DNA of 64,000 nucleotides, taken from positions 5,990-69,989 of the forward strand of contig JBGSLG010000082.1 of assembly GCA_041740815.1 (NCBI GenBank), in the 5' to 3' direction. Source of the stretch: Bacteroidales bacterium. GTDB taxonomy: Bacteria > Bacteroidota > Bacteroidia > Bacteroidales > VadinHA17. Numbering within the stretch: the first letter of the stretch is position 1; every line of letters starts with the position of its first letter. A program made the position numbers and the translations under genes. Positions 1 through 64,000 of this stretch are shown here, piece after piece. The notes below the pieces were generated by a model. The model made no database searches. It was not told the DNA's origin and saw only the letters and a program-made list of their open reading frames with translations.

Positions 1-560
1 CGGATTGTATTGTTAATTATCGTCATCGCAATCAGGAAGAGCAATGCACTGATCACCAGAAGAAAAGCAGTGATCTTCTTTACGTTGTCATTGATGAGGT
101 TAAGTATTGACTCCTGGTAATAAACCTCATCAACCACCGGATACTCAGATATGATCTTCTCCAGCTTAATAACACTGTCAGGATGAGTATAATCAGCCAG
201 CAGGTAAACATCTATCGTCGGCATCAGGGGATTATATCCAAGGAAATCAAGGAAATCTTCACCCAGTTCTTCGCTCAGTTTAACAGCTGCCTCGTCCTTG
301 GAGATATACTCCGTCTGCTTGACGTATGATTTGGCATCCAGCTCCTTCTGAAGCATCATGATGTCCGCCTCTCGCGCATCCTCTTTAAGCATTATGGTGA
401 ACGAGAGACTTTCACGGAAGTAGTCTGAGAGTTGCCGGGCATTGATCAGTACCATTCCCAGGATTCCGAGCAGAAACAGAACAAGAGATACACTAACAAC
501 CAGCGTGACATAAGAACTGCCTAACCTGTATCTGGATATCCCTCCGACTGTTTTTGCCAC
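1..560 (-). CDS. ftsX: FtsX-like permease, N-terminal part (3' end lies beyond the window start)
   Basis: Own minus-strand translation from GTG at 560: VAKTVGGISRYRLGSSYVTLVVSVSLVLFLLGILGMVLINAR... The layout is TM1, a periplasmic loop (YISKDEAAVKLSEELGEDFLDFLGYNPLMPTIDVYL), then TM2 (ITAFLLVISALLFLIAMTII). The frame is open to position 1. It is absent from the ORF track because it is truncated. Confidence 0.7.
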   Translation of the reverse strand, partial: MAKTVGGISRYRLGSSYVTLVVSVSLVLFLLGILGMVLINARQLSDYFRESLSFTIMLKEDAREADIMMLQKELDAKSYVKQTEYISKDEAAVKLSEELGEDFLDFLGYNPLMPTIDVYLLADYTHPDSVIKLEKIISEYPVVDEVYYQESILNLINDNVKKITAFLLVISALLFLIAMTIINNTI

Positions 561-674
561 TACTGAATCTTTGCGTCAAAAATAGTACAGAAACCGCCAA
601 TTCCTTCCACAGGCCGGCAATTTTTTCAGAATGTGCCCGGAATTACAAGAATAGCGGAATGCACCAGCGCAAGT

Positions 675-1697
675 TCAGGGCTCCACCACGGTCATCCAAC
701 CGAATTCGTCGGGCTCGTCGCCGTACTGAATTCCAACCAGCTTGTTGAATAGCTTCATTGTAACGGGTCCGGGATTGCCGTCTTTGCAGTATTCATAAAT
801 CTTCCCGGTGTCCGGATCGACTATCCTGGCGATCGGACTGATGACAGCAGCGGTACCGCAGGCACCAGTCTCTTCGAACTCCTCAAGCTCCTCAACCGGT
901 ATCCTACGTCTTTCGGTCTTTATCCCCATCTTTTCTGCTATCGCGATGAGACTCTTGTTTGTAATTGAAGGCAGAATCGAATCAGACTTAGGTGTTACGT
1001 ATGTATTGTTTTTTATGCCGAAGAAGTTAGCAGGACCGCACTCATCGATATATTTCTTTTCCAGTGCATCAAGGAAGAGCGCATTGCCATATCCTCCGTC
1101 ACGGGCTTTTACAATTGCCCTCAGGCTGGCGGCGTAGTTGCCCCCGACCTTTATGTTTCCCGTACCCAGCGGAGCAGCCCGGTCAACATCACGGCATATC
1201 ATCATGTTTACTGGTTTTATGCCACCTTTGAAGTATGGACCTACCGGGGTCACAAAAACCATGAATGTATATTCAGAAGCAGGCTTGACACCAACCTCAG
1301 CGCCACTGCCAAACAATAACGGCCTGATGTAAAGCGATGCACCCGATCCGTGGGGTGGAACAAACCGCTCATTTAGCCTGACTACAGTAAATACCGCCTC
1401 GCGGAACAGCTCAATGGGTACGGGCTCCATTAAAATTCCCCTGGCTGAATCTGTCATTCTCTTTGCATTCTCGTCCCAGCGGAATACCCTGACCTTGCCG
1501 TCGCGGCCCCTGTATGCCTTAAGACCTTCAAACGACTCTTGCCCATAATGCAGCCCCGTGGCTGCCATATGAACATTAAGATACTCTGAGTCAGATATTT
1601 CAGGCTTACTCCATGCTCCGTTGCGGAAGTAACACCTGACATTGTGATCAGTCTTGATATAACTAAAAGGCAGATTGTTCCAGTCTAAATTAACCAT
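675..1697 (-). CDS. ilvE: Branched-chain amino acid aminotransferase (fold type IV)
   Basis: 340 aa. N-terminus LPFSYIKTDHNVRCYFRNGAWS, then GLHYGQESFEGLKAYRGRDGKVRVFR and GTGNIKVGGNYAASL, typical of long-form BCAT. Confidence 0.9.
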   Translation of the reverse strand: MVNLDWNNLPFSYIKTDHNVRCYFRNGAWSKPEISDSEYLNVHMAATGLHYGQESFEGLKAYRGRDGKVRVFRWDENAKRMTDSARGILMEPVPIELFREAVFTVVRLNERFVPPHGSGASLYIRPLLFGSGAEVGVKPASEYTFMVFVTPVGPYFKGGIKPVNMMICRDVDRAAPLGTGNIKVGGNYAASLRAIVKARDGGYGNALFLDALEKKYIDECGPANFFGIKNNTYVTPKSDSILPSITNKSLIAIAEKMGIKTERRRIPVEELEEFEETGACGTAAVISPIARIVDPDTGKIYEYCKDGNPGPVTMKLFNKLVGIQYGDEPDEFGWMTVVEP

Positions 1698-1719
1698 GGT
1701 TGCAAGTATAAGGATTTTT

Positions 1720-1727
1720 CAAATGTA
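1720..1727 (-). promoter_or_regulatory. Bacteroidota -7 box (TAcaTTTG) for ilvE
   Basis: The reverse complement of caaatgta is tacatttg. It matches TAnnTTTG 23 nt upstream of the ilvE ATG. Confidence 0.45.
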
Positions 1728-1755
1728 CTCTTTATAACCACAGTACCAAATGATT

Positions 1756-3696
1756 TTAGATATTGTTGAGCTTCTCTCCGGTAAATGACTGGAGGGCATT
1801 GAGTTGCTCCTGCAGGGTAACCGATCTCAGTTTCCGCGCCGTCTCAGTGAGGAACTGGTTTTCTTCAATTCTGACAGCCAGATTACGGAACCACGATTTG
1901 GGATCATTTACCTTGCCGTAAGCCATTTCTTCACGGTAAAGCCTGTCAACCATTGTGACAAAATCTATCCTGCCGGTGAAGTCATATACTGCATCATGCA
2001 AAACCATTGCGGCGGCATTTTTCTGAACAGGAAGAAATGCAGAATCCATCAGCGCAATAACTGCATCGAGGGTCTGAGCTCCGAAACCGTAAACCGAGAG
2101 TATCTCCCCGGCTCTCTTGCGGGCGGCAGCCGGCGGATCATTATAGTCAAACGCATAGCCGAAGAAGATAAATACCGATGCCAGCCTGACATGAATATAA
2201 TCCTGGTCCTCCAGTTTCTCAGCCCTGGCCAGGAGGTCAGCCTGGAGACAAACACTCCGGATGTAATCAACACTGTGGAAAAAGAGATCGGGAGAGGCGA
2301 TCTCCGAATACTTTGTGAAAACATGCTCCTCTGCATCAAGAATACGGATCATCTCGATCTTCGTAAAGAATTTCCTGTTGGGCGAACCGTCAGGCTCACG
2401 AAGCTCCGGCCTTATACCCTTGACAAAATACATGTCGAGGTCGCCTTTGTACTTGACAGGCATCCTGCCCCGGTAATCACAGATGAAATATTCCTTTACA
2501 AACTCATAGGTTGTACCCGAGATATTTATCTTACCCGGCTCGCCTGATGATTCCATCCTGCTGGCTGTATTCACCGTGTCACCCCAGATGTCATACGTTA
2601 TCTTCTTGTGCCCCACAACACCCGCTATCACCGTACCTGTGTGAATGCCAATCCTGATATCCCAGAACCGTGCCGCGGTCTTTGCCGGATCATCCTTCAT
2701 AAACTGCATGTATTTCTGCATCTCAAGTGCAGCCAGGACTACCTCCACCGGGTTGGTCCTGTTCCTTTCAGGGATCCCTCCTGCGCACATATAGGCATCC
2801 CCGATGGTCTTTATCTTTTCAATCCTGTACTTCTCCGCAAGTGAATCGAATTGAAAAAAGAACCGGTCAAGCTCATCAATCAGAACCTCCGGGTTCATCT
2901 CCTCTGCAATCCGGGTAAACCCCTGTATATCAGAAAAAAGAACCGTTACAAAATTGTACTTCGTCTTCGCCGCCTTCCCTTTAGACATGATCTCCTGGGC
3001 CGTACCTTTGGGAAGCATATTTGCCAGTAGATTGTCCGATTTTTCCTTCTCGTGCTGAAGCTCCTCCGTTCGCTCTGCGATGAGCTCCTCGAGACGTTTC
3101 TGCCTCTCCTTGAACAGACGGTGAGTACGGACGCGCATCATCATTCCTGCAAGAATCAGAAGAAGTGGATAAATAATCCATGCAAGGGGAGATAGGTACC
3201 ACGGTGCCTTTACCCGGAAACTGAATGAACCCTCGCCGGCTGCGTTACTTGTCGTGTCAACCCCGCCGGACGATTCACCGCCGCCATCCTCCTCATCCAC
3301 GCCAGCCCTGTCAGCACCACCGGCAGTTTCACCGCCGCCATCCTCTCTGTACCGGTATCTGAATGTATAATTCCCCCGGTCAAGGTTAGTATATTCCTTA
3401 TAACTCCGAGCATCCCAAGCGGTCCAGTCGTTGTCCGGACCTTTCATGTAAAAAGAATATTCAGTGGCCTCTCCCTTTTCCATTAAGAAGACAATTCCTT
3501 CATGATAAACGAGAACGGGCTTTTCCTCTGCGGCAGCTACCGCCTCGCCGGAGCGGTATAAAAAAACTTCAGTAATCTTTCCCCTGCCCGGCAGAATATT
3601 ATCAGGATCCGTAACTGCATTCACAGATTGACCACATACTCCCCCTGACAGAATGAGAGAGAGCAGAACACAACCGCGGAATAAAATGCCCGTCAT
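1756..3696 (-). CDS. Membrane-bound class III adenylate/guanylate cyclase with a Y_Y_Y-like extracytoplasmic domain and a degenerate HD-like C-terminal domain
   Basis: 646 aa. Signal peptide ending GGVCG|Q. Y_Y_Y-like segment (YSFYMKGPDNDWTAW...NLDRGNYTFRYRY...FSFRVKAPWY). One TM helix. Cyclase core FVTVLFSDIQGFT...IKTIGDAYMCAGG...IRIGIHTGTVIAGVVG...DIWGDTVNTASRMES. The C-terminal domain aligns to the HD domain of 6744..8138 but lacks the His/Asp residues. Confidence 0.85.
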   Translation of the reverse strand: MTGILFRGCVLLSLILSGGVCGQSVNAVTDPDNILPGRGKITEVFLYRSGEAVAAAEEKPVLVYHEGIVFLMEKGEATEYSFYMKGPDNDWTAWDARSYKEYTNLDRGNYTFRYRYREDGGGETAGGADRAGVDEEDGGGESSGGVDTTSNAAGEGSFSFRVKAPWYLSPLAWIIYPLLLILAGMMMRVRTHRLFKERQKRLEELIAERTEELQHEKEKSDNLLANMLPKGTAQEIMSKGKAAKTKYNFVTVLFSDIQGFTRIAEEMNPEVLIDELDRFFFQFDSLAEKYRIEKIKTIGDAYMCAGGIPERNRTNPVEVVLAALEMQKYMQFMKDDPAKTAARFWDIRIGIHTGTVIAGVVGHKKITYDIWGDTVNTASRMESSGEPGKINISGTTYEFVKEYFICDYRGRMPVKYKGDLDMYFVKGIRPELREPDGSPNRKFFTKIEMIRILDAEEHVFTKYSEIASPDLFFHSVDYIRSVCLQADLLARAEKLEDQDYIHVRLASVFIFFGYAFDYNDPPAAARKRAGEILSVYGFGAQTLDAVIALMDSAFLPVQKNAAAMVLHDAVYDFTGRIDFVTMVDRLYREEMAYGKVNDPKSWFRNLAVRIEENQFLTETARKLRSVTLQEQLNALQSFTGEKLNNI

Positions 3697-3722
3697 AGGA
3701 AACTGAAATTGTCTGATCTATA

Positions 3723-3730
3723 CAAAAATA
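3723..3730 (-). promoter_or_regulatory. -7 box (TAttTTTG) for the cyclase gene 1756..3696
   Basis: The reverse complement of caaaaata is tatttttg, 27 nt upstream of the ATG at 3696. Confidence 0.4.
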
Positions 3731-3785
3731 AACTATTATTTCGCTGTTTTGGTATACCGGTACGGTATGGTACAGATGCATTGAT

Positions 3786-3793
3786 TAATTTTG
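3786..3793 (+). promoter_or_regulatory. -7 box (TAatTTTG) for rdgB
   Basis: taattttg lies 21 nt upstream of the ATG at 3814. It sits inside the longer track ORF (3709), which argues for the shorter start. Confidence 0.45.
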
Positions 3794-3813
3794 CCCTTTA
3801 TTACAACCCTTTC

Positions 3814-4395
3814 ATGGAACTGGTATTCGCTACAAACAATAAACATAAAATCAGGGAGATAAGTGATCTTCTTGATGAGAACTTCAGGATTCTCGGCCTG
3901 GCTGATGTGAAGATAACCGAAGAGATCCCTGAAGAGGCTGATACTCTGGAGGAGAATGCTCTTTTCAAGGCGAGGTACGTCTTTGAAAGAACCGGCCTGA
4001 ATGTATTCGCAGATGACACCGGACTGGAGACGGACGCCCTTGACGGAGCACCGGGCGTCTATTCAGCAAGATATGCCGGCGAAGGGAGGAGCTTCGATGA
4101 CAATATCAATAAGCTTTTAACCCAGCTTGAGGGAAAGGATAATCGCAGTGCCCGGTTCAGGACAGTCATTGCCCTGATCCTCGACGGCAGAGAATACCTG
4201 TTTGAGGGGAGAGTTGAAGGTGAGATCATTAGTGAAAGAAAAGGTACCGGTGGTTTCGGATATGACCCTGTCTTCCTGGCCCGGGGATACGACCGGACAT
4301 TCGCCGAGATCCCCCTTGCGGAAAAAAACAAGATATCACACAGAGCCCTGGCCATGAGAAAACTGCTCTCATTCCTTAAAGAGAGACCGCTGTAA
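3814..4395 (+). CDS. rdgB: Non-canonical purine NTP pyrophosphatase (RdgB/HAM1 family)
   Basis: From the internal ATG: MELVFATNNKHKIREI...FADDTGLETDALDGAPGVYSARYAG...GTGGFGYDPVF...ISHRA. The start was moved from 3709 to 3814 because the family starts at M-x-[LI]-V-F-A-T-N and a -7 box precedes it. Confidence 0.85.
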   Translation: MELVFATNNKHKIREISDLLDENFRILGLADVKITEEIPEEADTLEENALFKARYVFERTGLNVFADDTGLETDALDGAPGVYSARYAGEGRSFDDNINKLLTQLEGKDNRSARFRTVIALILDGREYLFEGRVEGEIISERKGTGGFGYDPVFLARGYDRTFAEIPLAEKNKISHRALAMRKLLSFLKERPL

Positions 4396-4427
4396 CGGGA
4401 AATTACCCGTGCAGCACTTAAAGTATA

Positions 4428-6743
4428 ATGAGGAGGATCATAACAACAACTGCAATCCTGGCCATCTCCCTTTTCATCCGTGGACAGGGGGGAGTAGGAT
4501 CGTGGAATGACCGTCTTTCATACAGTTCATCATTTTCTGTTACTGCAGGCGGAGACAAAATCTGGTCTTCTGCCGGCGCATCGATTCTTGTTCATGATAT
4601 ACCCTCCGGAAAATCATCCTCCCTTTCGAGGGTGTCAGGATTGAATGAGACAGCCATCGGACTCATAGAATGGTGCGGTGATGAAGAGACACTGATAGTT
4701 GTGTATAACAATACCGGCGTTGACCTGGTAAAGAATGGAGTTGTCACCAATATCCCCGACATCAAAAATAAATATATCCCCGGGCTCAAGGAGATTTATG
4801 ATGTAACAGTCTCGGGCAGCCGGGCCCTTTTGTCAGGCAGTTTCGGTATTGTGGTGCTTGACATCAGGGGAAGATATGTGGCTGACACCTGGCGACCGGG
4901 GCCTGACGGTGAAACAAACCCGGTCCGCGAAACGGCAATCCTCAATGACCGCGTCTATGCCGCCACCTCAAAAGGGGTATTTTCCGCACCCCTGAACCGT
5001 CCCGGACTATCATACTCCGGCAACTGGGACCTGCTGGAGGGATTGCCTGACCCGGCGTCAGAATATGACAATGTTGCCGCTGCGGGACCGGCACTGTTCA
5101 TAAGCAGAAAAGGATTATCACCGTCTCCGGATTCGTTGTTCCGCATTATCCCCGGACAGGTTGCCACCCTCATTACAACCGCTCCGGCAGGTACAATCAG
5201 GTCACTCGACAGCGACGGTGACGGCGACAGCGTCGGCACATCAGTAGTTATGTCAACATCCTCTTCCCTGATAATCTTTTCTCCAGAGGGTACTGTCACC
5301 AGGGAGATAACAGGTTACGGCTGGGCCTCCGTCAATCCCCGCATGGCAGTAATCCGCGGGCAGAGCCTCTGGATAGCCGATGCATCTGCCGGCCTCGTTT
5401 CTACATCAGACTACAGCACCTTCCGGAATCATACAATCCCGGGACCCTATACAAATAATGTTGCAGACATCCATTTCTCGGGTGATAATTTCTATGTCAC
5501 CGGAGGAACTGTAGACAATGCATGGGGAAATGTGTACAGGCCCCTTCAGATCTTTACAGGCGCTGATGACACATGGCAGAGCATCATTCTTTACGGAGAT
5601 GCCGACAGGGATGCCATGAGAGTTGTAGCTGACCCGACAGACGAAAATCACTTTTTTGTCTCATCGTGGGGCAACGGTCTCTATGAATTCAGAGAGGGTG
5701 AGATGGTAAATAACTTCAACCAGTATAACTCTCCCCTGGCCAGCATATTACCGGGAGAGAATTATTCACGCATTTGCGGACTGGCATATGACAGGTCGGG
5801 AAACCTGTGGATGACCCAGTCAGGCGTGCCGGGTAACCTGAAAGCCCTGACCCCTGACGGTACCTGGATCACCCCGTCACTTAACCTGAACGTGCCGGTA
5901 ACGGGAGACATGGTAACAGACCGCAACGACTTCATCTGGGTGATTCTGCCACGCGGTAACGGACTGCTGGTTTATGACCCGGCCGGCACGCCCGAAACAG
6001 TTTCAGATGACAGGTATCTCAGAATTCAGGCGGAAGACACCGAGGGGCATGTGATGAATAACCTCTTTGCAATTTCCACTGACAGTGACGGGAACATCTG
6101 GATCGGAACAGACACCGGACCTGCAGTGTTTTATAACCCCGGGAAAGTATTCTCGGGCGGACTGAAGGCCTCGAGAATTAAAATCCCGAGAAACGACGGA
6201 TCCGGGCTTGCTGACTGGCTTCTTGGCACAGAGACAGTCACATCCATTGCCATTGACGGTGCAAACAGGAAGTGGTTCGGAACAATGAGCTCAGGAGCCT
6301 ATCTGATGTCAGACGACGCTAAGAAGGAACTGCTTCACTTCAACAGCTCCAACAGCCCCCTTCTGTCTGACAATATTGTCAGGATAGCCATCAACGGACT
6401 CTCCGGCGAGGTATGGTTCGGCACATCCGAAGGCATAATTTCTTTCCGCGGTGAGGCTACAGCAGGCAAAGAAGATTATTCGGGAATTTATGCTTTCCCC
6501 AACCCGGTCAGGGAGGATTATGAAGGAGTTGTGACCGTGACAGGTCTCATTGAAAATTCATCGGTAAAGATCACTGACGTAAGCGGGAACCGTGTTTATG
6601 AGACCACCTCCCTCGGGGGGCAGGTTACCTGGGACCTTCACAACTACCGCTCCGTCAGGGTGTCTACCGGAGTCTATCTCATCTTCTGCGCCAATGAAGA
6701 CGGGAGTCTTGCCGCAGTCACCAAGGTGTTGGTAATCAGATGA
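4428..6743 (+). CDS. porZ: PorZ-like T9SS component (double beta-propeller plus type A C-terminal sorting domain)
   Basis: 771 aa. Signal peptide (..FIRG|Q). Reg_prop-type repeats (GNIWIGTDTGPAVF, RKWFGTMSSGAYLM, GEVWFGTSEGIISF). C-terminal sorting domain ..GVYLIFCANEDGSLAAVTKVLVIR. Size and architecture match PorZ. Confidence 0.55.
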   Translation: MRRIITTTAILAISLFIRGQGGVGSWNDRLSYSSSFSVTAGGDKIWSSAGASILVHDIPSGKSSSLSRVSGLNETAIGLIEWCGDEETLIVVYNNTGVDLVKNGVVTNIPDIKNKYIPGLKEIYDVTVSGSRALLSGSFGIVVLDIRGRYVADTWRPGPDGETNPVRETAILNDRVYAATSKGVFSAPLNRPGLSYSGNWDLLEGLPDPASEYDNVAAAGPALFISRKGLSPSPDSLFRIIPGQVATLITTAPAGTIRSLDSDGDGDSVGTSVVMSTSSSLIIFSPEGTVTREITGYGWASVNPRMAVIRGQSLWIADASAGLVSTSDYSTFRNHTIPGPYTNNVADIHFSGDNFYVTGGTVDNAWGNVYRPLQIFTGADDTWQSIILYGDADRDAMRVVADPTDENHFFVSSWGNGLYEFREGEMVNNFNQYNSPLASILPGENYSRICGLAYDRSGNLWMTQSGVPGNLKALTPDGTWITPSLNLNVPVTGDMVTDRNDFIWVILPRGNGLLVYDPAGTPETVSDDRYLRIQAEDTEGHVMNNLFAISTDSDGNIWIGTDTGPAVFYNPGKVFSGGLKASRIKIPRNDGSGLADWLLGTETVTSIAIDGANRKWFGTMSSGAYLMSDDAKKELLHFNSSNSPLLSDNIVRIAINGLSGEVWFGTSEGIISFRGEATAGKEDYSGIYAFPNPVREDYEGVVTVTGLIENSSVKITDVSGNRVYETTSLGGQVTWDLHNYRSVRVSTGVYLIFCANEDGSLAAVTKVLVIR

Positions 6744-8138
6744 TCACCCTTCAGTGATCAGACTCTGTATCCTCTCAATCTGCAGCTTCTTATTCACCTC
6801 CCTGAGACTGCGGGCAGTGGCGGTGAAATACTGGTGGCCCGAGATGAATTTCACCTGCATCTTGTTCCAGTCGTTCAGGTTCGTGATCTTGTCCTGCGCC
6901 TTCAACTCCTCGAAAAGAGTGTTTGAAACAGGAATAAAATCACTTCTCCCAAGGTAATCGAGATCGGAGTCACATATGATCTGTTCAAGCAGGTCGGCAG
7001 GACGTGGAGGCAGCTTGGTTGACATGATAATACTGCAAATCCTGTCAATCTGCTTACCGGAATAGCCGTAACCGGGCAGCATCTCCCGGGCCAGAATCGT
7101 ACCCTGATATTCATGATCATCATACGAGACAGAATGCCCCGCATCATGAAAGAGAGCAGCAGTCTTCAGCAGAAGTATCTCCTCGTCATTACATCCTTCT
7201 GCCCATCCGATAAGCTCAACCTCCGTAACCACATCAACCGTGTGCTTGACATTATGATAAAAGAGAAACTCAGGCAATTCCCGCTCAAGCTTGTCCAGAA
7301 TAATCTCCTGTATGTCAGTGAACTGTATTAACCCGAATTTGATTCTGAACGCCTCATTGGGTATGAACCCGCGGCCGTCAACGGATAACTCCGGAAGCAG
7401 ACCCTTAACCTTGTACATCTGAATGCTGCCTGTATATTTCACAGGCAGTTTCCCGAAATACTCACAGTGGAAAAATTCCTTGACCAGTTCGTAGGTCATA
7501 ACCGAGATCAGGATTGAGTCCTTATCCGAGACGTTCTCTATGCGGCTTGCCGTATTTACAGCACGACCCTTGATGTCGTAAGAGACTTTGTTTTTGCCTG
7601 ACAGGGAGGCAGTTACCGGTCCCGTATGAATACCTGTCTTCAGATTCCATATCCTGTCATCGGCTCTCTTGCCTGACTCATAATTCTTCAGGAAGTGTCT
7701 GATCTCCACCGCGGCCATAACAACCTCCACCGGGTTAGTAATATTCTTTGATGGTATCCCGCCGGCACACATCAGTGTGTCACCGATAGACCTTATCTTC
7801 TCGACATGATATTTCCCGATTATCTTATCGAATTCCAGAAAGACCTCATCAAGTTCATCCATTATCCTCGAAGAATCCATGTCTTCCACCAGTTTTGAAA
7901 AACCGTGGATATCGGCGAACAGCACCGTGACCATGTTGTATCTGGCCGACTTATCTTCCTCACCGGTTTTTACTCCCGGAAGTTCAGTCCGTTCAACCAG
8001 TAGCCGGTACCTCTCGTTCATTTCCAGAATCTTCCCCTTCTCCCGCTCAAGCTTCTTAACCAGCTCCTCAAGCTCTTTATTCTGACGGGTGAGCTTGGCT
8101 ATGCGTTTGAGTAGCTGATCCTTTGATCTTGAATCCAT
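6744..8138 (-). CDS. Cytoplasmic class III adenylate/guanylate cyclase fused to an intact HD phosphohydrolase domain
   Basis: 464 aa. N-terminal coiled coil. Cyclase core MVTVLFADIHGFS...IRSIGDTLMCAGG...TGIHTGPVTASLSG...DIKGRAVNTASRIE. HD signature YHNVKH...AALFHDAGH...CDSDLDYLG. Confidence 0.85.
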   Translation of the reverse strand: MDSRSKDQLLKRIAKLTRQNKELEELVKKLEREKGKILEMNERYRLLVERTELPGVKTGEEDKSARYNMVTVLFADIHGFSKLVEDMDSSRIMDELDEVFLEFDKIIGKYHVEKIRSIGDTLMCAGGIPSKNITNPVEVVMAAVEIRHFLKNYESGKRADDRIWNLKTGIHTGPVTASLSGKNKVSYDIKGRAVNTASRIENVSDKDSILISVMTYELVKEFFHCEYFGKLPVKYTGSIQMYKVKGLLPELSVDGRGFIPNEAFRIKFGLIQFTDIQEIILDKLERELPEFLFYHNVKHTVDVVTEVELIGWAEGCNDEEILLLKTAALFHDAGHSVSYDDHEYQGTILAREMLPGYGYSGKQIDRICSIIMSTKLPPRPADLLEQIICDSDLDYLGRSDFIPVSNTLFEELKAQDKITNLNDWNKMQVKFISGHQYFTATARSLREVNKKLQIERIQSLITEG

Positions 8139-8155
8139 GTTCTGAAATTGAAGAG

Positions 8156-8163
8156 CAAATATA
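8156..8163 (-). promoter_or_regulatory. -7 box (TAtaTTTG) for the cyclase-HD gene 6744..8138
   Basis: The reverse complement of caaatata is tatatttg, 18 nt upstream of the ATG at 8138. Confidence 0.45.
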
Positions 8164-8214
8164 CAAAATTTAAGTCTGTCCCCTGACGTGCAATGTGCTG
8201 TCAGGAAACTTTAA

Positions 8215-8222
8215 TACATTTG
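8215..8222 (+). promoter_or_regulatory. -7 box (TAcaTTTG) for recO
   Basis: tacatttg lies 18 nt upstream of the ATG at 8240, inside the longer track ORF starting at 8195. Confidence 0.45.
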
Positions 8223-8239
8223 GTTTCAGGTTTCTTGTA

Positions 8240-8962
8240 ATGCTGGTAAAGACCAAAGCCGTCCTTCTTCATCATGTCCGTTATGCAGACAACTCCCTGA
8301 TTGCGCATTTCTATACGCAGGAATACGGCAGATTGTCTGTTATGGTCAAAGGAATCTCCTCCGGAAAGAGAGGGGTCCGGTTCAATTATTTCCAGCCACT
8401 GAATATTTTCAATATCGAACTTTACCATTATGAAAACAGGGAGTTGCACATCCTGAAAGAGATGAGTCTCGCTTTCATCCCCAAAACTATTCCCGGGGAT
8501 ATCCAACGCACCACCGTGGCAATGTTTATCAGTGAGATCCTGTACAATATCATAAGGGAGGAAGACGCAAACCGTATGCTCTATGAATTCATTGAATCAT
8601 CCGTCATCACCCTTGACGGAATGACTGCCGGGACAAGCAATTTTCACCTGTGGTTTCTCGTGGCGTTCATGGATTATGCCGGGATTGGTCCGTCACATAC
8701 TTCACTGCAGGAGTGTTACTTTGATATGCTTTCCGGTCAGTTCACGTCACAGCAGCCACTTCACCCCGACTATCTTGAGCCGCGCAGCGCCGGCATTCTC
8801 AACAGACTGTTGAAGATGCCGGCTGAACAGGTCAGTTCATTGCAACTCTCCGGAGAAGAGCGGACTGAACTGCTGGCAAGGATCCTGAAATACTATCACC
8901 TGCACCTCGAGGGAATAAGACAAATCAAATCACTTCAGGTCCTGAAGGATATTTTCAGATGA
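8240..8962 (+). CDS. recO: DNA repair protein RecO
   Basis: MLVKTKAVLLHHVRYADNSLIAHFYTQEYGRLSVMVKG is a typical RecO OB-fold N-terminus. About 240 aa. The start was chosen at the internal ATG behind the -7 box. Confidence 0.8.
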   Translation: MLVKTKAVLLHHVRYADNSLIAHFYTQEYGRLSVMVKGISSGKRGVRFNYFQPLNIFNIELYHYENRELHILKEMSLAFIPKTIPGDIQRTTVAMFISEILYNIIREEDANRMLYEFIESSVITLDGMTAGTSNFHLWFLVAFMDYAGIGPSHTSLQECYFDMLSGQFTSQQPLHPDYLEPRSAGILNRLLKMPAEQVSSLQLSGEERTELLARILKYYHLHLEGIRQIKSLQVLKDIFR

Positions 8963-8980
8963 AGAGAATCAGTCTTTAGC

Positions 8981-8988
8981 TATCTTTG
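8981..8988 (+). promoter_or_regulatory. -7 box (TAtcTTTG) for the GH3-family gene
   Basis: tatctttg lies 16 nt upstream of the ATG at 9004. Confidence 0.45.
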
Positions 8989-9003
8989 TAAAAAATCTGA
9001 TAA

Positions 9004-10518
9004 ATGCCATTTATTCCTTCGGTCATTAAGTGGATAAACACTAAGAGAGTCTCACAAATCGAGCTCTTCAGGAGATACCCTGCGGAAAGCCAGGAGGAGG
9101 TCCTTTTACAGCTTATTGCACGCAGCCGCGATACAGTGTGGGGAAAGGAACACGGCTATTCATCCGTTTCAACTCACCAGCAATTTACCGGTAACGTACC
9201 CATCCAGTCCTATGAGGAGCTGATCCCGTACGTGGAAAAACTCAGGGCCGGAGAAAAGAACCTGCTGTGGCCCGGGGAGGTCAAATGGTTTGCAAAGTCC
9301 TCCGGCACAACAAGCACTAAAAGCAAGTTCATACCCATCACCAGGGAATCCCTTGAAGGAACACATTACCGTGGCACCAAAGACTGTATAGTGCTCTACA
9401 CAACATACAATCCTGCAACCAGGCTGTTCCTTGGCAAGGGCCTGACACTCGGAGGCAGTCACCAGATCAACAGCTTCAGCAATAACTCGTTATACGGAGA
9501 CCTCTCCGCCATACTGATTGAGAACGCCCCGGGGTACTCTGACCTGATACGCACCCCGCCGGCACGCATCGCGCTCATTGAGGACTTTGAGGAGAAGATG
9601 AAGATGATCACCGAAAAAACGGTGGATATGAACATCACCAGCATCTCCGGCGTACCATCATGGTACCTTGTCCTGATCAGACATATCCTGAAGACAACCG
9701 GTAAGGAAAACCTTCACCAGGTTTGGCCCAACCTCGAATTATTCTTTCATGGCGGCATCAGCTTTGCTCCGTATCGCGAACAATACAAGAAACTGCTTCC
9801 TGACCCTAAGATGCATTACATGGAGACATACAATGCCTCCGAAGGCTTCTTCGCCATACAGGATGACCTGTCAGACAGCTCCATGCTGCTGATGCTGGAT
9901 TATGGAGTTTATTATGAGTTCATCCCGGCAGATAAGATCGGCACTGACAACCCCCGTACTCTTACAATTGGCGAAGTTGAAAAAGGTGTGAACTATGCCC
10001 TTATTATATCGACCGATTGCGGGCTGTGGAGATATGCCATCGGAGATACTGTTGAATTCACCAGCCTCTTTCCCCACAAGATTAAAATAACAGGCCGGAC
10101 CAAACATTTTATCAATGCCTTCGGCGAAGAGGTCATAATTGACAATGCCGAAAAGGCCCTCGAGAAAGCATGTCTTGGCACCGGAGCACATATAATTGAA
10201 TATACTGCCGGCCCGGTATATATGGGGAGTGAAACGCGCGGCAGCCACGAATGGGTGATTGAGTTTGACAGGGAACCGGAAGACATGGACCATTTCATCG
10301 AAATTCTTGACACCACACTCAAAGCCATCAACTCTGACTACGAAGCCAAAAGATACAAGGACCTGACCCTTGTAAAACCGGTGGTAAGGGTTGTACCAAA
10401 GGGAACCTTTTACAAATGGTTCAGGGAGAGGGACAAGCTCGGCGGACAGAACAAAATGCCCCGGCTCTCAAACAGCAGGGAATTTATCGAGAGCGTCCTG
10501 AAAACCGCCGGCAGATGA
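9004..10518 (+). CDS. GH3 (auxin-responsive promoter) family acyl-acid amido synthetase-like protein
   Basis: 504 aa. FAKSSGTTSTKSKFIPIT (acyl-adenylate P-loop-like), YNASEGFFAIQD, GLWRYAIGDTVEFTS and the length all fit bacterial GH3 homologs. Confidence 0.8.
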   Translation: MPFIPSVIKWINTKRVSQIELFRRYPAESQEEVLLQLIARSRDTVWGKEHGYSSVSTHQQFTGNVPIQSYEELIPYVEKLRAGEKNLLWPGEVKWFAKSSGTTSTKSKFIPITRESLEGTHYRGTKDCIVLYTTYNPATRLFLGKGLTLGGSHQINSFSNNSLYGDLSAILIENAPGYSDLIRTPPARIALIEDFEEKMKMITEKTVDMNITSISGVPSWYLVLIRHILKTTGKENLHQVWPNLELFFHGGISFAPYREQYKKLLPDPKMHYMETYNASEGFFAIQDDLSDSSMLLMLDYGVYYEFIPADKIGTDNPRTLTIGEVEKGVNYALIISTDCGLWRYAIGDTVEFTSLFPHKIKITGRTKHFINAFGEEVIIDNAEKALEKACLGTGAHIIEYTAGPVYMGSETRGSHEWVIEFDREPEDMDHFIEILDTTLKAINSDYEAKRYKDLTLVKPVVRVVPKGTFYKWFRERDKLGGQNKMPRLSNSREFIESVLKTAGR

Positions 10519-10593
10519 AATCTTTTTATTAACAGACAGATCTTCGCCCTCCCTTTTTCCTATATTTAGACTCAGATTTAAACTGTTAATTTT

Positions 10594-11208
10594 ATGCACA
10601 TAGCTATAGCAGGAAACATCGGATCAGGCAAGACAACACTGGCCGGACTGCTCTCGAAACATTACGGCTGGCAGGCTCATTATGAGGAGGTGGATGAGAA
10701 TCCCTACCTCAATGATTTCTATGAGGATATGCAGAGGTGGTCTTTCAACCTTCAGATATACTTTCTGAACTCACGCTTCAGCCAGGTTCTCGAAATAAAA
10801 AAGGCAAAAAACACAATTGTCCAGGACCGCACAATATATGAAGACGCATATATTTTCGCTCCAAACCTCCATGCGATGGGGCTGATGTCTACACGCGACT
10901 TTGAGAACTATTTCACACTCTTCAAGCTGATGAGCTCACTCGTGGAACCGCCTGACCTGCTTCTCTACCTCAGGGCTTCGGTGCCAACACTTGTCAGCCA
11001 GATACAGAAACGCGGACGGGAATATGAAAGCTCTATAAGGCTTGACTATCTCAAGAGGCTGAATGAGCGCTATGAGGCCTGGATAGAATCATATAAGTTC
11101 GGCAGACTGCTTGTGCTTGAGGCCGACTATTACGACTTCCCCGAAAATAAGGAGCACCTCAGCGAAGTCATTGACAAGATCAACGCCGAGCTGCACGGTC
11201 TCTTCTGA
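10594..11208 (+). CDS. Deoxynucleoside kinase
   Basis: 204 aa. IAIAGNIGSGKTTLAGLL P-loop, NPYLNDFYEDMQRWSFNLQIYFLNSRF, DRTIYED. Confidence 0.85.
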   Translation: MHIAIAGNIGSGKTTLAGLLSKHYGWQAHYEEVDENPYLNDFYEDMQRWSFNLQIYFLNSRFSQVLEIKKAKNTIVQDRTIYEDAYIFAPNLHAMGLMSTRDFENYFTLFKLMSSLVEPPDLLLYLRASVPTLVSQIQKRGREYESSIRLDYLKRLNERYEAWIESYKFGRLLVLEADYYDFPENKEHLSEVIDKINAELHGLF

Positions 11209-11231
11209 AAAAATTCAACTTATTTTCAGGC

Positions 11232-11258
11232 AAAAACCAGCCTCAGTGATGGTTTTTT
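11232..11258 (+). terminator. Weak A/T-rich hairpin after the kinase gene
   Basis: aaaaacca-gcctcagtga-tggttttt gives an 8-bp stem running into a T tract. The stem is AT-rich, so it is weak. Confidence 0.3.
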
Positions 11259-11260
11259 CC

Positions 11261-11268
11261 TAAATTTG
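11261..11268 (+). promoter_or_regulatory. -7 box (TAaaTTTG) upstream of the M16 peptidase
   Basis: taaatttg lies 46 nt upstream of the ATG at 11314. Confidence 0.4.
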
Positions 11269-11313
11269 AGTGTAATAAGTCGTGTCAATGTCTCTAAATA
11301 CTAAAATCAACTA

Positions 11314-14124
11314 ATGATCATGAAAAGATTTCTTGTTCTCTCATTGCTCATTGCCGCTGTTCTGTCAGTGACGGCACAGAACACTGCCGACAACACTATT
11401 CCGGTTGATCCTGCATACCGGATCGGAAAACTCGATAACGGCCTCACCTACTACATCAGGCATAATACAGAGCCTGCAGGCAGGGCCAGCTATTACATCA
11501 TCCAGAATGTCGGAGCCATACTTGAGAAGGACAGCCAGAATGGCCTGGCCCACTTCCTTGAGCACATGGCCTTCAACGGAACCGAAAATTTCCCGGGGAA
11601 GAGCCTTCTGAGCACCCTTGAACGCCATGGCGTAGCCTTTGGCTACAACATAAACGCCTACACCAGCTGGGATGAGACAGTATATAACCTTAGTGATGTG
11701 CCGGTGGATAAGCCGGGCCTGATTGATACCTGCCTCCTGATTCTGGCTGACTGGTCTGACTACCTTACACTGGCCGAGGATGAGATAAATAAGGAAAGAG
11801 GTGTGATCATCGAAGAGTGGAGAAGCAGACGTGATGCCTCCTGGAGGATGATGACACAGATGCTGCCAGTTTTGTTTGAGGGATCACAGTATGCTACAAG
11901 AGATATCATTGGAGATACTGCTGTACTCAAAAATTTCAGTCCTCAAACCCTGCGCGACTTCTACCTGAACTGGTACCGCACTGATCTGCAGGCTATTGCC
12001 GTGGTTGGTGATATTGATGTCGATGCCGTAGAAGCAAAGATAAAGGAGATCTTCTCTACGATTCCGGCCATCGAAAACCCGGCACCGAGACCTGAAAACC
12101 TGCTGGTTCCCAAAGTGGGAACAAAATACCTGCTTATCACAGACCCCGAGGCTTCTGAAACTTCTGTCAGCCTGATTACAATCGACCGTGACCCTGATAA
12201 GGCACCCAGAGATATGAAGTATATCCGTGACGGCTATGTAATTGCCCTGATGAACAACATGATGAGAAACAGGTTCAGTGAGATCGTGCAGAAAGGCACC
12301 CCCCCATTCATCAACGGATCTCTTGGTTACGATTCTTTCCTGGCCAGGAATTATAATGCACTCACACTCTCAGCAACCGTACGCGAAGACCAGGAGAGCA
12401 AAGCCCTTGAAGCTGCGCTGACGGAGCTTGAGAGAGTCCGGCAGCACGGTTTTACCAAGGGTGAACTGGACAGGGCTAAGGCAACCATGCTTGCCAACTT
12501 CGAGAACAGGTACAAGCAGAAGGACAAGATCAGCAATGACTCATGGGCATCTTATATCCGTGACCACTTCCTTACAGGTGAGCCTATCCCCTCCCTTGAT
12601 GTACAGTATGAATACTACAAACAGATCCTTCCTCTTATCACCCTCGAAGAGGTCACGGCAAGGCTGAAGGGCCTCATTTCCGGCGATAACAGCTTCATAA
12701 TAGTTGAAGGCCCGGATGACAGAAAGCATCTTTCAGAAATAGAGGTGGCGGATGTGGTCTCAAAGGTCCAGGCAGCAAAGATAGCCCCATACGAAGATAT
12801 CACCGGCGGGACAGACCTGATAGGCGAAACCCTGCCGGGAGCAGCGGTGATCAGCACCATCAGCCTGCCCCTGTTCAGCGCTACTGAATGGACCCTGGCA
12901 AACGGGGCAAAGGTAGTCTTCAGGCATGCCGACTATGAAAAGGACAATGTTACTGTATCTGCATTTGCTTATGGCGGATCATCACTGTATCCCGACTCTC
13001 TTGTTCCGTCAATCACACTTTTCCCTCAGATCATTTCAATGTACGGAGCAGGTGAGTTTGACAACGTTGCCCTGACAAAGATGCTGGCCGGCAAGAAGGC
13101 TTCCGTGTCGCTCGGGCTGCAGGAGACGTTGCAGACAATAACCGGCTCATCAACGCCAAAGGACTTTGAGACCATGATGCAGCTCCTTTATCTTCGCTTC
13201 GCCAGACCTAACTATAACAAGGAGGCTTATGATGCTATCATCGGCCGCTTTACTGCGGTGATCACCGCCATGCAGAAAAACCCTAACAAGATTTTGTCTG
13301 ACAGCCTCTCAATGAACATGACCGGATACCATCCCCGCACCTTCATCATGACTCCTGAGTCAATGAAGCTCATCAGCTATGATAATGTGAACCACATCTA
13401 TGAGACGGCCTTTGACGATGCATCTGCATTTACATTCTTCATCACAGGTAATGTGGAAGAGCAGGTTGCGCGTGATATGGCTGCGAAGTATATCGGCTCG
13501 CTACCCTCAAAAAATATCACAGAGACATGGAGGGACCTTGGAATTGCCCAGCCCGATGGCACCGTACGCAAAGAGATCGCCATCCCGCTTGCAGTACCCA
13601 AGGCAACTGTAGTAATGAACTACACTGCCGGCATGAAATTCAACCCGAAAAACAACCTGATGATGGATGTTCTGAAAGGCATCCTCGACCTTATCTATAC
13701 TGAGAAAGTAAGAGAGGAAGAAGGGGGTACCTACGGTGTCAGCACCAACGCCACATCGTATAGGATACCGGTTGAGAAAGCTGATTTTCTCATAGCGTTC
13801 GAATGCGACCCGGCAAGGGCTTCGGACCTTAAAGAAATAATCTACAGAGAATTACAGGAAATTGCCAGCAACGGTCCTTCACAGGTTAATCTGGACAAGA
13901 GTGTAAGCAACCTCCTCAAAACACGCGAGGAGGAGAAGGAGCACAACAGCTACTGGGCAAGCACGGTCGCCAACTATTATCTCTACGGTATTGATGGCAA
14001 TGATGAGAAAAATTATGCCGGAATACTCAACAGCCTTACTGTGAAAGACATGAAAAAGATGGTTAAGAAATATCTTGCAAAGGCTGATCTGCTTGAGCTG
14101 GTCTTTGTGCCGGAGAAGAAATAA
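11314..14124 (+). CDS. M16 (pitrilysin/insulinase) family zinc peptidase, secreted
   Basis: 936 aa. Signal peptide ..SVTA|Q. Inverted zinc motif HFLEHMAFNGT (HxxEH). Two-halves M16 length. Confidence 0.85.
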   Translation: MIMKRFLVLSLLIAAVLSVTAQNTADNTIPVDPAYRIGKLDNGLTYYIRHNTEPAGRASYYIIQNVGAILEKDSQNGLAHFLEHMAFNGTENFPGKSLLSTLERHGVAFGYNINAYTSWDETVYNLSDVPVDKPGLIDTCLLILADWSDYLTLAEDEINKERGVIIEEWRSRRDASWRMMTQMLPVLFEGSQYATRDIIGDTAVLKNFSPQTLRDFYLNWYRTDLQAIAVVGDIDVDAVEAKIKEIFSTIPAIENPAPRPENLLVPKVGTKYLLITDPEASETSVSLITIDRDPDKAPRDMKYIRDGYVIALMNNMMRNRFSEIVQKGTPPFINGSLGYDSFLARNYNALTLSATVREDQESKALEAALTELERVRQHGFTKGELDRAKATMLANFENRYKQKDKISNDSWASYIRDHFLTGEPIPSLDVQYEYYKQILPLITLEEVTARLKGLISGDNSFIIVEGPDDRKHLSEIEVADVVSKVQAAKIAPYEDITGGTDLIGETLPGAAVISTISLPLFSATEWTLANGAKVVFRHADYEKDNVTVSAFAYGGSSLYPDSLVPSITLFPQIISMYGAGEFDNVALTKMLAGKKASVSLGLQETLQTITGSSTPKDFETMMQLLYLRFARPNYNKEAYDAIIGRFTAVITAMQKNPNKILSDSLSMNMTGYHPRTFIMTPESMKLISYDNVNHIYETAFDDASAFTFFITGNVEEQVARDMAAKYIGSLPSKNITETWRDLGIAQPDGTVRKEIAIPLAVPKATVVMNYTAGMKFNPKNNLMMDVLKGILDLIYTEKVREEEGGTYGVSTNATSYRIPVEKADFLIAFECDPARASDLKEIIYRELQEIASNGPSQVNLDKSVSNLLKTREEEKEHNSYWASTVANYYLYGIDGNDEKNYAGILNSLTVKDMKKMVKKYLAKADLLELVFVPEKK

Positions 14125-14950
14125 AATCACTTATTACCCGGCCCATCTCAGCGCTGTGGGTTCGCCTGTTGTCGACCAGGTCGATGTAACCGGCACCGCT
14201 TATCTGCCTGGAAATATCCATGCCCTCGTCATGGCTGTGGAACCTGTCCTTTGAGGCAACCACAACCAGTGCGGGTACAGTTATCTCACGAAGGCATTCG
14301 GTCATACGGTATCTGCTGAGGTCTCTTATTGCACGGCCGGTACGGACCGGTTCTGCCGAGTCAAGGATCCTGCAGTTAATACGATACATCTCGTAATCCT
14401 CTGCAAGATTAATGCGAAAATTCCTCAGGTACCACTTGAGGAGCGGTTTCACCGGATAGTATACTACCCTTGCTGCCCTTGCAAGTAAAAGCAAAAAGCC
14501 CTGAAACGGGAAGGAACTGTTCGGCTCAATAAGAATGATCTTCTCAGGCTTGTTCTCAAGTAACGGAAAGGCCTCTGCTATGGCTGTCGCCCCCAGTGAA
14601 TACCCTGCCATGACATACCTGGACCCCGGGGGGAAGGTCTGACCGGCAAAATGAACCAGGTCAGAGGCAATCTCCTCAACATTGAACCGGTGATTACTCG
14701 TGATTACCGCACTCTTTTTTTCCCTGGTTTCAATATAGTAAACCGTGTGATTCCTTGTCAGTTCAATTACCGTCTCCCTGAAGTTCTCAATAACTGAGGC
14801 CAGTCCCGGAACAAAAATCACCGGCGGAGCATCAGCCGGTTCGGGAGGCGTGAATATAACAGTCAGCAACTCCACCCCTGTCTGAAGTGGAGAATATTTG
14901 ACCTCATAGGTTGCCCCCGCATGACAGAAGTCAGAGTAATCGAAATCCAT
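14063..14950 (-). CDS. Alpha/beta hydrolase fold protein
   Basis: 295 aa. Nucleophile elbow GYSLGA, PVIFVPGLAS oxyanion region, late HSHDE. The 3' end overlaps the M16 gene by 62 nt. Confidence 0.7.
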   Translation of the reverse strand: MDFDYSDFCHAGATYEVKYSPLQTGVELLTVIFTPPEPADAPPVIFVPGLASVIENFRETVIELTRNHTVYYIETREKKSAVITSNHRFNVEEIASDLVHFAGQTFPPGSRYVMAGYSLGATAIAEAFPLLENKPEKIILIEPNSSFPFQGFLLLLARAARVVYYPVKPLLKWYLRNFRINLAEDYEMYRINCRILDSAEPVRTGRAIRDLSRYRMTECLREITVPALVVVASKDRFHSHDEGMDISRQISGAGYIDLVDNRRTHSAEMGRVISDFISSPAQRPAQADQPLQDIS

Positions 14951-15105
14951 TGAATAAATTCTTCAGGGTATAAATAATTTCACAATGATACTAATATTCT
15001 CAATTTTCAGGACTTAATTGGGTGAACTGCTGACAAATCAGTCAAATCTGCGTAACTTGGTCTATAATAACGGCACCCGGTGAGGCAGCCAACCTGACAT
15101 AAATT

Positions 15106-15876
15106 ATGAAGCTGGGAATCATTACTGATATCCATGAAAATGTAACAATGCTTGAGGCTGTCCTGAAGCTTGCGGAGGCCAACGGATGTGATGAGCTTGC
15201 CTGCCTGGGTGACATAACAGGGTATGACCGCAGATTCTATAACTACCACTTCCGCAGAAGCGCCAGGCAATGCATTTCACTCATTCGGTCAAACTGCCGG
15301 TGGGTAGTGGCAGGTAACCATGACCTTCATGCGGCAAACAGGCTCCCCTCCTGGTCAAACGGCTTCAAATACCCGGAAAAATGGTTTCAGATGGCCCCCG
15401 CTGAGCGAAGAGACGCCGCTGCAGGATCCGTATGGTCATTTGAAGGGGAAGACCCGAATGATCTGGGAGAGGAGGAAATATCATACCTGAATATTATTCC
15501 TGAATATGTTATTCTGTCTGAGGTCAAGGCAACTCTTCTTCTTTCACACTATGTCTGCCCCGACTTCACAGGCTCAACCACACGCTATATTGAAAGGCAC
15601 CGTCACCTGAATGAACTGTGGAAATTCATGAGCCATCACAAAATCCTGTTTTCCTTGTCAGGCCATTCGCACAAACGAATTGCATACTTCTCGCACCGCG
15701 GACCAATACCATTCCTACGGGCTGTTCATCCTGTTCCCAACGACAGGATCTTTCTCGGTAATGAAATGACGATGATCCTGTTGCCACCGCTCACCGGGGG
15801 CAACGGAAGAACGTCATTTTCGGTTCTTGATACAGACACCGGAATGCTATACCTGATTCATGAAAAAGTCACTTAG
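15106..15876 (+). CDS. Calcineurin-like metallophosphoesterase
   Basis: 256 aa. MKLGIITDIHEN, LGDITGY, VAGNHD, SGHSH motifs (D-x-H / GD / GNH[DE] / GH). Confidence 0.75.
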   Translation: MKLGIITDIHENVTMLEAVLKLAEANGCDELACLGDITGYDRRFYNYHFRRSARQCISLIRSNCRWVVAGNHDLHAANRLPSWSNGFKYPEKWFQMAPAERRDAAAGSVWSFEGEDPNDLGEEEISYLNIIPEYVILSEVKATLLLSHYVCPDFTGSTTRYIERHRHLNELWKFMSHHKILFSLSGHSHKRIAYFSHRGPIPFLRAVHPVPNDRIFLGNEMTMILLPPLTGGNGRTSFSVLDTDTGMLYLIHEKVT

Positions 15877-15885
15877 GAGAATAAT

Positions 15886-18744
15886 ATGAAAGAGCGAGCT
15901 CCAAAAGGTAAAAGAAAGATATTTCTGCTGAAGATTGACCTGCCTGCCATGCTGGCCATTATACTTTTTGCGGGAATGATATTCCTCTACCTTATACCGG
16001 CTTTTGAAAAGGTCATGATGGACCGAAAGAGGAACCTGATCCATGAAATGACTGCATCAGTCTACAGCCTGCTCGAGTATTACCACACGCTGGAGCAAAA
16101 CGGTGACCTTGAACAATCCGAGGCCCGGAAACAGGCAATGGCAGCTGTCAACACAATCAGGTACGGTCATGACCTGAAGGACTATTTCTGGATAACCGAT
16201 AAGGTTCCTGTAATGATAACTCATCCATACAGACCTGACCTCAACGGACAGGATCTCTCAGGGTTTTATGATTCGAAGGGCAAGGCAATTTTTGTTGAGT
16301 TTGTGAAAGCCGTTGCTGATGACGGAGAGAGTTATGTTGAGTATATGTGGCAATGGAATGATGATTCTACCCGCGTTGTTCCGAAATTGTCCTATGTAAG
16401 GTTGTTTGAGCCCTGGGAATGGGTTGTAGGCACCGGGATATATGTGGAGGATGTCCGGACGGAGATACGCAGGATGGAAATCAGAACTCTGGCAATTTCC
16501 GGGGTTTTCGGCCTCGTCATTTTTGCTCTCCTGCTTGCCATCTCACGGCAGAGCCATAAGATAGAACAGAAGAGGAGCCTGGCTGAAGAGGAGCTCCGCA
16601 AATCGAGAGAGCTCTACAGAACACTGGCAGAGGCAGCATCAGAGGGGGTCATAATATGGTCAGTTCAGGGACTCAGGGCAAATAAGACGCTGCTTTCATG
16701 GATCGAACTTAGTGAGGAGGAGATATTGAACCGGCCTCTGACAGATATACTTAGCTCACAGAGTATCAGTGATCCGCATGATCCCGGGAAATTATATGAG
16801 GAACTGTCATCCCGGCAATTTGTCGGGTGCATGCTTAAAACAAAAACCGGAAGAGAGATTTCCTGCCATGCCGATCTGTCAAGAATAACTCTCGGCGACC
16901 TTAATGCAGTGCTTATCGTTGTCCGTCCTGTCAGCAGCCTGTCGTCAACCTCCGGAATAACCCTCCCGATATCGCTGCTTGAGAACACCGCGACAGGGTT
17001 CTTCCGTTTAACCTTTGGGAAAAAACCAAGGTTCATTCACGCTACGGCACCGTTGATAAACTGGCTCGGCTATTCAAACATTCAGGAATTGCAATTACAT
17101 CACTTCGAAACAATTTTTGCTGATCCTCATCAATATGAATACGTCAGTCAGATGCTTGTGGCGAGGAATGGTATTTATAATCATAATGTTATTCTCAGGA
17201 GAAAAGACGGTAATGAGATACGGGCATTGTTAACGCTCGTGGTTACTGACCCCGGAACTGATGAAATATGGAGTGACGGAAGTGTCGAGCTGCTTGTGGC
17301 CCCGCTGTCTGCCACCGGCATTCCTTCTCCCGGATATGAGGCCTTTGGTGCCCCCTACATAAGTGATGTGCCTGTGTCTGCAATCATGAAGCCCGCGGTT
17401 ACATGCCCGGAGAATACCACCATCACACGGGCTGTGACACTGATGAAAGAGAATGATTCAAGCGTGATCGTGGTCCTGAACAGTACCGGGGAACCAATGG
17501 GTGTGGCCGATGCCGGAAGCATCGGATTCGGCATGGCAGAGGGTGCTTCGGCTACCTCTGAGATCTTCAGGTTCATGCATGCGCCACCAGCGTTTGTCAG
17601 TGAAGATGCAAAGATCACCGTTGCAATAGACAGGATCAGGAACAGTTCAGGGTGCCTCCTCGTAATGACGTCAGAAAACAGGCTTGCAGGTGTGATCACC
17701 AATGATGAGCTGGCCCATGCCTCCACAATGACCCCCGGATTGATCATGAATGATATTTCCAAGGCAGGCTCTGTCAACAGCATCAAAAAGATCTGGCAGA
17801 ACAGCCGTAAGGTCTCACTGTCAATGCTTGCCGGCCATGCAGACCCTTATTCGGTCTCTCTTCACATCTCTTCCGTAGCCGATGCAATATGCAAGAGGGT
17901 GATCGATTTGTGCATAGATACTGCAGGAGTGCCTCCATGCCGGTTTTCATTCATCCAGACAGGCAGTGCGGGACGAAGAGAACAAAGCTTTCTGACAGAC
18001 CAGGATAACGCCATTATTTTTGAAAACCTTGCGGGAGATAAGCTGCATGCGGCTGAAGAATATTTCCTGGCACTCGGGAAGAAAGTAAATGAAATGCTTG
18101 ACCAGATCGGCTTTCGTCTCTGCAAGGGAAATAACATGGCCGGAAATCCGAAATGGTGCCAGCCTCTTGATAAATGGAAGGGCTATTTTTCAGACTGGAT
18201 AAGGATCCCAGGCCCATCGGAGATCCTGGATATAAGTATTTTCTTCGACTTCAGACCCTGTTACGGAGATGACTCGCTCAGCAATGAGCTGAGGGAATAT
18301 GTTAAAACCAGCCTCCGGACAAGTGACATCTTCTTCTATCATATGTCGATGGCGCTGAGACAATTCAATCCCTCCCGGACCGCCCTCTCAGAAGAGACAA
18401 CCGACATCAAGAAGATCCTCATGGCACTTACCGGTGTTATCCGGCTCTATGCCCTGAAACACGGTCTTGACGGACTCTCAACCGTTGACAGAATAATTGA
18501 GTTGCATGAAGGAAAACATATCAGTCATGAGCTCCTTCGCGATGCCTTGAGGGCATGGAAAAATCTCGCATATATACGGCTCTCGCACCAGGCATACTGC
18601 ATCAGCAGCGGCAGAGAGCCGGATAACAGGGTCGATTTTAAGTTACGGCACTCAGATATGCTATTACTGGCATCCGGTGCAATTGAAGATATAAATAACC
18701 TTATGCTGAAGGCCGGCAATGATTTCCACACCGTGACAATTTAA
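15886..18744 (+). CDS. Membrane sensor: sCache-like, TM, PAS region, CBS pair, DUF294 nucleotidyltransferase, DUF294_C
   Basis: 952 aa. Cache motif YFWITDKVPVMITHPYRPDLNGQDL...YVEYMWQW...PKLSYVRLFEPWEWVVGTGIYVEDV between two TM helices. CBS pair (VSAIMKPAVTCPENTTI... / ..AFVSEDAKITVAIDRI..LAGVITNDEL). NTase core FSFIQTGSAGRREQSFLTDQDNAIIFEN. C-terminal GNPKWCQPLDKWKGYFSDWI...IFFDFRPCYGD. Confidence 0.75.
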   Translation: MKERAPKGKRKIFLLKIDLPAMLAIILFAGMIFLYLIPAFEKVMMDRKRNLIHEMTASVYSLLEYYHTLEQNGDLEQSEARKQAMAAVNTIRYGHDLKDYFWITDKVPVMITHPYRPDLNGQDLSGFYDSKGKAIFVEFVKAVADDGESYVEYMWQWNDDSTRVVPKLSYVRLFEPWEWVVGTGIYVEDVRTEIRRMEIRTLAISGVFGLVIFALLLAISRQSHKIEQKRSLAEEELRKSRELYRTLAEAASEGVIIWSVQGLRANKTLLSWIELSEEEILNRPLTDILSSQSISDPHDPGKLYEELSSRQFVGCMLKTKTGREISCHADLSRITLGDLNAVLIVVRPVSSLSSTSGITLPISLLENTATGFFRLTFGKKPRFIHATAPLINWLGYSNIQELQLHHFETIFADPHQYEYVSQMLVARNGIYNHNVILRRKDGNEIRALLTLVVTDPGTDEIWSDGSVELLVAPLSATGIPSPGYEAFGAPYISDVPVSAIMKPAVTCPENTTITRAVTLMKENDSSVIVVLNSTGEPMGVADAGSIGFGMAEGASATSEIFRFMHAPPAFVSEDAKITVAIDRIRNSSGCLLVMTSENRLAGVITNDELAHASTMTPGLIMNDISKAGSVNSIKKIWQNSRKVSLSMLAGHADPYSVSLHISSVADAICKRVIDLCIDTAGVPPCRFSFIQTGSAGRREQSFLTDQDNAIIFENLAGDKLHAAEEYFLALGKKVNEMLDQIGFRLCKGNNMAGNPKWCQPLDKWKGYFSDWIRIPGPSEILDISIFFDFRPCYGDDSLSNELREYVKTSLRTSDIFFYHMSMALRQFNPSRTALSEETTDIKKILMALTGVIRLYALKHGLDGLSTVDRIIELHEGKHISHELLRDALRAWKNLAYIRLSHQAYCISSGREPDNRVDFKLRHSDMLLLASGAIEDINNLMLKAGNDFHTVTI

Positions 18745-20000
18745 AAGCGATATATCATACTGAGCAGCATACGCACATTTGCAACATCATGGGTATCGGC
18801 CACCCTTCCGTCAGACTCCATAGTGCCGTAAGCAGCCAGGGTAGTTTCTATCTCTGCTGCAATGCTCAGTTTACCCTCCGTTACAATAAACCTCGGTGAT
18901 ACTCTGAAGAGGTGATCGATGTTGCTGCCCCTGCCGTAAACAGCCCCTGCAACCGATTCCCGTGAGCCAAGGTTTTTGCTGTAGCCGCTAAAGAGACCAA
19001 AAACGGCCTTCTTGCCGTTGGTACTAAGATCAAACCAGAAACCGGCGTTGTTGATTGTGGCCCATTCCCTGATCTGATCGACCGGGTCCGTTATATCAGA
19101 TACCGCATATCCTCCGATCATCATCATATCACTTGCATTCTCGCCATAAACTCCCATTACAGAAAAATTTAACGGCTTTGTTTTCAGCTTAAGAGCGGCA
19201 AAAGCAGCTATACTGCTCACGGTGGCATCTGTTTCAATGTTCGCTGTTGTCCTGATCTCAGGTCTGATAACCTTAAAATCAATACCCCCCCAGGCAGTCA
19301 GATTCTCACCGGCGGGAGCCTTAACCTGTAAATGCAATCCCGGAATTCCACTGTTTCTGATGTATTTGCTGCTGTTGCCATCAGGCCCCGCCGATGTAAA
19401 GTCGCGCTGTGAATATGCAACCATTGTTAAGCTGAACTTGCCCGGGGAGTAAACAAACCTGACCTGCGGATTACGACTGAAAGGAATAAAGGGAACGCCG
19501 GTATTGAAGCTAACGGTGCCAGGAAAATTTTCTGCCGGAAACATCGGATGCCAGTATTGCCCTGCCAGCAGGGTCACCCTGGTCCAGTCCATCTTAACAT
19601 AGGCATGACGAAGCCTGAAACCGTTAAGGTCACTCTCGCTGGTACCAAAAAACTCAGCCTCAATTGCTCCCGAGGTTTTTGCTCCAAAGGCATCAGGACC
19701 AGTGATGTCACTTCTAACCCTTGTCTGTATATTAAGAATATGAAAGGACGGATTGGCATTCAGGTCATTCATCTCTTCATCATACAATACGTCATCAGGA
19801 AACAGGAAAAAGTGTCCCTCCCGCAGTCCGTTAGAGGCAGATGACTGCCTGGTATCATAAAAAATATCAGTCTTGATAAAACCCGATAATTTAATACCCC
19901 AGTTCTGACCTCCATCATCCTGTGCCCCAATCTCTGGCACAAGCACAATAAGAGTGACAATTATTACAGCTGCTCTTTTCATCTTGACTTTATTTAACAT
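18741..20000 (-). CDS. Outer-membrane beta-barrel porin (putative)
   Basis: Signal peptide MKRAAVIIVTLIVLVPEIGA|Q. Alternating beta-strand pattern. C-terminal ..MLLSMIYRF (terminal Phe). The track ORF starts at a TTG (20027). ATG candidates are at 20000 and 19982. Confidence 0.6.
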   Translation of the reverse strand: MLNKVKMKRAAVIIVTLIVLVPEIGAQDDGGQNWGIKLSGFIKTDIFYDTRQSSASNGLREGHFFLFPDDVLYDEEMNDLNANPSFHILNIQTRVRSDITGPDAFGAKTSGAIEAEFFGTSESDLNGFRLRHAYVKMDWTRVTLLAGQYWHPMFPAENFPGTVSFNTGVPFIPFSRNPQVRFVYSPGKFSLTMVAYSQRDFTSAGPDGNSSKYIRNSGIPGLHLQVKAPAGENLTAWGGIDFKVIRPEIRTTANIETDATVSSIAAFAALKLKTKPLNFSVMGVYGENASDMMMIGGYAVSDITDPVDQIREWATINNAGFWFDLSTNGKKAVFGLFSGYSKNLGSRESVAGAVYGRGSNIDHLFRVSPRFIVTEGKLSIAAEIETTLAAYGTMESDGRVADTHDVANVRMLLSMIYRF

Positions 20001-20033
20001 ACGTTTTCTGCCTTTCTGCCGGAACAACAGGCA

Positions 20034-20822
20034 TTAATTCTTATTCGCTTTTTTTCTGTCCGGGGGAAAAAGGGACTCAATGATTCCCGGTTTCAGAGGC
20101 TCTCCACCCAGAAGTACACTCAGGTTGCTCTCTGCAGTTCTGTTTTCCTTCCACAATGTAAGAGCCTTTTCGTAGTAAACCAGCGCTGAATCCTGACTCA
20201 TCAGATGACGGTATGCAGTGGCCTTGTTTGTATAGCTGACAGAGAGCCTCCTGGGTGTTTCAATCCGGGCAAGCAGGACATCCCGGACCCTTTTCCTGAA
20301 AATCCTGTTGAAGTTAAGCCCCGCAAATGCAGGATTCTCCTCATTCATTCCCGGAAGCAGGCGCTGAGCTACGGACTCTTCGGACAGATCTTCCCATTCA
20401 TCGAGCCAACCGGTATATACCGAAATACTGCTGTCACAGTAGCAGACAGAGAGGTCAAGCAGTGTGCTCTTCTCAGAGTCGGTTATAGTACTGTCATACA
20501 GGGCCATCAGCAGCAGACCGCTGCACTTGTTGTTATAGATGACTCCTCTCTCCCACGAAGACTCATAACCAGGGATCTTACTGAATATCTTGCCGGCAGA
20601 ATCAAGAAGATGAAATGAGGCAAAGCTCTCCCTGCCCCCTGATATCCTGTTATATTCCGCCATGAACCATCGCGCCTCTGCTACGCGCGGGTCTTCTGAC
20701 CTGTTGACTCCCCTGTAATAGAAAAAAGCAAAGATCACTGCCAGCAATGCTACCGAAAAAGTGATTGCCAGTAATTTCCTGGTACCGGGTGATATTACAA
20801 TCAGACCTTTAAGACTCATCAA
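20034..20822 (-). CDS. Hypothetical N-terminally anchored protein, translationally coupled to the symporter gene
   Basis: 262 aa. One N-terminal TM (LLAITFSVALLAVIFAFFYY). A TPR-like helix pair near the C-terminus (ATAYRHLMSQDSALVYYEKALTLWKEN). 4-nt overlap with the upstream gene. No family recognised. Confidence 0.5.
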   Translation of the reverse strand: MMSLKGLIVISPGTRKLLAITFSVALLAVIFAFFYYRGVNRSEDPRVAEARWFMAEYNRISGGRESFASFHLLDSAGKIFSKIPGYESSWERGVIYNNKCSGLLLMALYDSTITDSEKSTLLDLSVCYCDSSISVYTGWLDEWEDLSEESVAQRLLPGMNEENPAFAGLNFNRIFRKRVRDVLLARIETPRRLSVSYTNKATAYRHLMSQDSALVYYEKALTLWKENRTAESNLSVLLGGEPLKPGIIESLFPPDRKKANKN

Positions 20823-22510
20823 TTATGAACCTGTTCTGCCAGAAATTTCTTAATCTCGATGGGCGTCGGTTTACTAAGCAGGGATACAACAATGTTGACC
20901 ACTATCGCCAGTGGCGCTCCAAACCATGCAAAATACCAAACATTAAGCCAGTATGCAATAAATGCCTGCCCCGGGAGTGATCCTCCGCTGAGACCAACAA
21001 TAAAATATGTCAGTGAGATTACGGTTACAAGGCTGCCTGCAAACAGTCCAGCTTTCGCGCCGGTCCTGTTTGATCCGCTCCACCATATTCCAAGCAGAAA
21101 TAATGGGAAAATGGTACATGCTGCCATTGAAAAAGCGACAGAGACAAGCTGTGCAATCAGTCCCAGCTTCATCAGTGCCACTATCGTCACGAGCGCGGCC
21201 ATGAGTATTGTACCCAGACGGGCGATTTTCAGCTGCAGCTTCGGGGTTGAGGCAGGATTAATTACCTTGACATACAGGTCATGAGAGAAGGCAGACGCCC
21301 CTGCTACAAGAAGACCTGAGACTGTAGAGAACGCCGCAGATACCGCACCTGCAGCCAGAAGACCAACAACCAGCGAATTGACCCCTCCCAGCTGAGCAGT
21401 GTAAACCACGATGGCATCTTTTGCAAGCACCCCCACCTCAGGATTTGAGGAGAGCAGCTTACCAAATGTTGCATATGCAGGAGCAGTCCAGTAAACCAGG
21501 CATATGAAAAATAGTCCCCATACAACTGACCATCTGGCATCCGTAATTTTCGGTACTACATAGAAGCGCTGTATCACATGTGGCAGACCGGCCGTACCTA
21601 CCATCAGTGAAAAGCATATGGCAATCCACTGGAAGAAGGTTGTGCCGGTTGACGGATCCCAGGGCATGGCAAACTCAGGACTGGGTACTATCGAAAGGTC
21701 GTGGCCATAGGCATTTAGCAGAGCTGCCCCATCAGATATATTGGGGGCTGGAATCCCCTGTACAATGTCCGTCACCGCTGCACCGTATCCAACCTGAGGA
21801 AGGAGCCAGAAGTAATCGAACTTATATGCCAGAATAAATACCGGCAGAAGAAACGAAATCACAATAATGACATACTGTATCTGCATATTCTTCGTAGCAC
21901 CGATCATGCCTGAGATAAGAGTATAAAGCAACACCACAGATGATCCTATTATAACTGCCAGGGTATAGTTGAGACCAAGGATCCATTTGAACATCAGCCC
22001 TATGCCTCCAAACTGTCCAACGCAATAGGCAAATGAGATCAGAATTGTGAATATCGCGCTCACGATCCTGAGATCACGGGAGTAGAAACGGTCGCCAATA
22101 AAGTCAGGAGCGGTATACTTGCCATATTTCCTGATCTGGGCAGCCATCAGTATCAGCAGGAGAACATAGCCTCCTGTCCAGCCTACGACATAGGCCAGCC
22201 CATTGTAGCCGAAACCGTACATCATCCCTGCCATACCCAGTACTGAGGCAGCGCTCATCCAGTTTGATGCAATGGCCATGCCTGACCCTACTTTTGAAAT
22301 ACTCCTTCCGGCAGCATAGTAGTCGGTAGGATCTTTTGCCCGGAAAAATATTCCGACCAGAACAAATGTTATAAGTATCGCAATAAGAATGATGGCAGGA
22401 CCTGTCTTAAAACTCCCCTCCAGTTGGGTCAGATTCTGAGCATTTAATGAAATTGCTCCAGTCAGGAGCAGGATAGATGTGAAATATAACTTTTTCATGT
22501 CTTTCTGCAT
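20819..22510 (-). CDS. Sodium:solute symporter family (SSS) transporter of the DUF4212-partnered (VC_2705 / cation-acetate-like) type
   Basis: 563 aa, about 13 TM helices. DYYAAGRSISKVGSGMAIASNWMSAAS.. and GYVLLLILMAAQIRKYGKYTAPDFIGDRF are typical SSS N-terminal motifs. Preceded by a DUF4212-like gene. Confidence 0.8.
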   Translation of the reverse strand: MQKDMKKLYFTSILLLTGAISLNAQNLTQLEGSFKTGPAIILIAILITFVLVGIFFRAKDPTDYYAAGRSISKVGSGMAIASNWMSAASVLGMAGMMYGFGYNGLAYVVGWTGGYVLLLILMAAQIRKYGKYTAPDFIGDRFYSRDLRIVSAIFTILISFAYCVGQFGGIGLMFKWILGLNYTLAVIIGSSVVLLYTLISGMIGATKNMQIQYVIIVISFLLPVFILAYKFDYFWLLPQVGYGAAVTDIVQGIPAPNISDGAALLNAYGHDLSIVPSPEFAMPWDPSTGTTFFQWIAICFSLMVGTAGLPHVIQRFYVVPKITDARWSVVWGLFFICLVYWTAPAYATFGKLLSSNPEVGVLAKDAIVVYTAQLGGVNSLVVGLLAAGAVSAAFSTVSGLLVAGASAFSHDLYVKVINPASTPKLQLKIARLGTILMAALVTIVALMKLGLIAQLVSVAFSMAACTIFPLFLLGIWWSGSNRTGAKAGLFAGSLVTVISLTYFIVGLSGGSLPGQAFIAYWLNVWYFAWFGAPLAIVVNIVVSLLSKPTPIEIKKFLAEQVHN

Positions 22511-22516
22511 ATTAAC

Positions 22517-23287
22517 TTATTCAACAATACCTTCCTTTTTTAATCGCCATTCTATCAGCCTGTTGTAAACTATACAAAGCACCACAAAAAGAATTAGCAG
22601 AAAGACGGCAGTATAGAAATAGTGAAAAGGAAATCCGAGGAATTTGGTATCAGTAAGCACCGACTGGTTATGAGTGAGATACAATTTCATGAGGTCAGGC
22701 AGACGAGCCAGGGATGGTTCCGTTAATGAAGCAGGGTATTCCTTTTGTAGGCTGGCAGCAAGTATTGACGACTCCAGGCTTGTTGTTGAGAATCCCGTAA
22801 ATGGTTCAAGAATACTGATGAGACTGGTGCTTGCATCCTGTATACGGAATTTAAGGTCCATATACTGCTGGCCCTTCAGGACGGCAATATCCGAATGCAT
22901 CAGCTCCAGCTCTGCAACCTTCTCCTTTACCCGAAAACTAAGTGAGTCAGGCACCATCCGGAATGTGACGGAACTGATTGCCTCAGAGAGGAGTTCCTGA
23001 TCGCTTGCAGCAACGGTAATCTTCCCCTTGACCATAAGGAGTGAGTTTAGGAGCACGCGGTAATCCGCCTGTCCCTCATTCCCTCCCGCAACAGCGGACC
23101 ACTCTGATTCGAAAAGCGTAAGAGCTTTTTCGGGTGTTGGCTTCTCTATTGCCCTCAGAAGGAACTGGAAGCCGAAAACTGCCACAGCCCAGATGGCAAG
23201 CATGGTAAAGATGACATTCCTGTTCTTCTTTCCGTGCAGATTGCGGGGACTGAAAAGACTGAAATTGTACTGATCACTTGATTCCAT
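22517..23287 (-). CDS. DUF4212-like symporter small subunit with a roughly 150-aa inserted extracytoplasmic domain
   Basis: 256 aa. The N-terminus KKNRNVIFTMLAIWAVAVFGFQFLL and the C-terminus FLGFPFHYFYTAVFLLILFVVLCIVYNRLIEW resemble the two hydrophobic segments of the roughly 85-aa DUF4212 family. They are separated by a long soluble insert. Confidence 0.55.
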   Translation of the reverse strand: MESSDQYNFSLFSPRNLHGKKNRNVIFTMLAIWAVAVFGFQFLLRAIEKPTPEKALTLFESEWSAVAGGNEGQADYRVLLNSLLMVKGKITVAASDQELLSEAISSVTFRMVPDSLSFRVKEKVAELELMHSDIAVLKGQQYMDLKFRIQDASTSLISILEPFTGFSTTSLESSILAASLQKEYPASLTEPSLARLPDLMKLYLTHNQSVLTDTKFLGFPFHYFYTAVFLLILFVVLCIVYNRLIEWRLKKEGIVE

Positions 23288-23377
23288 AGATTTTCGGGTG
23301 TTTGGTAATCCGTTAAAGATTAGCTAAAATAGAGATTTTGAGACATGTTAACCCGGGTATAATCTTGCAATGTAACA

Positions 23378-23391
23378 TTGTTTTAAATCAA
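23378..23391. promoter_or_regulatory. FNR/CRP-like palindromic box TTGTT-N4-ATCAA
   Basis: ttgttttaaatcaa has one mismatch to TTGAT-N4-ATCAA. It lies in the divergent region between the symporter operon and the Crp/Fnr gene. Confidence 0.3.
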
Positions 23392-23392
23392 C

Positions 23393-23400
23393 TATATTTG
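23393..23400 (+). promoter_or_regulatory. -7 box (TAtaTTTG) upstream of the Crp/Fnr gene
   Basis: tatatttg lies 88 nt upstream of the ATG at 23488, implying a long leader, so confidence is lower. Confidence 0.3.
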
Positions 23401-23487
23401 AAAATGATAACCGGGTATTGTGGGCCTGTTTCCGGTATTATCAATAGCTTTAAGATGGAGTAATCCAGACTTGTACTATATAACTTA

Positions 23488-24183
23488 TTGAAAATGAGAA
23501 TTACCGGTAAAATGCCCTGTGAGGCTTGCGGGAACAAGTGCGATCTCTATGATGCCTTCAGGAAGTCTGGCAGATTTTTCCCCGAATCAAACATTATACG
23601 GGCAAGGTTCCGTAAGCACGAGATGATTTGCCGGCAGGGTGACAACGTCAGTCATGCCATTTATCTGACCTCGGGAACGGCAAAGCTGTACATTGAAGGG
23701 ATTAATGGTCACAATATCATCCTTTACCTTATGAGACCACCGGCTTACATTGGCCTGCTGTCATTTTTTGAAAGCATTCATTACACTTATTCAGTGACGG
23801 CCATTGAAGATTCACAGGTGTGTATGGTTAAGCTCGAATCCCTTAAAGAGCTTTATCTTGAAAATCATGATGTACTCCTCAGGCTCAACATGGCTTTCGG
23901 TAAATCTGTAGCCCTGATAATGAAAAAGATCATATGCCTCAATCAAAAAAACATCAGGGGGCGCATTGCGGAGAGCCTTTTATCACTGGCTGCCTTTTAT
24001 GGCAACAACAGCTTCACCCTGCCCGTGACCCGGAAAGAACTCGGAGAGATGTCCGCCATCTCGGAGGAAAACACTGTAAGGCTGCTGACCGAACTTAAAA
24101 ATGAAGGCATAATAAGAGTCCAGGGACGTGATGTAACAATAATTGACACCGCCCTGCTTAGCCGGATATCCGATCTGGGATAG
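23488..24183 (+). CDS. Crp/Fnr family transcriptional regulator with an N-terminal Cys cluster
   Basis: 231 aa. N-terminal C-x2-C-x3-C (MPCEACGNKCD). cNMP-binding-type beta-roll (ICRQGDNVSHAIYLTSGTAKLY). C-terminal HTH RKELGEMSAISEENTVRLLTELKNEGII. Confidence 0.8.
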   Translation: MKMRITGKMPCEACGNKCDLYDAFRKSGRFFPESNIIRARFRKHEMICRQGDNVSHAIYLTSGTAKLYIEGINGHNIILYLMRPPAYIGLLSFFESIHYTYSVTAIEDSQVCMVKLESLKELYLENHDVLLRLNMAFGKSVALIMKKIICLNQKNIRGRIAESLLSLAAFYGNNSFTLPVTRKELGEMSAISEENTVRLLTELKNEGIIRVQGRDVTIIDTALLSRISDLG

Positions 24184-24185
24184 CT

Positions 24186-24752
24186 TCATCTATCTCCGAA
24201 AAGAAACTCTTCCAGTATGTCCCAGCATCGGCCGTTGTGCTTAAGCAGAAAAATACTGCCGACGTCAAACTGCCCGGTGAATTTTTCCTCCCTGAACTCA
24301 GGCCAGGCATCACTGAATGCTGTTTTCGTAAGATCTCTCGTAGCAACCGTGATATGGGGCTTAATATCTTTCATTGTATCCTCCTGGCTGAAACCGAGCT
24401 CTGAAATCAGCATATCCCTTAGGCGGCTGTGCAGGCTGCGAACAGGATCAGGGTCGGTAATTTTGATATAAATAACCCTCGGAGGAAAGGCTCCGTAATT
24501 GTCAGTTTGAATACTGAAGCCTTTCTCCTCCAGCGCGAACAACTTCAGGGCCAAAGACAACCTCCCTTCATCTGAGGAACTTCTTTTAAACGGCATCTGC
24601 AGGGTTATGTGTGCCGGCGACTTCAGCGCGTGGGCTGCCCCGTACTCATCACGGATCTTTTGCTTGATCTTCCTGATCTCCTCACACAATTCATGCTTTG
24701 GGATAATTGCTATGAAGTAGATTTCCCTGTTTGTGTCAGGCAATCCTTTCAC
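24186..24752 (-). CDS. 2H phosphoesterase superfamily protein (LigT/ThpR-like RNA 2',3'-cyclic phosphodiesterase)
   Basis: 188 aa. Two H-x-T-x motifs (PAHITLQMPF and KPHITVATRD). GTG start overlapping the nhaA stop (GTGA). Confidence 0.75.
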   Translation of the reverse strand: MKGLPDTNREIYFIAIIPKHELCEEIRKIKQKIRDEYGAAHALKSPAHITLQMPFKRSSSDEGRLSLALKLFALEEKGFSIQTDNYGAFPPRVIYIKITDPDPVRSLHSRLRDMLISELGFSQEDTMKDIKPHITVATRDLTKTAFSDAWPEFREEKFTGQFDVGSIFLLKHNGRCWDILEEFLFGDR

Positions 24753-26062
24753 CGGATGATCATCTGATTGTTACCCTGACGACAGTATCTCAGCATCAGG
24801 TACCCGGCGACACCTGATACGAGTGACCCTGCCAGAATGCCTATCTTGGCCGAATCCATCAGCATGTCAGCATTGGCGAATGCCAGGTTGGCTATGAACA
24901 TTGACATAGTAAAGCCCACGCCGGCAAGCATGGCGGTTCCTGCTATCTGTCCGAATGAAACACCTTCTGGCAAAAGGGCAAACTTCAGCCAGATGCCGGT
25001 AAAGGAGAAGAGGGTCACGCCTATGGTCTTGCCCATGAACAGGCTGATTGCCAGGATGGTGATCAGGGGCAGGTCAGGATCCATCCCGGCTCTGAATGGC
25101 ACTCCGGCATTGAAAAAGGCAAAGAGTGGCATGATGAGATAAGCCACCCATCCCTGAAGCAGATGCTCGATATGCTGAAGGGGCGACTGTACTTTCTCAA
25201 CCCACAAACCAATATCATCAACCTGCTCCATCTGCTCAGAGGTAAGCAGGGGAGTGTGTGTTGCATCAGCTTCCCTGATATCATCTGCAATATCACAAAC
25301 CTTTCCGGTGAAGGTCTTCACATCGGTCTTCCGCCTGAGAGGGATAGTGAATGCCAGCAAAACACCGGCAATAGTTGGGTGAATACCTGACTTAAGGAAG
25401 AGGTACCATACAACAATGCCGCACAGAAGGTGGAAATACTTCGGAAACCGTCGCTTCAGGGTCAGGAACACAAGAATGGCCATGGGAATGACAGCCCAGA
25501 GGAGCATAACCCAGTCAATTGAGGAACTGTAAAATAGCGCAATCACCATTACCGCCCCTATGTCATCAATGATTGCAAAGGCAGCCAGAAAGACCTTGAG
25601 CCCTACTGGTACCCTGTTGCCGAGAAGCTTGAGAATTGCGAGTGAAAATGCAATGTCAGTTGCCATCGGAATGCCCCATCCGTGAGATGCCAGCGGGTTG
25701 TTGTCCAGGATAAGATAGAATACGATCGGTACTGCCATGCCGCCGACAGCAGCGAGGAGTGGCAGCGCTGCCTTTGCCGGGGTGTTTAACTCCCCGATCA
25801 TCAGCTCGCGCTTGATCTCAAGCCCGATCATAAAAAAGAAGATGGCCATCAGGCCATCGTTAACCCACAGTATCAAAGGCTTTTTGAGACTGAAGCTCCC
25901 GGCCTCTACACCCAGCACTGTCTCCCTTATGTTATCATACGTATCACTGAGCCCGGTATTGGCAAAGATAAGCGCCACTATTGTTGCACCAAAAAGCAAC
26001 ATTCCACCCAGGCTCTGGGACCGGTCAAACTTCTGAAATGTCGTTACAATTATGCTACGCAT
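24749..26062 (-). CDS. nhaA: Na+/H+ antiporter NhaA
   Basis: 437 aa. WVNDGLMAIFFFMIGLEIKRE, ATDIAF, AIIDDIGAV(M)VIALFY are NhaA signature segments. Confidence 0.9.
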   Translation of the reverse strand: MRSIIVTTFQKFDRSQSLGGMLLFGATIVALIFANTGLSDTYDNIRETVLGVEAGSFSLKKPLILWVNDGLMAIFFFMIGLEIKRELMIGELNTPAKAALPLLAAVGGMAVPIVFYLILDNNPLASHGWGIPMATDIAFSLAILKLLGNRVPVGLKVFLAAFAIIDDIGAVMVIALFYSSSIDWVMLLWAVIPMAILVFLTLKRRFPKYFHLLCGIVVWYLFLKSGIHPTIAGVLLAFTIPLRRKTDVKTFTGKVCDIADDIREADATHTPLLTSEQMEQVDDIGLWVEKVQSPLQHIEHLLQGWVAYLIMPLFAFFNAGVPFRAGMDPDLPLITILAISLFMGKTIGVTLFSFTGIWLKFALLPEGVSFGQIAGTAMLAGVGFTMSMFIANLAFANADMLMDSAKIGILAGSLVSGVAGYLMLRYCRQGNNQMIIR

Positions 26063-26084
26063 CGTCTGGAGGCTTCCTGGAAAT

Positions 26085-26092
26085 CAAAAATA
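26085..26092 (-). promoter_or_regulatory. -7 box (TAttTTTG) for nhaA
   Basis: The reverse complement of caaaaata is tatttttg, 23 nt upstream of the ATG at 26062. Confidence 0.45.
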
Positions 26093-26173
26093 TCCGTGAT
26101 TCCCATTTTGGAGCTCTAAATATATCAAATTTCAGGTCACCCCCGTAAAAACGAACAACACTGAACTGCCAGG

Positions 26174-26572
26174 TTACTCAAACCAGCTCTTTATGTAAAC
26201 TACCCTGTCATGCTGCAGATCTGTTGCCCTGTAAGAGACCGAGGCGTCATTCTCCAGGGTGTAAACCCAGTATCCGGCAACGATCCCCGGACTGTAAAAT
26301 GTTCTCCTGATATACAACCTGTCTCCTTCGGTAAACTCGCACTTTCTGCCGTAAGCTGAAATTTTGCCGTAAACCTCTTCCATTGAGGTCTTTACCCAGA
26401 TCATGTTAGGTCCGTCATAGTTCTCCGGACCGGTCTGGCGGTGCTCAATGAACTCCCCCACATATCTGCGCGTTATAAGCAGCTCATCTTCCTCAAGGGG
26501 AAGTGAGGATTTCCTGAGTGTACCACAGGAGACGGTCAGAACCAGTAACATCAGAACCAGTGGCTTTTTCAT
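26174..26572 (-). CDS. Small lipoprotein, unknown function
   Basis: The internal ATG gives MKKPLVLMLLVLTVSCGT (lipobox LTVS|C). About 132 aa. No family recognised. Confidence 0.55.
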   Translation of the reverse strand: MKKPLVLMLLVLTVSCGTLRKSSLPLEEDELLITRRYVGEFIEHRQTGPENYDGPNMIWVKTSMEEVYGKISAYGRKCEFTEGDRLYIRRTFYSPGIVAGYWVYTLENDASVSYRATDLQHDRVVYIKSWFE

Positions 26573-26791
26573 GCGATTTATGGTTATTCCGACTTGAACC
26601 ATTGCGCTCCTTTCAAAAGGAACCGCCACATAAAATTACTAAATTTCCCGGACCCCGGTGAGCTAAAAAGGAATTTTAACTCTTGGATGGCTGCAGTGAT
26701 AAGAAGTTTCGCCATCACCCCTGCCGTGGGAGGGAGTCCAGGCGCGAGCTTGCCGTAGCGACAGTTAGCCGTGCCACGGGCCCTGCCGTGA

Positions 26792-29206
26792 TCATTTCCT
26801 GACAGTGAACGTGACCACGCTCCTGCCACTCCTGCCATCATGGGTGAAGCCTTCAACTATGACTTCATACTCTCCGGTCTCATCAGATGTCCAGAACTCA
26901 ATGCCGCCATCACCCTGGCTGTCCGTCCTTACTGCAGGATTCCAGTAAAGAGTGTTCCTGAGATCGGGAATTCGGCTCTGCCTGAGAACATCAGTTGAGT
27001 AATCCGGAGCTGCCACCTCATAGCTGTCAAGCAGCATATCGTACTCCTGCCTGAAAATTGACCTGTCAAATTCCAGCAGACTCAGATCACCCTTGCCTGA
27101 CACTACGTTTATGATCCCGTCAAGGACTACGTCACCGACAAAATACCGGGTATTGAGTACCTCTATTCTTTCAATTTCCTGGGAGCGGATCTCAAGAACC
27201 TTTTCGAGGTCATATACCGGCACTCCGTCTATAATTACAAGCGGCGGTGTGGTGAATGATAACCCGGGGTTCCTGTTGACCAGACTGAGGCTGCTTCTCT
27301 CGTTCCTGCCCGCTGATGAAAGACCAGGTACTATCTCCTTGAAAACCTCACGGAGTGTTGTCAGCTCTATATATTCCGAGAGAAGTATGGTGCGGTCAGG
27401 CTCACCAAAGAAATCGGGGAAGACCTCGGAGCAAAGCATGACCGCCTTTTTCTGGAGGAAGGGATAATAAATATTCCTGACCTGCATAGCGATAATAGCA
27501 TTGTTCAGCTCCTCAAGGCGTGCAGTGTCCGGATAAAACGGTCCGGGCTCATGCTCAAGCCTCATCTCAAAGAGGAAGGGATCATTCAGGTCAACGTAAT
27601 AGCCGTTGACCTCGGGAGAGAGACGCTGGATGACAATCTCCCTTTTGCCATACTCCCTGACGGGAAAGCTGAATTCTCCGTTAGGACCCGTCCGGGTAAA
27701 ACCGCACCGGGCCGTCCTGCCTACAAACGAGAGCGAAAGGTTCTCCCCGGCCAGAGGAGCGCCGGTAGTTCTGTCCCTTACAAAACCGCTGATCAGATGA
27801 CCCTCAGGCTCAGGCAGGTATACAAATCCGGACTCTTCCCCGCTATTCCGGAGAAGATCTCCGTTCTCATCACAGAAGATCAGATAGTCATTTACATCAG
27901 GTAATACCAGGTCCGTGCTGAATGCCTGCAGTGAGGGCAACTGAACCTGTCTGACCATATTGCTGTAATGGTTATCTGTTGTAAGGATGGGTTTAACAAC
28001 CGCTACAGACAGGTTGGTCTCAAGACCTTTGCCTTCACCGTCAACCGCCTTTATTACAATCTCAGTCTTCCCACGGGGTGCAGTCGGCGCGCTGCTGATC
28101 TTAACCTCATAGGTAATCTCCGGACTCCTGTCGTTGTAATACCATTTTGATGCCAATTCCTCCCCGTAACCGTCAGTCAGTATAATCCTTGCAAGACCGG
28201 TAGGGAGGCCCTTCCCGTCCATTGTAATGACCGGATCATTTTCAAAGAAAACCTCCCTGGCCGTGCTCCCTCCTGAAACCGGGGAGTAGACTGCCCTGAC
28301 TGTACCACCGGGAGCCCTGTACCCTTTGCTGCCAGACTTGATAATTATCTGAAGGTCCTTATCCGGGCCTGCGGAACTGACGGTAAAAGTCAGCCCTGTC
28401 TCCCTGACGGGCGGCAGCGGAAACCTTCTGCCTGTACCCTTGCCGTCATAGGCCAGCAGGAAAAGAGGCTCTGCATCTCCGGGTGTCAGCGTGAAGAGAC
28501 CTGTACCGTACCTGTCAGTGGTGACCCTCGCAAGTGTGTCCCCTGTAACGTTCAGCACAATGGCATTTGTAATAACCGGATCTCCGTTGCTGTTAAAGCA
28601 CCGGATACCCATACGTGTCTGAACACCTGACGTTAGAGATCCGGTCTCCGGATAAAACCGCACACTGTCAGCCTGATGGTCTGATGGCGGGATCCTCAGC
28701 CTCGAGAGACTCTCAAAAGGATTGATGACGGAGATTTTTTTATAGGAGAAGAGAGCCTGCGGGTAATTCTTCATCAGGTTGGTGAATGACCGGATAAAGT
28801 AACTGCCGGTCCTGAGCGTATCAGGAATCCGGAACTCTCCGGCTCCTGTAATACCGTCTGTTCCGGTTCTGACCTGAACCACGGGCGTCCTGTAGCTGTC
28901 AAGAAGGTCAACATATAACACCTTGCTGATGGTTCCGGGCTTGCCTGACAGCCTGCCAAATTGCATTGTCCGGAAATAGACTGACTCCCCCGCAACGTAA
29001 ATATCCCTGTCAGTCTGAATGTAAATCTTCTCAAAATTGCCTTTCCCAGCCGCACCATCACCCCCGGGCTCCGAAGAGACCTGTGCACGCAGTGATGCCG
29101 GACCATTACGACCAGGCTCCGAAGAGACCTGTGCACGGAGTGATAGATGACAGAACAGGAGAGCCGCAAAAATAAAGATAACTCTGCAGCTGCGTAACCT
29201 TGCCAT
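26792..29206 (-). CDS. Large secreted protein: MG2-like N-terminus, CarboxypepD_reg-like domain, TonB-plug-like domain, no beta-barrel
   Basis: From the ATG at 29206: MARLRSCRVIFIFAALLFCHLSLRA|Q. YIQTDRDIYVAGESVYFRT (MG2-like). ISGFVRDRTTGAPLAGENLSLSF..GPNGEFSF (CarboxypepD_reg-like). PPLVIIDGVPVYDLEKVLEIRSQEIERIEVL..DGIINVVSGKG (plug-like). The track start at 29383 would overlap the DUF4249 gene. Confidence 0.6.
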   Translation of the reverse strand: MARLRSCRVIFIFAALLFCHLSLRAQVSSEPGRNGPASLRAQVSSEPGGDGAAGKGNFEKIYIQTDRDIYVAGESVYFRTMQFGRLSGKPGTISKVLYVDLLDSYRTPVVQVRTGTDGITGAGEFRIPDTLRTGSYFIRSFTNLMKNYPQALFSYKKISVINPFESLSRLRIPPSDHQADSVRFYPETGSLTSGVQTRMGIRCFNSNGDPVITNAIVLNVTGDTLARVTTDRYGTGLFTLTPGDAEPLFLLAYDGKGTGRRFPLPPVRETGLTFTVSSAGPDKDLQIIIKSGSKGYRAPGGTVRAVYSPVSGGSTAREVFFENDPVITMDGKGLPTGLARIILTDGYGEELASKWYYNDRSPEITYEVKISSAPTAPRGKTEIVIKAVDGEGKGLETNLSVAVVKPILTTDNHYSNMVRQVQLPSLQAFSTDLVLPDVNDYLIFCDENGDLLRNSGEESGFVYLPEPEGHLISGFVRDRTTGAPLAGENLSLSFVGRTARCGFTRTGPNGEFSFPVREYGKREIVIQRLSPEVNGYYVDLNDPFLFEMRLEHEPGPFYPDTARLEELNNAIIAMQVRNIYYPFLQKKAVMLCSEVFPDFFGEPDRTILLSEYIELTTLREVFKEIVPGLSSAGRNERSSLSLVNRNPGLSFTTPPLVIIDGVPVYDLEKVLEIRSQEIERIEVLNTRYFVGDVVLDGIINVVSGKGDLSLLEFDRSIFRQEYDMLLDSYEVAAPDYSTDVLRQSRIPDLRNTLYWNPAVRTDSQGDGGIEFWTSDETGEYEVIVEGFTHDGRSGRSVVTFTVRK
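29048..29143 (-). repeat. In-frame 2 x 48-nt tandem duplication at the signal-peptide cleavage region
   Basis: Units 29096..29143 and 29048..29095 encode SLRAQVSSEPGRNGPA and SLRAQVSSEPGGDGAA. I count 7 mismatches in 48 nt. Confidence 0.85.
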
Positions 29207-29243
29207 GAAGTGTGTGTCTGGTCCTTTCATACGGTCATACATA

Positions 29244-30467
29244 TTATTCGAGATCGACCCAGAACCATGGTTTCTTCTGATCTCCTTCAACAGTGCAGTC
29301 GGCGCACCGGGGTTTGACGAATATAAGCCTGAAGAGCTCCCCGTAAACATCATAGATGGGTGCGATAAATTCGTATCCGTCATTCAGGTATGCAGCATTG
29401 ATCTCATCGAATGTGAACCCTCCCCCCGGGAAGTCTGAAGGATAGTCAACCGGCCCCTTCTCGACCCTGTCACACTCATACCTGTAAACCGGCAGATCAA
29501 GTGCATCCACCTCATTATAAGTGATGTACCGGCGCTTAAGATTCACCGCTGAAACCTGGAAAAATCCGATCACCTGCTCAGCCGGATTGGTTATGCTCTT
29601 GATGTTACCGAATATCTGGAATGGCTGCTTGTCAAAGATGTCACCTCCTGCCTCATTGATCTGGGTCATCAGGTTCCAGAATTCGTATTCTCTCTTTGAG
29701 ACCGACATCTGCTTTACCTCTGCGCAATACTGAATAAGCAGCCTGTTACTTTCATCCGCCGCCACAAACAGGATAGGTTTCCTGATAAAGTCGCCCGAAT
29801 GGCTTGACAGCGTATTCTCTATATCAATAACGTCTGATCGCTTGTGACCCCAGCATGTCTGCCTGATCTCCTCGACAGGAAGAATTGTTGAGTCATTCAC
29901 ATAGTTAAAGAACTTGGGCTCGGGAATAGTGAATTTCCACCACTCGTCATATGACCAGCGGTAATAGCTGTCGGGACTTTCATTCCTTGTGTCAATGAAA
30001 AAGGCGACACCCTCCCGGAAGGTACCCGTCTCCTCAGAGTAAACCTGGTCCCTGGTGTAATAGAGGCTATCGATCTCAGGTACAGGATACATCAGGCAGG
30101 CTTCGGATTCATAATTAACGCCGTCAGCTGTCTCAATGGAAAGCGTATAGGCCCTCCCTACTGCTCCCCTGAACAGCAGGCTGTCAGTGCGATAATCACC
30201 CGGATACCTCTCGGTAAGAATGGTGCTGTTGCCCTGATCATCGCTGATAATAACTTTCGCATCGCTTACGGTAACACGGTCCTCTCCGGGAGTCTCTGTT
30301 GTCCGGGTGATCCGGACATAATTGGAGGCATCCTCGTCGGTGATAAGGGCGTCAACAACAAGAAGTGACTCAAAGCTCTTAAGCTCCGGAGTATATGGAT
30401 CTATGCACGTAAACAGGGTAAAGGAAATGATCAGAATGAATGTGATCTTATGCCATCTCTTAACCAT
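29244..30467 (-). CDS. DUF4249 family lipoprotein
   Basis: 407 aa. N-terminus ..FTLFTCIDPYTPELKSFESLLVVDALITDEDASNYVRITRT follows the DUF4249 pattern (C-x-x-P-Y ... LVV[ED]G.IT). This family is usually encoded next to CarboxypepD_reg TonB receptors. Confidence 0.7.
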   Translation of the reverse strand: MVKRWHKITFILIISFTLFTCIDPYTPELKSFESLLVVDALITDEDASNYVRITRTTETPGEDRVTVSDAKVIISDDQGNSTILTERYPGDYRTDSLLFRGAVGRAYTLSIETADGVNYESEACLMYPVPEIDSLYYTRDQVYSEETGTFREGVAFFIDTRNESPDSYYRWSYDEWWKFTIPEPKFFNYVNDSTILPVEEIRQTCWGHKRSDVIDIENTLSSHSGDFIRKPILFVAADESNRLLIQYCAEVKQMSVSKREYEFWNLMTQINEAGGDIFDKQPFQIFGNIKSITNPAEQVIGFFQVSAVNLKRRYITYNEVDALDLPVYRYECDRVEKGPVDYPSDFPGGGFTFDEINAAYLNDGYEFIAPIYDVYGELFRLIFVKPRCADCTVEGDQKKPWFWVDLE

Positions 30468-30658
30468 TACCTGCCTATGAAATTATGTTCAGAAAATTGT
30501 CCGTTGTCGAAGAATTGACAAAAATAGGATTTAATTGCACCCGACTCTCACATACGCCTCCTAAAACCACTTCACGAAACATTAAATTTTGTTAAGCCCC
30601 ATCCTATTCGAAATAATATTCGTTATTTCGGCTGTTATTTTCATCCTCCTTTAACAGC

Positions 30659-31441
30659 ATGACAAAAACAAGTTTACTTTTTCTGCTTCTGCTTTGCACC
30701 CTTCCCGGTTTTGCACAGCAGAAAAATGCTGACAGGGGTGATGCACTGACAACCATTTTTGCAAAGAGCGAAGCTTCTCACAACCAATTTCTTGACAGCC
30801 TTTACACCGTGCGTACGGGCACCTCTATTGCCTATATCAACGGTTACGAATACTTCCCATATCACTACCGGGCAAAAAATAAGCCGATGCTTTTCTACGG
30901 TAAAGACCGAACCGCCTCAATTACAGTAAGCGGCAGAAAGTACGACAACCTGATACTTCAGTATGATACCTATACTGATGAGATTGTATTTTCGGAGATG
31001 GAAAACGAATTTGGCAGTAAGATCTACCAAATTGCAATAAACAAGGATATTGTCGGTTCATTTACACTCTATTTCCGCGACGATACTCTTACATTCAAAT
31101 ACTTCGATGGTACAGAATCAGCCAGGGGACTGCCTTCCGGATTCTACGAAACAGCGTATGACGGCACCAGCACTTATCTTATCAGGCACAGGTCGGTTGC
31201 GCATGAGAGAAACGGCATCAATGAGTATTTCTATTCTCCGGCAGGTTACGTAAGAACCCCGGCCGGATACCAGAAGATAACCTCAAACGGCAAGTTCATC
31301 AAGTTCTTTGGTACCGGCTCAGCAGAGATGAAACGGATCATCGAACAGCGGAACCTGAATCTCCGCAAAGCCGGTAAGCGCAATATTATAAACATATTAA
31401 GGACATATGACAACCTGCAGGGTGTCACGCGGCAGAGATGA
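30659..31441 (+). CDS. Secreted hypothetical protein, translationally coupled to the TonB-dependent receptor
   Basis: 260 aa. Signal peptide ..LPGFA|Q. ATGA overlap with the next gene. No family recognised. Confidence 0.5.
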   Translation: MTKTSLLFLLLLCTLPGFAQQKNADRGDALTTIFAKSEASHNQFLDSLYTVRTGTSIAYINGYEYFPYHYRAKNKPMLFYGKDRTASITVSGRKYDNLILQYDTYTDEIVFSEMENEFGSKIYQIAINKDIVGSFTLYFRDDTLTFKYFDGTESARGLPSGFYETAYDGTSTYLIRHRSVAHERNGINEYFYSPAGYVRTPAGYQKITSNGKFIKFFGTGSAEMKRIIEQRNLNLRKAGKRNIINILRTYDNLQGVTRQR

Positions 31442-34218
31442 GGAAGACATTATTGATAATCATTCTGCTCGGTTCGGCCTTATCACTCCAGGGGCAGGAG
31501 AATAACCTCACCTTCAGGTTCAACAGGATACTCTTCAGCGACCTGATTGATACCCTCGAGAAGAGCGTACCGGTCAAAATATATTACTCCAAACGGTGGA
31601 CTGACACTCTCTACCTCGATGTCAGTGCTGACAACAGCTCAGCTGAGAGCGTGCTTGACAAAGCGCTCAGGCGTGACGGCCTCTCCTACTTTATAACTGA
31701 TGACAACCGAATCATTATGTCGAAGGGATTCTCAGTGAAAACCGGGTTCGGAAAGGAGTATGCTGATTATCTGAGGGAGCGTTACACTGAGGCAACAACG
31801 GCAGAGTATATCAGGCCGGTCATGGAGGCTGAAGGGTCAACCATCAGTGATGAATACAGGTTGTTCAGGATCGGACGGCCTTCAGCCTCTGAGAAGCCGG
31901 AAAGAGTAACTCTCACCGGCGTGGTAACGGATGCCACTGACGGGGAAAGGATTCCCAGTGTGGTAGTCTATGTAGATAAGCTCAAATCGGGTGCCATGAC
32001 CAACAATGCGGGCTTCTACTCCATCTCCCTCCCTCCAGGCCAGTACCGCATAGAGTTCAGGATGATAGGCATGAAGACGGCCAGCCGTAATGTTCTGATC
32101 TATTCCGATGGCACCCTGGATCTCTCCCTGACCGCGAGCCCCAGCCAGCTGGGTGAGGTTGTTGTTTCGGCCAACCGCGAAAATAACGTCAGGAACACCA
32201 GGATAGGCATTGAAAAGATTAATGTGAAGATGCTTAAACAGATCCCCCTCGGCCTTGGCGAGGCTGACCTGCTCAAGAGTTCACTGATGCTCCCCGGTAT
32301 ACAGACAGTTGGAGAGGCATCCAGCGGGTTCAACGTACGCGGGGGCAGCACAGACCAGAACCTGGTTCTGCTGAACTATGCTCCTATAATCAACGCATCA
32401 CACTTCTTCGGCTTCTTCTCCGCCTTCAACTCCGATCTGATCACTGACGTCACACTCTTCAAGAGCGGAATGCCCGCCAGATACGGTGGCAGGCTGTCAT
32501 CAGTGATGGAGATTATTCCACTGGAAGGTAACATGGAGAGATTAAAGGTAAGCGGAGGAATAAGTCCTGTAACCGGCCGACTGATGGTCGAAGGACCTGT
32601 TGTGAAGGAGAGAGTCTCATTCGTCCTCGGAGCCCGCACCACATACTCCGACTGGCTCCTGGGGATGCTTGACGATATTAAGCTCCGAAACAGCAGCGCA
32701 GGCTTCATCGACCTGCAGGGAACGCTCTCCGCCAATATCAATGAGAAAAACTCATTGTCGCTCTCCGGTTATTACAGCAATGACAGGTTCGACTACTACC
32801 GCGAGAGCGGGTTCAACTACGGCAACCTGGCGGCAACTCTTAAATGGAAACACTCATTCGGCCGGAGGCTGTCAGCGCAGTTCTTCGCCATAATGAGCAA
32901 CTATGAATACAAACTCTCCTCCAATTCAGACTCAACGGAATATCACAACCTCTACTATGAGCTGAACCAGAAAATCGCCAGGGCTGATTTCATATTTAAC
33001 TCCTCCCCCACTAACAAAATGGAGTTCGGCATTGACGCCACGGCCTATTCGCTCTCTCCAGGCAGACGCGAGCCATTCGGTGACTATACGTTGATCACCC
33101 CGGCAGAGCTGCAGACAGAACAGGCTCTTGAGCCATCACTCTACCTCAGCGACGAATATGAGATCACCCCGCGTATCTCTGTCTCCGCCGGAATAAGGGG
33201 CACCCTGTATACCAACCTCGGCCCGGAGACTGAGTACAGGTACTATGATGAGCTTCCCCGATCCCCGGAGACAATAAGAGATACCCTGACCTTCGGGGCA
33301 GGTGAAGTGGCAAATTTTTACCCCGGCCTCGACTTCAGGTTTTCATCAAGATTTATCCTGACTCCAAAATCATCCGTAAAAATCGGAGCACAAAGAGCCT
33401 ACCAGTATCTTCACATGATCTCCAACACCACCTCTATGTCGCCGGTTGACATCTGGAAACTGAGCGACGCCTACATCAAACCTCAGAGGGGTGACCAGGT
33501 GTCAGCGGGCTATTACATGAATTTTGACCGCAAAGCGATAGAAACATCTGTGGAAGCCTACTATAAGTGGCTGGAAAACACCCTTGACTATAAGGGAGGC
33601 GCAGAATTGCTGATGAATGACCATCTCGAAACAGATATACTCAACGGCGACGGAAAGGCTTACGGTGTGGAGCTGATGGTTAAGAAGCAGTCAGGCACCG
33701 TTACCGGATGGGTCAGCTATACATACTCAAGAGTATTGATGAGAGTCAAGGGCAGATTCGAGGAGGAGATGGTGAACGGTGGCAACTACTTCCCGGCCAG
33801 TTATGACAAACCGCATGACCTCAAGGTGGTTGTCAATACGAAAGCCTCAAGACGTTTCAACCTGACATCAAACTTCGTCTACAGTACCGGCAGACCCATT
33901 ACATACCCCGTGGCATTCTACGACTTCTACAACTCCAGTCATGTCTACTATTCAAAAAGAAATGACTACCGTATTCCCTATTATATGAGGCTCGATCTCT
34001 CAGCCACGGTAAACGGTAACCTGAGAGCAAAGAAACTTAACCACTCTTCACTCACCGCAACGGTCTACAACGTGCTTGGAAGAAAAAACCCCTACTCCAT
34101 CTTTTTCAAAAACGAAAACGGAGCAGTCAACGGTTACCGGATGACCATCTTCGCCCAGCCTATCTTCATGCTGACTTACAATTTCAGGATCTTCGGCAAT
34201 GCCGAGGGCGACTTCTAA
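31438..34218 (+). CDS. TonB-dependent receptor with an N-terminal STN-like extension and a CarboxypepD_reg-like domain
   Basis: 926 aa. Signal peptide ..LQG|Q. VTLTGVVTDATDGERIPSVVVYV..NAGFYSISLPPGQYRIEF. Plug (GEADLLKSSLMLPGIQTVGEASSGFNVRGGSTDQNLVLLN). Long beta-barrel ending ..MLTYNFRIFGNAEGDF. Confidence 0.85.
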   Translation: MRKTLLIIILLGSALSLQGQENNLTFRFNRILFSDLIDTLEKSVPVKIYYSKRWTDTLYLDVSADNSSAESVLDKALRRDGLSYFITDDNRIIMSKGFSVKTGFGKEYADYLRERYTEATTAEYIRPVMEAEGSTISDEYRLFRIGRPSASEKPERVTLTGVVTDATDGERIPSVVVYVDKLKSGAMTNNAGFYSISLPPGQYRIEFRMIGMKTASRNVLIYSDGTLDLSLTASPSQLGEVVVSANRENNVRNTRIGIEKINVKMLKQIPLGLGEADLLKSSLMLPGIQTVGEASSGFNVRGGSTDQNLVLLNYAPIINASHFFGFFSAFNSDLITDVTLFKSGMPARYGGRLSSVMEIIPLEGNMERLKVSGGISPVTGRLMVEGPVVKERVSFVLGARTTYSDWLLGMLDDIKLRNSSAGFIDLQGTLSANINEKNSLSLSGYYSNDRFDYYRESGFNYGNLAATLKWKHSFGRRLSAQFFAIMSNYEYKLSSNSDSTEYHNLYYELNQKIARADFIFNSSPTNKMEFGIDATAYSLSPGRREPFGDYTLITPAELQTEQALEPSLYLSDEYEITPRISVSAGIRGTLYTNLGPETEYRYYDELPRSPETIRDTLTFGAGEVANFYPGLDFRFSSRFILTPKSSVKIGAQRAYQYLHMISNTTSMSPVDIWKLSDAYIKPQRGDQVSAGYYMNFDRKAIETSVEAYYKWLENTLDYKGGAELLMNDHLETDILNGDGKAYGVELMVKKQSGTVTGWVSYTYSRVLMRVKGRFEEEMVNGGNYFPASYDKPHDLKVVVNTKASRRFNLTSNFVYSTGRPITYPVAFYDFYNSSHVYYSKRNDYRIPYYMRLDLSATVNGNLRAKKLNHSSLTATVYNVLGRKNPYSIFFKNENGAVNGYRMTIFAQPIFMLTYNFRIFGNAEGDF

Positions 34219-34263
34219 GCTGAATCCGTTTCCCTGTAACTATCTCACCGGAGGGCCGCGCAA

Positions 34264-34342
34264 AAGCTTGCAGCCCAACACAGTGCATATTGGGCCACAG
34301 AAGCGCCAGGAATAAGCTTGCAGCCCAACACAGTGCATATTG
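34264..34342. repeat. Two 30-nt direct repeats, each containing a short hairpin
   Basis: aagcttgcagcccaacacagtgcatattgg occurs at 34264..34293 and 34313..34342. Copy 1 has the stem gcccaa/ttgggc; copy 2 ends ttggac. Confidence 0.8.
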
Positions 34343-34471
34343 GACCAGCTTCCTGAAACTCATAATCAGACTCCGGATAAACATTATTGATTTTTTGTCC
34401 ATATTTGTATAGCCTTTGTCAGTATTATAATTCACAACCCTTGAGCCTGGAGGTTTTCAAGATAATACCTG

Positions 34472-35065
34472 ATGAATAAAAAAGACCTTTTTACCATCCC
34501 AAACCTGATAACATCCTATCGGTTACTGACCTTTCCGCTTATCCTTTACTTCATATTTGCCGGTAACGAAAAACTCTTCGCCATCTTCCTTATCATAAAC
34601 CTTGTCTCTGATATAGTTGACGGATTCATAGCCCGGCGATTCCATATGGAAACAGAGATTGGCGCAAAACTCGATTCCTTTGCCGACAATTTCAATTACC
34701 TTCTTGCTTTCACGGGACTGCTTGTTTTCAAAATGGATGACTTCAGGCCTCATCTGGTAAGTTTCATAGTCTTTGTTAGTATGCTGGCGCTGACTGTCAT
34801 CGTGTCTCTCATAAAATTCAGGAAATTTCCCAGTTTTCACCTCTACACCACCAAGATCGGAGGCTATATACAGGGAGCCTTCATCATCTGTCTTTTCACG
34901 CTGGGCTTCTATGCCCCGTTCTATTACCTGGTGATCACGTGGGCAATTATCGGAGCCATAGAACACATTGCCATACAAATGATTATACCCGAAATGCAAT
35001 CGAACGTCAAAGGACTTTACTGGGTTCTTAAGGCTCAGCGGGCGGAAAAAGACAATAGACCATGA
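34472..35065 (+). CDS. CDP-alcohol phosphatidyltransferase family protein
   Basis: 197 aa. Exact family motif DGFIARRFHMETEIGAKLDSFAD (D-G-x2-A-R-x8-G-x3-D-x3-D). Confidence 0.85.
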   Translation: MNKKDLFTIPNLITSYRLLTFPLILYFIFAGNEKLFAIFLIINLVSDIVDGFIARRFHMETEIGAKLDSFADNFNYLLAFTGLLVFKMDDFRPHLVSFIVFVSMLALTVIVSLIKFRKFPSFHLYTTKIGGYIQGAFIICLFTLGFYAPFYYLVITWAIIGAIEHIAIQMIIPEMQSNVKGLYWVLKAQRAEKDNRP

Positions 35066-35862
35066 TCTTTCACTCCGCATTTGACAACAGCTACCTCTGG
35101 TATCCGCTTATAGGATTGATTGTCGGACTTATTGGCACCTTAATTGGAGGGGGGGGAGGCTTCTTCTACATCCCTGTGCTTACGCTGCTGTTTGGTGTTC
35201 CGGCCAACATCGCCCTGGCCACCTCCCTTGCTGCAACGCTGCCGATTTGTATCATTGGTTCCATTTCTCATTACCGCCACGGGAATATCAGGGTCCGGAC
35301 CGGACTGATCTTCGCAGCCGCAGGGGTCCTGGGTGCACTCTCCGGGGCAAGCATCACCAGCCTGATAACCCCCCGGCAGCTTAAAGTGAGCTGGGGTATC
35401 TATATTATCCTGATTGCCCTACAGATGATTATTAGTGCCTGGAGAAAGAAGAGGGATGAGGCCAACGGGATTATCAAGCCTGAAGGTGCCCGCCTTGGTA
35501 AGATAGCCACCGGTTCTTTCTTTGGATTCATTGCCGGTATTATTACTGCCACTTTCGGAACGAGCGGGGCAACGCCGGTACAGGCAGGATTGTTCGCAAT
35601 GCGAATACCCGTTAAGATGGTGATAGGAACATCACTCATGGTGGTGATGGTCAACACGGCATCAGCCCTGGGAGCTCACTTCCTGGTAGGTGATATAGAC
35701 CTGACACAGCTCTATTTTCTGACTGCCGGAAGCATTGCTGGGTCACTTCTGGGGCCAAGGCTGCTTAGCGGCATTAAGCTCGAACGCGCCGAAGGTCCTA
35801 TACGCACATGGTACGCAATTGGCATGATCCTCTTCGGTGCCCTGATGATATTTACCAGATGA
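35062..35862 (+). CDS. TauE/SafE family anion exporter-like membrane protein
   Basis: 266 aa, about 8 TM helices. Gly-rich GTLIGGGGGFFYIPVL and a repeated second half. 4-nt overlap with the upstream gene. Confidence 0.7.
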   Translation: MIFHSAFDNSYLWYPLIGLIVGLIGTLIGGGGGFFYIPVLTLLFGVPANIALATSLAATLPICIIGSISHYRHGNIRVRTGLIFAAAGVLGALSGASITSLITPRQLKVSWGIYIILIALQMIISAWRKKRDEANGIIKPEGARLGKIATGSFFGFIAGIITATFGTSGATPVQAGLFAMRIPVKMVIGTSLMVVMVNTASALGAHFLVGDIDLTQLYFLTAGSIAGSLLGPRLLSGIKLERAEGPIRTWYAIGMILFGALMIFTR

Positions 35863-35891
35863 ACCAATCACATAACTCATGAGATAATCAT

Positions 35892-36623
35892 ATGTACCTG
35901 ACAGCCTATATAATCATCATCTCCTACTTCGCACTTGGCACCGCAGGAATATGGGTAATCAACAGGAAAAAGGAGCCCGAGGTGGCCCGCAGGAGCTGGA
36001 TTAAACACATCACCTACTTCATCATAACAAGTGTTCTTTTTTTTAGTATAGCCCTGGATATAAGGATTTTCCGGTATGTTGCAGTTTTGATTATTGCTGC
36101 CGGATTCATTGAAGTGGCGAAACTATTCATGGAGTCCGGATACCGCCATAAACTCTTCTTCCTTGCTGCGATGATCATTCTTGCAACCCTTTCCGCAGGC
36201 TTCTTCTCTTTCAGCAGAATGGATCAGGGCCTTATTATGTTCGCTTTTCTCATCCTCTGCATCTTTGACGGCTTCAGCCAGGTGACGGGACAGCTCTTAG
36301 GCAAAAGAAAACTCTTCCCGAAAATCAGTCCCAACAAAACCGTAGAGGGGGTCATCGGTGGTGCCGCAGTTGCTTTACTCAGCTCACTGGTATTCAGGCA
36401 TTTAATTCCGGACATTGGCTTCTCCGGGGTCCTCCTCAACGCAGCAGTAGTGGTTGTGTTTGCATTTGCCGGTGATACGGCCAAATCAGTATACAAAAGA
36501 AAGTACAATGTGAAGGACTTCTCCAGACTGATTCCCGGACATGGCGGTTTTCTCGACAGGTTTGACAGCCTTATTGCCGGAGGGGCAGGTGTGGCACTGC
36601 TGGCCTGGCTGATCAGCCTCTAA
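35892..36623 (+). CDS. Phosphatidate cytidylyltransferase (CdsA/CTP-transferase 1) family protein
   Basis: 243 aa. SPNKTVEGVIGG...GDTAKSVYKRKYNVKDFSRLIPGHGGFLDRFDSL is the CdsA C-terminal signature. Confidence 0.75.
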   Translation: MYLTAYIIIISYFALGTAGIWVINRKKEPEVARRSWIKHITYFIITSVLFFSIALDIRIFRYVAVLIIAAGFIEVAKLFMESGYRHKLFFLAAMIILATLSAGFFSFSRMDQGLIMFAFLILCIFDGFSQVTGQLLGKRKLFPKISPNKTVEGVIGGAAVALLSSLVFRHLIPDIGFSGVLLNAAVVVVFAFAGDTAKSVYKRKYNVKDFSRLIPGHGGFLDRFDSLIAGGAGVALLAWLISL

Positions 36624-36665
36624 GCGCAGCTTTCATTAATCCTTCATTCTGCCTTTGTCCTTTCT

Positions 36666-37640
36666 TCATTCTTCCTGAATCACTGCCTTCTCATCCGCAG
36701 AAACATGCTTCTCCTGTCCGACTTTGAAAAAATGTTTTCCGGCGGGATTATAAATAATGTTCAGGGCTCCGGGCAGAACCCCCATCTCAAAATGCTGTCC
36801 GAAATATAGCTCCCCGTCAATATGATAAGGTATGCGGGAGGGGAACTCAAGTACCAGCCTGTCAGTCTGGTAATAGGTTACCCGCTCATCATTGACATGT
36901 GTACCGGCCGGTACCATAAGCAGTATCCTGAGCCTCTGGTACAGGGAAAGTCTTTTTATTGCACAGACGTCAAGAAGGCTGTCATTGGCAATGCTACCGG
37001 GGGTGAGGTAAAACGATCCCGCAAATCTCCTGCCATTGGCAACGGTATTCATGAAGCAGTCTGTCTCATATGTTGACCCGTTACAGATCACTTTCATCCT
37101 TTTTTCCGTGTAGGCAAACAGTGTCTTTATGATATGCCAGACATATTTACTCTTGCCACCAGGTTTAACCTCACCTGATTCAGTGTAATTTTCAGAAGCC
37201 ACCTGGGCGTCAAATCCCAGGCCAAGGCCATTCAGAATGATCTTCCCGTTGCATACGCCCACATCCATAGGAATCACATTGACATTGAAAAACATCTCCC
37301 AGTCACTCTTAGTGAATCGGTCGGGAAACCCTGTTATCTGAATGAAGTCATTGCCCGTGCCTCCGGCTATCAGGCCGACATTTATATCCGTCCTGTTGAC
37401 AAGGGGAACAGCAATCTCATTCATGGTGCCGTCACCTCCCACACCGACTATGCAGTTGTATCCCTTTGCGGCGTAGTGCTCTGACAGCTGGGTGGCATGG
37501 CCTTTCCTCTCAGTAAAGACAATCTCAGCATCCATGTTCCGGAGGGCAATCATCTGCCTGATCTTATCAACCAGGGTCAGTGCAAAGCCGCTACCTGCTA
37601 CCGGATTAACAATGAAAACCCATTTCCTGTGATTCTCCAT
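36666..37640 (-). CDS. Diacylglycerol/lipid kinase family protein (YegS/BmrU-like)
   Basis: 324 aa. FIVNPVAGSG, VGVGGDGTMNEI, AGGTGNDF. Confidence 0.8.
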   Translation of the reverse strand: MENHRKWVFIVNPVAGSGFALTLVDKIRQMIALRNMDAEIVFTERKGHATQLSEHYAAKGYNCIVGVGGDGTMNEIAVPLVNRTDINVGLIAGGTGNDFIQITGFPDRFTKSDWEMFFNVNVIPMDVGVCNGKIILNGLGLGFDAQVASENYTESGEVKPGGKSKYVWHIIKTLFAYTEKRMKVICNGSTYETDCFMNTVANGRRFAGSFYLTPGSIANDSLLDVCAIKRLSLYQRLRILLMVPAGTHVNDERVTYYQTDRLVLEFPSRIPYHIDGELYFGQHFEMGVLPGALNIIYNPAGKHFFKVGQEKHVSADEKAVIQEE

Positions 37641-37802
37641 GGCAATATTTGGTGATAGGCATCAATAGTTGACTAAACATACGGAAATGTAACGATTTCC
37701 ATAAATATATCACACAAACCTGACAATTATTATGTTGCCGGAATTAAAGAAGCCTCACGGCTTTAAAGTATTAGCGCGACAGCCTGAGCTACCTCCTTCC
37801 TC

Positions 37803-39293
37803 TCAGATATCCAGGATTGTCAGGGTGGCTATCGAGTGGGGCAGACTGGTTGTGACAGCAGCCTGATTCCCGATATACAGCCTGTAGCTTATCTCTTCAT
37901 CAGTCGGATTCATTACAACCACGGCTATGGAGCCGTCAGTGTTGATGAAGGCTGTGGTCAGCAGCTGGGCCCTGCTTGATGAACTGATGATTCTTTCGGC
38001 TCCGGGCCTTATGTACTTTGAAAAATGACCGATGTAATAATATGAGTTCATGTAATGGAGCGTTCCCTCATTAACCCTGGCATGAACCGGGGCAAAACAG
38101 AAGTTTTTGACATGGTTGGGACCTCCGGTCTCATCAAGCAGGATATTCCAGTCAGTCCAGGCCACAGCCCCGTTGTTGAAATCGTGGATCATATTCTCAC
38201 CGTAAATCTCACCCCACTTCCACTGGTCTATTGTCTCCCAGTTGAAGGGGTAATTACATGCCTCGGTGAGCAGCAGGTTCGTTTCCGGGAATGCTTCAGC
38301 CACCCGTTTTACGTTTTCATATTGTCTTCCGCCGGTCCAGACCTCATACCAGTGAAACCCGATGCCCCATACGTACTTCGCCGCTTCCGGGTCTCCCAGA
38401 ATACCGGAGGCCCGGTGATAGATCAGGTCACGGTTATGATCCCAGGCAATAAGCTTCTTGTCGGCCATATTGTTTTTATGAAGTGTAGGGCCGAGGAAAT
38501 TCTTTATGAAATCACGCTCCTCCTCTGCGGTATAGATGCAGCTCTCCCAGGTCTGCCTGGCCATCGGTTCATTCTGGACTGACAGACCCCAGACGGGCAC
38601 TCCGCTCTGCTCAAGAGCCCGAATGTATTTAACATAATAATCAGCCCACGACTGGTAGTACTCCGGTAAAAGCTTCCCTCCGAACAGCATGTCGTTATTA
38701 TCCTTCATCCATGCGGGCGGACTCCAGGGGCTGACAAACAGAGGGAGAGACCCTCCGGCTGTTTTCATTGCTTCTTTGATAATGGGTATCTTATACTTTT
38801 CATCATGGGCAATGCTGAAGGTTTTCAACTCCTTGTCACCTTCCTCCACGTAGGTGTACATGTCACTCGAGAAATCGCAGCTGTTTATGTTGGTCCTGCC
38901 AAACGAGTAACCAATACCGGAGACCGGGTCAAAATAGGCTTTTATAAGTTCATCCTGCTTCTCTGCCGGCAGCTTTGCCCAAGTCTCGGCAGAGGCATCG
39001 GTGAAGGCGCCTCCTATCCCGATAAAGGTCTGGAACCTTTGTGAGGGATCAAGGAATAGCGAGGGCTGAGTCTCAAGCGGCTGATCAAAGCCGGTGAAGA
39101 TCAGCGTGTCTGTTGCCGACAGTCTCAGATCAGTACCATCGGCGGTTGTGCAGACCACAACCTTTTTACCGGCAGTGCTGAATTCCTGTCCTGCCTGTGA
39201 TGCCTGTGCTGCCGCTGACGGCACGTCGCTGACCCTGTTGCCATTGCATGAAGCCAGCAGAACCATACCAGCTAGAATGAACCCATTTCTCAT
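37803..39293 (-). CDS. Glycoside hydrolase family 30 lipoprotein (glucosylceramidase-like)
   Basis: 496 aa. Lipobox LLAS|C. GIGGAFTDASAE, SPWSPPAWMK, GLSVQNEP (acid/base Glu), LLTEACN (nucleophile Glu). Confidence 0.8.
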   Translation of the reverse strand: MRNGFILAGMVLLASCNGNRVSDVPSAAAQASQAGQEFSTAGKKVVVCTTADGTDLRLSATDTLIFTGFDQPLETQPSLFLDPSQRFQTFIGIGGAFTDASAETWAKLPAEKQDELIKAYFDPVSGIGYSFGRTNINSCDFSSDMYTYVEEGDKELKTFSIAHDEKYKIPIIKEAMKTAGGSLPLFVSPWSPPAWMKDNNDMLFGGKLLPEYYQSWADYYVKYIRALEQSGVPVWGLSVQNEPMARQTWESCIYTAEEERDFIKNFLGPTLHKNNMADKKLIAWDHNRDLIYHRASGILGDPEAAKYVWGIGFHWYEVWTGGRQYENVKRVAEAFPETNLLLTEACNYPFNWETIDQWKWGEIYGENMIHDFNNGAVAWTDWNILLDETGGPNHVKNFCFAPVHARVNEGTLHYMNSYYYIGHFSKYIRPGAERIISSSSRAQLLTTAFINTDGSIAVVVMNPTDEEISYRLYIGNQAAVTTSLPHSIATLTILDI

Positions 39294-39323
39294 AATGAAT
39301 CTTTATTTCTGATCAATGTGATG

Positions 39324-39409
39324 ACTGAACCAGTTGCTGAAACCATTTACTCAAACCAGTTGCTCAAACCAGTTACTGAAACCAGCTGTTGATTCCAGTT
39401 ACTGAACCA
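39324..39409 (-). repeat. Imperfect 13-nt tandem repeat (minus-strand unit CTGGTTTSAGYAA, about 6-7 copies) between GH20 and GH30
   Basis: The plus strand reads ctgaaccagttg ctgaaaccatttact caaaccagttg ctcaaaccagttact gaaaccagctgtt gattccagttact gaacca. The last copy contains the GH20 stop codon. Confidence 0.75.
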
Positions 39410-40991
39410 CAGGGCTGGCCTCCTGAGGCGGCAGACCCCACTCCAGAATCTTCGACTGGTAGAAGTTGATGCCTGCTGCCTCCATCCTCAGCCCGTGTTC
39501 TGCAAGGCGAACCTTGTATTCATCCCAGCTTCGCATCTCCGCAGGGGTCCACCCTATCTCGGCGTAACCCAGGAGTCGCGGGAAAAGAAGGTACTCGGCT
39601 TCCTTCCTGTCTGATATTGTTTCAGACCACAGTGGCGCCTCTATTCCGATAATATTTTCCCTTTTAATCTCAGGAACCAGTGCGGCAGGATCCCAGTTGT
39701 ATCCGTGATCAACCTCGATGAAGCCGGCCCAGTGCAGACCAAAGATACTTGTGGAATCATATTGCATATCGAGATATGCATATTTAGCCGGTGACATAAG
39801 TACCTTTGCTCCCTGGTTCACGCCTTTTACCGCATTGTCAGCCCTGGCCCAGAATTGAACAACGGTGTTAGGCTTCAGTGTGGCGAGCGCGATCTCATCC
39901 CAGCCGAGCACCAGCTTTCCGTGAGCAGCGACAATATCCTGAACCCTGTTTATGAACGGAATGTAATCTTCCAGCTTTGTTACATGCGATTCGTCTCCCC
40001 CGATATGAATGTATGGACCTGGAGTCAGTTCTGACAGTTCACGGATAACATCATCAATGAATTTGTAGGTGATCTCTGACTTAGTGTCAAAGGTACTGAA
40101 CCCGACATTTGTTCCAGTGTAAAGTTCAGGTGCCTTGCCTCCGATATTTAATTCCGGATAAGAAGAGAGGGCAGCGTTTGTATGTCCCGGCATGTCAATC
40201 TCGGGGATGATTGTGACAAACCTCTCACTGGCATATTTCACGATCTCCGAATACTGCTCCTGGGTATAATAACCGCCTTCACCGCCGCCAACTTCCGTTT
40301 TGCCTCCATGAGCTGTAAGGTTGGGCCACGACTTGATCTCGATCCTCCAGCCCTGATCATCTGATAGGTGGAGGTGCAACACGTTCATCTTGTAGGTTGC
40401 CAGCTGATCAATAAAGATCTTAATATCTTCCACACCGAAGAAATGGCGTGCCACATCAAGCATAGCCCCGCGATATGAATAGAGTGGATAATCGCGGATT
40501 GTTCCCGTGGGTATCTCCCAGGGTCCATCCTGCAACGATGCCATCTCCACGCCCGCCGGCAGAAGCTGCCTGACGGTCTGAATACCGTAAAACAGTCCGG
40601 CTGGTTTGTTTGCAGTGATTTTCAACAGTTTGTCTGTGACAACAAGTTCGTAACCTTCTTCACCAAGGCTGGCATCAGCCTCCGACAGTTCCAGGAGGAT
40701 ATCTCCCCTGCCCGGCTTGCGGCCGTCAGTGATCACCTTAATAGCCAGTCCGGTTGAGGGACTGAGCTTATCGGAGAGGTACTGACCTATAGGCGCCAGC
40801 TCCTCGGAAGGGCCACTGATGTAAATGCCGGTTCGCCCTGTAACGCTAAACGTTTCGCCGGTTGATACAACTGATACCGGTTTCGGAATGATGCTCGCTT
40901 TTGTCATATCGGTCGGTGTTGTTGAACAGGCCGTCATGCCGATCATTGTCATGAATGCCGCAGCGGTCGCAAGGAGGGTGAGTTTTTTCAT
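39399..40991 (-). CDS. Glycoside hydrolase family 20 beta-N-acetylhexosaminidase lipoprotein
   Basis: 530 aa. Lipobox GMTA|C. RGAMLDVARHF, NVLHLHLSDDQGWRIEI, HIGGDE. Confidence 0.85.
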   Translation of the reverse strand: MKKLTLLATAAAFMTMIGMTACSTTPTDMTKASIIPKPVSVVSTGETFSVTGRTGIYISGPSEELAPIGQYLSDKLSPSTGLAIKVITDGRKPGRGDILLELSEADASLGEEGYELVVTDKLLKITANKPAGLFYGIQTVRQLLPAGVEMASLQDGPWEIPTGTIRDYPLYSYRGAMLDVARHFFGVEDIKIFIDQLATYKMNVLHLHLSDDQGWRIEIKSWPNLTAHGGKTEVGGGEGGYYTQEQYSEIVKYASERFVTIIPEIDMPGHTNAALSSYPELNIGGKAPELYTGTNVGFSTFDTKSEITYKFIDDVIRELSELTPGPYIHIGGDESHVTKLEDYIPFINRVQDIVAAHGKLVLGWDEIALATLKPNTVVQFWARADNAVKGVNQGAKVLMSPAKYAYLDMQYDSTSIFGLHWAGFIEVDHGYNWDPAALVPEIKRENIIGIEAPLWSETISDRKEAEYLLFPRLLGYAEIGWTPAEMRSWDEYKVRLAEHGLRMEAAGINFYQSKILEWGLPPQEASPVVQ

Positions 40992-41069
40992 TGAAATCCT
41001 GGTTGTTTAGTTCTTAAATCGCATCCGTGCAGGCCCGGGCAAAACTCCTGCCTGCTGCGGATCATTCTC

Positions 41070-41077
41070 CAAATATA
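41070..41077 (-). promoter_or_regulatory. -7 box (TAtaTTTG) upstream of the GH20-GH30 operon
   Basis: The reverse complement of caaatata is tatatttg, 79 nt upstream of the ATG at 40991, implying a long leader. Confidence 0.3.
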
Positions 41078-41243
41078 CATTTAAAATCAGTTTCACCCGC
41101 CCCCAATCCCCCGGGAAGACTTTCAAAGGCATGTATCAGGTCATCAATCTCCGGTATTGTGTTTTCGCGGAGGATATTTCCATTGCAGACGGTACGCTCC
41201 ATCCTATTCTTTATACCGCCCCGCAGGAATCACGGAATATTTA

Positions 41244-41251
41244 TAAATTTG
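41244..41251 (+). promoter_or_regulatory. -7 box (TAaaTTTG) for the acyltransferase gene
   Basis: taaatttg lies 12 nt upstream of the ATG at 41263, inside the longer track ORF (41131). Confidence 0.45.
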
Positions 41252-41262
41252 TATTCACTGAT

Positions 41263-42123
41263 ATGAAGGTTGTTGAGCCACATGACTTCGAGGCCCTCTC
41301 TTTCCTTTTCAGAGGCAACAAAGGGCACCGCCGCGCTGAATTTATCATGCGGATGCTGGCAATTGATAAGATTAATAATTTATATGACAATTCGGCGAAA
41401 TATAGCGGAGTCTCTTTTACTTCGGGCCTCCTTGATGATCTGGGAGTCAAATACGCAGTTGGCAACGCGGAACGCCTTCAATCCTTGCCCGACGGTGCCT
41501 TCATCACCGTCTCAAACCATCCTTACGGAGGCCTTGACGGAATTATGTCAATAGACCTGTTCGCATCCATCAGACCCGATTATAAATTCATGGTCAACAG
41601 GATCCTTTCAACGGTCAGGGCTCTCGACGACAATTTCATCTCTGTGGTCCCGGCAGGTAATAAAAAGACCGGCGTGAAAGCCGCAAGCATTAAGGGGATA
41701 CGTGATACACTCAGTCATCTGCGTAACGGCCACCCGGCTGGCTTTTTCCCATCCGGTGCCGTCTCGGACTTCAGCCCCGGGGAACTCCGGGTAAGGGACA
41801 GGAAATGGCAGGCAAGCATCCTTCACCTGATACACTCGGTAAGGGTCCCAATAATGCCGGTTCGCTTCTTCGACATAAACTCCGCTTTCTTCTATATTCT
41901 CGGTCTCATCAACTGGCGGATCCGCCTGCTCAGGCTTCCGTCGGAGGTATTCAACAAGACCCGCCATGAACAACGAATCGGTATCGGGAGGCTAATTACC
42001 GTAGAGGAGCAGCAACAGTTTCCGGATCCCGGATCGCTTGGCGCCTTTTTACGCCAGTCGGTATACGAAATGCCCCTCCCGGATAGATTTGTTCCGCGTA
42101 AAATGATTAATCTTACTAAGTAA
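41263..42123 (+). CDS. Lysophospholipid (PlsC-like) acyltransferase family protein
   Basis: About 286 aa from the internal ATG. ITVSNHPYGGLDG (acyltransferase His/Asp block) and GFFPSGAVS (second block). Confidence 0.7.
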   Translation: MKVVEPHDFEALSFLFRGNKGHRRAEFIMRMLAIDKINNLYDNSAKYSGVSFTSGLLDDLGVKYAVGNAERLQSLPDGAFITVSNHPYGGLDGIMSIDLFASIRPDYKFMVNRILSTVRALDDNFISVVPAGNKKTGVKAASIKGIRDTLSHLRNGHPAGFFPSGAVSDFSPGELRVRDRKWQASILHLIHSVRVPIMPVRFFDINSAFFYILGLINWRIRLLRLPSEVFNKTRHEQRIGIGRLITVEEQQQFPDPGSLGAFLRQSVYEMPLPDRFVPRKMINLTK

Positions 42124-42135
42124 AACCAAACCGGG

Positions 42136-42849
42136 ATGACTGAGGAAAAAAATCAGGGTAAAACCAGGATTTCGATGAAAACAAGTGAGATCATCAATTC
42201 AGTTTTCGGTGACAGGAGCAGGACAAACCTTCTGAAAAAATACGAACAGCAGGCATTAGCCTGGCTGGTTCAGCGCATACCGGCCTGGATCACCTCCAAC
42301 ATCCTGACAGGAATCGGATTCTTCGGGTATATAATAGTTTTTGGAAGTTTCCTGCTGGCTTCCTATGTCAGCAGGACCTACCTTCTGCTCGGACTACTGG
42401 GTTTTTTAATTAACTGGTTCGGAGACTCACTCGATGGCAGACTTGCATATTACCGCAAAATACCCAGGAAACAATATGGCTTTACCCTTGATATCACAAT
42501 TGACTGGCTTAGCATTATCCTGATCGGCCTTGGCTATATAATCTACGTCGACGGAATCTGGGAGGTTTTTGGATACGGCTTCGTGACAATGTACGCCTGG
42601 GAAATTATCCTTGCCCTGATAAGGTACAAAATCACCGGTAAATACTCAATTGACTCAGGTAAAGTTGGACCTACCGAAGTAAGGATCGCAGTGGGTGCCT
42701 GTCTCGTGGCTGAAGTACTTCTGCCCGACTCTCTTATCTATTCAGCAGGCGTTCTTGTAGTTGCTATTTTCATTGTCAATATATTGGATACCAATAAATT
42801 GCTTCGTATGGCTAACGAAATTGATAGAAAGGAAGCCCAAAGCAAATGA
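42136..42849 (+). CDS. CDP-alcohol phosphatidyltransferase family protein (second copy)
   Basis: 237 aa. DSLDGRLAYYRKIPRKQYGFTLDITID approximates the family motif. Multi-TM. Confidence 0.7.
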   Translation: MTEEKNQGKTRISMKTSEIINSVFGDRSRTNLLKKYEQQALAWLVQRIPAWITSNILTGIGFFGYIIVFGSFLLASYVSRTYLLLGLLGFLINWFGDSLDGRLAYYRKIPRKQYGFTLDITIDWLSIILIGLGYIIYVDGIWEVFGYGFVTMYAWEIILALIRYKITGKYSIDSGKVGPTEVRIAVGACLVAEVLLPDSLIYSAGVLVVAIFIVNILDTNKLLRMANEIDRKEAQSK

Positions 42850-42854
42850 TATAC

Positions 42855-42862
42855 TATATTTG
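42855..42862 (+). promoter_or_regulatory. -7 box (TAtaTTTG) for the GNAT-like gene
   Basis: tatatttg lies 22 nt upstream of the ATG at 42884. Confidence 0.45.
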
Positions 42863-42883
42863 TTTTCAGCCAATCTCACTCAC

Positions 42884-44005
42884 ATGAGCGAAATTACTGT
42901 TAAGGAAGTCGTTTCACGACGAGACCTCCGTCACTTCATCTATCTGCCTGAAAAGGTACACAGGGATGAACCGGACTGGTTGCCGCCTATTTACATGGAT
43001 GAGTGGGAACTGTATGACAGAAAGAAGAACAAATCTTTTGGCTATGCCGATGCCCTGCTGCTGCTTGCCTTCAGGGACGGTAAACCAGCAGGCAGGATCA
43101 TGGGTCTGATCAACCGGAGATATAACGAGATTAACAGCGAGGCACACGGCAGGTTCTGTTTCATGGAGTGTTATAACGACAGGGAGGTTTTTCATGCTCT
43201 CATAAGCAGGATAGAGGATTGGGCCCGGCAGAACGGCATGAACAAACTGGTTGGTCCGCTTGGTTTCTCGGACAAGGATCCGCAGGGATTCCAGATCGAG
43301 GGTTTTGAGTACCCGCAGTTCATCACCAGCGCCAACAATTCCCCATACATGGTGAACCTGATTGAAAATGAGGGATATGCCAGGAAGATAGACCTGGTGA
43401 ACTACCTCGGCGATATGCCGAAGGAGTTTCCTGTTGTTTATGAAAGGGTGCTTGAAAGAATAAACAGATCCCAGGAATTTACAATTACCGAGTTCCCGAC
43501 AAAGAAGACACTCAGGCCATATATACTCCGTGTACTTGAACTTATGAATGACACCTTTTCAGAGATATACGGCTTCGTGCCGCTCAACGACAAGGAAAAG
43601 GCGGATTTTGCGGCACGTTACATGCCTATAATCGATCCGAAATTTATCAAGGTGGTGGAGAAGGATGGGCAGCTGATCGGGTTTGCCATAGGATTGCCTG
43701 ACCTCAGTGCCGGCATAAAAGCCTGCCGGGGAAGACTGTTGCCCTTCGGGATCCTCAAGGTCCTAAGGGAATCAAAAAGGTCAAAGAAACTGATAATGAT
43801 GCTCGGCGGGGTCAGGAAGGAATTCAGGGGCAAGGGTATTGATGTGCTGATGGGAGTCAAAATACTCCAGGATGGCATCAAAAGCAGAATGGAAAGCCTC
43901 GACAGCCATCTCGTGCTTGAAGATAACCTGAGGATGAGAGGTGAATACGAAAGGATCGGCTGCAAGGTTGTCAAGAAATTCAGGATCTACCAGAAGGATC
44001 TGTAA
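42884..44005 (+). CDS. GNAT-fold (acyl-CoA N-acyltransferase-like) protein, uncharacterised subfamily
   Basis: About 373 aa from the internal ATG: MSEITVKEVVSRRDLRHFIYLPEKVHRDEPDWLPPIYMDEWELYD... Later LGGVRKEFRGKGIDVLM resembles the acetyl-CoA loop R/Q-x-x-G-x-G/A. Confidence 0.6.
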   Translation: MSEITVKEVVSRRDLRHFIYLPEKVHRDEPDWLPPIYMDEWELYDRKKNKSFGYADALLLLAFRDGKPAGRIMGLINRRYNEINSEAHGRFCFMECYNDREVFHALISRIEDWARQNGMNKLVGPLGFSDKDPQGFQIEGFEYPQFITSANNSPYMVNLIENEGYARKIDLVNYLGDMPKEFPVVYERVLERINRSQEFTITEFPTKKTLRPYILRVLELMNDTFSEIYGFVPLNDKEKADFAARYMPIIDPKFIKVVEKDGQLIGFAIGLPDLSAGIKACRGRLLPFGILKVLRESKRSKKLIMMLGGVRKEFRGKGIDVLMGVKILQDGIKSRMESLDSHLVLEDNLRMRGEYERIGCKVVKKFRIYQKDL

Positions 44006-44011
44006 CCACTG

Positions 44012-44246
44012 TCAGTCCTCAGTCCTCAGCCGGCAGTCTTCAGTCCTAGAAGGCAGTAGGCAGTAGGCAATAGGCAGTAGTGAAAATTAAGAATTAAGAA
44101 TTGATAATCAGCCTATTAGATTAACTGACCGCAAGACTGCACGACTGCAAGACCTTCAGACTTCAGACCTTTTGACCTTCAGACTCAGTTCTTCTGGCTT
44201 CGACCGCAGAACCGCAGGACCGCAGAACCGCAAGACCCCGACAGGT
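44012..44246. repeat. Left copy of the heptamer-rich non-coding element, inverted relative to 53057..53222
   Basis: Runs of cagtcct, ggcagta, aattaag, gcaagac, cttcaga and ccgcaga units. The core 44059..44153 matches the reverse complement of 53089..53190. By eye there are about 5 substitutions plus one extra aattaag unit. Confidence 0.85.
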
Positions 44247-47200
44247 CTATTCCCATGTGATGACTGAAATCCTCTTCTTCCCGTCCATTTTAACAGTCAG
44301 GCTGTTTTTAAACTGAACATGCGTGACATAATTGCCCTTTCTGAGAACCTTCTGTTTCTTCAGAATGTCCCAGTCTATCACTGAGTTCTTCTGATTATGC
44401 TGAACGGAGAAATAGCCGACATTCATTGAGGTCACGTTGTGAAAAAAGTGCGAACCGGATGAGGCATCGAGAGGAAAATCCTCAAGGCTGGTCTCAATAA
44501 TTATTTTTGCATTGCATATCTGCGGCCATGTGACCGGTATCCCAATCCACCTGTCGCGTGTTCCCCATCTCCCCGGACCCAGCAGAATATACTGCCTGCC
44601 GCTGCTGATCATCTCATCATTGAACATGTCTATCTCGGCTGCTATCTCAAGCGTCCGGGACTTGTCAAAAAGATCCCTGTCAACATAAATCACATCCTGA
44701 ATGTTACTGATCATACCATTCCCCATGCTCTTTTCAGTATATAACAGAATATGGGATTTGTCGATCTCGTCCATATTCACGTCATAGTCGAGTGTTGCTC
44801 CGATAATCGGTTTGATTTGAAGCAGGTAGAACGAAGCCTTATAATCACTGTCTCGTGTCAGGTCAATTGCAAACTCGATCTCCACCGGCGTGCCAAGCGC
44901 CTCCTTGACAATATCCAGAATCTCTGTCAGCGATTTGGCCAGAGGGATGTAATCGTACTTCAGGATATCGGCAAAATTGATGATACGGGGGCCCGCCTTG
45001 TCTATTCCCGGAAAAATAGTCTTGCTCTCTGCCGAATAGACCGATGCGCAATGTCTGATTACCCCGTGGCGTTCAGCGTCCTCAATGCTTAGACGGACCA
45101 ACCCTGCCGTATCTCCCTCAAGCAGGTTAAACTCCTTCTTATTGAGGTCAACGGCAAAAAGCTCGACCTGCGAATTAAGATACTGATCCTTGGGAGAATT
45201 ATTTTCAAGGTTGGGGTATTTGGGTGAGAACCGGAACGCCTTCTCGCCTTCAACCACATATGTCCCCAGTCCGACAGCAAGAACCGCAAACCCGTCCTCC
45301 GGCTGCATATGGCCGTACGGGTAATAGTTGTACGACTGGCTGACGCCGCTGATATGAGGATAATAGGTGTTTTCATGCTGCTCACCCACAACCTCCTGGA
45401 TTATGACTGCCATCTTCTCTTCTTCAATCTTGTAGTTGATGGCGCTGATATATCCCCGGGCAGTGTCAGAGTATATTGATGCATATACCAGCTTGATGGC
45501 ATCGGTTAATTGGGTCAGCCGGATTTCAATATCATCATTGATATTCGGAAGAAGATAGGTTTCAAAAATCCCGGCAAAAGGCTGCATAAGTGAGTCTTCA
45601 AACAACCCTGATGAGCGGACGGCCAAAGGCCTGGATATCTTACCGAGAATGATGCGCAGTTTTTTAACCAGGGCAGCTGAAAGGCTTCCTTCTATAAACA
45701 ACTTTTTAATTGTCTCGTAACTGGTTTCTGAAAAGACCCTGTTTCTGAGCTTGTTGTTATCCAGAAAATCCTCAAACTCATTGGTGCCGATGATAAATGT
45801 GCGGGGTGCCCTGATGTTAATGCCGGGTACATAAAGCGAGATATCAAAATTGTAGATCAGCGTGTGAATGAATGCCAGTCCGCGCCCTTTCCCTCCGAGC
45901 GCCCCGGGAGATAATTGAATTATATTGCTCTCCTCCAGGATCAGTGTCTCGTCAAACTCTACAATTTTACCCTTGTTTTTCTCATACTTGAGCCTCTTAA
46001 CCACGGCAACCAGGTAGTCTCTCAGCGACTCGGCATTCTTGAAATCGCTGATTTTTTTGGGCGCTATCTCCCTGGCGAGCTGAATCTCACCGCGTGCTGT
46101 GAGCCACAGTGAGAAATGGTTCTTCCGGGCGTGGTACAACAGGGTTTCTATAGGGATGGAATGAAGCTGTTCCTCAAACTCATTCATGTTCTTGGCTGTA
46201 CCAATGGTCCTGCCCGTCTCATCCTTGTAGATGAAATCGCCAAACCCCAGGTGGTAACTGATGAAATTCCTTATGTCCTGCGCCAGTGTATCTGAATTCT
46301 TGTAGATAAACACGCAGTTCAGCTCCTTTGCCTGCTTCTCGTTCTCCCAGTCAGAAGACTGAATGATTGTCGGAAGATCAGGGATTTCGGATTTTATGGC
46401 CCTGACAAGCTCAAACCCGGCGTTTTCGTCGAATTTTTCATCCTTCTGAAACTTCACATCGCTTATCAGGCAGAGAAAGAATTCCTTGTATTTGTTAAAA
46501 ATCCTGATTGCCTCTTCATAATTTGATGCCATCAAAATCTTGGGTCGAACCCGCAGGCGAAGCACCTTGTACAGCTCGTCCATTGTGCTGACATCCTCGA
46601 TGATTCGCCTGGTCTGCTCCATCACACAGTGATAAAGCAACGGAATATAGCGTGAGTAATACTTGGCCGAATCCTCCACAAGCAGTATTATCCGGCTGTA
46701 GCCTACCTTGGTATCGTTTTCAACATTCACATAATCTTCCAGTTGCTTTACCATGGCAAAAAATATCCTTGAATCACCGTTCCATACAAAAACGTTGTCG
46801 ATAAGATTAGTTCGTTTCTGTTCGTCCTGAAAGAATGCTATGTATTGATTGTTATTAAGCAGCAGGTAGATGGGGATATACTTATAAAGTGCCTTCAGCC
46901 TTTTGGATATCTCCATCGGGGCCTTTTTATCTACGCCCACCATGATTATGATCAGGTCAAAGTGCTTCAGGTAGAGTTTCTCGAGGGCCTCCTCAAATGA
47001 TGAGACGCCTGTGATGCGCGGTATGGTTGTTAAATTCAGCTGGTAGTATACGCCCAGGATATAGTCAGAAAATTTGCCTTCGCGCTCAAGACTGTACGCA
47101 TCATACAGGTTTGAGATGATAAGAATCTCCTTAACCTTGAATTTCATGAGATCATGAAAGATGTCCCGGTCGTAGTTATTCTTCTCCAGGAAATTCTGAA

Positions 47201-48506
47201 GCAGCTTCCGCTTGTTCAGAAGAAAATCCTTGGCCGCCTCGAACTTCTGCTTCAGCTCTTCATCGGTCCGGTACTTCCTGATGGCAACCTCGCCCTGCAG
47301 GGAATTTAAGTAGTTACATATCAGCGAAGAAATATTATTTATCAGGTCCCTCTCTTCCTTCATAAACGGACCTTCATGCATATCCGGAAAATCTTTTGTA
47401 TAGTATACCTCAACTTCCCCGATTTTGTCGTCAATCGTCAGAAAGGGCTGCCGCTGCCGCCACTTGGTTACCACAAAACCCGGCGAGGTGTAGTCCTGCC
47501 CGTCATAGCTGATCCGGGCTACGGTGCTTTCCGGATATTGCCAGGCATCAGGCATGATATAAGCAATCTGCTTCAGTGCATTCTCAATCGATTTTTCAGC
47601 CTGGAGAATTGATGTGGTCTGATTGATACATGATAACTCCTTCAGACGCTCCGTCTTCTCATACATGATCTTCTTCATGCCCATCTCCGTGGCGGTGACG
47701 GTATCAAGTCCGTAGATCAGGTTGATATAGCCCGATATGAGGTTTGCCATGTTGCTTAACAACACATCCTCGGATTTAAGGTAGCTATCCATATCTGGAA
47801 TCGGGAAGCCATCCAGATAGTAGAATTCGATCCAGCCCTGATTATTGTCCATGGTCTTGAATTCTTCCTTCAGGCACCATTTGTATTCGTCATACGCCTT
47901 ATCGGAACTGAGATATTCCTTCCCGCCGTAAACGATCCTTGCAACAGCATAATCAGGGTAACGCCAGGTTTTGGGCATATCCAGGCAGATCCGTGAAAGG
48001 GTATCGTCAATATTTTTCTCCTCGCTTAGCTTCCGTGACTGCTCCAGCCTTGCCGAGGCCTCTTCCCCATATTCTTCCTTCTGTTCGGCTGCCAGGCTTG
48101 AATTCAGATAGTTGCACAGAATAGTTGCAATATTCTCAAGCAGCTGCCTCTCCTCATTTAAAAACGGACCCTCATCCGCCCTGGGAAACTGCTTTGTATA
48201 GAAAACATCAATGGCCCCCCATTTTTTGTCATGCGTTTCAAATATCTGCTTCTGGATCCAGCGTGACTCCCTGAAAGTGTCAGGCCGGTACTCTCTGCCG
48301 TCATATTTAATACGTGCATATGCATATTCGGAAAACTGCCACGCCTTTGGAATCTCCTTTACTATCTCAAGCAGCGTTTCCTCAACACTGATTTTTTTAC
48401 TGATAATCTTGTTAATTGTGTAGATGATGGATAATCCCTTCTGACTCTGTATTTTCTCAGCCAGAAGTTTCTGCATCTCCTTTTGCCATTTGGATCTGTC
48501 TTCCAT
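44247..48506 (-). CDS. Giant signalling protein A: 3 x sensor-like repeat, pseudo-receiver, receiver (REC), PPDK_N-like ATP-grasp, conserved C-terminal domain
   Basis: 1419 aa. REC: RIILLVEDS...CLISDVKF...PTIIQSS...FIYKNS. ATP-grasp / PEP-pyruvate-binding-type motifs: GALGGKGRGLAF, PLAVRSSGLFEDSLMQPFAGIFETY, MAVIIQEVV, PVEIEFAID...FYLLQIKPI. C-terminus: LLGPGRWGTRDRWIGIPVTWPQI...SSGSHFFHNV. Confidence 0.8.
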   Translation of the reverse strand: MEDRSKWQKEMQKLLAEKIQSQKGLSIIYTINKIISKKISVEETLLEIVKEIPKAWQFSEYAYARIKYDGREYRPDTFRESRWIQKQIFETHDKKWGAIDVFYTKQFPRADEGPFLNEERQLLENIATILCNYLNSSLAAEQKEEYGEEASARLEQSRKLSEEKNIDDTLSRICLDMPKTWRYPDYAVARIVYGGKEYLSSDKAYDEYKWCLKEEFKTMDNNQGWIEFYYLDGFPIPDMDSYLKSEDVLLSNMANLISGYINLIYGLDTVTATEMGMKKIMYEKTERLKELSCINQTTSILQAEKSIENALKQIAYIMPDAWQYPESTVARISYDGQDYTSPGFVVTKWRQRQPFLTIDDKIGEVEVYYTKDFPDMHEGPFMKEERDLINNISSLICNYLNSLQGEVAIRKYRTDEELKQKFEAAKDFLLNKRKLLQNFLEKNNYDRDIFHDLMKFKVKEILIISNLYDAYSLEREGKFSDYILGVYYQLNLTTIPRITGVSSFEEALEKLYLKHFDLIIIMVGVDKKAPMEISKRLKALYKYIPIYLLLNNNQYIAFFQDEQKRTNLIDNVFVWNGDSRIFFAMVKQLEDYVNVENDTKVGYSRIILLVEDSAKYYSRYIPLLYHCVMEQTRRIIEDVSTMDELYKVLRLRVRPKILMASNYEEAIRIFNKYKEFFLCLISDVKFQKDEKFDENAGFELVRAIKSEIPDLPTIIQSSDWENEKQAKELNCVFIYKNSDTLAQDIRNFISYHLGFGDFIYKDETGRTIGTAKNMNEFEEQLHSIPIETLLYHARKNHFSLWLTARGEIQLAREIAPKKISDFKNAESLRDYLVAVVKRLKYEKNKGKIVEFDETLILEESNIIQLSPGALGGKGRGLAFIHTLIYNFDISLYVPGINIRAPRTFIIGTNEFEDFLDNNKLRNRVFSETSYETIKKLFIEGSLSAALVKKLRIILGKISRPLAVRSSGLFEDSLMQPFAGIFETYLLPNINDDIEIRLTQLTDAIKLVYASIYSDTARGYISAINYKIEEEKMAVIIQEVVGEQHENTYYPHISGVSQSYNYYPYGHMQPEDGFAVLAVGLGTYVVEGEKAFRFSPKYPNLENNSPKDQYLNSQVELFAVDLNKKEFNLLEGDTAGLVRLSIEDAERHGVIRHCASVYSAESKTIFPGIDKAGPRIINFADILKYDYIPLAKSLTEILDIVKEALGTPVEIEFAIDLTRDSDYKASFYLLQIKPIIGATLDYDVNMDEIDKSHILLYTEKSMGNGMISNIQDVIYVDRDLFDKSRTLEIAAEIDMFNDEMISSGRQYILLGPGRWGTRDRWIGIPVTWPQICNAKIIIETSLEDFPLDASSGSHFFHNVTSMNVGYFSVQHNQKNSVIDWDILKKQKVLRKGNYVTHVQFKNSLTVKMDGKKRISVITWE
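47301..48386 (-). repeat. Three tandem copies of a roughly 95-aa sensor-like module in the N-terminus of protein A
   Basis: aa 41-135, 167-262 and 305-402. Each has P-x-x-W-x-[FY]-[SP]-[ED]-[YS]-x-x-A-R-I-x-Y-[DG]-G, then G-x-[IV]-[DE]-[VF]-[FY]-Y, then [EL]-x-[SE]-E-[ERD]-x-L-[LI]-x-N-[IM]-[AS]-x-[IL]-[IL]-x-x-Y-[LI]-N. Confidence 0.7.
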
Positions 48507-48623
48507 TCTTAAGTCAGTTCAGAGGGGGGTTGGCTCTTTATCAGATGTAATTTAATATGAAAGTTAATCAATAACACATAGATTATTTCTTCAACGATTG
48601 GAAATTATGGAAATTTAATTATA

Positions 48624-48631
48624 TAAATTTG
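48624..48631 (+). promoter_or_regulatory. -7 box (TAaaTTTG) for gdhA
   Basis: taaatttg lies 37 nt upstream of the ATG at 48668. Confidence 0.5.
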
Positions 48632-48667
48632 TTTATAACAAACACTAATCCCTAAAAACGAACAACA

Positions 48668-50011
48668 ATGTCTAACCCCGTAGAAGATTTCATGGCGAGG
48701 ATCATCGCCAAAAACCCCGGTGAAGTAGAATATCACCAGGCAGTGAGAGAAGTTACCGAGTCACTTATGCCGTTTATACTTGAGAACCCGAAGTACCGTT
48801 CGGCAAAAATTCTTGAGCGTATGGCTGAACCCGAAAGAGTCATAATCTTCAGAATCCCCTGGATGGATGACAAGGGTGAGATCCAGATCAACAGGGGGTA
48901 CAGAATTGAGATGAACAGCGCAATCGGGCCTTATAAGGGTGGCCTGCGGTTCCATCCTACCGTTAACCTTGGCATCCTGAAGTTCCTTGCATTCGAGCAG
49001 GTTCTTAAAAACAGCCTCACAACCCTTCCCATGGGCGGTGGCAAGGGAGGATCGGACTTCGATCCAAAGGAAAAATCTGACGCCGAAGTGATGCGCTTCT
49101 GCCAGTCGTTCATGAGTGAGCTGTTCAGGCATATAGGTGCAGATACTGACGTGCCTGCCGGAGATATCGGCGTTGGAGGCAGGGAGATCGGATTCCTCTT
49201 TGGGCAGTACAAGAGACTCAGGAATGAGTTTACCGGAGTGCTTACGGGCAAGGGCCTCGACTGGGGCGGTAGTCTTATCCGCCTCGAGGCAACAGGCTAT
49301 GGCCAGGTCTATTTCGCCGAAGAGATGCTCAATACCCGGGGAGACAGCCTGAAGAATAAGATCTGTACTGTCTCCGGCTCAGGCAATGTGGCACAGTTCG
49401 CCGCCGAAAAGGCAATACAAATGGGCGCCAAAGTGGTTACAATGTCAGACTCCAATGGCTATATCCATGACCCGGAAGGCATGAACGAAGAGAAGCTTGC
49501 TTTTGTAAAGAACCTGAAGAATGTGAAGAGAGGCCGTATCAAGGAGTATGCTGATAAGTTCAAGTGCAAATATGTTGAAGGCAAGTCTACTCCATGGGAA
49601 GTACCCTGCCAGGTAGCGCTGCCCTCAGCCACCCAGAATGAAATATCAGGAGCCGATGCCGAACTGCTTGTCAACAACGGTTGCTTTGTGGTCTCTGAGG
49701 GAGCAAACATGCCATCTACTCCCGACGCCGTCAATATCTTCCTCCGTCACAAGATCCTGTTCGGTCCCGGAAAAGCCGCAAATGCCGGCGGTGTTGCCAC
49801 CTCAGGACTGGAGATGACACAGAATTCCATGCGCCTATCATGGTCACGTGAGGAGGTTGACACCAGGCTGCACCGTATCATGAAAGACATCCATGCCACA
49901 TGCGTTAAGTACGGTACGGGGAAAGACGGATACATAAACTATGTCAACGGGGCCAACATCGGCGGATTTGTCAAAGTTGCCGAGGCCATGCTCGCACAGG
50001 GCCTCGTTTAA
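48668..50011 (+). CDS. gdhA: NAD(P)-specific glutamate dehydrogenase
   Basis: 447 aa. KGGLRFHPTVNLGILKFLAFEQVLKNSLTTLPMGGGKGGSDFDPK (catalytic Lys region), VPAGDIGVGGREIG, SGSGNVAQ dinucleotide fold. Confidence 0.95.
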   Translation: MSNPVEDFMARIIAKNPGEVEYHQAVREVTESLMPFILENPKYRSAKILERMAEPERVIIFRIPWMDDKGEIQINRGYRIEMNSAIGPYKGGLRFHPTVNLGILKFLAFEQVLKNSLTTLPMGGGKGGSDFDPKEKSDAEVMRFCQSFMSELFRHIGADTDVPAGDIGVGGREIGFLFGQYKRLRNEFTGVLTGKGLDWGGSLIRLEATGYGQVYFAEEMLNTRGDSLKNKICTVSGSGNVAQFAAEKAIQMGAKVVTMSDSNGYIHDPEGMNEEKLAFVKNLKNVKRGRIKEYADKFKCKYVEGKSTPWEVPCQVALPSATQNEISGADAELLVNNGCFVVSEGANMPSTPDAVNIFLRHKILFGPGKAANAGGVATSGLEMTQNSMRLSWSREEVDTRLHRIMKDIHATCVKYGTGKDGYINYVNGANIGGFVKVAEAMLAQGLV

Positions 50012-50023
50012 AACTGCCATTTG

Positions 50024-50073
50024 CCTGTTCCTGACCCGGTCAGATTGCACCGGGGTCAGGAACAGGTTCTTTT
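50024..50073 (+). terminator. Intrinsic terminator-like hairpin after gdhA, 20 nt before the start of protein B
   Basis: cctgttcctgacccgg-(loop)-ccggggtcaggaacagg, followed by ttctttt. The stem is about 14-16 bp and GC-rich. Confidence 0.7.
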
Positions 50074-50092
50074 CATCAATCCATTACAGAAA

Positions 50093-53056
50093 ATGTACAA
50101 GCTCAGAAAAAACATTTTCAGGGAAACTTCTTTTGAGCTTCTGATGCAAAAAAGAGTTCAGTACGTGCTGCTGATCTGCAGCAGCTATGATGCATTCATC
50201 ATGGAGGAGGACGGTAAGATTGATGAAAAGGTCTTCAATGATTATGTGTCATTCAACCTGCGTTACCCTCCCCGGTTTATACATGTCACTTCAGGCGAAA
50301 AAGCCATGGAGGTACTGAGCCGCAGGCAGATAGACCTGGTAATTAATATGCTGAGCATCAGTGATCAGGATCCGTTTGAGCTCTCCCTGAACATCAAGAA
50401 AACCTATCCTGAAAAGCCAATCGTAATACTTGCTCCCGACTCCCGGGAAGTTACCCACAGAATAAACAGCGAAGATCTCACATCCATTGACTATGTTTTC
50501 AGCTGGCCGGGAAACACCGACATACTCCTCCCGATTATAAGCCTGATAGAGGATAAACAGAATGTGGACGAGGACAGCAAATATGAGGGAGTACAGTCAA
50601 TCATGCTGGTGGAAGGCTCGTTCAGGATGGCTTCCGTCTCCCTCCGCCACCTGTACTCAATTATACTTGAACAGTCACGCGAATATATGACCGAGGGCCT
50701 CAATGAGCATCAGAAATTTATGCAGATGCGCGGAAGACCAAAGATCCTCCTTGCTACCGGCTATGATGAAGCACAACGTCTGTTCGAAATACATAAATCG
50801 CGTCTCCTGGGTGTCATAGCAGATGTGGACATTAAAAATGAAAAAACGGACGCCTCCGGAATAATCGGCGATTTTATCAGGCAGATAAAGGATTATGACC
50901 CGAACATTCCCGTAATAATACAATCTGCCGACCAGGCAAACGAAAAATATGCAGGAGAACAGGGAGACGCATTTATTAATTTCAGTTCCAGATCACTGCC
51001 CCTCGATCTGAAAACAGTGCTGAAGAAACACTGTTCATTTGGAGATTTCATTTTTACAGATCCTGATACAGGCCGGGAGATAGCGAGGGTTTCAGACCTT
51101 CAGAACTTCCAGCGCAGGCTGTTTGATATACCTGATGATTCCTTTCGTTTCCACCTGTCGAGAAACCATCTTTCAAAATGGCTCTACGCCCGCGCACTCT
51201 TTTCACTGGCTGAGTTCATAAAAGAGGTAAGCATTGACGATTTTGCCAGCATCGACCAGGCCCGACGCTTCATCTTTGACACTATCGCCAACTTCAGGCT
51301 CAACAAGGGACACGGTATCATTGCCGATTTTTACCGCGAACACTTTGATGAATATCTTACATTCACCCGGATCGGTGCGGGATCAATGGGAGGAAAAGCC
51401 CGTGGCCTGGCCTTCCTGGATTATATCATTAAACAAAATCCGTATTTCGAAAGCTTTGAGGATACTGTGGTGTCGATCCCGCGAACAGTGGTGCTCAGTA
51501 CTGATGTGTTTGACGAATTCATGGCGCAGAACAACCTGTACTCTATTGGCCTGTCTGACGCCGGCGACAAGGAAATTCTTGATGCTTTCGTAAAGGCGCA
51601 GCTCCCAATGCGCATTCACAAGGACCTGTTCGTCTTCATCTCAATTATAAGCGGACCGGTCGCAATACGGTCTTCGAGCCTGCTTGAGGATTCTCATTTT
51701 CAGCCCTTCGCCGGGGTATATTCGACTTACATGCTCCCAAAAGCTGAGGATGATGCCCTCATGCTGGAGTTATTGAGTACCGGGATAAAAAGTGTTTTTG
51801 CCTCCGTTTTCTTCAAGGGAAGCAAAGATTACATGAAGGCTACAGATAACCTCATAGAGGAAGAAAAAATGGGTGTCGTACTCCAGGAGGTATGCGGACA
51901 GCAATATGAAAACCGGTTCTATCCAACCATCTCAGGGGTTGCAAGATCAATTAACTTTTACCCTATCGAACCCGAAAAGTCTGAAGACGGATTTGTCAGC
52001 CTGGCATTTGGCCTTGGCAAATACATTGTTGACGGCGGTATCTCTCTCAGGTTCTCGCCAAAATACCCCGCGAAGATCATCCAGTTGTCTGATACAAAAA
52101 TGGCCCTCCGCGAGACACAGCAGGAATTCTACGCTCTCGATCTCAACCCGGCAAGCTTTGTTCCCAGTACCGACGATACCGTTAACCTGCTTAAGCTGAA
52201 GGTAAGCGATGCCGAAAATGACGGGTCACTGAAATTCGTTGCCTCCACCTACGATTACCAGGACGACATGCTCAGAGATGATCCCATGGAGGGAGGAAGG
52301 AGAGTAATTACCTTCTCCAAAATCCTGAAGTATGACCTGTTCCCCCTTTCTGAGATTCTTAAGACGATTCTTGAGATCGGGCAACAGCAGCTTAATAATC
52401 CTGTAGAAATAGAATTTGCAGTAAATATTGACCCTGCAAGGAAAAAGCCTAACCTGTTCAACCTTCTTCAAATCAGGCCTATAGTCGAAATATTTGAAAC
52501 CGTAAAATTCAAGCTTGAAAATATTCCGCAGAGCGAAACAGTCATCTCATCCCAGTCAGCTCTCGGAAACGGAACGATAGACGGAATATGTGACCTCATC
52601 TATGTCAGAACTGAAAACTTCAATGCTTCAAAAAACCTTGATGTCGCCGTGAAACTTAATGAACTGAATGACGGTTTCCTCAGTGACGATAAGCATTATA
52701 TCCTGGTCGGTCCGGGAAGATGGGGGTCAAGTGATCCCTGGCTGGGTATTCCCATTAAATGGCCCCAGATCTCCGCAGCACGGCTGATAGTTGAATCGGG
52801 ACTCGAGAATTACCGTATCGATCCCAGCCAGGGTACTCATTTTTTCCAGAACCTCACCGCATTCAGGGTTGGATACTTTACCGTTAACCCGTTCATGAGT
52901 GACGGATTTGTCGATTATGACTTCCTCTCCTCGGCTGAAACCGTTTACGAGGATGCTTTATTACGGCATGTGAGATTCCCGGAGCCGCTTACAATCAGGA
53001 TCGATGGCCGGAAGAAACTTGGAGTTGTGATGAAGCCAACAGATAGAACGGACTGA
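50093..53056 (+). CDS. Giant signalling protein B: pseudo-receiver, receiver-like, PPDK_N-like ATP-grasp, conserved C-terminal domain (paralog of A without the sensor repeats)
   Basis: About 987 aa from the ATG at 50093 (MYKLRKNIF..). VQYVLLICSSYDAFIMEEDG. IMLVEGS...GVIADVDI...PVIIQSA. GAGSMGGKARGLAF, PVAIRSSSLLEDSHFQPFAGVYSTY, MGVVLQEVC, PVEIEFAVN...FNLLQIRPI. LVGPGRWGSSDPWLGIPIKWPQI...SQGTHFFQNL. Confidence 0.8.
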   Translation: MYKLRKNIFRETSFELLMQKRVQYVLLICSSYDAFIMEEDGKIDEKVFNDYVSFNLRYPPRFIHVTSGEKAMEVLSRRQIDLVINMLSISDQDPFELSLNIKKTYPEKPIVILAPDSREVTHRINSEDLTSIDYVFSWPGNTDILLPIISLIEDKQNVDEDSKYEGVQSIMLVEGSFRMASVSLRHLYSIILEQSREYMTEGLNEHQKFMQMRGRPKILLATGYDEAQRLFEIHKSRLLGVIADVDIKNEKTDASGIIGDFIRQIKDYDPNIPVIIQSADQANEKYAGEQGDAFINFSSRSLPLDLKTVLKKHCSFGDFIFTDPDTGREIARVSDLQNFQRRLFDIPDDSFRFHLSRNHLSKWLYARALFSLAEFIKEVSIDDFASIDQARRFIFDTIANFRLNKGHGIIADFYREHFDEYLTFTRIGAGSMGGKARGLAFLDYIIKQNPYFESFEDTVVSIPRTVVLSTDVFDEFMAQNNLYSIGLSDAGDKEILDAFVKAQLPMRIHKDLFVFISIISGPVAIRSSSLLEDSHFQPFAGVYSTYMLPKAEDDALMLELLSTGIKSVFASVFFKGSKDYMKATDNLIEEEKMGVVLQEVCGQQYENRFYPTISGVARSINFYPIEPEKSEDGFVSLAFGLGKYIVDGGISLRFSPKYPAKIIQLSDTKMALRETQQEFYALDLNPASFVPSTDDTVNLLKLKVSDAENDGSLKFVASTYDYQDDMLRDDPMEGGRRVITFSKILKYDLFPLSEILKTILEIGQQQLNNPVEIEFAVNIDPARKKPNLFNLLQIRPIVEIFETVKFKLENIPQSETVISSQSALGNGTIDGICDLIYVRTENFNASKNLDVAVKLNELNDGFLSDDKHYILVGPGRWGSSDPWLGIPIKWPQISAARLIVESGLENYRIDPSQGTHFFQNLTAFRVGYFTVNPFMSDGFVDYDFLSSAETVYEDALLRHVRFPEPLTIRIDGRKKLGVVMKPTDRTD

Positions 53057-53222
53057 AGGTCTGAAGACCTGAAGATGAAGGTCTTGCTGTCTTGCAGTCC
53101 TGCTGTCTTGCTGTCAGTTAATCTAAGAGGCTGATTATCAATTCTTAATTCTTAATTCTTAATTTTCACTACTGCCTATTGCCCACTGCCTGGGTAAGAC
53201 TGCCGATTGCCGACTGAGGACT
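53057..53222. repeat. Right copy of the heptamer-rich non-coding element, inverted relative to 44012..44246
   Basis: It fills the whole convergent intergenic gap between protein B and the T9SS cargo gene. Its reverse complement aligns with 44019..44175. Confidence 0.85.
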
Positions 53223-55752
53223 AATGAAGGAACGTCACATCTCCTACCATGTCAAAATACTCGCCGTCGGCATATCTTCCCGAGGCTTTCCACACATAGA
53301 CCCCCTGGGCTGCCAGGTTCCCGGCGCCAAAATAGCCGTCCCACCCTTTTGCCAGATCATGGCTCTCATAGATAAGCACACCCCACCTGTTGAAAATCTG
53401 TAACTTGTATTCAATCACATTCTCGAAAAATGGCCTGAACACATTATCCATCCCGGCATATACACCCTCACTCCATTGTCCTCCGGTAGGCCCTGTCTCG
53501 TTCCACTTGAAAACATTGGGATACTTAATGGTTCCTTCCTTCCATTCCACAACCACTGGCGTCTCCAATACCGCTGAGTCAATACAGCCATCAGCGGTTG
53601 CCACAGTCAGGGAGACAGTATATGATCCCGGACTCTCATACTTGTGATACGGATTCTCTTCGGTGGAGGTCTCCCCGTCTCCGAACCTCCACAACCACGT
53701 GTGAGCAAAGTAAGAGTAGCTGTAAAACACCACTATCTGTTCATTGTTAACCACATTCGTGGGATAAGCGTCAAAGATTGCCGAGGGATTCTGGTAAACG
53801 TTGATGATCCCGTTACGCGTTGACTCTCCTGCAATGTTGTGGACGGTCAGTTTAATTATGTAACTCCCCGGAACGAAATAGGTATGCACCGGGTTCTCCT
53901 CTGACGAATACTGTTTGTCGCCAAAATCCCATGTATAGCTCTCAGCGTGTATGCTTTTGTTTATGAACTGAACTGTCAGAGGTGCGCAGCCTGATGTTGC
54001 GCCCTCGAAGTCCGCCACAGGCAGGGGCGGCATGATGACAATTATCTGAATACTCTGTTGTGCTTCACAGCCCCAGCTCTCGGGAGGTATCGAGTATGTC
54101 AGGGTATGCGTGCCCAGACCGGCCACGGCCGGATCAAACACGTTGCCCGTAAGACCCGTCCCTGACCATATGCCTCCTGTAGGATAGGCAGTCAGTATAA
54201 CAGGGGGACCGTTGAGAAACGCTGTACCCGGACCGTCTAAAATTATGGATGGGAGAGCCATCACTGTTATCACTGCCGTGTCAGCAGCCATGCAATCGGT
54301 GTTCAGAATCTCATACTTGATTATATGGTTCCCTACTCCTGCCAGCGTCGGGTTGAACCGGTCACCCACAACCCCGCGGCCGGACCAGATACCCCCAAGG
54401 TCATGGGCGGTAAGTGTTATAGCCGGACTGTCTACGCAGAGGGTGTCAACAGGTGTGATGGTGGCATCCGGAGTGGCAACCGTGATGATCGCCTGGTCTG
54501 AATCGGAACAACCGTTGGCATCTGTTATCGAGTATGTTACGGTATGATTTCCGGCTCCGGCAACAGCAGGATAAAAAATGTTTCCAGTGACTCCCGTGCC
54601 GGACCAGACCCCGCCCGGATCACGGGCCTGGAGTACAATCACCGGGTCAGTTGAACAGGCAATCCCGGAGGTGATTATGGTGGCATCGGGTATGGGAGCA
54701 ACAGTGATGACTGTCTGGTCAGTATCACTGCACCCGTCACCGTTAGTGACCGCATACCTGACAGTGTGGTTGCCCGGGCCGGCAACGGAAGGATCGAAGA
54801 TATTTCCTGTAACTCCTGCACCGGACCAGGTTCCGCCCGGGTCATGAGCCGTCAGGGTTACCGGTGGCGCGTTGGCGCACATGGTGTCAACAGGTGTTAT
54901 GGTGGCATCAGGATAGGGCACAATCAGAATTCGTGCGGTGGTTTCTACCGGCGGATGGTCACCGTTGATGCGGTCTCGCGGCCCGCCGGGAATATTCGGA
55001 TCATCATAGGGGTTACAATAGTTCCAGTTCCGGAGGGTCACTTCAAAATACTGGCCGATCAGTTTGTCATTTGCCACGTATATTACGTCTGACCAGACTC
55101 CTGACCCGGTTACAGGACCTGTAAGGGTAATGACATTATCCCGGTAGGGAAAGATCCTTGTTCTTCCGTCAACGGTTACAGGCGCCCCGGTCATGGTTAT
55201 GTCAGTACCGTAGATCCACTGTATCCATCGGGTATTGACATTGGGGTTATCTCTCTCTTGCGGAGGGACGCAGTTGAACTGGGTCAGGTCCTGAAACCTG
55301 ACGTTGGCACTGTTTCCAAAGCAAATAGGATAGACTACAGGATTGATGTGCATGCGTCCCCCGTTATGATCATCGTCGTCCCAGACGGTCACTATCTGTT
55401 CCTGTGATGAAGAGGTGCAGAGTACCCCGTTGACTACCAGGGTAGCCTGCGGATGGTAATTACAGATATTGCCGGCTGAGGTATAGGTCACTGTTGCCGT
55501 CGCCTCAAAAATGCCTGGCCCTGTTTCAGTGGCAGGCACCGTTACTATTGTGCCGTTGTTCCAGTCGTACCTTATATGGACGGGATAGCCGTCATCATTG
55601 ACACCGGTATAGCTGACATTCCATGTCGCCGTCACAGGAGAGCATAATCTATCCGGGGTGATATTGTTAGCCTTTGAGAATATAGAGCAATTCTGCCCGG
55701 ATATGCTTGATGATAAGAGTATAAAAATTATATATGGGATCCATTTCTCCAT
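53221..55752 (-). CDS. T9SS type B (gliding-motility-associated C-terminal domain) cargo protein with Ig-like repeats and PKD domains
   Basis: 843 aa. Signal peptide ..SISG|Q. Four repeats of about 73 aa (PDATITPVDT.C...P.TLTAHDPGG.WSG.GVTGN.F.P.VAG.GNHTV.Y). PKD-like CAPLTVQFINKS...YTWDFGD. C-terminal FNRWGVLIYES...GWDGY......GVYVW...DGEYFDMVGDVTFLH. Confidence 0.8.
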   Translation of the reverse strand: MEKWIPYIIFILLSSSISGQNCSIFSKANNITPDRLCSPVTATWNVSYTGVNDDGYPVHIRYDWNNGTIVTVPATETGPGIFEATATVTYTSAGNICNYHPQATLVVNGVLCTSSSQEQIVTVWDDDDHNGGRMHINPVVYPICFGNSANVRFQDLTQFNCVPPQERDNPNVNTRWIQWIYGTDITMTGAPVTVDGRTRIFPYRDNVITLTGPVTGSGVWSDVIYVANDKLIGQYFEVTLRNWNYCNPYDDPNIPGGPRDRINGDHPPVETTARILIVPYPDATITPVDTMCANAPPVTLTAHDPGGTWSGAGVTGNIFDPSVAGPGNHTVRYAVTNGDGCSDTDQTVITVAPIPDATIITSGIACSTDPVIVLQARDPGGVWSGTGVTGNIFYPAVAGAGNHTVTYSITDANGCSDSDQAIITVATPDATITPVDTLCVDSPAITLTAHDLGGIWSGRGVVGDRFNPTLAGVGNHIIKYEILNTDCMAADTAVITVMALPSIILDGPGTAFLNGPPVILTAYPTGGIWSGTGLTGNVFDPAVAGLGTHTLTYSIPPESWGCEAQQSIQIIVIMPPLPVADFEGATSGCAPLTVQFINKSIHAESYTWDFGDKQYSSEENPVHTYFVPGSYIIKLTVHNIAGESTRNGIINVYQNPSAIFDAYPTNVVNNEQIVVFYSYSYFAHTWLWRFGDGETSTEENPYHKYESPGSYTVSLTVATADGCIDSAVLETPVVVEWKEGTIKYPNVFKWNETGPTGGQWSEGVYAGMDNVFRPFFENVIEYKLQIFNRWGVLIYESHDLAKGWDGYFGAGNLAAQGVYVWKASGRYADGEYFDMVGDVTFLH
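54028..54912 (-). repeat. Four tandem coding repeats of about 219-225 nt (Ig-like modules) in the T9SS cargo gene
   Basis: aa 281-575. DNA-level similarity is visible, e.g. ggaccagaccccgcccggatcacgggc / ggaccaggttccgcccgggtcatgagc. Confidence 0.65.
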
Positions 55753-55911
55753 GAACCTGTGATTCCATTTCCCTAAGTTGATTGTACTGCATCCTGTTAA
55801 ACGCAGATTCTGCCCTTATGGTTACAGTCCTATCCGGGTACTTTTTTTTATCACCTTCGCCTAAGGTAAAAATGACTTATTTTGCATCTTCACGGGGGAA
55901 CAGTTAAACAC

Positions 55912-56568
55912 ATGAAGGATTCTGAATATATCATATTTGACTTTGACGGAACAATTGCCGACACTTTTGACCTTGCACTTGAGATATACAACCGGATAGC
56001 CCCGGAATACAACTGCAGACCAGCGGGCCCCGATGACCATGAGCTGCTCCGTACAAAAAAGCCGCAGGAACTGCTCAAAATCTACGGTGTCTCCAGGCTG
56101 AAACTGCTCTCACTGCTGCTTCGGGTCAGGAAGGAACTAAGCCGGCACATCCCTGATATAAAACCGGTAACAGGCATGGATGCCTCCCTGCGCGAGATCC
56201 GGAACGCGGGTTACAGGATGGGAGTCCTGACTTCAAACTCCGTTAAAAATGTCCGTTCTTTCATGGCTATAAATGATTTATCCGGAGTTTTTGATTTCAT
56301 ATACAGCGGCAAAAGTCTCATGGGAAAAGAGAAGGTCATCAGGCGATTACTCCTCCATGAAAATATCCCGGCTGACAGGGTCATCTATATCGGCGATGAG
56401 ACACGCGATATCGAAGCCTCAAAATATGCGGGCATCCCGGTTGTTGCAGTGTCATGGGGACTAAACCGCAGGGATGTTCTCGCCTCCCTTTCACCTGACC
56501 GGATCGCAGATACACCGGAGGAGCTGCCGGGGCTCCTTCGACAGATCTTCGACAGCAGAAAATTATAA
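55912..56568 (+). CDS. HAD superfamily hydrolase (phosphoglycolate phosphatase-like)
   Basis: From the internal ATG: MKDSEYIIFDFDGTIADTF (DxDGT motif I), GVLTSNS (motif II), YIGDETRD (motif IV). Confidence 0.8.
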   Translation: MKDSEYIIFDFDGTIADTFDLALEIYNRIAPEYNCRPAGPDDHELLRTKKPQELLKIYGVSRLKLLSLLLRVRKELSRHIPDIKPVTGMDASLREIRNAGYRMGVLTSNSVKNVRSFMAINDLSGVFDFIYSGKSLMGKEKVIRRLLLHENIPADRVIYIGDETRDIEASKYAGIPVVAVSWGLNRRDVLASLSPDRIADTPEELPGLLRQIFDSRKL

Positions 56569-56705
56569 CCGGTTACCCCTGGTCAGAATAATGTAAATGC
56601 ATGAGCGATACGACAATGAGGCATAGTCGAGGGCCTCGACAAGACAACACTCACTGTGATCAGGAAAAACCAGTAATCTGAGAATGCTTTTTGCTGTCAG
56701 AAATA

Positions 56706-58553
56706 TTATTGGTATTTTATTCTTCCCGGCTTTTCAATCTCAAAATCCCTGAATCCAAAATCAGTTGTATTTATTGAATTCAGCCTGAGAATGTTTCGTC
56801 CCATGCCGGGGATTAACGGATAAAAAGAAATGGAAACCTGGAATGTATTAATTACCAGGTTTTCGTTTTTTATTAAAACTCCAAGGCCCAGCTGGGAGTA
56901 AACTCTGCTGTTTTTGAACCCGCCCTCATCATTCCCTATCATCCCGAAAGAACAGTTGAGATAAGGTCCGAAACGGAATCCCAGAATGGTCCAGGGGGCG
57001 TAAGACTGTGTCTGCAAAGTTACCAGCAGGCGTTTTGTGCCAGAGAGTACGGGACTTTTAAATCCATCCAGTCCGTAGCCGTCATTCAGCGTTAGACTGT
57101 CATAAGGCAGCCAGTTTATCCCAAGTGTCATCTGGGGTTTTATAAATTGTCTGAACTTCCATCTTCCTATCTCGAATAAGACTGTGGAATAGCTTAAACC
57201 CGCGGTGAAAATCCCCTGTTCAGCACGTGAATCATTAAAAAAGGTACCGTACTCCAGGTTTGAGCTCAGGTAACCCCACTTATAATAATTGCCCGAAGAA
57301 TAGCGCATGCCAAGGTAAAGCCGCCTTGAATAATCCTTTACCTGGTATCCTGCGGTGAGGCTGTATACTCTCCCAACCGGTACATCTTCGATAATGCCGT
57401 ATTTGAAGATATATCTGTCCTGAACGTATCTACGGGCAGCGATGGATATGCCACCCAGGTAAAAATCTTCATCCGAATAAATCTGAAACGGATCATTTTG
57501 TTCAAGCGGTTTTTCGGAATAACGAATCCGCAGGTATCGTGCCGTAAAAATTAAATTTGTTATAAGCTCTCTGTCACTGCTGTTTTTGAAGATCTGCAGG
57601 GCTTTCCCTGCCCAGAAATCCTGCGTATTGTATTGTAACTTATATGGAATAACAGCCTGATCAATCGCATCCAGAGTATCCTCCCTGACCTGGGACACAA
57701 AGATCACACCTGCTGCCCATTTAGCCAGAGGAGAAAAAAACGGACGGTCAGCAGCCAGACCCCTGGTGAAGTTTCCGCTCCCGTCAAAACTGTAATGAAG
57801 CCTTGTATTGATATAGGTGTTCCGGATATTCGGGATGAAGTAATCCGTATTGAAAGCATTTATTCCGGTACGGAAATTTCTTGCAAAGGAATTCCCGAAT
57901 TCATGACCCAAACCCATAAAATTATTATCTGAAAGACCGACGAATACTTTTGAAGACGAGATGGCTCCTTCAGGCATGATACTCCACCTGTCAAGTTCAC
58001 GGATAAAGACATCCACGGAATCGGAACTTCCGGCGGCGGGAATAATTGAAAAGGCAACGTCATGAACATATTTCTGCGCCCTGATTAGGCGTTCCGATTC
58101 AATCACCAGAATGGAATTGAATGGTTGATTCTTGTGGAAAAGCAGCAGGTTCCGGATGGTTATGCCACGCGTTTTAATGTGCATTCCGTTTCCTGCCTTA
58201 CGCAGGAAATTGTGGTCCGGAACGGCAGTATCAGCTATCGAGTAACCAAAGGGCTCGAAGGTTACAACCTCAATATTCCTGATGATTCTCCCTTCAAAGG
58301 TGTCATATGGCTTTTGTATCAGGTTTTTATATGTTTTCTTCCTGACGACTCCATTTTTGGTTGCCGGGGTGGACTGCCTGAAGATTGCCTTGTAAACAAG
58401 GGTTTTAAACCTGCTTTGCCGTGAATAGGTCTCGATGTTCTTATATAGGGTGGTTGAATCTGTTTTGGCAGGTGTTTGCTGGGCAGAAGCAAGATCATTT
58501 ATTAAAAATGAAATAATAAAAAGTACAAGAATATTTTTGAGGTATACCTGCAT
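56706..58553 (-). CDS. Omp85/BamA-like outer-membrane protein (POTRA-like segment plus beta-barrel), last gene of the Mla-like operon
   Basis: From the ATG at 58553: MQVYLKNILVLFIISFLINDLASA|Q. POTRA-like IIRNIEVVTFEPFGYS...ITIRNLLLFHKNQPFNSILVIESERLIRAQKYVHDVAFSI. Long alternating-strand region. The Arg-rich 54-aa extension of the track ORF overlaps the MlaD-like gene and is rejected. Confidence 0.55.
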   Translation of the reverse strand: MQVYLKNILVLFIISFLINDLASAQQTPAKTDSTTLYKNIETYSRQSRFKTLVYKAIFRQSTPATKNGVVRKKTYKNLIQKPYDTFEGRIIRNIEVVTFEPFGYSIADTAVPDHNFLRKAGNGMHIKTRGITIRNLLLFHKNQPFNSILVIESERLIRAQKYVHDVAFSIIPAAGSSDSVDVFIRELDRWSIMPEGAISSSKVFVGLSDNNFMGLGHEFGNSFARNFRTGINAFNTDYFIPNIRNTYINTRLHYSFDGSGNFTRGLAADRPFFSPLAKWAAGVIFVSQVREDTLDAIDQAVIPYKLQYNTQDFWAGKALQIFKNSSDRELITNLIFTARYLRIRYSEKPLEQNDPFQIYSDEDFYLGGISIAARRYVQDRYIFKYGIIEDVPVGRVYSLTAGYQVKDYSRRLYLGMRYSSGNYYKWGYLSSNLEYGTFFNDSRAEQGIFTAGLSYSTVLFEIGRWKFRQFIKPQMTLGINWLPYDSLTLNDGYGLDGFKSPVLSGTKRLLVTLQTQSYAPWTILGFRFGPYLNCSFGMIGNDEGGFKNSRVYSQLGLGVLIKNENLVINTFQVSISFYPLIPGMGRNILRLNSINTTDFGFRDFEIEKPGRIKYQ

Positions 58554-58584
58554 TTGCCATTCCTGATAATTTAAATCCGGGTGA

Positions 58585-59331
58585 TCATTTTTCCTTATTT
58601 TCAAGCTCCTTCTGTGCCTGCTCCTTTGCCTCGAGGGAATCCTTTGCTGCCTTTTGTGCTGCCCTTTCCTTCCTGTTGAAGTAACCTTTGAGAAGGAAAT
58701 TCTCCTTGGCTGCATTCATATTCTCATCCAGGCCCTTGCTGCTTTTCCTGAGATTAACGATTGTCCTGTCAAGGTTATCTGCGATTGTTGAATCCTGAAG
58801 TAACCTCCCGAGCGTTCCGTTCCCGCTGTTTATCTTGATCATGATTTCTGCCAGCTGGTCTGTAATAATTGCGGCATTATCTGCAGTTATCTGTGTGCTT
58901 AACATTATTGCATCCGCTTCAATGGGTTCTTTTGATCCGATGTAAGCCCCTTCCTTTACCACGGAAGCACTATCGCTGCCCTGGGTAATAATTAAAATGC
59001 GGTCGCCTATTACTCCTGCGGAACCGATACCGGCTTCACAGTCATCTTTTATAAATTGCTGAACACTTTTCTTTATCATCATATCAACGCGTACAGTTGT
59101 ATCATTGATTATCTTGATATTATCGACTGTTCCGACATTGATTCCAGAAAATCGGATATTACTCCCGGTTTCCAGTCCGCTTACGTTTTTAAACGATGTA
59201 CTGATTCTGAAAACAGGATCGAATAAATGTTCCTGCTTTCCTATGATGAAAATGGCGATGACAAAAATAGCCAGCCCTCCCATTATAAACAGTCCTAACC
59301 TTATCTTGAACTTTTGAGTGTGCTTTTCCAT
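58585..59331 (-). CDS. mlaD: MCE/MlaD family substrate-binding protein
   Basis: 248 aa. N-terminal TM (RLGLFIMGGLAIFVIAIFIIG). MCE core FKNVSGLETGSNIRFSGINVGTVDNIKI. C-terminal coiled coil. Confidence 0.8.
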   Translation of the reverse strand: MEKHTQKFKIRLGLFIMGGLAIFVIAIFIIGKQEHLFDPVFRISTSFKNVSGLETGSNIRFSGINVGTVDNIKIINDTTVRVDMMIKKSVQQFIKDDCEAGIGSAGVIGDRILIITQGSDSASVVKEGAYIGSKEPIEADAIMLSTQITADNAAIITDQLAEIMIKINSGNGTLGRLLQDSTIADNLDRTIVNLRKSSKGLDENMNAAKENFLLKGYFNRKERAAQKAAKDSLEAKEQAQKELENKEK

Positions 59332-59338
59332 GTTGTTT

Positions 59339-60115
59339 TCATTTAAAGAATGATTTTATCGAAGCGTCGGTTGACTTTTCAAATTCGGCCAGTCCTCCCT
59401 CCTTGTAAACTGCGCCGTTTAGAAGCATTATGACCCTGTCTGCAGTTGTACGTGCGCATTCAATGTCATGTGTGATGATGATCGAAGAGGTCTTATATTT
59501 CTTCTGAACTTCATTGATAAGCGTGCTTATCTCATCTGAGGTGACCGGATCAAGACCTGTTGTCGGTTCGTCATACAACATTATCCTCGGGCCAACCACA
59601 AGGGTTCGTGCAAGGCTGATCCGCTTTCGCATTCCGCCTGACAGCTGAGACGGCATTTTATCATGTGTGTCAGGTAATCCTACATTTACAAGAACCTCTT
59701 CCACCTTTTCATCTATCTCCTTCTTTTTGAGATTCTTGTTTATCCTTCGCAACGGAAATTCCAGGTTCTGCCTGACCGTCATGGAATCATACAATGCACC
59801 ACTCTGAAAAAGGAAACCGATTTTCTTCCTTAATTCTCCCAGATCATGATTGTTCAGGGAGTGCACATCTTCTCCCAGGACCTTGATTGCACCCTCATCG
59901 GGATCCAGCAGACGAACAATACATTTAATAAGCACTGATTTTCCTGATCCGGACTTACCGAGCACAACGAGGTTTTCACCATTAAAGAGTTTCAGTGAGA
60001 CATCAACCAGGACATCCTCTTCACCAAATCCCTTCCTGAGATTATTTATTTCAATAACCTGTTCCGGGATTTTTGCTCTGCCATGGTCAACAGTTGCTGT
60101 TGGTGTCTCACTCAT
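59339..60115 (-). CDS. mlaF: ABC transporter ATP-binding protein (MlaF-like)
   Basis: 258 aa. Walker A GKSGSGKS, signature LSGGMRKRISLAR, Walker B IMLYDEPTTGLD. Confidence 0.85.
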   Translation of the reverse strand: MSETPTATVDHGRAKIPEQVIEINNLRKGFGEEDVLVDVSLKLFNGENLVVLGKSGSGKSVLIKCIVRLLDPDEGAIKVLGEDVHSLNNHDLGELRKKIGFLFQSGALYDSMTVRQNLEFPLRRINKNLKKKEIDEKVEEVLVNVGLPDTHDKMPSQLSGGMRKRISLARTLVVGPRIMLYDEPTTGLDPVTSDEISTLINEVQKKYKTSSIIITHDIECARTTADRVIMLLNGAVYKEGGLAEFEKSTDASIKSFFK

Positions 60116-60948
60116 AACATATCGGTAATTTGCACTGCAATCAAATCTATGATTATCACAAGTAATGAGGCCAGTACTACAGCTGAGTTCGCAGCGATAC
60201 CCACACTCTCTGTACCACGCCCGGCCGTATATCCTTTATAGGTTCCGACTAACCCGATCACCGCACCAAAAAAGAAGGTTTTGATAATTGCAGGCATTAA
60301 ATCCATAAATCCTATATGGCCGAATGCCTGTGAAACAAACAGGACAAAAGTTACATCTCCTTTAATGTTTGCTCCGGCCCAGCATCCGAGTATGCCCAAC
60401 GCATCGGCATATAAAACCAGTAAGGGTATCATCAGCGTTGCTGCAAGAACCCTCGTTACAACTAAATACCTTATCGGATTGACAGATGATACCTCCATCG
60501 CATCAATCTGCTCCGACACCCTCATTGAACCAAGCTCCGCACCCATGCCTGAGCTGATTTTCCCCGCACATATCAAGGCGGTTATAACCGGCCCCATTTC
60601 TCTTATCAGAGATATTGCAACCATGCCGGGAAGCATGCTGACTGCCCCGAAGCTTACAAGTGCAGGACGCATCTGAATAGTAAGCACGATACCTATAATT
60701 AATCCTGTTACCGAAATAAGAGGCAACGTTTTATTACCGATCTGATAACACTGACGCAGAAACTCCTTGAATTCGAAGTTGCGCGAAAAGGTCTCCTTTG
60801 TGACTCTTGTTACAAACAGGAATCCATCGGCAATATTTGTAAGAAAGTTGCCCGCTTCAACGGTCCTTGCAATAGTCTTATCTACAATCCTGATTGATTG
60901 TTCCGTTGCAACTTTTTTTACTTTGGTAACAGGAATAACTATTTTCAT
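60112..60948 (-). CDS. mlaE: MlaE-like ABC permease
   Basis: 278 aa. REMGPVITALICAGKISSGMGAELGSMRVSEQIDAMEV is the MlaE/Ttg2B signature. Confidence 0.85.
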   Translation of the reverse strand: MKIVIPVTKVKKVATEQSIRIVDKTIARTVEAGNFLTNIADGFLFVTRVTKETFSRNFEFKEFLRQCYQIGNKTLPLISVTGLIIGIVLTIQMRPALVSFGAVSMLPGMVAISLIREMGPVITALICAGKISSGMGAELGSMRVSEQIDAMEVSSVNPIRYLVVTRVLAATLMIPLLVLYADALGILGCWAGANIKGDVTFVLFVSQAFGHIGFMDLMPAIIKTFFFGAVIGLVGTYKGYTAGRGTESVGIAANSAVVLASLLVIIIDLIAVQITDML

Positions 60949-60978
60949 ATCATGAGGTCAGATCTAATCTGAACACGA

Positions 60979-61164
60979 TTAAAGCTCCAGCAAAATCTTG
61001 TAAATTTCTTCTTTTGTCTTGCCAAGCTTTATCTGAAGTCTTCCAAGCATCTCGTCCTTTTTGCCTTCTGCAAACATTAAATCATTGTCAGTCAGCGTGG
61101 CGAATTTTTGTTTGAGCTTGCCCTTCTGCTCATTCCAGTTTCCCTTGAGTTCTGTTTTAATCAT
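60979..61164 (-). CDS. CsbD family stress-response protein
   Basis: 61 aa from the internal ATG: MIKTELKGNWNEQKGKLKQKFATLTDNDLMFAEGKKDEMLGRLQIKLGKTKEE. Confidence 0.75.
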   Translation of the reverse strand: MIKTELKGNWNEQKGKLKQKFATLTDNDLMFAEGKKDEMLGRLQIKLGKTKEEIYKILLEL

Positions 61165-61354
61165 TTTCTTGATTTTTAAACTGTATAAATTTCCATAATA
61201 CAAAGGTTAGACGGATGTTCCTAAAAGTGTTACATATGCGCGGCAATTAGTTACATCATTCCCACATTTGACCTGAAACACCCGGACAAACAGTGATTTT
61301 GCCATACCTTAGTGGCATCTGTTCTTAAGTGGTAAATTTTAAGGACGGCAGGGT

Positions 61355-64000
61355 ATGCAAAAACTCTATTTGAAAAAACCTCTAAAATCCTCTTTTCTCA
61401 TCATCATCGGAATTTTCTGGCCTTTGGTGCATGCCTCATCACAGGACTATTTTCAGCAGGAGGTGAATTATGAGATCCGGGTGACGTTGATCGACAGCAG
61501 TCATGAATTGCATGGATTCGAATCGGTTGAATACATCAATAACTCTCCCGACACTCTAAGTTTTCTCTATTTTCATCTCTGGCCCAATGCATATTCTAAT
61601 AACGAAACCGCATTAGCCAGGGAGATTTTTGCCAGGGACGGGAAGGGAAAACTGTTTAATGATCCGGAGTTAAAAGGTTATATCGATTCACTGAATTTTA
61701 TGATTGACAGCCAGCCTGCCCGATGGTATTTGTTACCGGAGACCCCTGATATATGCAAAATAATCCTTAATGAGCCTATTACGCAAGGCGATACAATACT
61801 TATAACCACACCTTTTCACGTTAAAATACCCAAAGGCGTAACATCGCGGTTGGGTCATATCGGTGAATCTTACCAGATCACTCAGTGGTATCCCAAGCCT
61901 GCCGTGTATGACAGGCTGGGCTGGCATCAGATGCCATACCTCGATCAGGGTGAGTTCTATTCGGAATTCGGCAGGTATGATGTAAGCATTACTCTTCCCG
62001 CAAATTATGTCGTCGGAGCAACAGGGAACCTGCAGAATGAAGAGGAAAAGAAATGGCTTGATATGCTTTCTGCAAAGCCATTCCTGATGAGAATGCATGA
62101 CTACGGGGGACGCGATTTTCCGGAATCATCAGATCAACTGAAGACCTTGCACTATACTGAGAAAAACATACATGATTTCGCATGGTTTGCCGATAAGAGG
62201 TTCCATGTGCTTAAAGGCACGGTTACGCTGCCGGAATCGGGCAGAGATGTGGTTACATGGGCAATGTTTACCGACCAGGAGGCACAATTCTGGATTAACG
62301 CTATTCCATATCTTAATAATGCGATAGTGAGATTCTCAGAATGGATCGGAGATTATCCCTATGACAATTATACTGCAGTCCAGAGTGCCCTTAACGCAGG
62401 AGCAGGCATGGAATACCCGGGGCTAACCGTAATAGGACTTGCAAAAGATCCATGGCGTCTGGAGGAAGTAATAATCCATGAGATCTGCCATAGCTGGTTT
62501 TACAGTGCAATCGGATCTGATGAACGGGCTTTCCCCTTTATGGATGAGAGCATCGCAAGCGCATACGAATCAAGGTACATGGAAGAAAGAAATCCCGAAA
62601 AGAAACTGTGGGAGGTCGTCTTCGGAAACCAAAAACTGGCCAGGCTGTTCCAACTGACTGAGATGCCGGTGAGGCGTATGCAGGAGATCGAGTGGCTTGT
62701 CCCGGCCCGACTGAACATGGAACAACCCGTTAATCTTGCAGCATCTGACTATAAATATGAAAATTACAGCAGTTTGATCTATAATAAAGCTGCTATTGGC
62801 TTTAACTGGCTCAGGGCTTATCTGGGAACGACTCTCTTTGATTCGATCATGCATGATTATTACCGCAAATGGCAAAACAAACATCCGGGGCCGGAGGACC
62901 TCCGTGAAATATTTGAATCCGGCACGGATAAGGATCTAGCTTGGTTTTTTGATGATTTCCTCGGCACAACCAAACGGCTCGATTATAAAATAGTCCGTAT
63001 TGAAAACCAAAAACTGCTGATAAAAAACAAGGGAGAATTGAACGCTCCCCTCCTGTTAGCAGGATTGTCCGGAGACTCAGTCATCTCAGAACAATGGGAA
63101 GAGGGATTTGCAGGGAAAAAGTGGATCAATGCGCCACCGGGCAATTATTCGGAGATAAGGATCGACCCTGACCATAGAATGACAGAACTGTTCAGACTCA
63201 ATAACAACATACAGAAATCAGGTATTTGCCGCAAAGCAGACCCGGTTCAATTCAGATTCCTGTATACTGTTGATGATCCTGACAGCCGGTCATTGGTTTA
63301 TATCCCTGTCGTCGACTGGAACAGCACAGACGGTTTCATGGCAGGAGTGGCAATACATAACGGCACGCTGATTCCAAAAACGTTCCGGTATCTTGTCATT
63401 CCCTTCTATTCCTTTCGTAATCAGAAGCTTACCGGATTTGTAAAAGCTTCATTAAATGTAGCTCCTTTTGACAGTTTCATCAGGATGGCAACATTTTCTG
63501 TCGAGGGAGAGCAGTTCGGCGCGCCCGGAGATCAACTCTATCATATGGTCAGGGCAGGTTCAGACCTCGCTTTCAGATCAGTTAAAATGACTAACCCTGT
63601 CAATCACAGTATTTTTGGATATTATATTGCTGCATCAGACCTTTCCGTTACAGAACCGGGCGGGGAGGCAAAAATGCGGTCATATCTGCAGGCCGGATAC
63701 GCGGTGGAAAGAGGAAGTATTGTCAATCCTCTCAAAATGCTCTTTTCATTTGAAGCAGGCAGGTCGTATCAGAAGACATCGCTGGAGTTCAACTACAGGC
63801 TAAGCTACAATGGCAAAAACAGCGGGCTCGACAGCAGGTTCTTTGCCGGAACAATGTTACAAAACGGCAATGCTGATCCGTATTATGGATTCGCCGCAGG
63901 CGGAAGAAGCGGCAGGGAACAGTATTTATACCAGGGGATTTTCCCTGACCGGTTCGGCACCTTTCCGGAGACCTTCTGGTCAAGACAGATGACTCTGTCT
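61355..64000 (+). CDS. M1 family (aminopeptidase N-like) metallopeptidase, secreted; 3' end beyond the window
   Basis: Own translation: MQKLYLKKPLKSSFLIIIGIFWPLVHASS|QDYFQQEVNYEI... Zinc site VIIHEICHSWFY-x-AIGSDERAFPFMDES (HExxH-x18-E) near 62470. The frame is open to position 64000. It is absent from the ORF track because no stop is reached. Confidence 0.8.
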   Translation, partial: MQKLYLKKPLKSSFLIIIGIFWPLVHASSQDYFQQEVNYEIRVTLIDSSHELHGFESVEYINNSPDTLSFLYFHLWPNAYSNNETALAREIFARDGKGKLFNDPELKGYIDSLNFMIDSQPARWYLLPETPDICKIILNEPITQGDTILITTPFHVKIPKGVTSRLGHIGESYQITQWYPKPAVYDRLGWHQMPYLDQGEFYSEFGRYDVSITLPANYVVGATGNLQNEEEKKWLDMLSAKPFLMRMHDYGGRDFPESSDQLKTLHYTEKNIHDFAWFADKRFHVLKGTVTLPESGRDVVTWAMFTDQEAQFWINAIPYLNNAIVRFSEWIGDYPYDNYTAVQSALNAGAGMEYPGLTVIGLAKDPWRLEEVIIHEICHSWFYSAIGSDERAFPFMDESIASAYESRYMEERNPEKKLWEVVFGNQKLARLFQLTEMPVRRMQEIEWLVPARLNMEQPVNLAASDYKYENYSSLIYNKAAIGFNWLRAYLGTTLFDSIMHDYYRKWQNKHPGPEDLREIFESGTDKDLAWFFDDFLGTTKRLDYKIVRIENQKLLIKNKGELNAPLLLAGLSGDSVISEQWEEGFAGKKWINAPPGNYSEIRIDPDHRMTELFRLNNNIQKSGICRKADPVQFRFLYTVDDPDSRSLVYIPVVDWNSTDGFMAGVAIHNGTLIPKTFRYLVIPFYSFRNQKLTGFVKASLNVAPFDSFIRMATFSVEGEQFGAPGDQLYHMVRAGSDLAFRSVKMTNPVNHSIFGYYIAASDLSVTEPGGEAKMRSYLQAGYAVERGSIVNPLKMLFSFEAGRSYQKTSLEFNYRLSYNGKNSGLDSRFFAGTMLQNGNADPYYGFAAGGRSGREQYLYQGIFPDRFGTFPETFWSRQMTLS

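Follow-up and report, generated by a model that had tools for sequence, protein, structure and literature searches.

The 64,000-nucleotide stretch of Bacteroidales DNA analysed here (the window) carries a glutamate dehydrogenase gene, gdhA, flanked by two large genes whose products, proteins A and B, are sister enzymes of one widespread and uncharacterised family. That members of this family flank gdh in many bacteria points to a novel ATP-driven control of ammonia assimilation. Residues 440-1416 of A align with B over 981 columns at 36% identity (E = 0), which far exceeds chance, and both proteins follow a common order, namely (i) a pseudo-receiver, (ii) a receiver, (iii) a DUF5752-like linker, (iv) an ATP-grasp domain of the PPDK_N type, and (v) a C-terminal domain (CTD). 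The original prediction rightly saw one architecture in both proteins but overlooked about 430 extra residues at the N-terminus of A. Public data contain a protein identical to B, together with at least 7884 homologs, and A-like homologs number 2558, with lengths of 1276-1582 aa and two, three or four N-terminal repeats. A characterised member was not found in the searchable literature, which agrees with the earlier statement that none of this architecture was known. The locus comprises the following features:

44247-48506, minus strand: protein A, 1419 aa (ORF)
47256-48449, minus strand: A residues 20-417, three tandem repeats, predicted GAF-like (repeat HMM and AF2/Foldseek)
46719-47153, minus strand: A residues 452-596, pseudo-receiver REC1 (alignment with B REC1)
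46263-46718, minus strand: A residues 597-748, canonical receiver REC2 (EDDSK census)
45906-46262, minus strand: A residues 749-867, linker, weakly DUF5752-like (PF19027 and alignment)
44799-45905, minus strand: A residues 868-1236, PPDK_N-type ATP-grasp (Pfam PF01326)
44250-44798, minus strand: A residues 1237-1419, CTD with GPGRWG, E, SSGSH(1353)FF (alignment A2)
48507-48667, no strand: AT-rich intergenic region between the divergent A and gdhA, 161 bp (sequence)
48668-50011, plus strand: gdhA, NADP-type glutamate dehydrogenase, 447 aa (Pfam and NCBIfam)
50023-50074, plus strand: terminator-like hairpin (stem 50023-50067) and U-rich tail, 3' of gdhA (folding)
50093-53056, plus strand: protein B, 987 aa (ORF from ATG 50093)
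50138-50572, plus strand: B residues 16-160, pseudo-receiver REC1 (phmmer and residue census)
50573-51022, plus strand: B residues 161-310, receiver-like, degenerate REC2 (residue census)
51023-51382, plus strand: B residues 311-430, conserved linker domain (invariant columns of alignment A1)
51383-52492, plus strand: B residues 431-800, PPDK_N-type ATP-grasp (Pfam PF01326)
52493-53053, plus strand: B residues 801-987, CTD with GPGRWG, E901, SQGTH(916)FF (alignment and AF2)

The gdhA product matches the Pfam models ELFV_dehydrog (E 2e-88) and ELFV_dehydrog_N (E 4.8e-51) and reaches 756 bits against PRK09414, the NCBIfam model of NADP-specific glutamate dehydrogenase (GDH), for a cutoff of 536. 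As originally described, A and B bracket gdhA, A diverging from it across a gap remeasured at 161 bp and a hairpin preceding B. The hairpin stem is followed by UUCUUUUC, and its folding (MFE -33.1 kcal/mol, z = -5.34) was equalled by none of 200 shuffles; a simple terminator scan made no call there, likely because of its 3-8 nt loop limit. The ATG of B stands 25 nt past the end of the stem. An alternative ORF of 1011 aa, starting from TTG 50021, would cross this hairpin and is thus unlikely to reflect the true start of B. In the intergenic region between A and gdhA, about 30 nt 5' of the gdhA ATG, lies TAAATTTG, which, read by eye, we take to resemble the Bacteroides TAnnTTTG -7 element; a sigma-70 consensus scan found no promoter in these 161 bp. 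The window had been said to lack a histidine kinase, and none was found among its scanned ORFs, a set that took in only part of the small ORFs.

The ATP-grasp domain was matched by Pfam PPDK_N at residues 870-1235 of A (E 6.9e-41) and, with E 2.7e-36, at 455-824 of the 1011-aa ORF of B, i.e., 431-800 of the 987-aa protein. All the PPDK_N-like nucleotide motifs first quoted were recovered (PPDK_N E 1e-36 to 1e-41), those of A being GGKGRGLAF, AVRSSGLFEDS, EIEFA, and LLQIKPI. Residues K435, R437, R526, S527, S528, E532, D533, E772, E774, and Q793 of B are invariant in alignment A1. Within the core query (B 440-987), R526, S527, S528, E532, D533, E774, and Q793 also reach at least 97% conservation across a set of 139 diverse cores. 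The motifs GGK, RSS...ED, ExE, and QxR are also kept in both halves of double-core variants, the catalytic residues being intact in all three sets.

The CTD is a previously undescribed domain. It is shared by A and B as predicted but measures about 185-190 aa instead of about 170, with the family signature GPGRWG...E...SxG[ST]HFF and a histidine (A H1353, codon 44448-44450; B H916, codon 52838-52840) that all 139 of the diverse relatives compared retain. In B, G875, R876, G878, G885, E901, S912, G914, and H916 are kept in at least 138 of the 139 cores. The AF2 model of the B CTD (pLDDT 88, pTM 0.87) displays an alpha/beta topology in which the histidine is predicted to start helix 119-127, a strand and a loop coming immediately before. 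The CTD matched no Pfam model; Foldseek against the PDB gave no fold match (best E 0.013, TM < 0.3), hmmsearch against PDB sequences returned nothing meaningful, and hhalign comparisons with PpsA, with PtsI, and with a swivel profile of 7 sequences all stayed below 1% probability. In Pfam, neither PEP-utilizers (PF00391) nor PEP-utilizers_C (PF02896) was matched in A or B at E <= 0.1. The PEP-utilising TIM barrel is absent as had been stated, with no PF02896 match and nothing after the CTD; the claimed absence of a phosphohistidine swivel motif holds literally, but the invariant SxG[ST]H opens a predicted helix. From its position, its invariance and analogy, the CTD histidine is a candidate phospho-carrier; the invariant Arg, Glu, and Ser beside it could equally form a catalytic or substrate-binding site.

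In every architecture mapped, namely core alone, one or two receivers and core, GAF repeats and core, or two cores per chain, the CTD comes directly after the ATP-grasp, and both domains together appear, from their sequences, to be one inseparable unit. Remote members, with 34-44% identity to the B core, also adjoin gdh. Three double-core proteins without receivers stand directly downstream of another GDH subfamily, only about 31% identical to the window GdhA, and the C-terminal end of this GDH type lies directly upstream at a short locus (L093); at two further remote loci (L091 and L092) the adjacent gene is of the GdhA type. One remote member bears a C-terminal nucleotidyltransferase domain of the Pol-beta type, and at one remote locus a hybrid histidine kinase adjoins gdh.

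The N-terminal modules differ between A and B. The residues of A beyond B contain a threefold repeat with units about 130 aa long (20-150, 145-277, and 286-417), for which no Pfam match was obtained; an HMM built from them finds three copies in A and two to four in homologs. The AF2 model of the third repeat (pLDDT 94) has GAF domains as best Foldseek matches in the PDB (DhaR-N 4lrx, NifA 8jrc, 1vhm, and 8dgd); E is just 0.05-0.4, although TMq reaches 0.44-0.64 and probability 0.87-0.96. The repeats are described as GAF-like and are presumed to be ligand sensors. REC1 of A has no acceptor Asp, the position being occupied by I, L, M or V among A-like proteins; REC1 of B (44-142) matches the YycF receiver (phmmer against PDB sequences, E 5.9e-5), also without the acceptor Asp. 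REC2 of A displays the canonical quintet EDDSK, including D683, as do 120 of 120 A-like homologs. REC2 of B keeps D244 but lacks two receiver residues, the second of the acidic pair and the conserved Lys (EGDSF); only 7 of its 74 closest aligned relatives retain EDDSK, which is found in 41/43 sequences of the next clade, 73/91 representatives, and 165/165 Bacteroides sequences. Pfam Response_reg scores 22.5 bits in A and 22.8 bits in B, both under the gathering threshold of 30.2. As such, the acceptor Asp predicted for both proteins is present, but the description "two-component-controlled" suits A and not B, and some cores have no receiver at all. The linker shows an invariant pattern, GDF...IP...H..NH.S.W..AR (alignment A1); PF19027 matches it in A (E 0.0016) and is precomputed for several homologs, and B gave no Pfam match there.

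The survey of gene neighbourhoods took in 80 loci, drawn from different species of Bacteroidota. The commonest neighbour cluster is gdh, found within 10 kb in 28 loci and directly adjacent in 21, in at least two arrangements (12 divergent-upstream and 9 tandem-downstream), for an adjacency expected by chance, on an estimate reasoned rather than computed, at about 1%. Record titles place this adjacency in Bacteroides, Phocaeicola, Parabacteroides, Paludibacter, Saccharicrinis, Lentimicrobiaceae, Rikenellaceae, and Salinivirgaceae, and the bracketing of gdh seen in the window recurs in a relative with 83% identity. The second-commonest neighbour, just upstream in 20 of the 80 loci, is a 2-oxoacid:ferredoxin oxidoreductase (subunits identified by TIGR03710, 651 bits, and TPP_enzyme_C), the alpha and beta genes lying on the same strand 5' of an A-like-then-B-like tandem, with intergenic gaps down to 3-87 nt and gdh next in 4 of the 20. 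The flanks lack gdh in 52 loci and both neighbours in 36. Several other clusters just reflect the gene order of one clade, presumably encoding Skp, MurI, FabD-like, and FolE-like proteins from a reading of representative sequences. Neither a histidine kinase among the recurrent clusters nor consistently co-located further biosynthetic genes were found at the 80 loci. The original link to the glutamate/2-oxoglutarate node is considerably strengthened by these two leading neighbours and by the remote members beside another GDH. On sequence grounds, the synteny would be compatible with GDH as a target or with a shared metabolite (glutamate, glutamine, 2-oxoglutarate or ammonia). In the Bacteroides-genus loci seen, the family gene lies upstream of gdh and diverges from it, so the work of Baggio and Morrison (1996), whose title concerns trans-acting genes downstream of gdhA, cannot, as far as the title goes, be claimed as support.

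The reading we favour, tentatively and at slightly less than an even chance, is that A and B are signal-gated ATP-utilising phosphotransferases whose point of action is GDH or the 2-oxoglutarate node. The characterised PPDK_N enzymes known to us all use their ATP-grasp to load a phosphoryl group from ATP onto a histidine. By analogy, we infer phosphohistidine chemistry, a protein target and a regulatory role: the ATP-grasp of A and B would transfer the phosphoryl group to the invariant CTD histidine (A H1353, B H916) and from there to a target molecule, which the conserved neighbourhood suggests may be the ammonia-assimilating GDH itself. In some lineages, the 2-oxoacid:ferredoxin oxidoreductase, a source of 2-oxoglutarate if acting on that substrate, might also be targeted. 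The GAF-like repeats and canonical receiver of A are sensor modules typical of regulatory enzymes; A would be gated by three such ligand sensors and by phosphorylation of its receiver by a kinase encoded elsewhere. As the receiver of B is degenerate, B may rely on a ligand or on A, for example by forming a heteromer with it via the pseudo-receiver that both possess.

Four other readings deserve consideration. The core could be a small-molecule kinase or dikinase that makes a signalling compound or phosphorylates one of the node's metabolites, be it glutamate, glutamine, 2-oxoglutarate or some derivative, with the L-glutamine kinase Cj1418 of Campylobacter as what we take to be its model; the gdh linkage would then denote a shared substrate or product and GDH would stay unmodified. 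All characterised enzymes matched through the ATP-grasp in NCBIfam (PEP synthase, rifamycin phosphotransferase, PigC, and RedH) use small molecules, the Arg/Glu/Ser/His constellation of the CTD could form a substrate site, the linker is conserved without an assigned function, and linkage to gdh and the oxidoreductase suits a metabolite-centred as well as a protein-centred role. This is nonetheless rather unlikely, given heavy regulatory decoration and paralog pairs, both commoner in regulators than in pathway enzymes, the lack of consistently co-located extra biosynthetic genes, and an adjacency that spans two GDH subfamilies only about 31% identical. Improbable too is a self-contained phosphorelay, where the ATP-grasp and His-bearing CTD would replace a histidine kinase, autophosphorylation of the CTD histidine would be followed by phosphotransfer to the receiver Asp in that protein or in its sister, and the output would be a protein-protein contact with GDH. 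The invariant CTD histidine, the fully canonical receiver of A, and the absence of histidine kinases from the scanned window ORFs and the recurrent clusters of the 80 loci all agree with it, but receiver-less cores, standalone or double, retain all invariant residues, the B clade has a degenerate receiver beside an intact core, a hybrid histidine kinase does adjoin gdh at one remote locus, and there is no downstream output domain.

That the adjacency is inherited synteny devoid of functional meaning, the family serving an unrelated process, appears highly improbable: while 36 of the 80 loci show neither neighbour and several clusters merely mark one clade's order, gdh is adjacent in four or more different layouts and in several lineages, from Bacteroides to Salinivirgaceae, and remote double-core members adjoin a different GDH subfamily. 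As for an ordinary PEP synthase or pyruvate phosphate dikinase, the labels "phosphoenolpyruvate synthase" or "pyruvate, phosphate dikinase" given to homologs by their sources and weak NCBIfam PEP-synthase matches (20-57 bits) speak for it, but these matches span about 110-200 ATP-grasp residues against cutoffs of 598-1063 bits, PF00391 and PF02896 are unmatched, no room exists for a TIM barrel after the CTD, and three tests set the CTD apart from the swivel domain. Such an identity is refuted by domain content (no swivel, no TIM barrel) and keeps next to no probability; the Pfam and Foldseek checks proposed at the outset agree that A and B are not ordinary PpsA/PPDK.

Compared with known systems, A and B have in common with PpsA/PPDK an N-terminal PPDK_N ATP-grasp with the motifs GGK, RSS..ED, ExE, and QxR, but lack the PEP-utilizers swivel domain and the PEP/pyruvate TIM barrel; instead, the ATP-grasp has a different domain, about 190 aa long, behind it and, ahead of it, a receiver and a pseudo-receiver (A and B) as well as GAF-like modules (A). 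Rifampin phosphotransferase, PigC/RedH, and Cj1418, which phosphorylate acceptors other than pyruvate, also have the ATP-grasp first and a His-bearing domain at the C-terminus, and the NCBIfam models of PigC, RedH, and RIF phosphotransferase match the ATP-grasp of A and B (E 4e-14 to 2e-5). Their C-terminal domain, though, is a canonical swivel (e.g., 5fbs residues 777-861 against the PpsA swivel, E 6e-17), whereas the CTD of A and B is unmatched, and they possess between both domains a dedicated substrate-binding domain that A and B lack. Regarding response regulators with enzymatic output, A likewise has a canonical receiver (EDDSK) N-terminal to an enzyme domain, but an additional pseudo-receiver stands ahead in A and B, and the receiver of B is short of two of the five residues; the searchable literature yielded no description of a response regulator whose output domain is of the PPDK_N type. 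In Enzyme I-Ntr (PtsP) of the nitrogen PTS, which reports glutamine/2-oxoglutarate status, a GAF sensor is fused to a phosphohistidine-forming enzyme, a likeness by analogy only, since PtsP uses PEP and not ATP and has a swivel and a TIM barrel but no ATP-grasp; by hhalign, the CTD was not detectably homologous to PtsI of E. coli. Finally, PknG-GarA/OdhI, which controls 2-oxoglutarate dehydrogenase, GDH, and GOGAT in Actinobacteria, AceK, and GlnE/GlnD have folds unrelated to A and B, which also lack an FHA adaptor, but would offer a functional analogy, i.e., signal-regulated post-translational control at the 2-oxoglutarate/glutamate branch point.

Proteins A and B are sister paralogs standing on either side of gdhA, the gene of the glutamate dehydrogenase (GDH), and the three open reading frames (ORFs) are laid out as in the original prediction, with some corrections. 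The features of the locus are as follows:

44247-48506, minus strand: protein A, ORF of 1419 aa
48668-50011, plus strand: gdhA, ORF of 447 aa, NADP-type GDH
50023-50067: hairpin downstream of gdhA (-33 kcal/mol, z = -5.3), then UUCUUUUC
50093 (ATG) to 53056, plus strand: protein B, ORF of 987 aa from its likely start

The genes of A and GDH are divergent, with 161 bp between them, and the ATG at 50093 is considered the likely start of B because the longer ORF from the TTG at 50021 would traverse the strong hairpin. Over 981 columns, residues 440-1416 of A are 36% identical to B. The gdhA product is a GDH, exhibiting both ELFV dehydrogenase domains in Pfam (PF00208, E = 2e-88; PF02812, E = 4.8e-51) and scoring 756 bits on PRK09414, the NADP-GDH equivalog model, whose cutoff is 536. 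An Rfam search of 43500-53500 returned no RNA family, and a scan for consensus promoters and terminators nothing informative.

As for the other genes of the window, a three-gene cluster next to A (41131-44005), encoding an acyltransferase, a CDP-alcohol phosphatidyltransferase-like and a GNAT-like protein, is also present beside A in the related locus L084 (915-3658); it looks like a lipid modification cluster, with no evident tie to A and B. Genes of cyclic-nucleotide signalling are unusually dense in the window: at 1756-3696, 6744-8138 and 23488-24183 it encodes two proteins with an adenylate/guanylate cyclase domain, one also having a Y_Y_Y domain and the other an HD domain fused to it, as well as a cNMP-binding regulator of the Crp type. 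Also in the window are a metallophosphoesterase gene and, after it, the gene of a protein of 952 aa that combines sCache, PAS, CBS and DUF294 nucleotidyltransferase domains (15106-18744), further on a sodium:solute symporter gene (20819-22510), and genes of PorZ-type and TonB-dependent-receiver-type proteins. These last two, together with the naming of homologs from Bacteroidales MAGs, indicate that the chromosome is Bacteroidales-like.

Both A and B possess a PPDK_N nucleotide-binding domain of the ATP-grasp type (PF01326; residues 870-1235 of A, E = 6.9e-41; residues 431-800 of B, E = 2.7e-36) in which Lys, Arg, acidic and Gln/Arg residues are conserved. In an alignment of 16 sequences, the motifs GGK(A/G)RGLAF, RSSxLxEDS, EIEFA and LLQI(R/K)P do not vary, and those nucleotide-site motifs lying within the core query, i.e., the ATP-grasp and the C-terminal domain (CTD), are conserved over 139 diverse cores. 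In the same Pfam search, neither PEP-utilizers (PF00391) nor PEP-utilizers_C (PF02896) matched A or B; the C-terminal PEP/pyruvate TIM barrel is absent and the CTD terminates both proteins, so that the ATP-grasp without swivel domain or TIM barrel, as originally predicted, was recovered. The NCBIfam models of PEP synthase, PigC, RedH and rifamycin phosphotransferase cover the ATP-grasp only partially and score far under their cutoffs.

Directly C-terminal to the ATP-grasp in every architecture mapped, the CTD is indeed shared by A and B as predicted, but corresponds to the last 185-190 residues and not to about 170. No Pfam model matches it, and hmmsearch with a CTD profile found no relative among PDB sequences. 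The structural comparison envisaged for this domain yielded a confident AF2 model (pLDDT 88, pTM 0.87), predicted to run from a beta-hairpin through a long helix and three beta-alpha units to a C-terminal antiparallel sheet, and no fold match, as Foldseek retrieved nothing significant from the PDB (best E 0.013, TM <0.3). The conserved constellation of the CTD comprises GPGRWG, E901 and S912-x-G914-[ST]-H916-F-F (numbering of B), where His916, located at a helix N-terminus in the AF2 model, is conserved in 139/139 cores, including both halves of proteins with two cores. On the pattern 'ILVGPGRWGSSDPW...IVES...GTHFF' vs 'VLVTDMTDPDW...IVTNRGGRTCHAA', the CTD was suspected to be swivel-like. As a divergent swivel phosphohistidine domain it was rejected, since hmmsearch against PDB sequences, AF2 with Foldseek and two hhalign comparisons were all negative; with E. 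coli PpsA and PtsI and with a profile from 7 swivel sequences among the PDB matches, hhalign gave probabilities <1%. What the two share, in our reading, is no more than the tripeptide G[ST]H and a secondary-structure order that is compatible; because these four tests were negative, the swivel is kept only as an analogy.

Upstream of the ATP-grasp, two receiver-type domains, REC1 and REC2, are found in A as in B, with PF00072 scores of 22.5 and 22.8 bits vs a cutoff of 30.2 bits; PF00072 is precomputed for many homologs. REC1 of B resembles the YycF receiver (E 5.9e-5, PDB sequence search), and since an acceptor Asp is present in none of the homolog groups, REC1 is a pseudo-receiver. REC2 of A exhibits the whole catalytic quintet of response regulators (acidic pair, acceptor Asp, Ser/Thr, Lys), i.e., E-D, D683, S and K (EDDSK), which is found in 120/120 A-like proteins, 165/165 proteins of the genus Bacteroides and 73/91 representatives. 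REC2 of B reads E-G, D244, S and F (EGDSF) and as such lacks the quintet; EDDSK is retained in only 7 of the 74 closest B relatives that aligned, the second acidic residue and the Lys being lost in B and most of its closest relatives, and the acceptor Asp in some. Of the two receivers with acceptor Asp that had been predicted, the one in A is thus canonical, whereas the one in B is degenerate although D244 is kept; in this clade, the receiver of one paralog is therefore phosphorylatable and that of the other probably not. Comparison of 46263-46718 (A) with 50573-51022 (B), where after duplication only A kept EDDSK, suggests subfunctionalisation of the pair.

Between receiver and ATP-grasp lies a conserved linker domain, some 120 aa long, that matches DUF5752 weakly, and at the N-terminus of A three extra repeats of about 130 aa each (47256-48449). 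A-like homologs (P0121-P0240) possess 2, 3 or 4 such repeats, while the proteins closest to A (identity 74-86%), with about 138 additional aa, have four in most cases, against 3 in the window. Pfam searches of single repeats and of the linker gave no match. With the model of one repeat (pLDDT 94), GAF structures top the Foldseek list (DhaR-N, NifA GAF, 1vhm and 8dgd; TMq 0.44-0.64, probability up to 0.96) at weak E-values of 0.05-0.4, because of which the repeats are named GAF-like and not GAF. In length the repeat falls short of a complete GAF, and among PDB sequences its weak match to an Nlh2 chain (4g3v, E 0.36) is not significant.

Homologs number at least 7884 for B and 2558 for A, and the core has matches in at least 3190 clusters built at 50% identity, with E <= 1e-30 for 811. 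Homologs are named from Bacteroidales MAGs, and the human-gut Bacteroides clusters at 90% identity (B. ovatus, B. finegoldii/salyersiae and B. intestinalis groups) contain 2222-4973 sequences; family records are misleadingly annotated 'phosphoenolpyruvate synthase'. The architectures mapped are (i) the core alone, (ii) one or two receiver-type domains and the core, (iii) GAF-like repeats, receivers and the core, and (iv) two cores, in chains of 1500-1650 aa with two complete cores and no receivers. One such double-core protein (P0291, locus L089) has a C-terminal Pol-beta-type nucleotidyltransferase domain.

The gene neighbourhood of the family was surveyed in one genome per species, i.e., 80 loci, all Bacteroidota-like, with flanks of up to 10 kb in which all ORFs were clustered. 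As the commonest neighbour, gdh occurs in the flanks of 28/80 loci and is directly adjacent in 21/80, in 12 cases divergent-upstream and in 9 tandem-downstream; by our own estimate, which takes a genome of 4-5 Mb to hold one or two gdh genes, chance would account for about 1%. The bracket layout of the window is repeated in a relative with 83% identity (L084), and in another genome a B-like gene is followed by gdh. The second commonest neighbours are the alpha (TIGR03710, 651 bits) and beta (TPP_enzyme_C) subunit genes of a 2-oxoacid:ferredoxin oxidoreductase, which in 20 loci are directly upstream of, and on the same strand as, a tandem of A-like then B-like genes, apparently as part of one operon:

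L040, 3457-6369: oxidoreductase alpha/beta upstream of the tandem
L042, 3438-6325: the same
L020, 4010-6881: the same
17 other loci: the same

With gaps of 28, 87 and 3 nt, the L040 arrangement looks like a single operon, and gdh comes shortly after it. Altogether, gdh or the oxidoreductase is present in 44/80 loci. Three double-core members are each directly downstream of a GDH gene of a different subfamily, whose products (412-429 aa) are about 31% identical to the GdhA of the window:

L087, 8001-12920: double-core member
L088, 1304-5875: double-core member
L089, 8001-12965: double-core member

In the short locus L093, the end of this double-core-associated GDH type is directly upstream, and in L091 and L092 a GdhA-type gene is directly adjacent to a remote member; one remote-member locus is without gdh beside it, L086 and L090 being too short and outside this count. 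The original interpretation in terms of the glutamate/2-oxoglutarate node is thus substantially strengthened as regards the gdh link, and partly supported overall.

Some loci showed further particularities. In L033 (2436-9810), L057 (1379-9780), L075, L079 and L065, two gdh genes are found at most about 20 kb from the family gene, and in Saccharicrinis-like genomes tatD, asparaginase, exbB and exbD genes form a cluster enclosed by the two gdh copies. In L089, a hybrid histidine kinase is divergent from gdh. In L083 (8114-9996, B. ovatus group), the family gene is set apart from the prolyl-oligopeptidase/gdh unit by an insert of two genes, for an AAA_21/SMC_N ATPase and an HNH/NinG-like nuclease, which may constitute a small module, either defensive or mobile.

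In the searchable literature, no description of the A/B architecture or of its link to GDH was found, nor any characterised member, in agreement with the original prediction; searches for PPDK_N with response regulator, DUF5752 and GdhA regulation in Bacteroides returned nothing relevant. The Bacteroides GDH is said to undergo reversible inactivation in vivo, a report that could not be located there. Going by its title, the 1996 work of Baggio and Morrison reportedly deals with 'trans-acting gene(s) downstream of gdhA'; because in the Bacteroides-genus loci surveyed the family gene lies upstream of gdh, divergent and with a prolyl oligopeptidase gene between the two, that work is not counted as support. 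The equation of gdhA with BT1970 was dropped; BT1971 is a catalase, and no paper found in the searchable literature ties BT1969-1972 to the A/B family. For B. fragilis, a 2015 paper that cites Abrahams and Abratt (1998) describes inhibition of the NAD(P)H-dependent GDH when organic nitrogen is high.

The family combines an intact PPDK-type ATP site, an obligatory His/Arg/Glu/Ser partner domain, input modules and a persistent linkage to gdh and the oxidoreductase. In all PPDK_N enzymes known to us, the ATP-grasp phosphorylates a His. By analogy, the ATP-grasp would transfer a phosphoryl group onto the CTD His, from which GDH, the oxidoreductase or some metabolite at the 2-oxoglutarate/glutamate node would receive it, and ammonia assimilation would be tuned by signals sensed via the GAF-like repeats and the receiver, a reading that we find plausible at slightly less than even chances. 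In its more specific form, possible and on the whole doubtful, the family would represent a novel class of signal-gated kinases or dikinases of proteins, with the CTD as an unrecognised His carrier that would reversibly phosphorylate GDH and, in some lineages, a putative 2-oxoglutarate:ferredoxin oxidoreductase. A kinase acting on a small molecule of the 2-oxoglutarate/glutamate node is less likely still, and a self-contained His-Asp relay is improbable, being weakened by the receiver-less cores and by the degenerate receiver of B. That the linkage to gdh recurs in such varied arrangements, over distant lineages and GDH types, speaks for its being under selection, and it appears very improbable that the gdh/oxidoreductase synteny is meaningless. 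As for an ordinary PpsA or PPDK, it is excluded by the domain content and its probability is negligible.

Bacteroides and their relatives, which are prominent in the human gut and in anaerobic digesters, assimilate ammonia mainly through GDH. To our knowledge, the way these bacteria sense nitrogen and tune GDH is poorly understood. Large, present in common gut Bacteroides, and tied to gdh across several Bacteroidota lineages, remote metagenomic members and two GDH subfamilies, the family offers a concrete candidate by which the 2-oxoglutarate/glutamate node may be controlled, post-translationally or at the level of metabolites, and the paralogs with canonical and degenerate receiver in a single locus constitute a testable pair. 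There is a realistic chance that this known ATP-grasp, joined to a previously undescribed partner domain and sensor set, represents new chemistry or a new regulatory system; as the constant partner of a PPDK-type ATP-grasp, the CTD may widen the chemistry known for that enzyme superfamily.

Respective to known systems, A and B have in common with PpsA and PPDK the PPDK_N ATP-grasp with its nucleotide-site residues, whereas the swivel phosphohistidine domain (GGxTSH) and the TIM barrel of these enzymes are absent from both. If the proposed signal-gated phosphorylation of GDH is true, the family would provide the missing post-translational control mechanism for ammonia assimilation in Bacteroidota, i.e., a functional stand-in for GlnD/GlnE/NtrBC or PknG-GarA of other phyla.

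Follow-up and report, generated by a model that had tools for sequence, protein, structure and literature searches.

Why should the non-coding DNA behind two distantly related genes be more alike than the genes themselves? We met this question in a 64,000-nucleotide stretch of Bacteroidales DNA (the window), in which the paralogous genes A and B, with gdhA between them, are each followed by a gap carrying the same sequence. A first-pass annotation of the window had described one element present twice in inverted orientation, and a flank more alike than the paralogues it follows, and both descriptions hold. A repeat search of the window recovers inverted arms of 103 nt (44051-44153 and 53089-53191; 86% identity, ungapped), while a gapped local alignment of the two copies, hereafter copy A and copy B, has 154 matches in 200 columns and 89.5% identity outside gaps. 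The copies agree at 50 of 52 bases in the part reaching from the AATTAAG block to the first GCAAGAC unit, and their longest exact run is 37 nt (44066-44102). Proteins A and B, by comparison, align over 981 positions with 36% identical residues, and the final 303 coding bases of their genes are 55% identical, so the flanks resemble each other far more closely than the genes do.

By eye, the copies had been said to differ by about five substitutions and one 7-nt unit over a core of roughly 95 nt; the full alignment has a 7-nt unit, an 8-nt unit, smaller gaps and about 18 substitutions. The likeness is not limited to low-complexity heptamers, since a colinear, non-repetitive core is present; the 31- and 35-nt patterns describing this core occur at two places only within the 64-kb window and match in 0 of 100 shuffles. 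The inverted copies lie 8.9 kb apart, and each is oriented in the same way towards its paralogue, A or B, and likewise towards the gene that converges on that paralogue. An apparent extension of the similarity by ~20 nt into the last codons of B is only marginally supported, its score being reached by 54 of 2000 shuffles, and was left out as evidence on the direction of copying.

Both element-bearing gaps sit between convergent stop codons (GNAT/A and B/PKD-CHU_C; Table 1), and the first and last units of copy B overlap both flanking stop codons. Convergent gaps in the window mostly measure 0-42 nt. The gdhA protein of the window is identical to one encoded on ENA ERZ25039603 contig_31062 (495 kb), a locus of a near-identical strain that we call L001, and the closest relatives of protein B are found in Bacteroidales MAGs. 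Exact-sequence protein look-ups with B (long TTG start), the GNAT product and the PKD product returned no record.

Table 1 Genes flanking the two gaps and building blocks of the two copies of the element (window coordinates; TRF, Tandem Repeats Finder).
Feature	Position	Strand	Remark
GNAT-family gene	42860..44005	+	Its stop codon precedes copy A, sense orientation
Protein A, 1419 aa: PPDK_N domain and receiver-like region	44247..48506	-	Context, outside the element
Protein B (987 aa in the L001 call): PPDK_N and receiver-like region; paralogue of A	50093..53056	+	Context
PKD/CHU_C (type IX secretion signal) gene	53221..55752	-	TAG stop inside first unit of copy B
Copy A of the mosaic repeat element	44006..44246	+	Fills entire gap, GNAT stop codon to protein A stop codon
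Outer left (TCAGTCC)-type 7-nt array, ~5 units, copy A	44012..44047	+	TRF
(GGCAGTA)x4 ending GTG, copy A	44051..44082	+	TRF; block common to at least 119 loci elsewhere
(AATTAAG) 7-nt array, 2.6 units, copy A	44085..44102	+	TRF; copy B has 3.6 units
Non-repetitive centre AATTGATAATCAGCCT[A/C]TTAGATTAACTGAC, copy A	44099..44129	+	Pattern searches
(NGCAAGAC) 8-nt array, 3 units, copy A	44130..44153	+	TRF
(CTTCAGAC)-type 8-nt array, copy A	44154..44184	+	TRF; like units in the 42-nt orthologous gap of L129
(ACCGCAGA) 8-nt array, copy A only	44203..44237	+	TRF; one unit shorter in strain L001
Copy B of the mosaic repeat element	53057..53220	-	Fills entire gap, PKD/CHU_C stop to protein B stop
(NGCAAGAC) array, 4.4 units, copy B	53081..53115	-	24 nt longer in strain L001
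Centre of copy B	53113..53143	-	30 of 31 bases as in copy A
(GGCARTA) array, GTG, (AATTAAG)x3.6, copy B	53140..53191	-	TRF, repeat search

Both copies are built from blocks in the order (TCAGTCC)n, (GGCAGTA)n, GTG, (AATTAAG)n, a unique 31-nt centre, (NGCAAGAC)n and (CTTCAGAC)n. Resolved with Tandem Repeats Finder and a unit-compression script, copy A reads: stop codon, (TCAGTCC)~5, (GGCAGTA)4, GTG, (AATTAAG)2.6, the centre AATTGATAATCAGCCTATTAGATTAACTGAC, (NGCAAGAC)3, (CTTCAGAC)~4, a spacer, (ACCGCAGA)~4 and the stop codon of A. Copy B follows the same order and lacks the final (ACCGCAGA) block. The earlier picture of 7-mers around an AT-rich centre was therefore right about short repeat units and their arrangement, but several of the units are 8-mers (GCAAGACT, CTTCAGAC and ACCGCAGA). 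Under an STRR/LSSR-type definition (a head-to-tail unit of 5-11 nt, at least about three copies, non-coding DNA), both sites are short tandem direct-repeat arrays, with periods of 7 and 8 and 2.6-5.1 copies by TRF.

Direct searches for structure gave no sign of a terminator, one of the functions that the first-pass annotation had offered for the flank, or of a structured RNA. Both strands of both copies fold no more stably than shuffled sequences (z-scores -1.17 to +0.74), the centre folded alone shows no stability above shuffles, and the inverted matches within the element measure 8 and 11 nt only, with no significant hairpin. A scan for G+C-rich stem-loops followed by a T run found no site in either gap. 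Rfam 15 at gathering scores has no match in the window or in nine related loci, and a search of the element at an E-value threshold returned one sub-threshold, spurious lncRNA match (E = 0.013). Promoter scanning gave weak sigma-70-like matches only, against a consensus that is not relevant to Bacteroidota promoters.

These results also speak against several familiar classes. An intrinsic, possibly bidirectional, terminator is contradicted by the lack of hairpin and T run in the scans, and the palindromic units of REP, BIME or REPIN sequences are missing, neither copy forming a stable hairpin. Terminal inverted repeats of the MITE kind are absent, the left blocks (TCAGTCC, GGCAGTA) not being complementary to the right ones (GCAAGAC, CTTCAGAC), and a target-site duplication is definable at neither copy, as the element reaches both stop codons; the element thus lacks these marks of a MITE, although it shares with MITEs an insertion polymorphism at orthologous sites, the corresponding gaps of L129, L007 and L128 being empty or different. 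It is not a CRISPR-like array, having no spacers and units of 7-8 nt, and it is not a coding repeat, the sense strand having stop codons in all frames.

If the flank had been conserved along with the paralogues, as the first-pass annotation implied, the same gaps in relatives should carry it. They do not: where protein B is 81-96% identical to that of the window, the gaps hold other arrays, another centre or nothing. Four loci, L006, L007, L008 and L129 (protein B about 83-85% identical), preserve the gene order GH20, acyltransferase, CDP-alcohol transferase, GNAT> <A gdhA> B> <PKD/CHU_C, and L131 (81%) retains the A-gdhA-B module alone among other flanking genes. The A gap of L129 (83%) is 42 nt long, with CGCAAGAC and CTTCAGAC-like units, and the B and PKD genes overlap in L129 and in L007. 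Gaps of L006, L007 and L008 hold 7/8-nt arrays of kinds other than those of the window; L006 has in the same gap a GACCGCAG stretch, which is related to the (ACCGCAGA) array. CTTCAGAC-type units adjoin the stop codon of A or B in several relatives.

The most informative gap is the B gap of L128, whose protein B is 96% identical to that of the window. Its outer arrays are those of the window (tcagtcggcaatcggcagtcttacccaggcagtgggcaataggcag ... ccttc.gaccttt/cagaccttcag), but its centre differs and consists of ATTTTCG/ATTGTCG units, GATTAAATCAAAATTCGCAAATCG and then ATCGCAA units. Shared outer arrays around a different centre imply that the centre is an exchangeable cassette, and that the centre seen in the window arrived recently. 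Separately, we noticed that the C-terminal tails of the B orthologues all diverge past a common GVVMKP; this divergence would be consistent with remodelling of gene ends.

Comparison with the near-identical strain L001 shows how quickly these gaps change. The two sequences are 99.4% identical over 18.9 kb, and four of the five indels between them (7, 7, 8 and 24 nt) fall within the 2% of the length taken up by the two elements; copy number thus changes by whole units between close strains, as in the short tandem-repeat array class. Short-read Logan contigs end within the arrays. That the arrays in other genomes are assembly artefacts is unlikely, as long-read and short-read assemblies agree.

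The building blocks are not confined to this module. The pattern GGCARTAGGCARTAGTG, which represents the GGCAGTA block, matched at least 119 stretches in GTDB representative genomes, and nearly all of the matches listed are true arrays of at least three units. Bacteroidota, chiefly uncultured Bacteroidales, account for about 78 of the listed matches, with several loci per genome and as many as seven in one; the remainder come from Planctomycetota (Thermoguttaceae), filamentous Cyanobacteria and others. In the Bacteroidota sample 83 of 86 arrays are intergenic, and the 67 with both neighbours called divide into 31 convergent, 31 co-directional and 5 divergent gaps. A same-strand ORF of at least 100 codons ends between -60 and +40 nt from the array start in 63 of the 86, the abutting stop codon often being the TAG of the GGCAGTA array itself. 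Within the co-directional gaps of the same sample we counted 22 arrays in sense and 9 in antisense orientation to the upstream gene. The genes bearing such arrays are functionally unrelated.

Larger parts of the mosaic recur as well. AATTAAG, NGCAAGAC and CTTCAGAC are found in the same order at eight unrelated loci of other genomes (L015, L021, L043, L087, L110, L119, L125 and L126), which have in common a loosely conserved centre, AAT.CAG...TTAGA. The exact 31-nt centre was found only at the two sites in the window and at the same two in strain L001: the exact sequence GATAATCAGCCTNTTAGATTAAC had no match in GTDB representative genomes, JGI metagenomes or IMG/VR, implying that the source species is absent from those collections or that assemblies break at the arrays. 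As for overall abundance, 560 kb of genomes chosen for having arrays contained another 39 regions of 7/8-nt arrays at distances above 600 nt from any seed match (~1 per 14 kb). Extrapolation from this sample, which is biased to array-rich genomes, gives hundreds of arrays per genome; the source genome has two array sites in its 64-kb window, and related genomes have several loci each. Occurrence at hundreds of unrelated intergenic sites, which the first-pass annotation had named as the mark of a generic repeat, therefore applies by extrapolation to the class; the exact centre was found at its two sites only.

The L128-type centre, which we call type 2, illustrates the behaviour of these centres. 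It is also present in L008 and L119 and, in the opposite orientation, in L007, and a 19-nt piece of it matched 59 metagenome stretches. The complete 52-nt core occurs in 22 distinct contexts from several genomes and metagenomes, identical in 9 and with one mismatch in 6. Its usual layout is a stop codon, (GGCAGTA)n, GTG or GAG, the core, (CAAATCG)n and (CTTCAGAC/TTTACGGAC)n. In this sample, which was picked by core and not by array, 14 of the 22 contexts have an ORF on the same strand whose end lies no more than 260 nt upstream of the core. The type-2 cassette is an imperfect palindrome, and yielded no Rfam match and no folding signal above shuffles. Its behaviour implies that centres are conserved units present at many loci, and that the centre in the window is another such unit.

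Taken together, these observations lead us to regard the two gaps as probably holding two young copies of one mosaic short-tandem-repeat element, which belongs to a dispersed, fast-changing class in an uncultured Bacteroidales lineage. Recurrence elsewhere, non-conserved orthologous gaps and unstable lengths all indicate that the similarity of the pair stems from recent copying and slippage. The comparisons above directly show units slipping, centres being exchanged between orthologous loci and members of the class dispersed at the 3′ ends of genes. Among the explanations that had been put forward for the pair, a dispersed REP/MITE-like repeat that landed twice is the best fit, as in many genomes unrelated genes have these blocks after their stop codons. 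The copying itself would have been recent, either between the two gaps or from a third copy, and its mechanism may have been insertion, or else gene conversion acting through the arrays in common; local exchange from A to B and insertion of a mobile unit fit the pair equally well. Selection acting since the A/B duplication would then not be the source of the similarity. We infer that the element is not specifically associated with gdhA or the PPDK_N paralogues, and that it has no cellular role.

How, then, would such an element persist? Most likely as tolerated, self-propagating repeat DNA, retained where compact genomes permit insertions. With convergent gaps as small as those of the window, any tolerated insertion abuts a stop codon. 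Moreover, (GGCAGTA)n has TAG in all three frames, so that an array inserted in the sense orientation could replace the last codons of a gene; this would account for both the position and the orientation bias of the arrays without a function.

On the other hand, the strand bias, the abutment of stop codons, the recurring units and the near-invariant 52-nt core look like constraint, and may point to a function beyond that of a selfish repeat. The most substantial alternative, which we consider possible but rather unlikely, is a functional 3′-UTR module, in which a protein that binds single-stranded nucleic acid (RRM-, cold-shock- or S1-type) would dock at many sites on the unstructured sense arrays. 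The bound protein would set mRNA stability, 3′-end formation or translation termination, and unit sequences and cores would be under selection while copy numbers drift. Sense arrays behind stop codons, with their bias in co-directional gaps, agree with such a module, as does the repetition of this layout in the sample chosen by core; so do the 52-nt core, identical or with one mismatch in 15 of 22 loci, and the limited set of units that recurs across species. Folding no better than that of shuffles is what single-strand binding sites would lead one to expect, and binding by S1, Csp or CsrA has been proposed for heptamer repeats (MacGregor 2015, PMC4679880). Yet close relatives are without the element, or have a different cassette, at orthologous loci, and unit numbers vary between strains that are 99.4% identical. 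The carrier genes are functionally unrelated, and tolerance of insertions can account for position and orientation.

A more far-reaching version, which we think unlikely, holds that the arrays and their cores (52-nt and 31-nt) form an undescribed modular 3′-UTR family, placed in sense behind stop codons and read by a dedicated protein. That protein might regulate mRNA fate by binding RNA, or it might be an enzyme of a new kind that inserts and swaps cassettes. The (GGCAGTA)n block is common to uncultured Bacteroidales, Planctomycetota and Cyanobacteria.

Very improbable, in our judgement, is that the copies are a recombination substrate, kept for a switch that flips the 9-kb A-gdhA-B module. 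The geometry would allow it: the copies are inverted, with an exact shared stretch of 37 nt in the window and 45 nt in L001, and after an inversion both gaps should still be convergent, with no gene broken. Inversion of the module, raised in the first-pass annotation, is therefore possible in principle; but all junction-covering assemblies, namely the window, L001 and the five related loci L006, L007, L008, L129 and L131, have one and the same arrangement (L128 covers only the B end of its gap and contributes nothing on this point), and relatives retain the module without the repeat pair. Inversion would, in addition, leave promoter-gene relationships unchanged, so no switch function is apparent.

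Least tenable of all is a relic of the A/B duplication, that is, a 3′ element peculiar to the paralogues, for example a bidirectional terminator, kept by selection or by continuous gene conversion: the shared orientation relative to A and B, the CTTCAGAC-type units beside A or B stop codons in several relatives and the marginal extension into B's last codons would suit it, but a protein identity of only 36% makes the duplication old, the last coding bases have diverged, the same blocks stand behind unrelated genes elsewhere, the folding z-scores (-1.2 to +0.7) accompany neither hairpin nor T-run terminator, and the orthologous loci, where the element or its centre is absent, largely refute it.

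The reading of the pair as young copies of a dispersed repeat has some practical consequences. A flank that looked better conserved than its genes would be a young repeat and not a regulatory signal of the gdhA module, which removes an over-interpretation. Composite 7/8-nt elements, which are many in these Bacteroidales genomes, break short-read assemblies; they may remodel protein C-termini and could seed genome rearrangements. Their variation between near-identical strains could make them useful for strain typing. The abutment of stop codons, the strand bias and the invariant sister core offer handles for testing the function and spread of heptamer arrays.

Among known systems, the closest in kind are the heptamer arrays of other bacteria. 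Mixed heptamer direct repeats have been described in intergenic DNA of Cyanobacteria, Beggiatoaceae and several Bacteroidetes, where their function is unknown and where they are missing from the same gap in close relatives (MacGregor 2015, PMC4679880). The element of the window resembles these and other such arrays (the STRR of heterocystous cyanobacteria; long simple sequence repeats or LSSR, Mrazek 2007) in its intergenic 7-nt tandem direct repeats with several units per gap, in its variable lengths and in the lack of arrays from the same gap of close relatives. It differs in mixing 8-nt with 7-nt units and in arranging its blocks about a unique centre in an order that recurs. In 'Maribeggiatoa', TAACTGA repeats immediately precede start codons (MacGregor 2015, PMC4679880), whereas the arrays here are mostly behind stop codons and in sense. 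Our pattern search also recovered (GGCARTA)n arrays in filamentous cyanobacteria. The unit sequences in the window differ from those of STRR1-3.

For the exchangeable centres, a counterpart may exist in the small dispersed repeats (SDR) of Nostoc, reportedly described by Elhai in 2008, which are said to be very short conserved sequences nested in tandem heptamer arrays and present or absent at orthologous loci. So described, they match the swappable centre cassettes in nesting and in presence or absence; they differ in phylum, in sequence and in length, at a reported 21-27 nt against cores of 31-52 nt here. Enterobacterial BIMEs and REP sequences are likewise mosaic, modular intergenic repeats with a small motif set and many copies per genome, found preferentially at the 3′ ends of genes and in convergent gaps, but REP units are imperfect hairpin palindromes in alternating orientation, and the present element consists of direct repeats with no significant hairpin. 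With MITEs and REPINs it shares short, non-coding, highly similar copies at many unrelated intergenic sites, with variable presence, and its type-2 sister cassette is imperfectly palindromic; unlike them, it has no terminal inverted repeats, no recognisable target-site duplication and no identified partner transposase. A string search of the literature for the GGCAGTA array (GGCAGTAGGCAGTA) found no paper containing it. This family, its block order and its placement at stop codons appear to be undescribed, while elements of this kind are already known.

The B gap of L128, a relative carrying this locus, holds a sister cassette, here called type-2, with a different centre from the 31-nt centre found there in the window. 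Its 52-nt core, AATTTTCGATTTCAGATTTTCGATTGTCGATTTAATCAAAATTCGCAAATCG, is nearly invariant: across 22 distinct contexts, 15 copies are identical or carry a single mismatch. The usual order runs from the stop codon through (GGCAGTA)n, the core and (CAAATCG)n to (CTTCAGAC/TTTACGGAC)n, and in the relative L007 the orientation of the cassette is reversed. The type-2 cassette had no match in Rfam, and RNA folding of it gave no signal. At several loci, a recurring hairpin-bearing module, GGGCCGAGC..AATGACCCGGTGGGTCATT..AGCGAAGGAGCCAG.TTGCAGGG, separates the type-2 core from the GGCAGTA array. Another such module, which includes ATCCGCCAGCTGGCGGA, is present in L143, L171 and L019.

Coordinates of the sister cassette, the hairpin module and other repeats of the window
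Feature	Location	Context
Type-2 cassette	L128:8782-8972; L008:3640-3745; L007:3554-3745; L119:1021-1118; metagenome loci L132-L187	
Hairpin module	L138:~1133-1224; L148; L007:3570-3660; L116 (reverse orientation)	
13-nt tandem array AACCAGTTACTCA, 5-6 units	window:39328-39405	GH30-GH20 gap
Tandem pair of 50-nt copies, 84% identical	window:34246-34345	253-nt intergenic gap

Protein B (window:50093-53056) and its orthologues (P0001-P0045) all share ...GVVMKP, after which they end in unrelated tails of 2-21 residues. One possibility is that the 3' end of the B gene may have been repeatedly remodelled by the adjoining repeat elements. Orthologues of protein A (window:44247-48506), the paralogue of B, are 1419-1603 residues long. 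By eye, the N-terminal 430 residues of A contain three repeats of ~130 residues each, with the motif W.YP.Y.[VY]ARI.Y.G.EY, and B is without them.

Short-read Logan contigs of the locus (L002-L005) end inside repeat arrays; metagenome assemblies are thus fragmented by the mosaic elements, which also explains why the centre of the window element is missing from short-read collections. The L128 contig ends 191 nt into the B gap, short of the PKD gene.

In the window, the 13-nt array reaches the GH20 stop codon and is likewise carried by the near-identical strain L001. Both 50-nt copies contain the hairpin GCCCAACACAGTGCATATTGGGC. Relative to window positions 41104-41154, L001 also carries a 41-nt tandem duplication (2400-2495), located at the start of an acyltransferase gene or just upstream.

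Outside Bacteroidota, (GGCARTA)n-GTG arrays of at least three units occur among the matches listed (genome loci L010-L124), where their hosts are Thermoguttaceae (Planctomycetota), filamentous Cyanobacteria, Clostridia, Rhizobiales, Caulobacteraceae and Gemmatimonas. Some of these arrays are accompanied by an inverted (TACTGCC)n partner, and the GGCARTA heptamer is common to several phyla.
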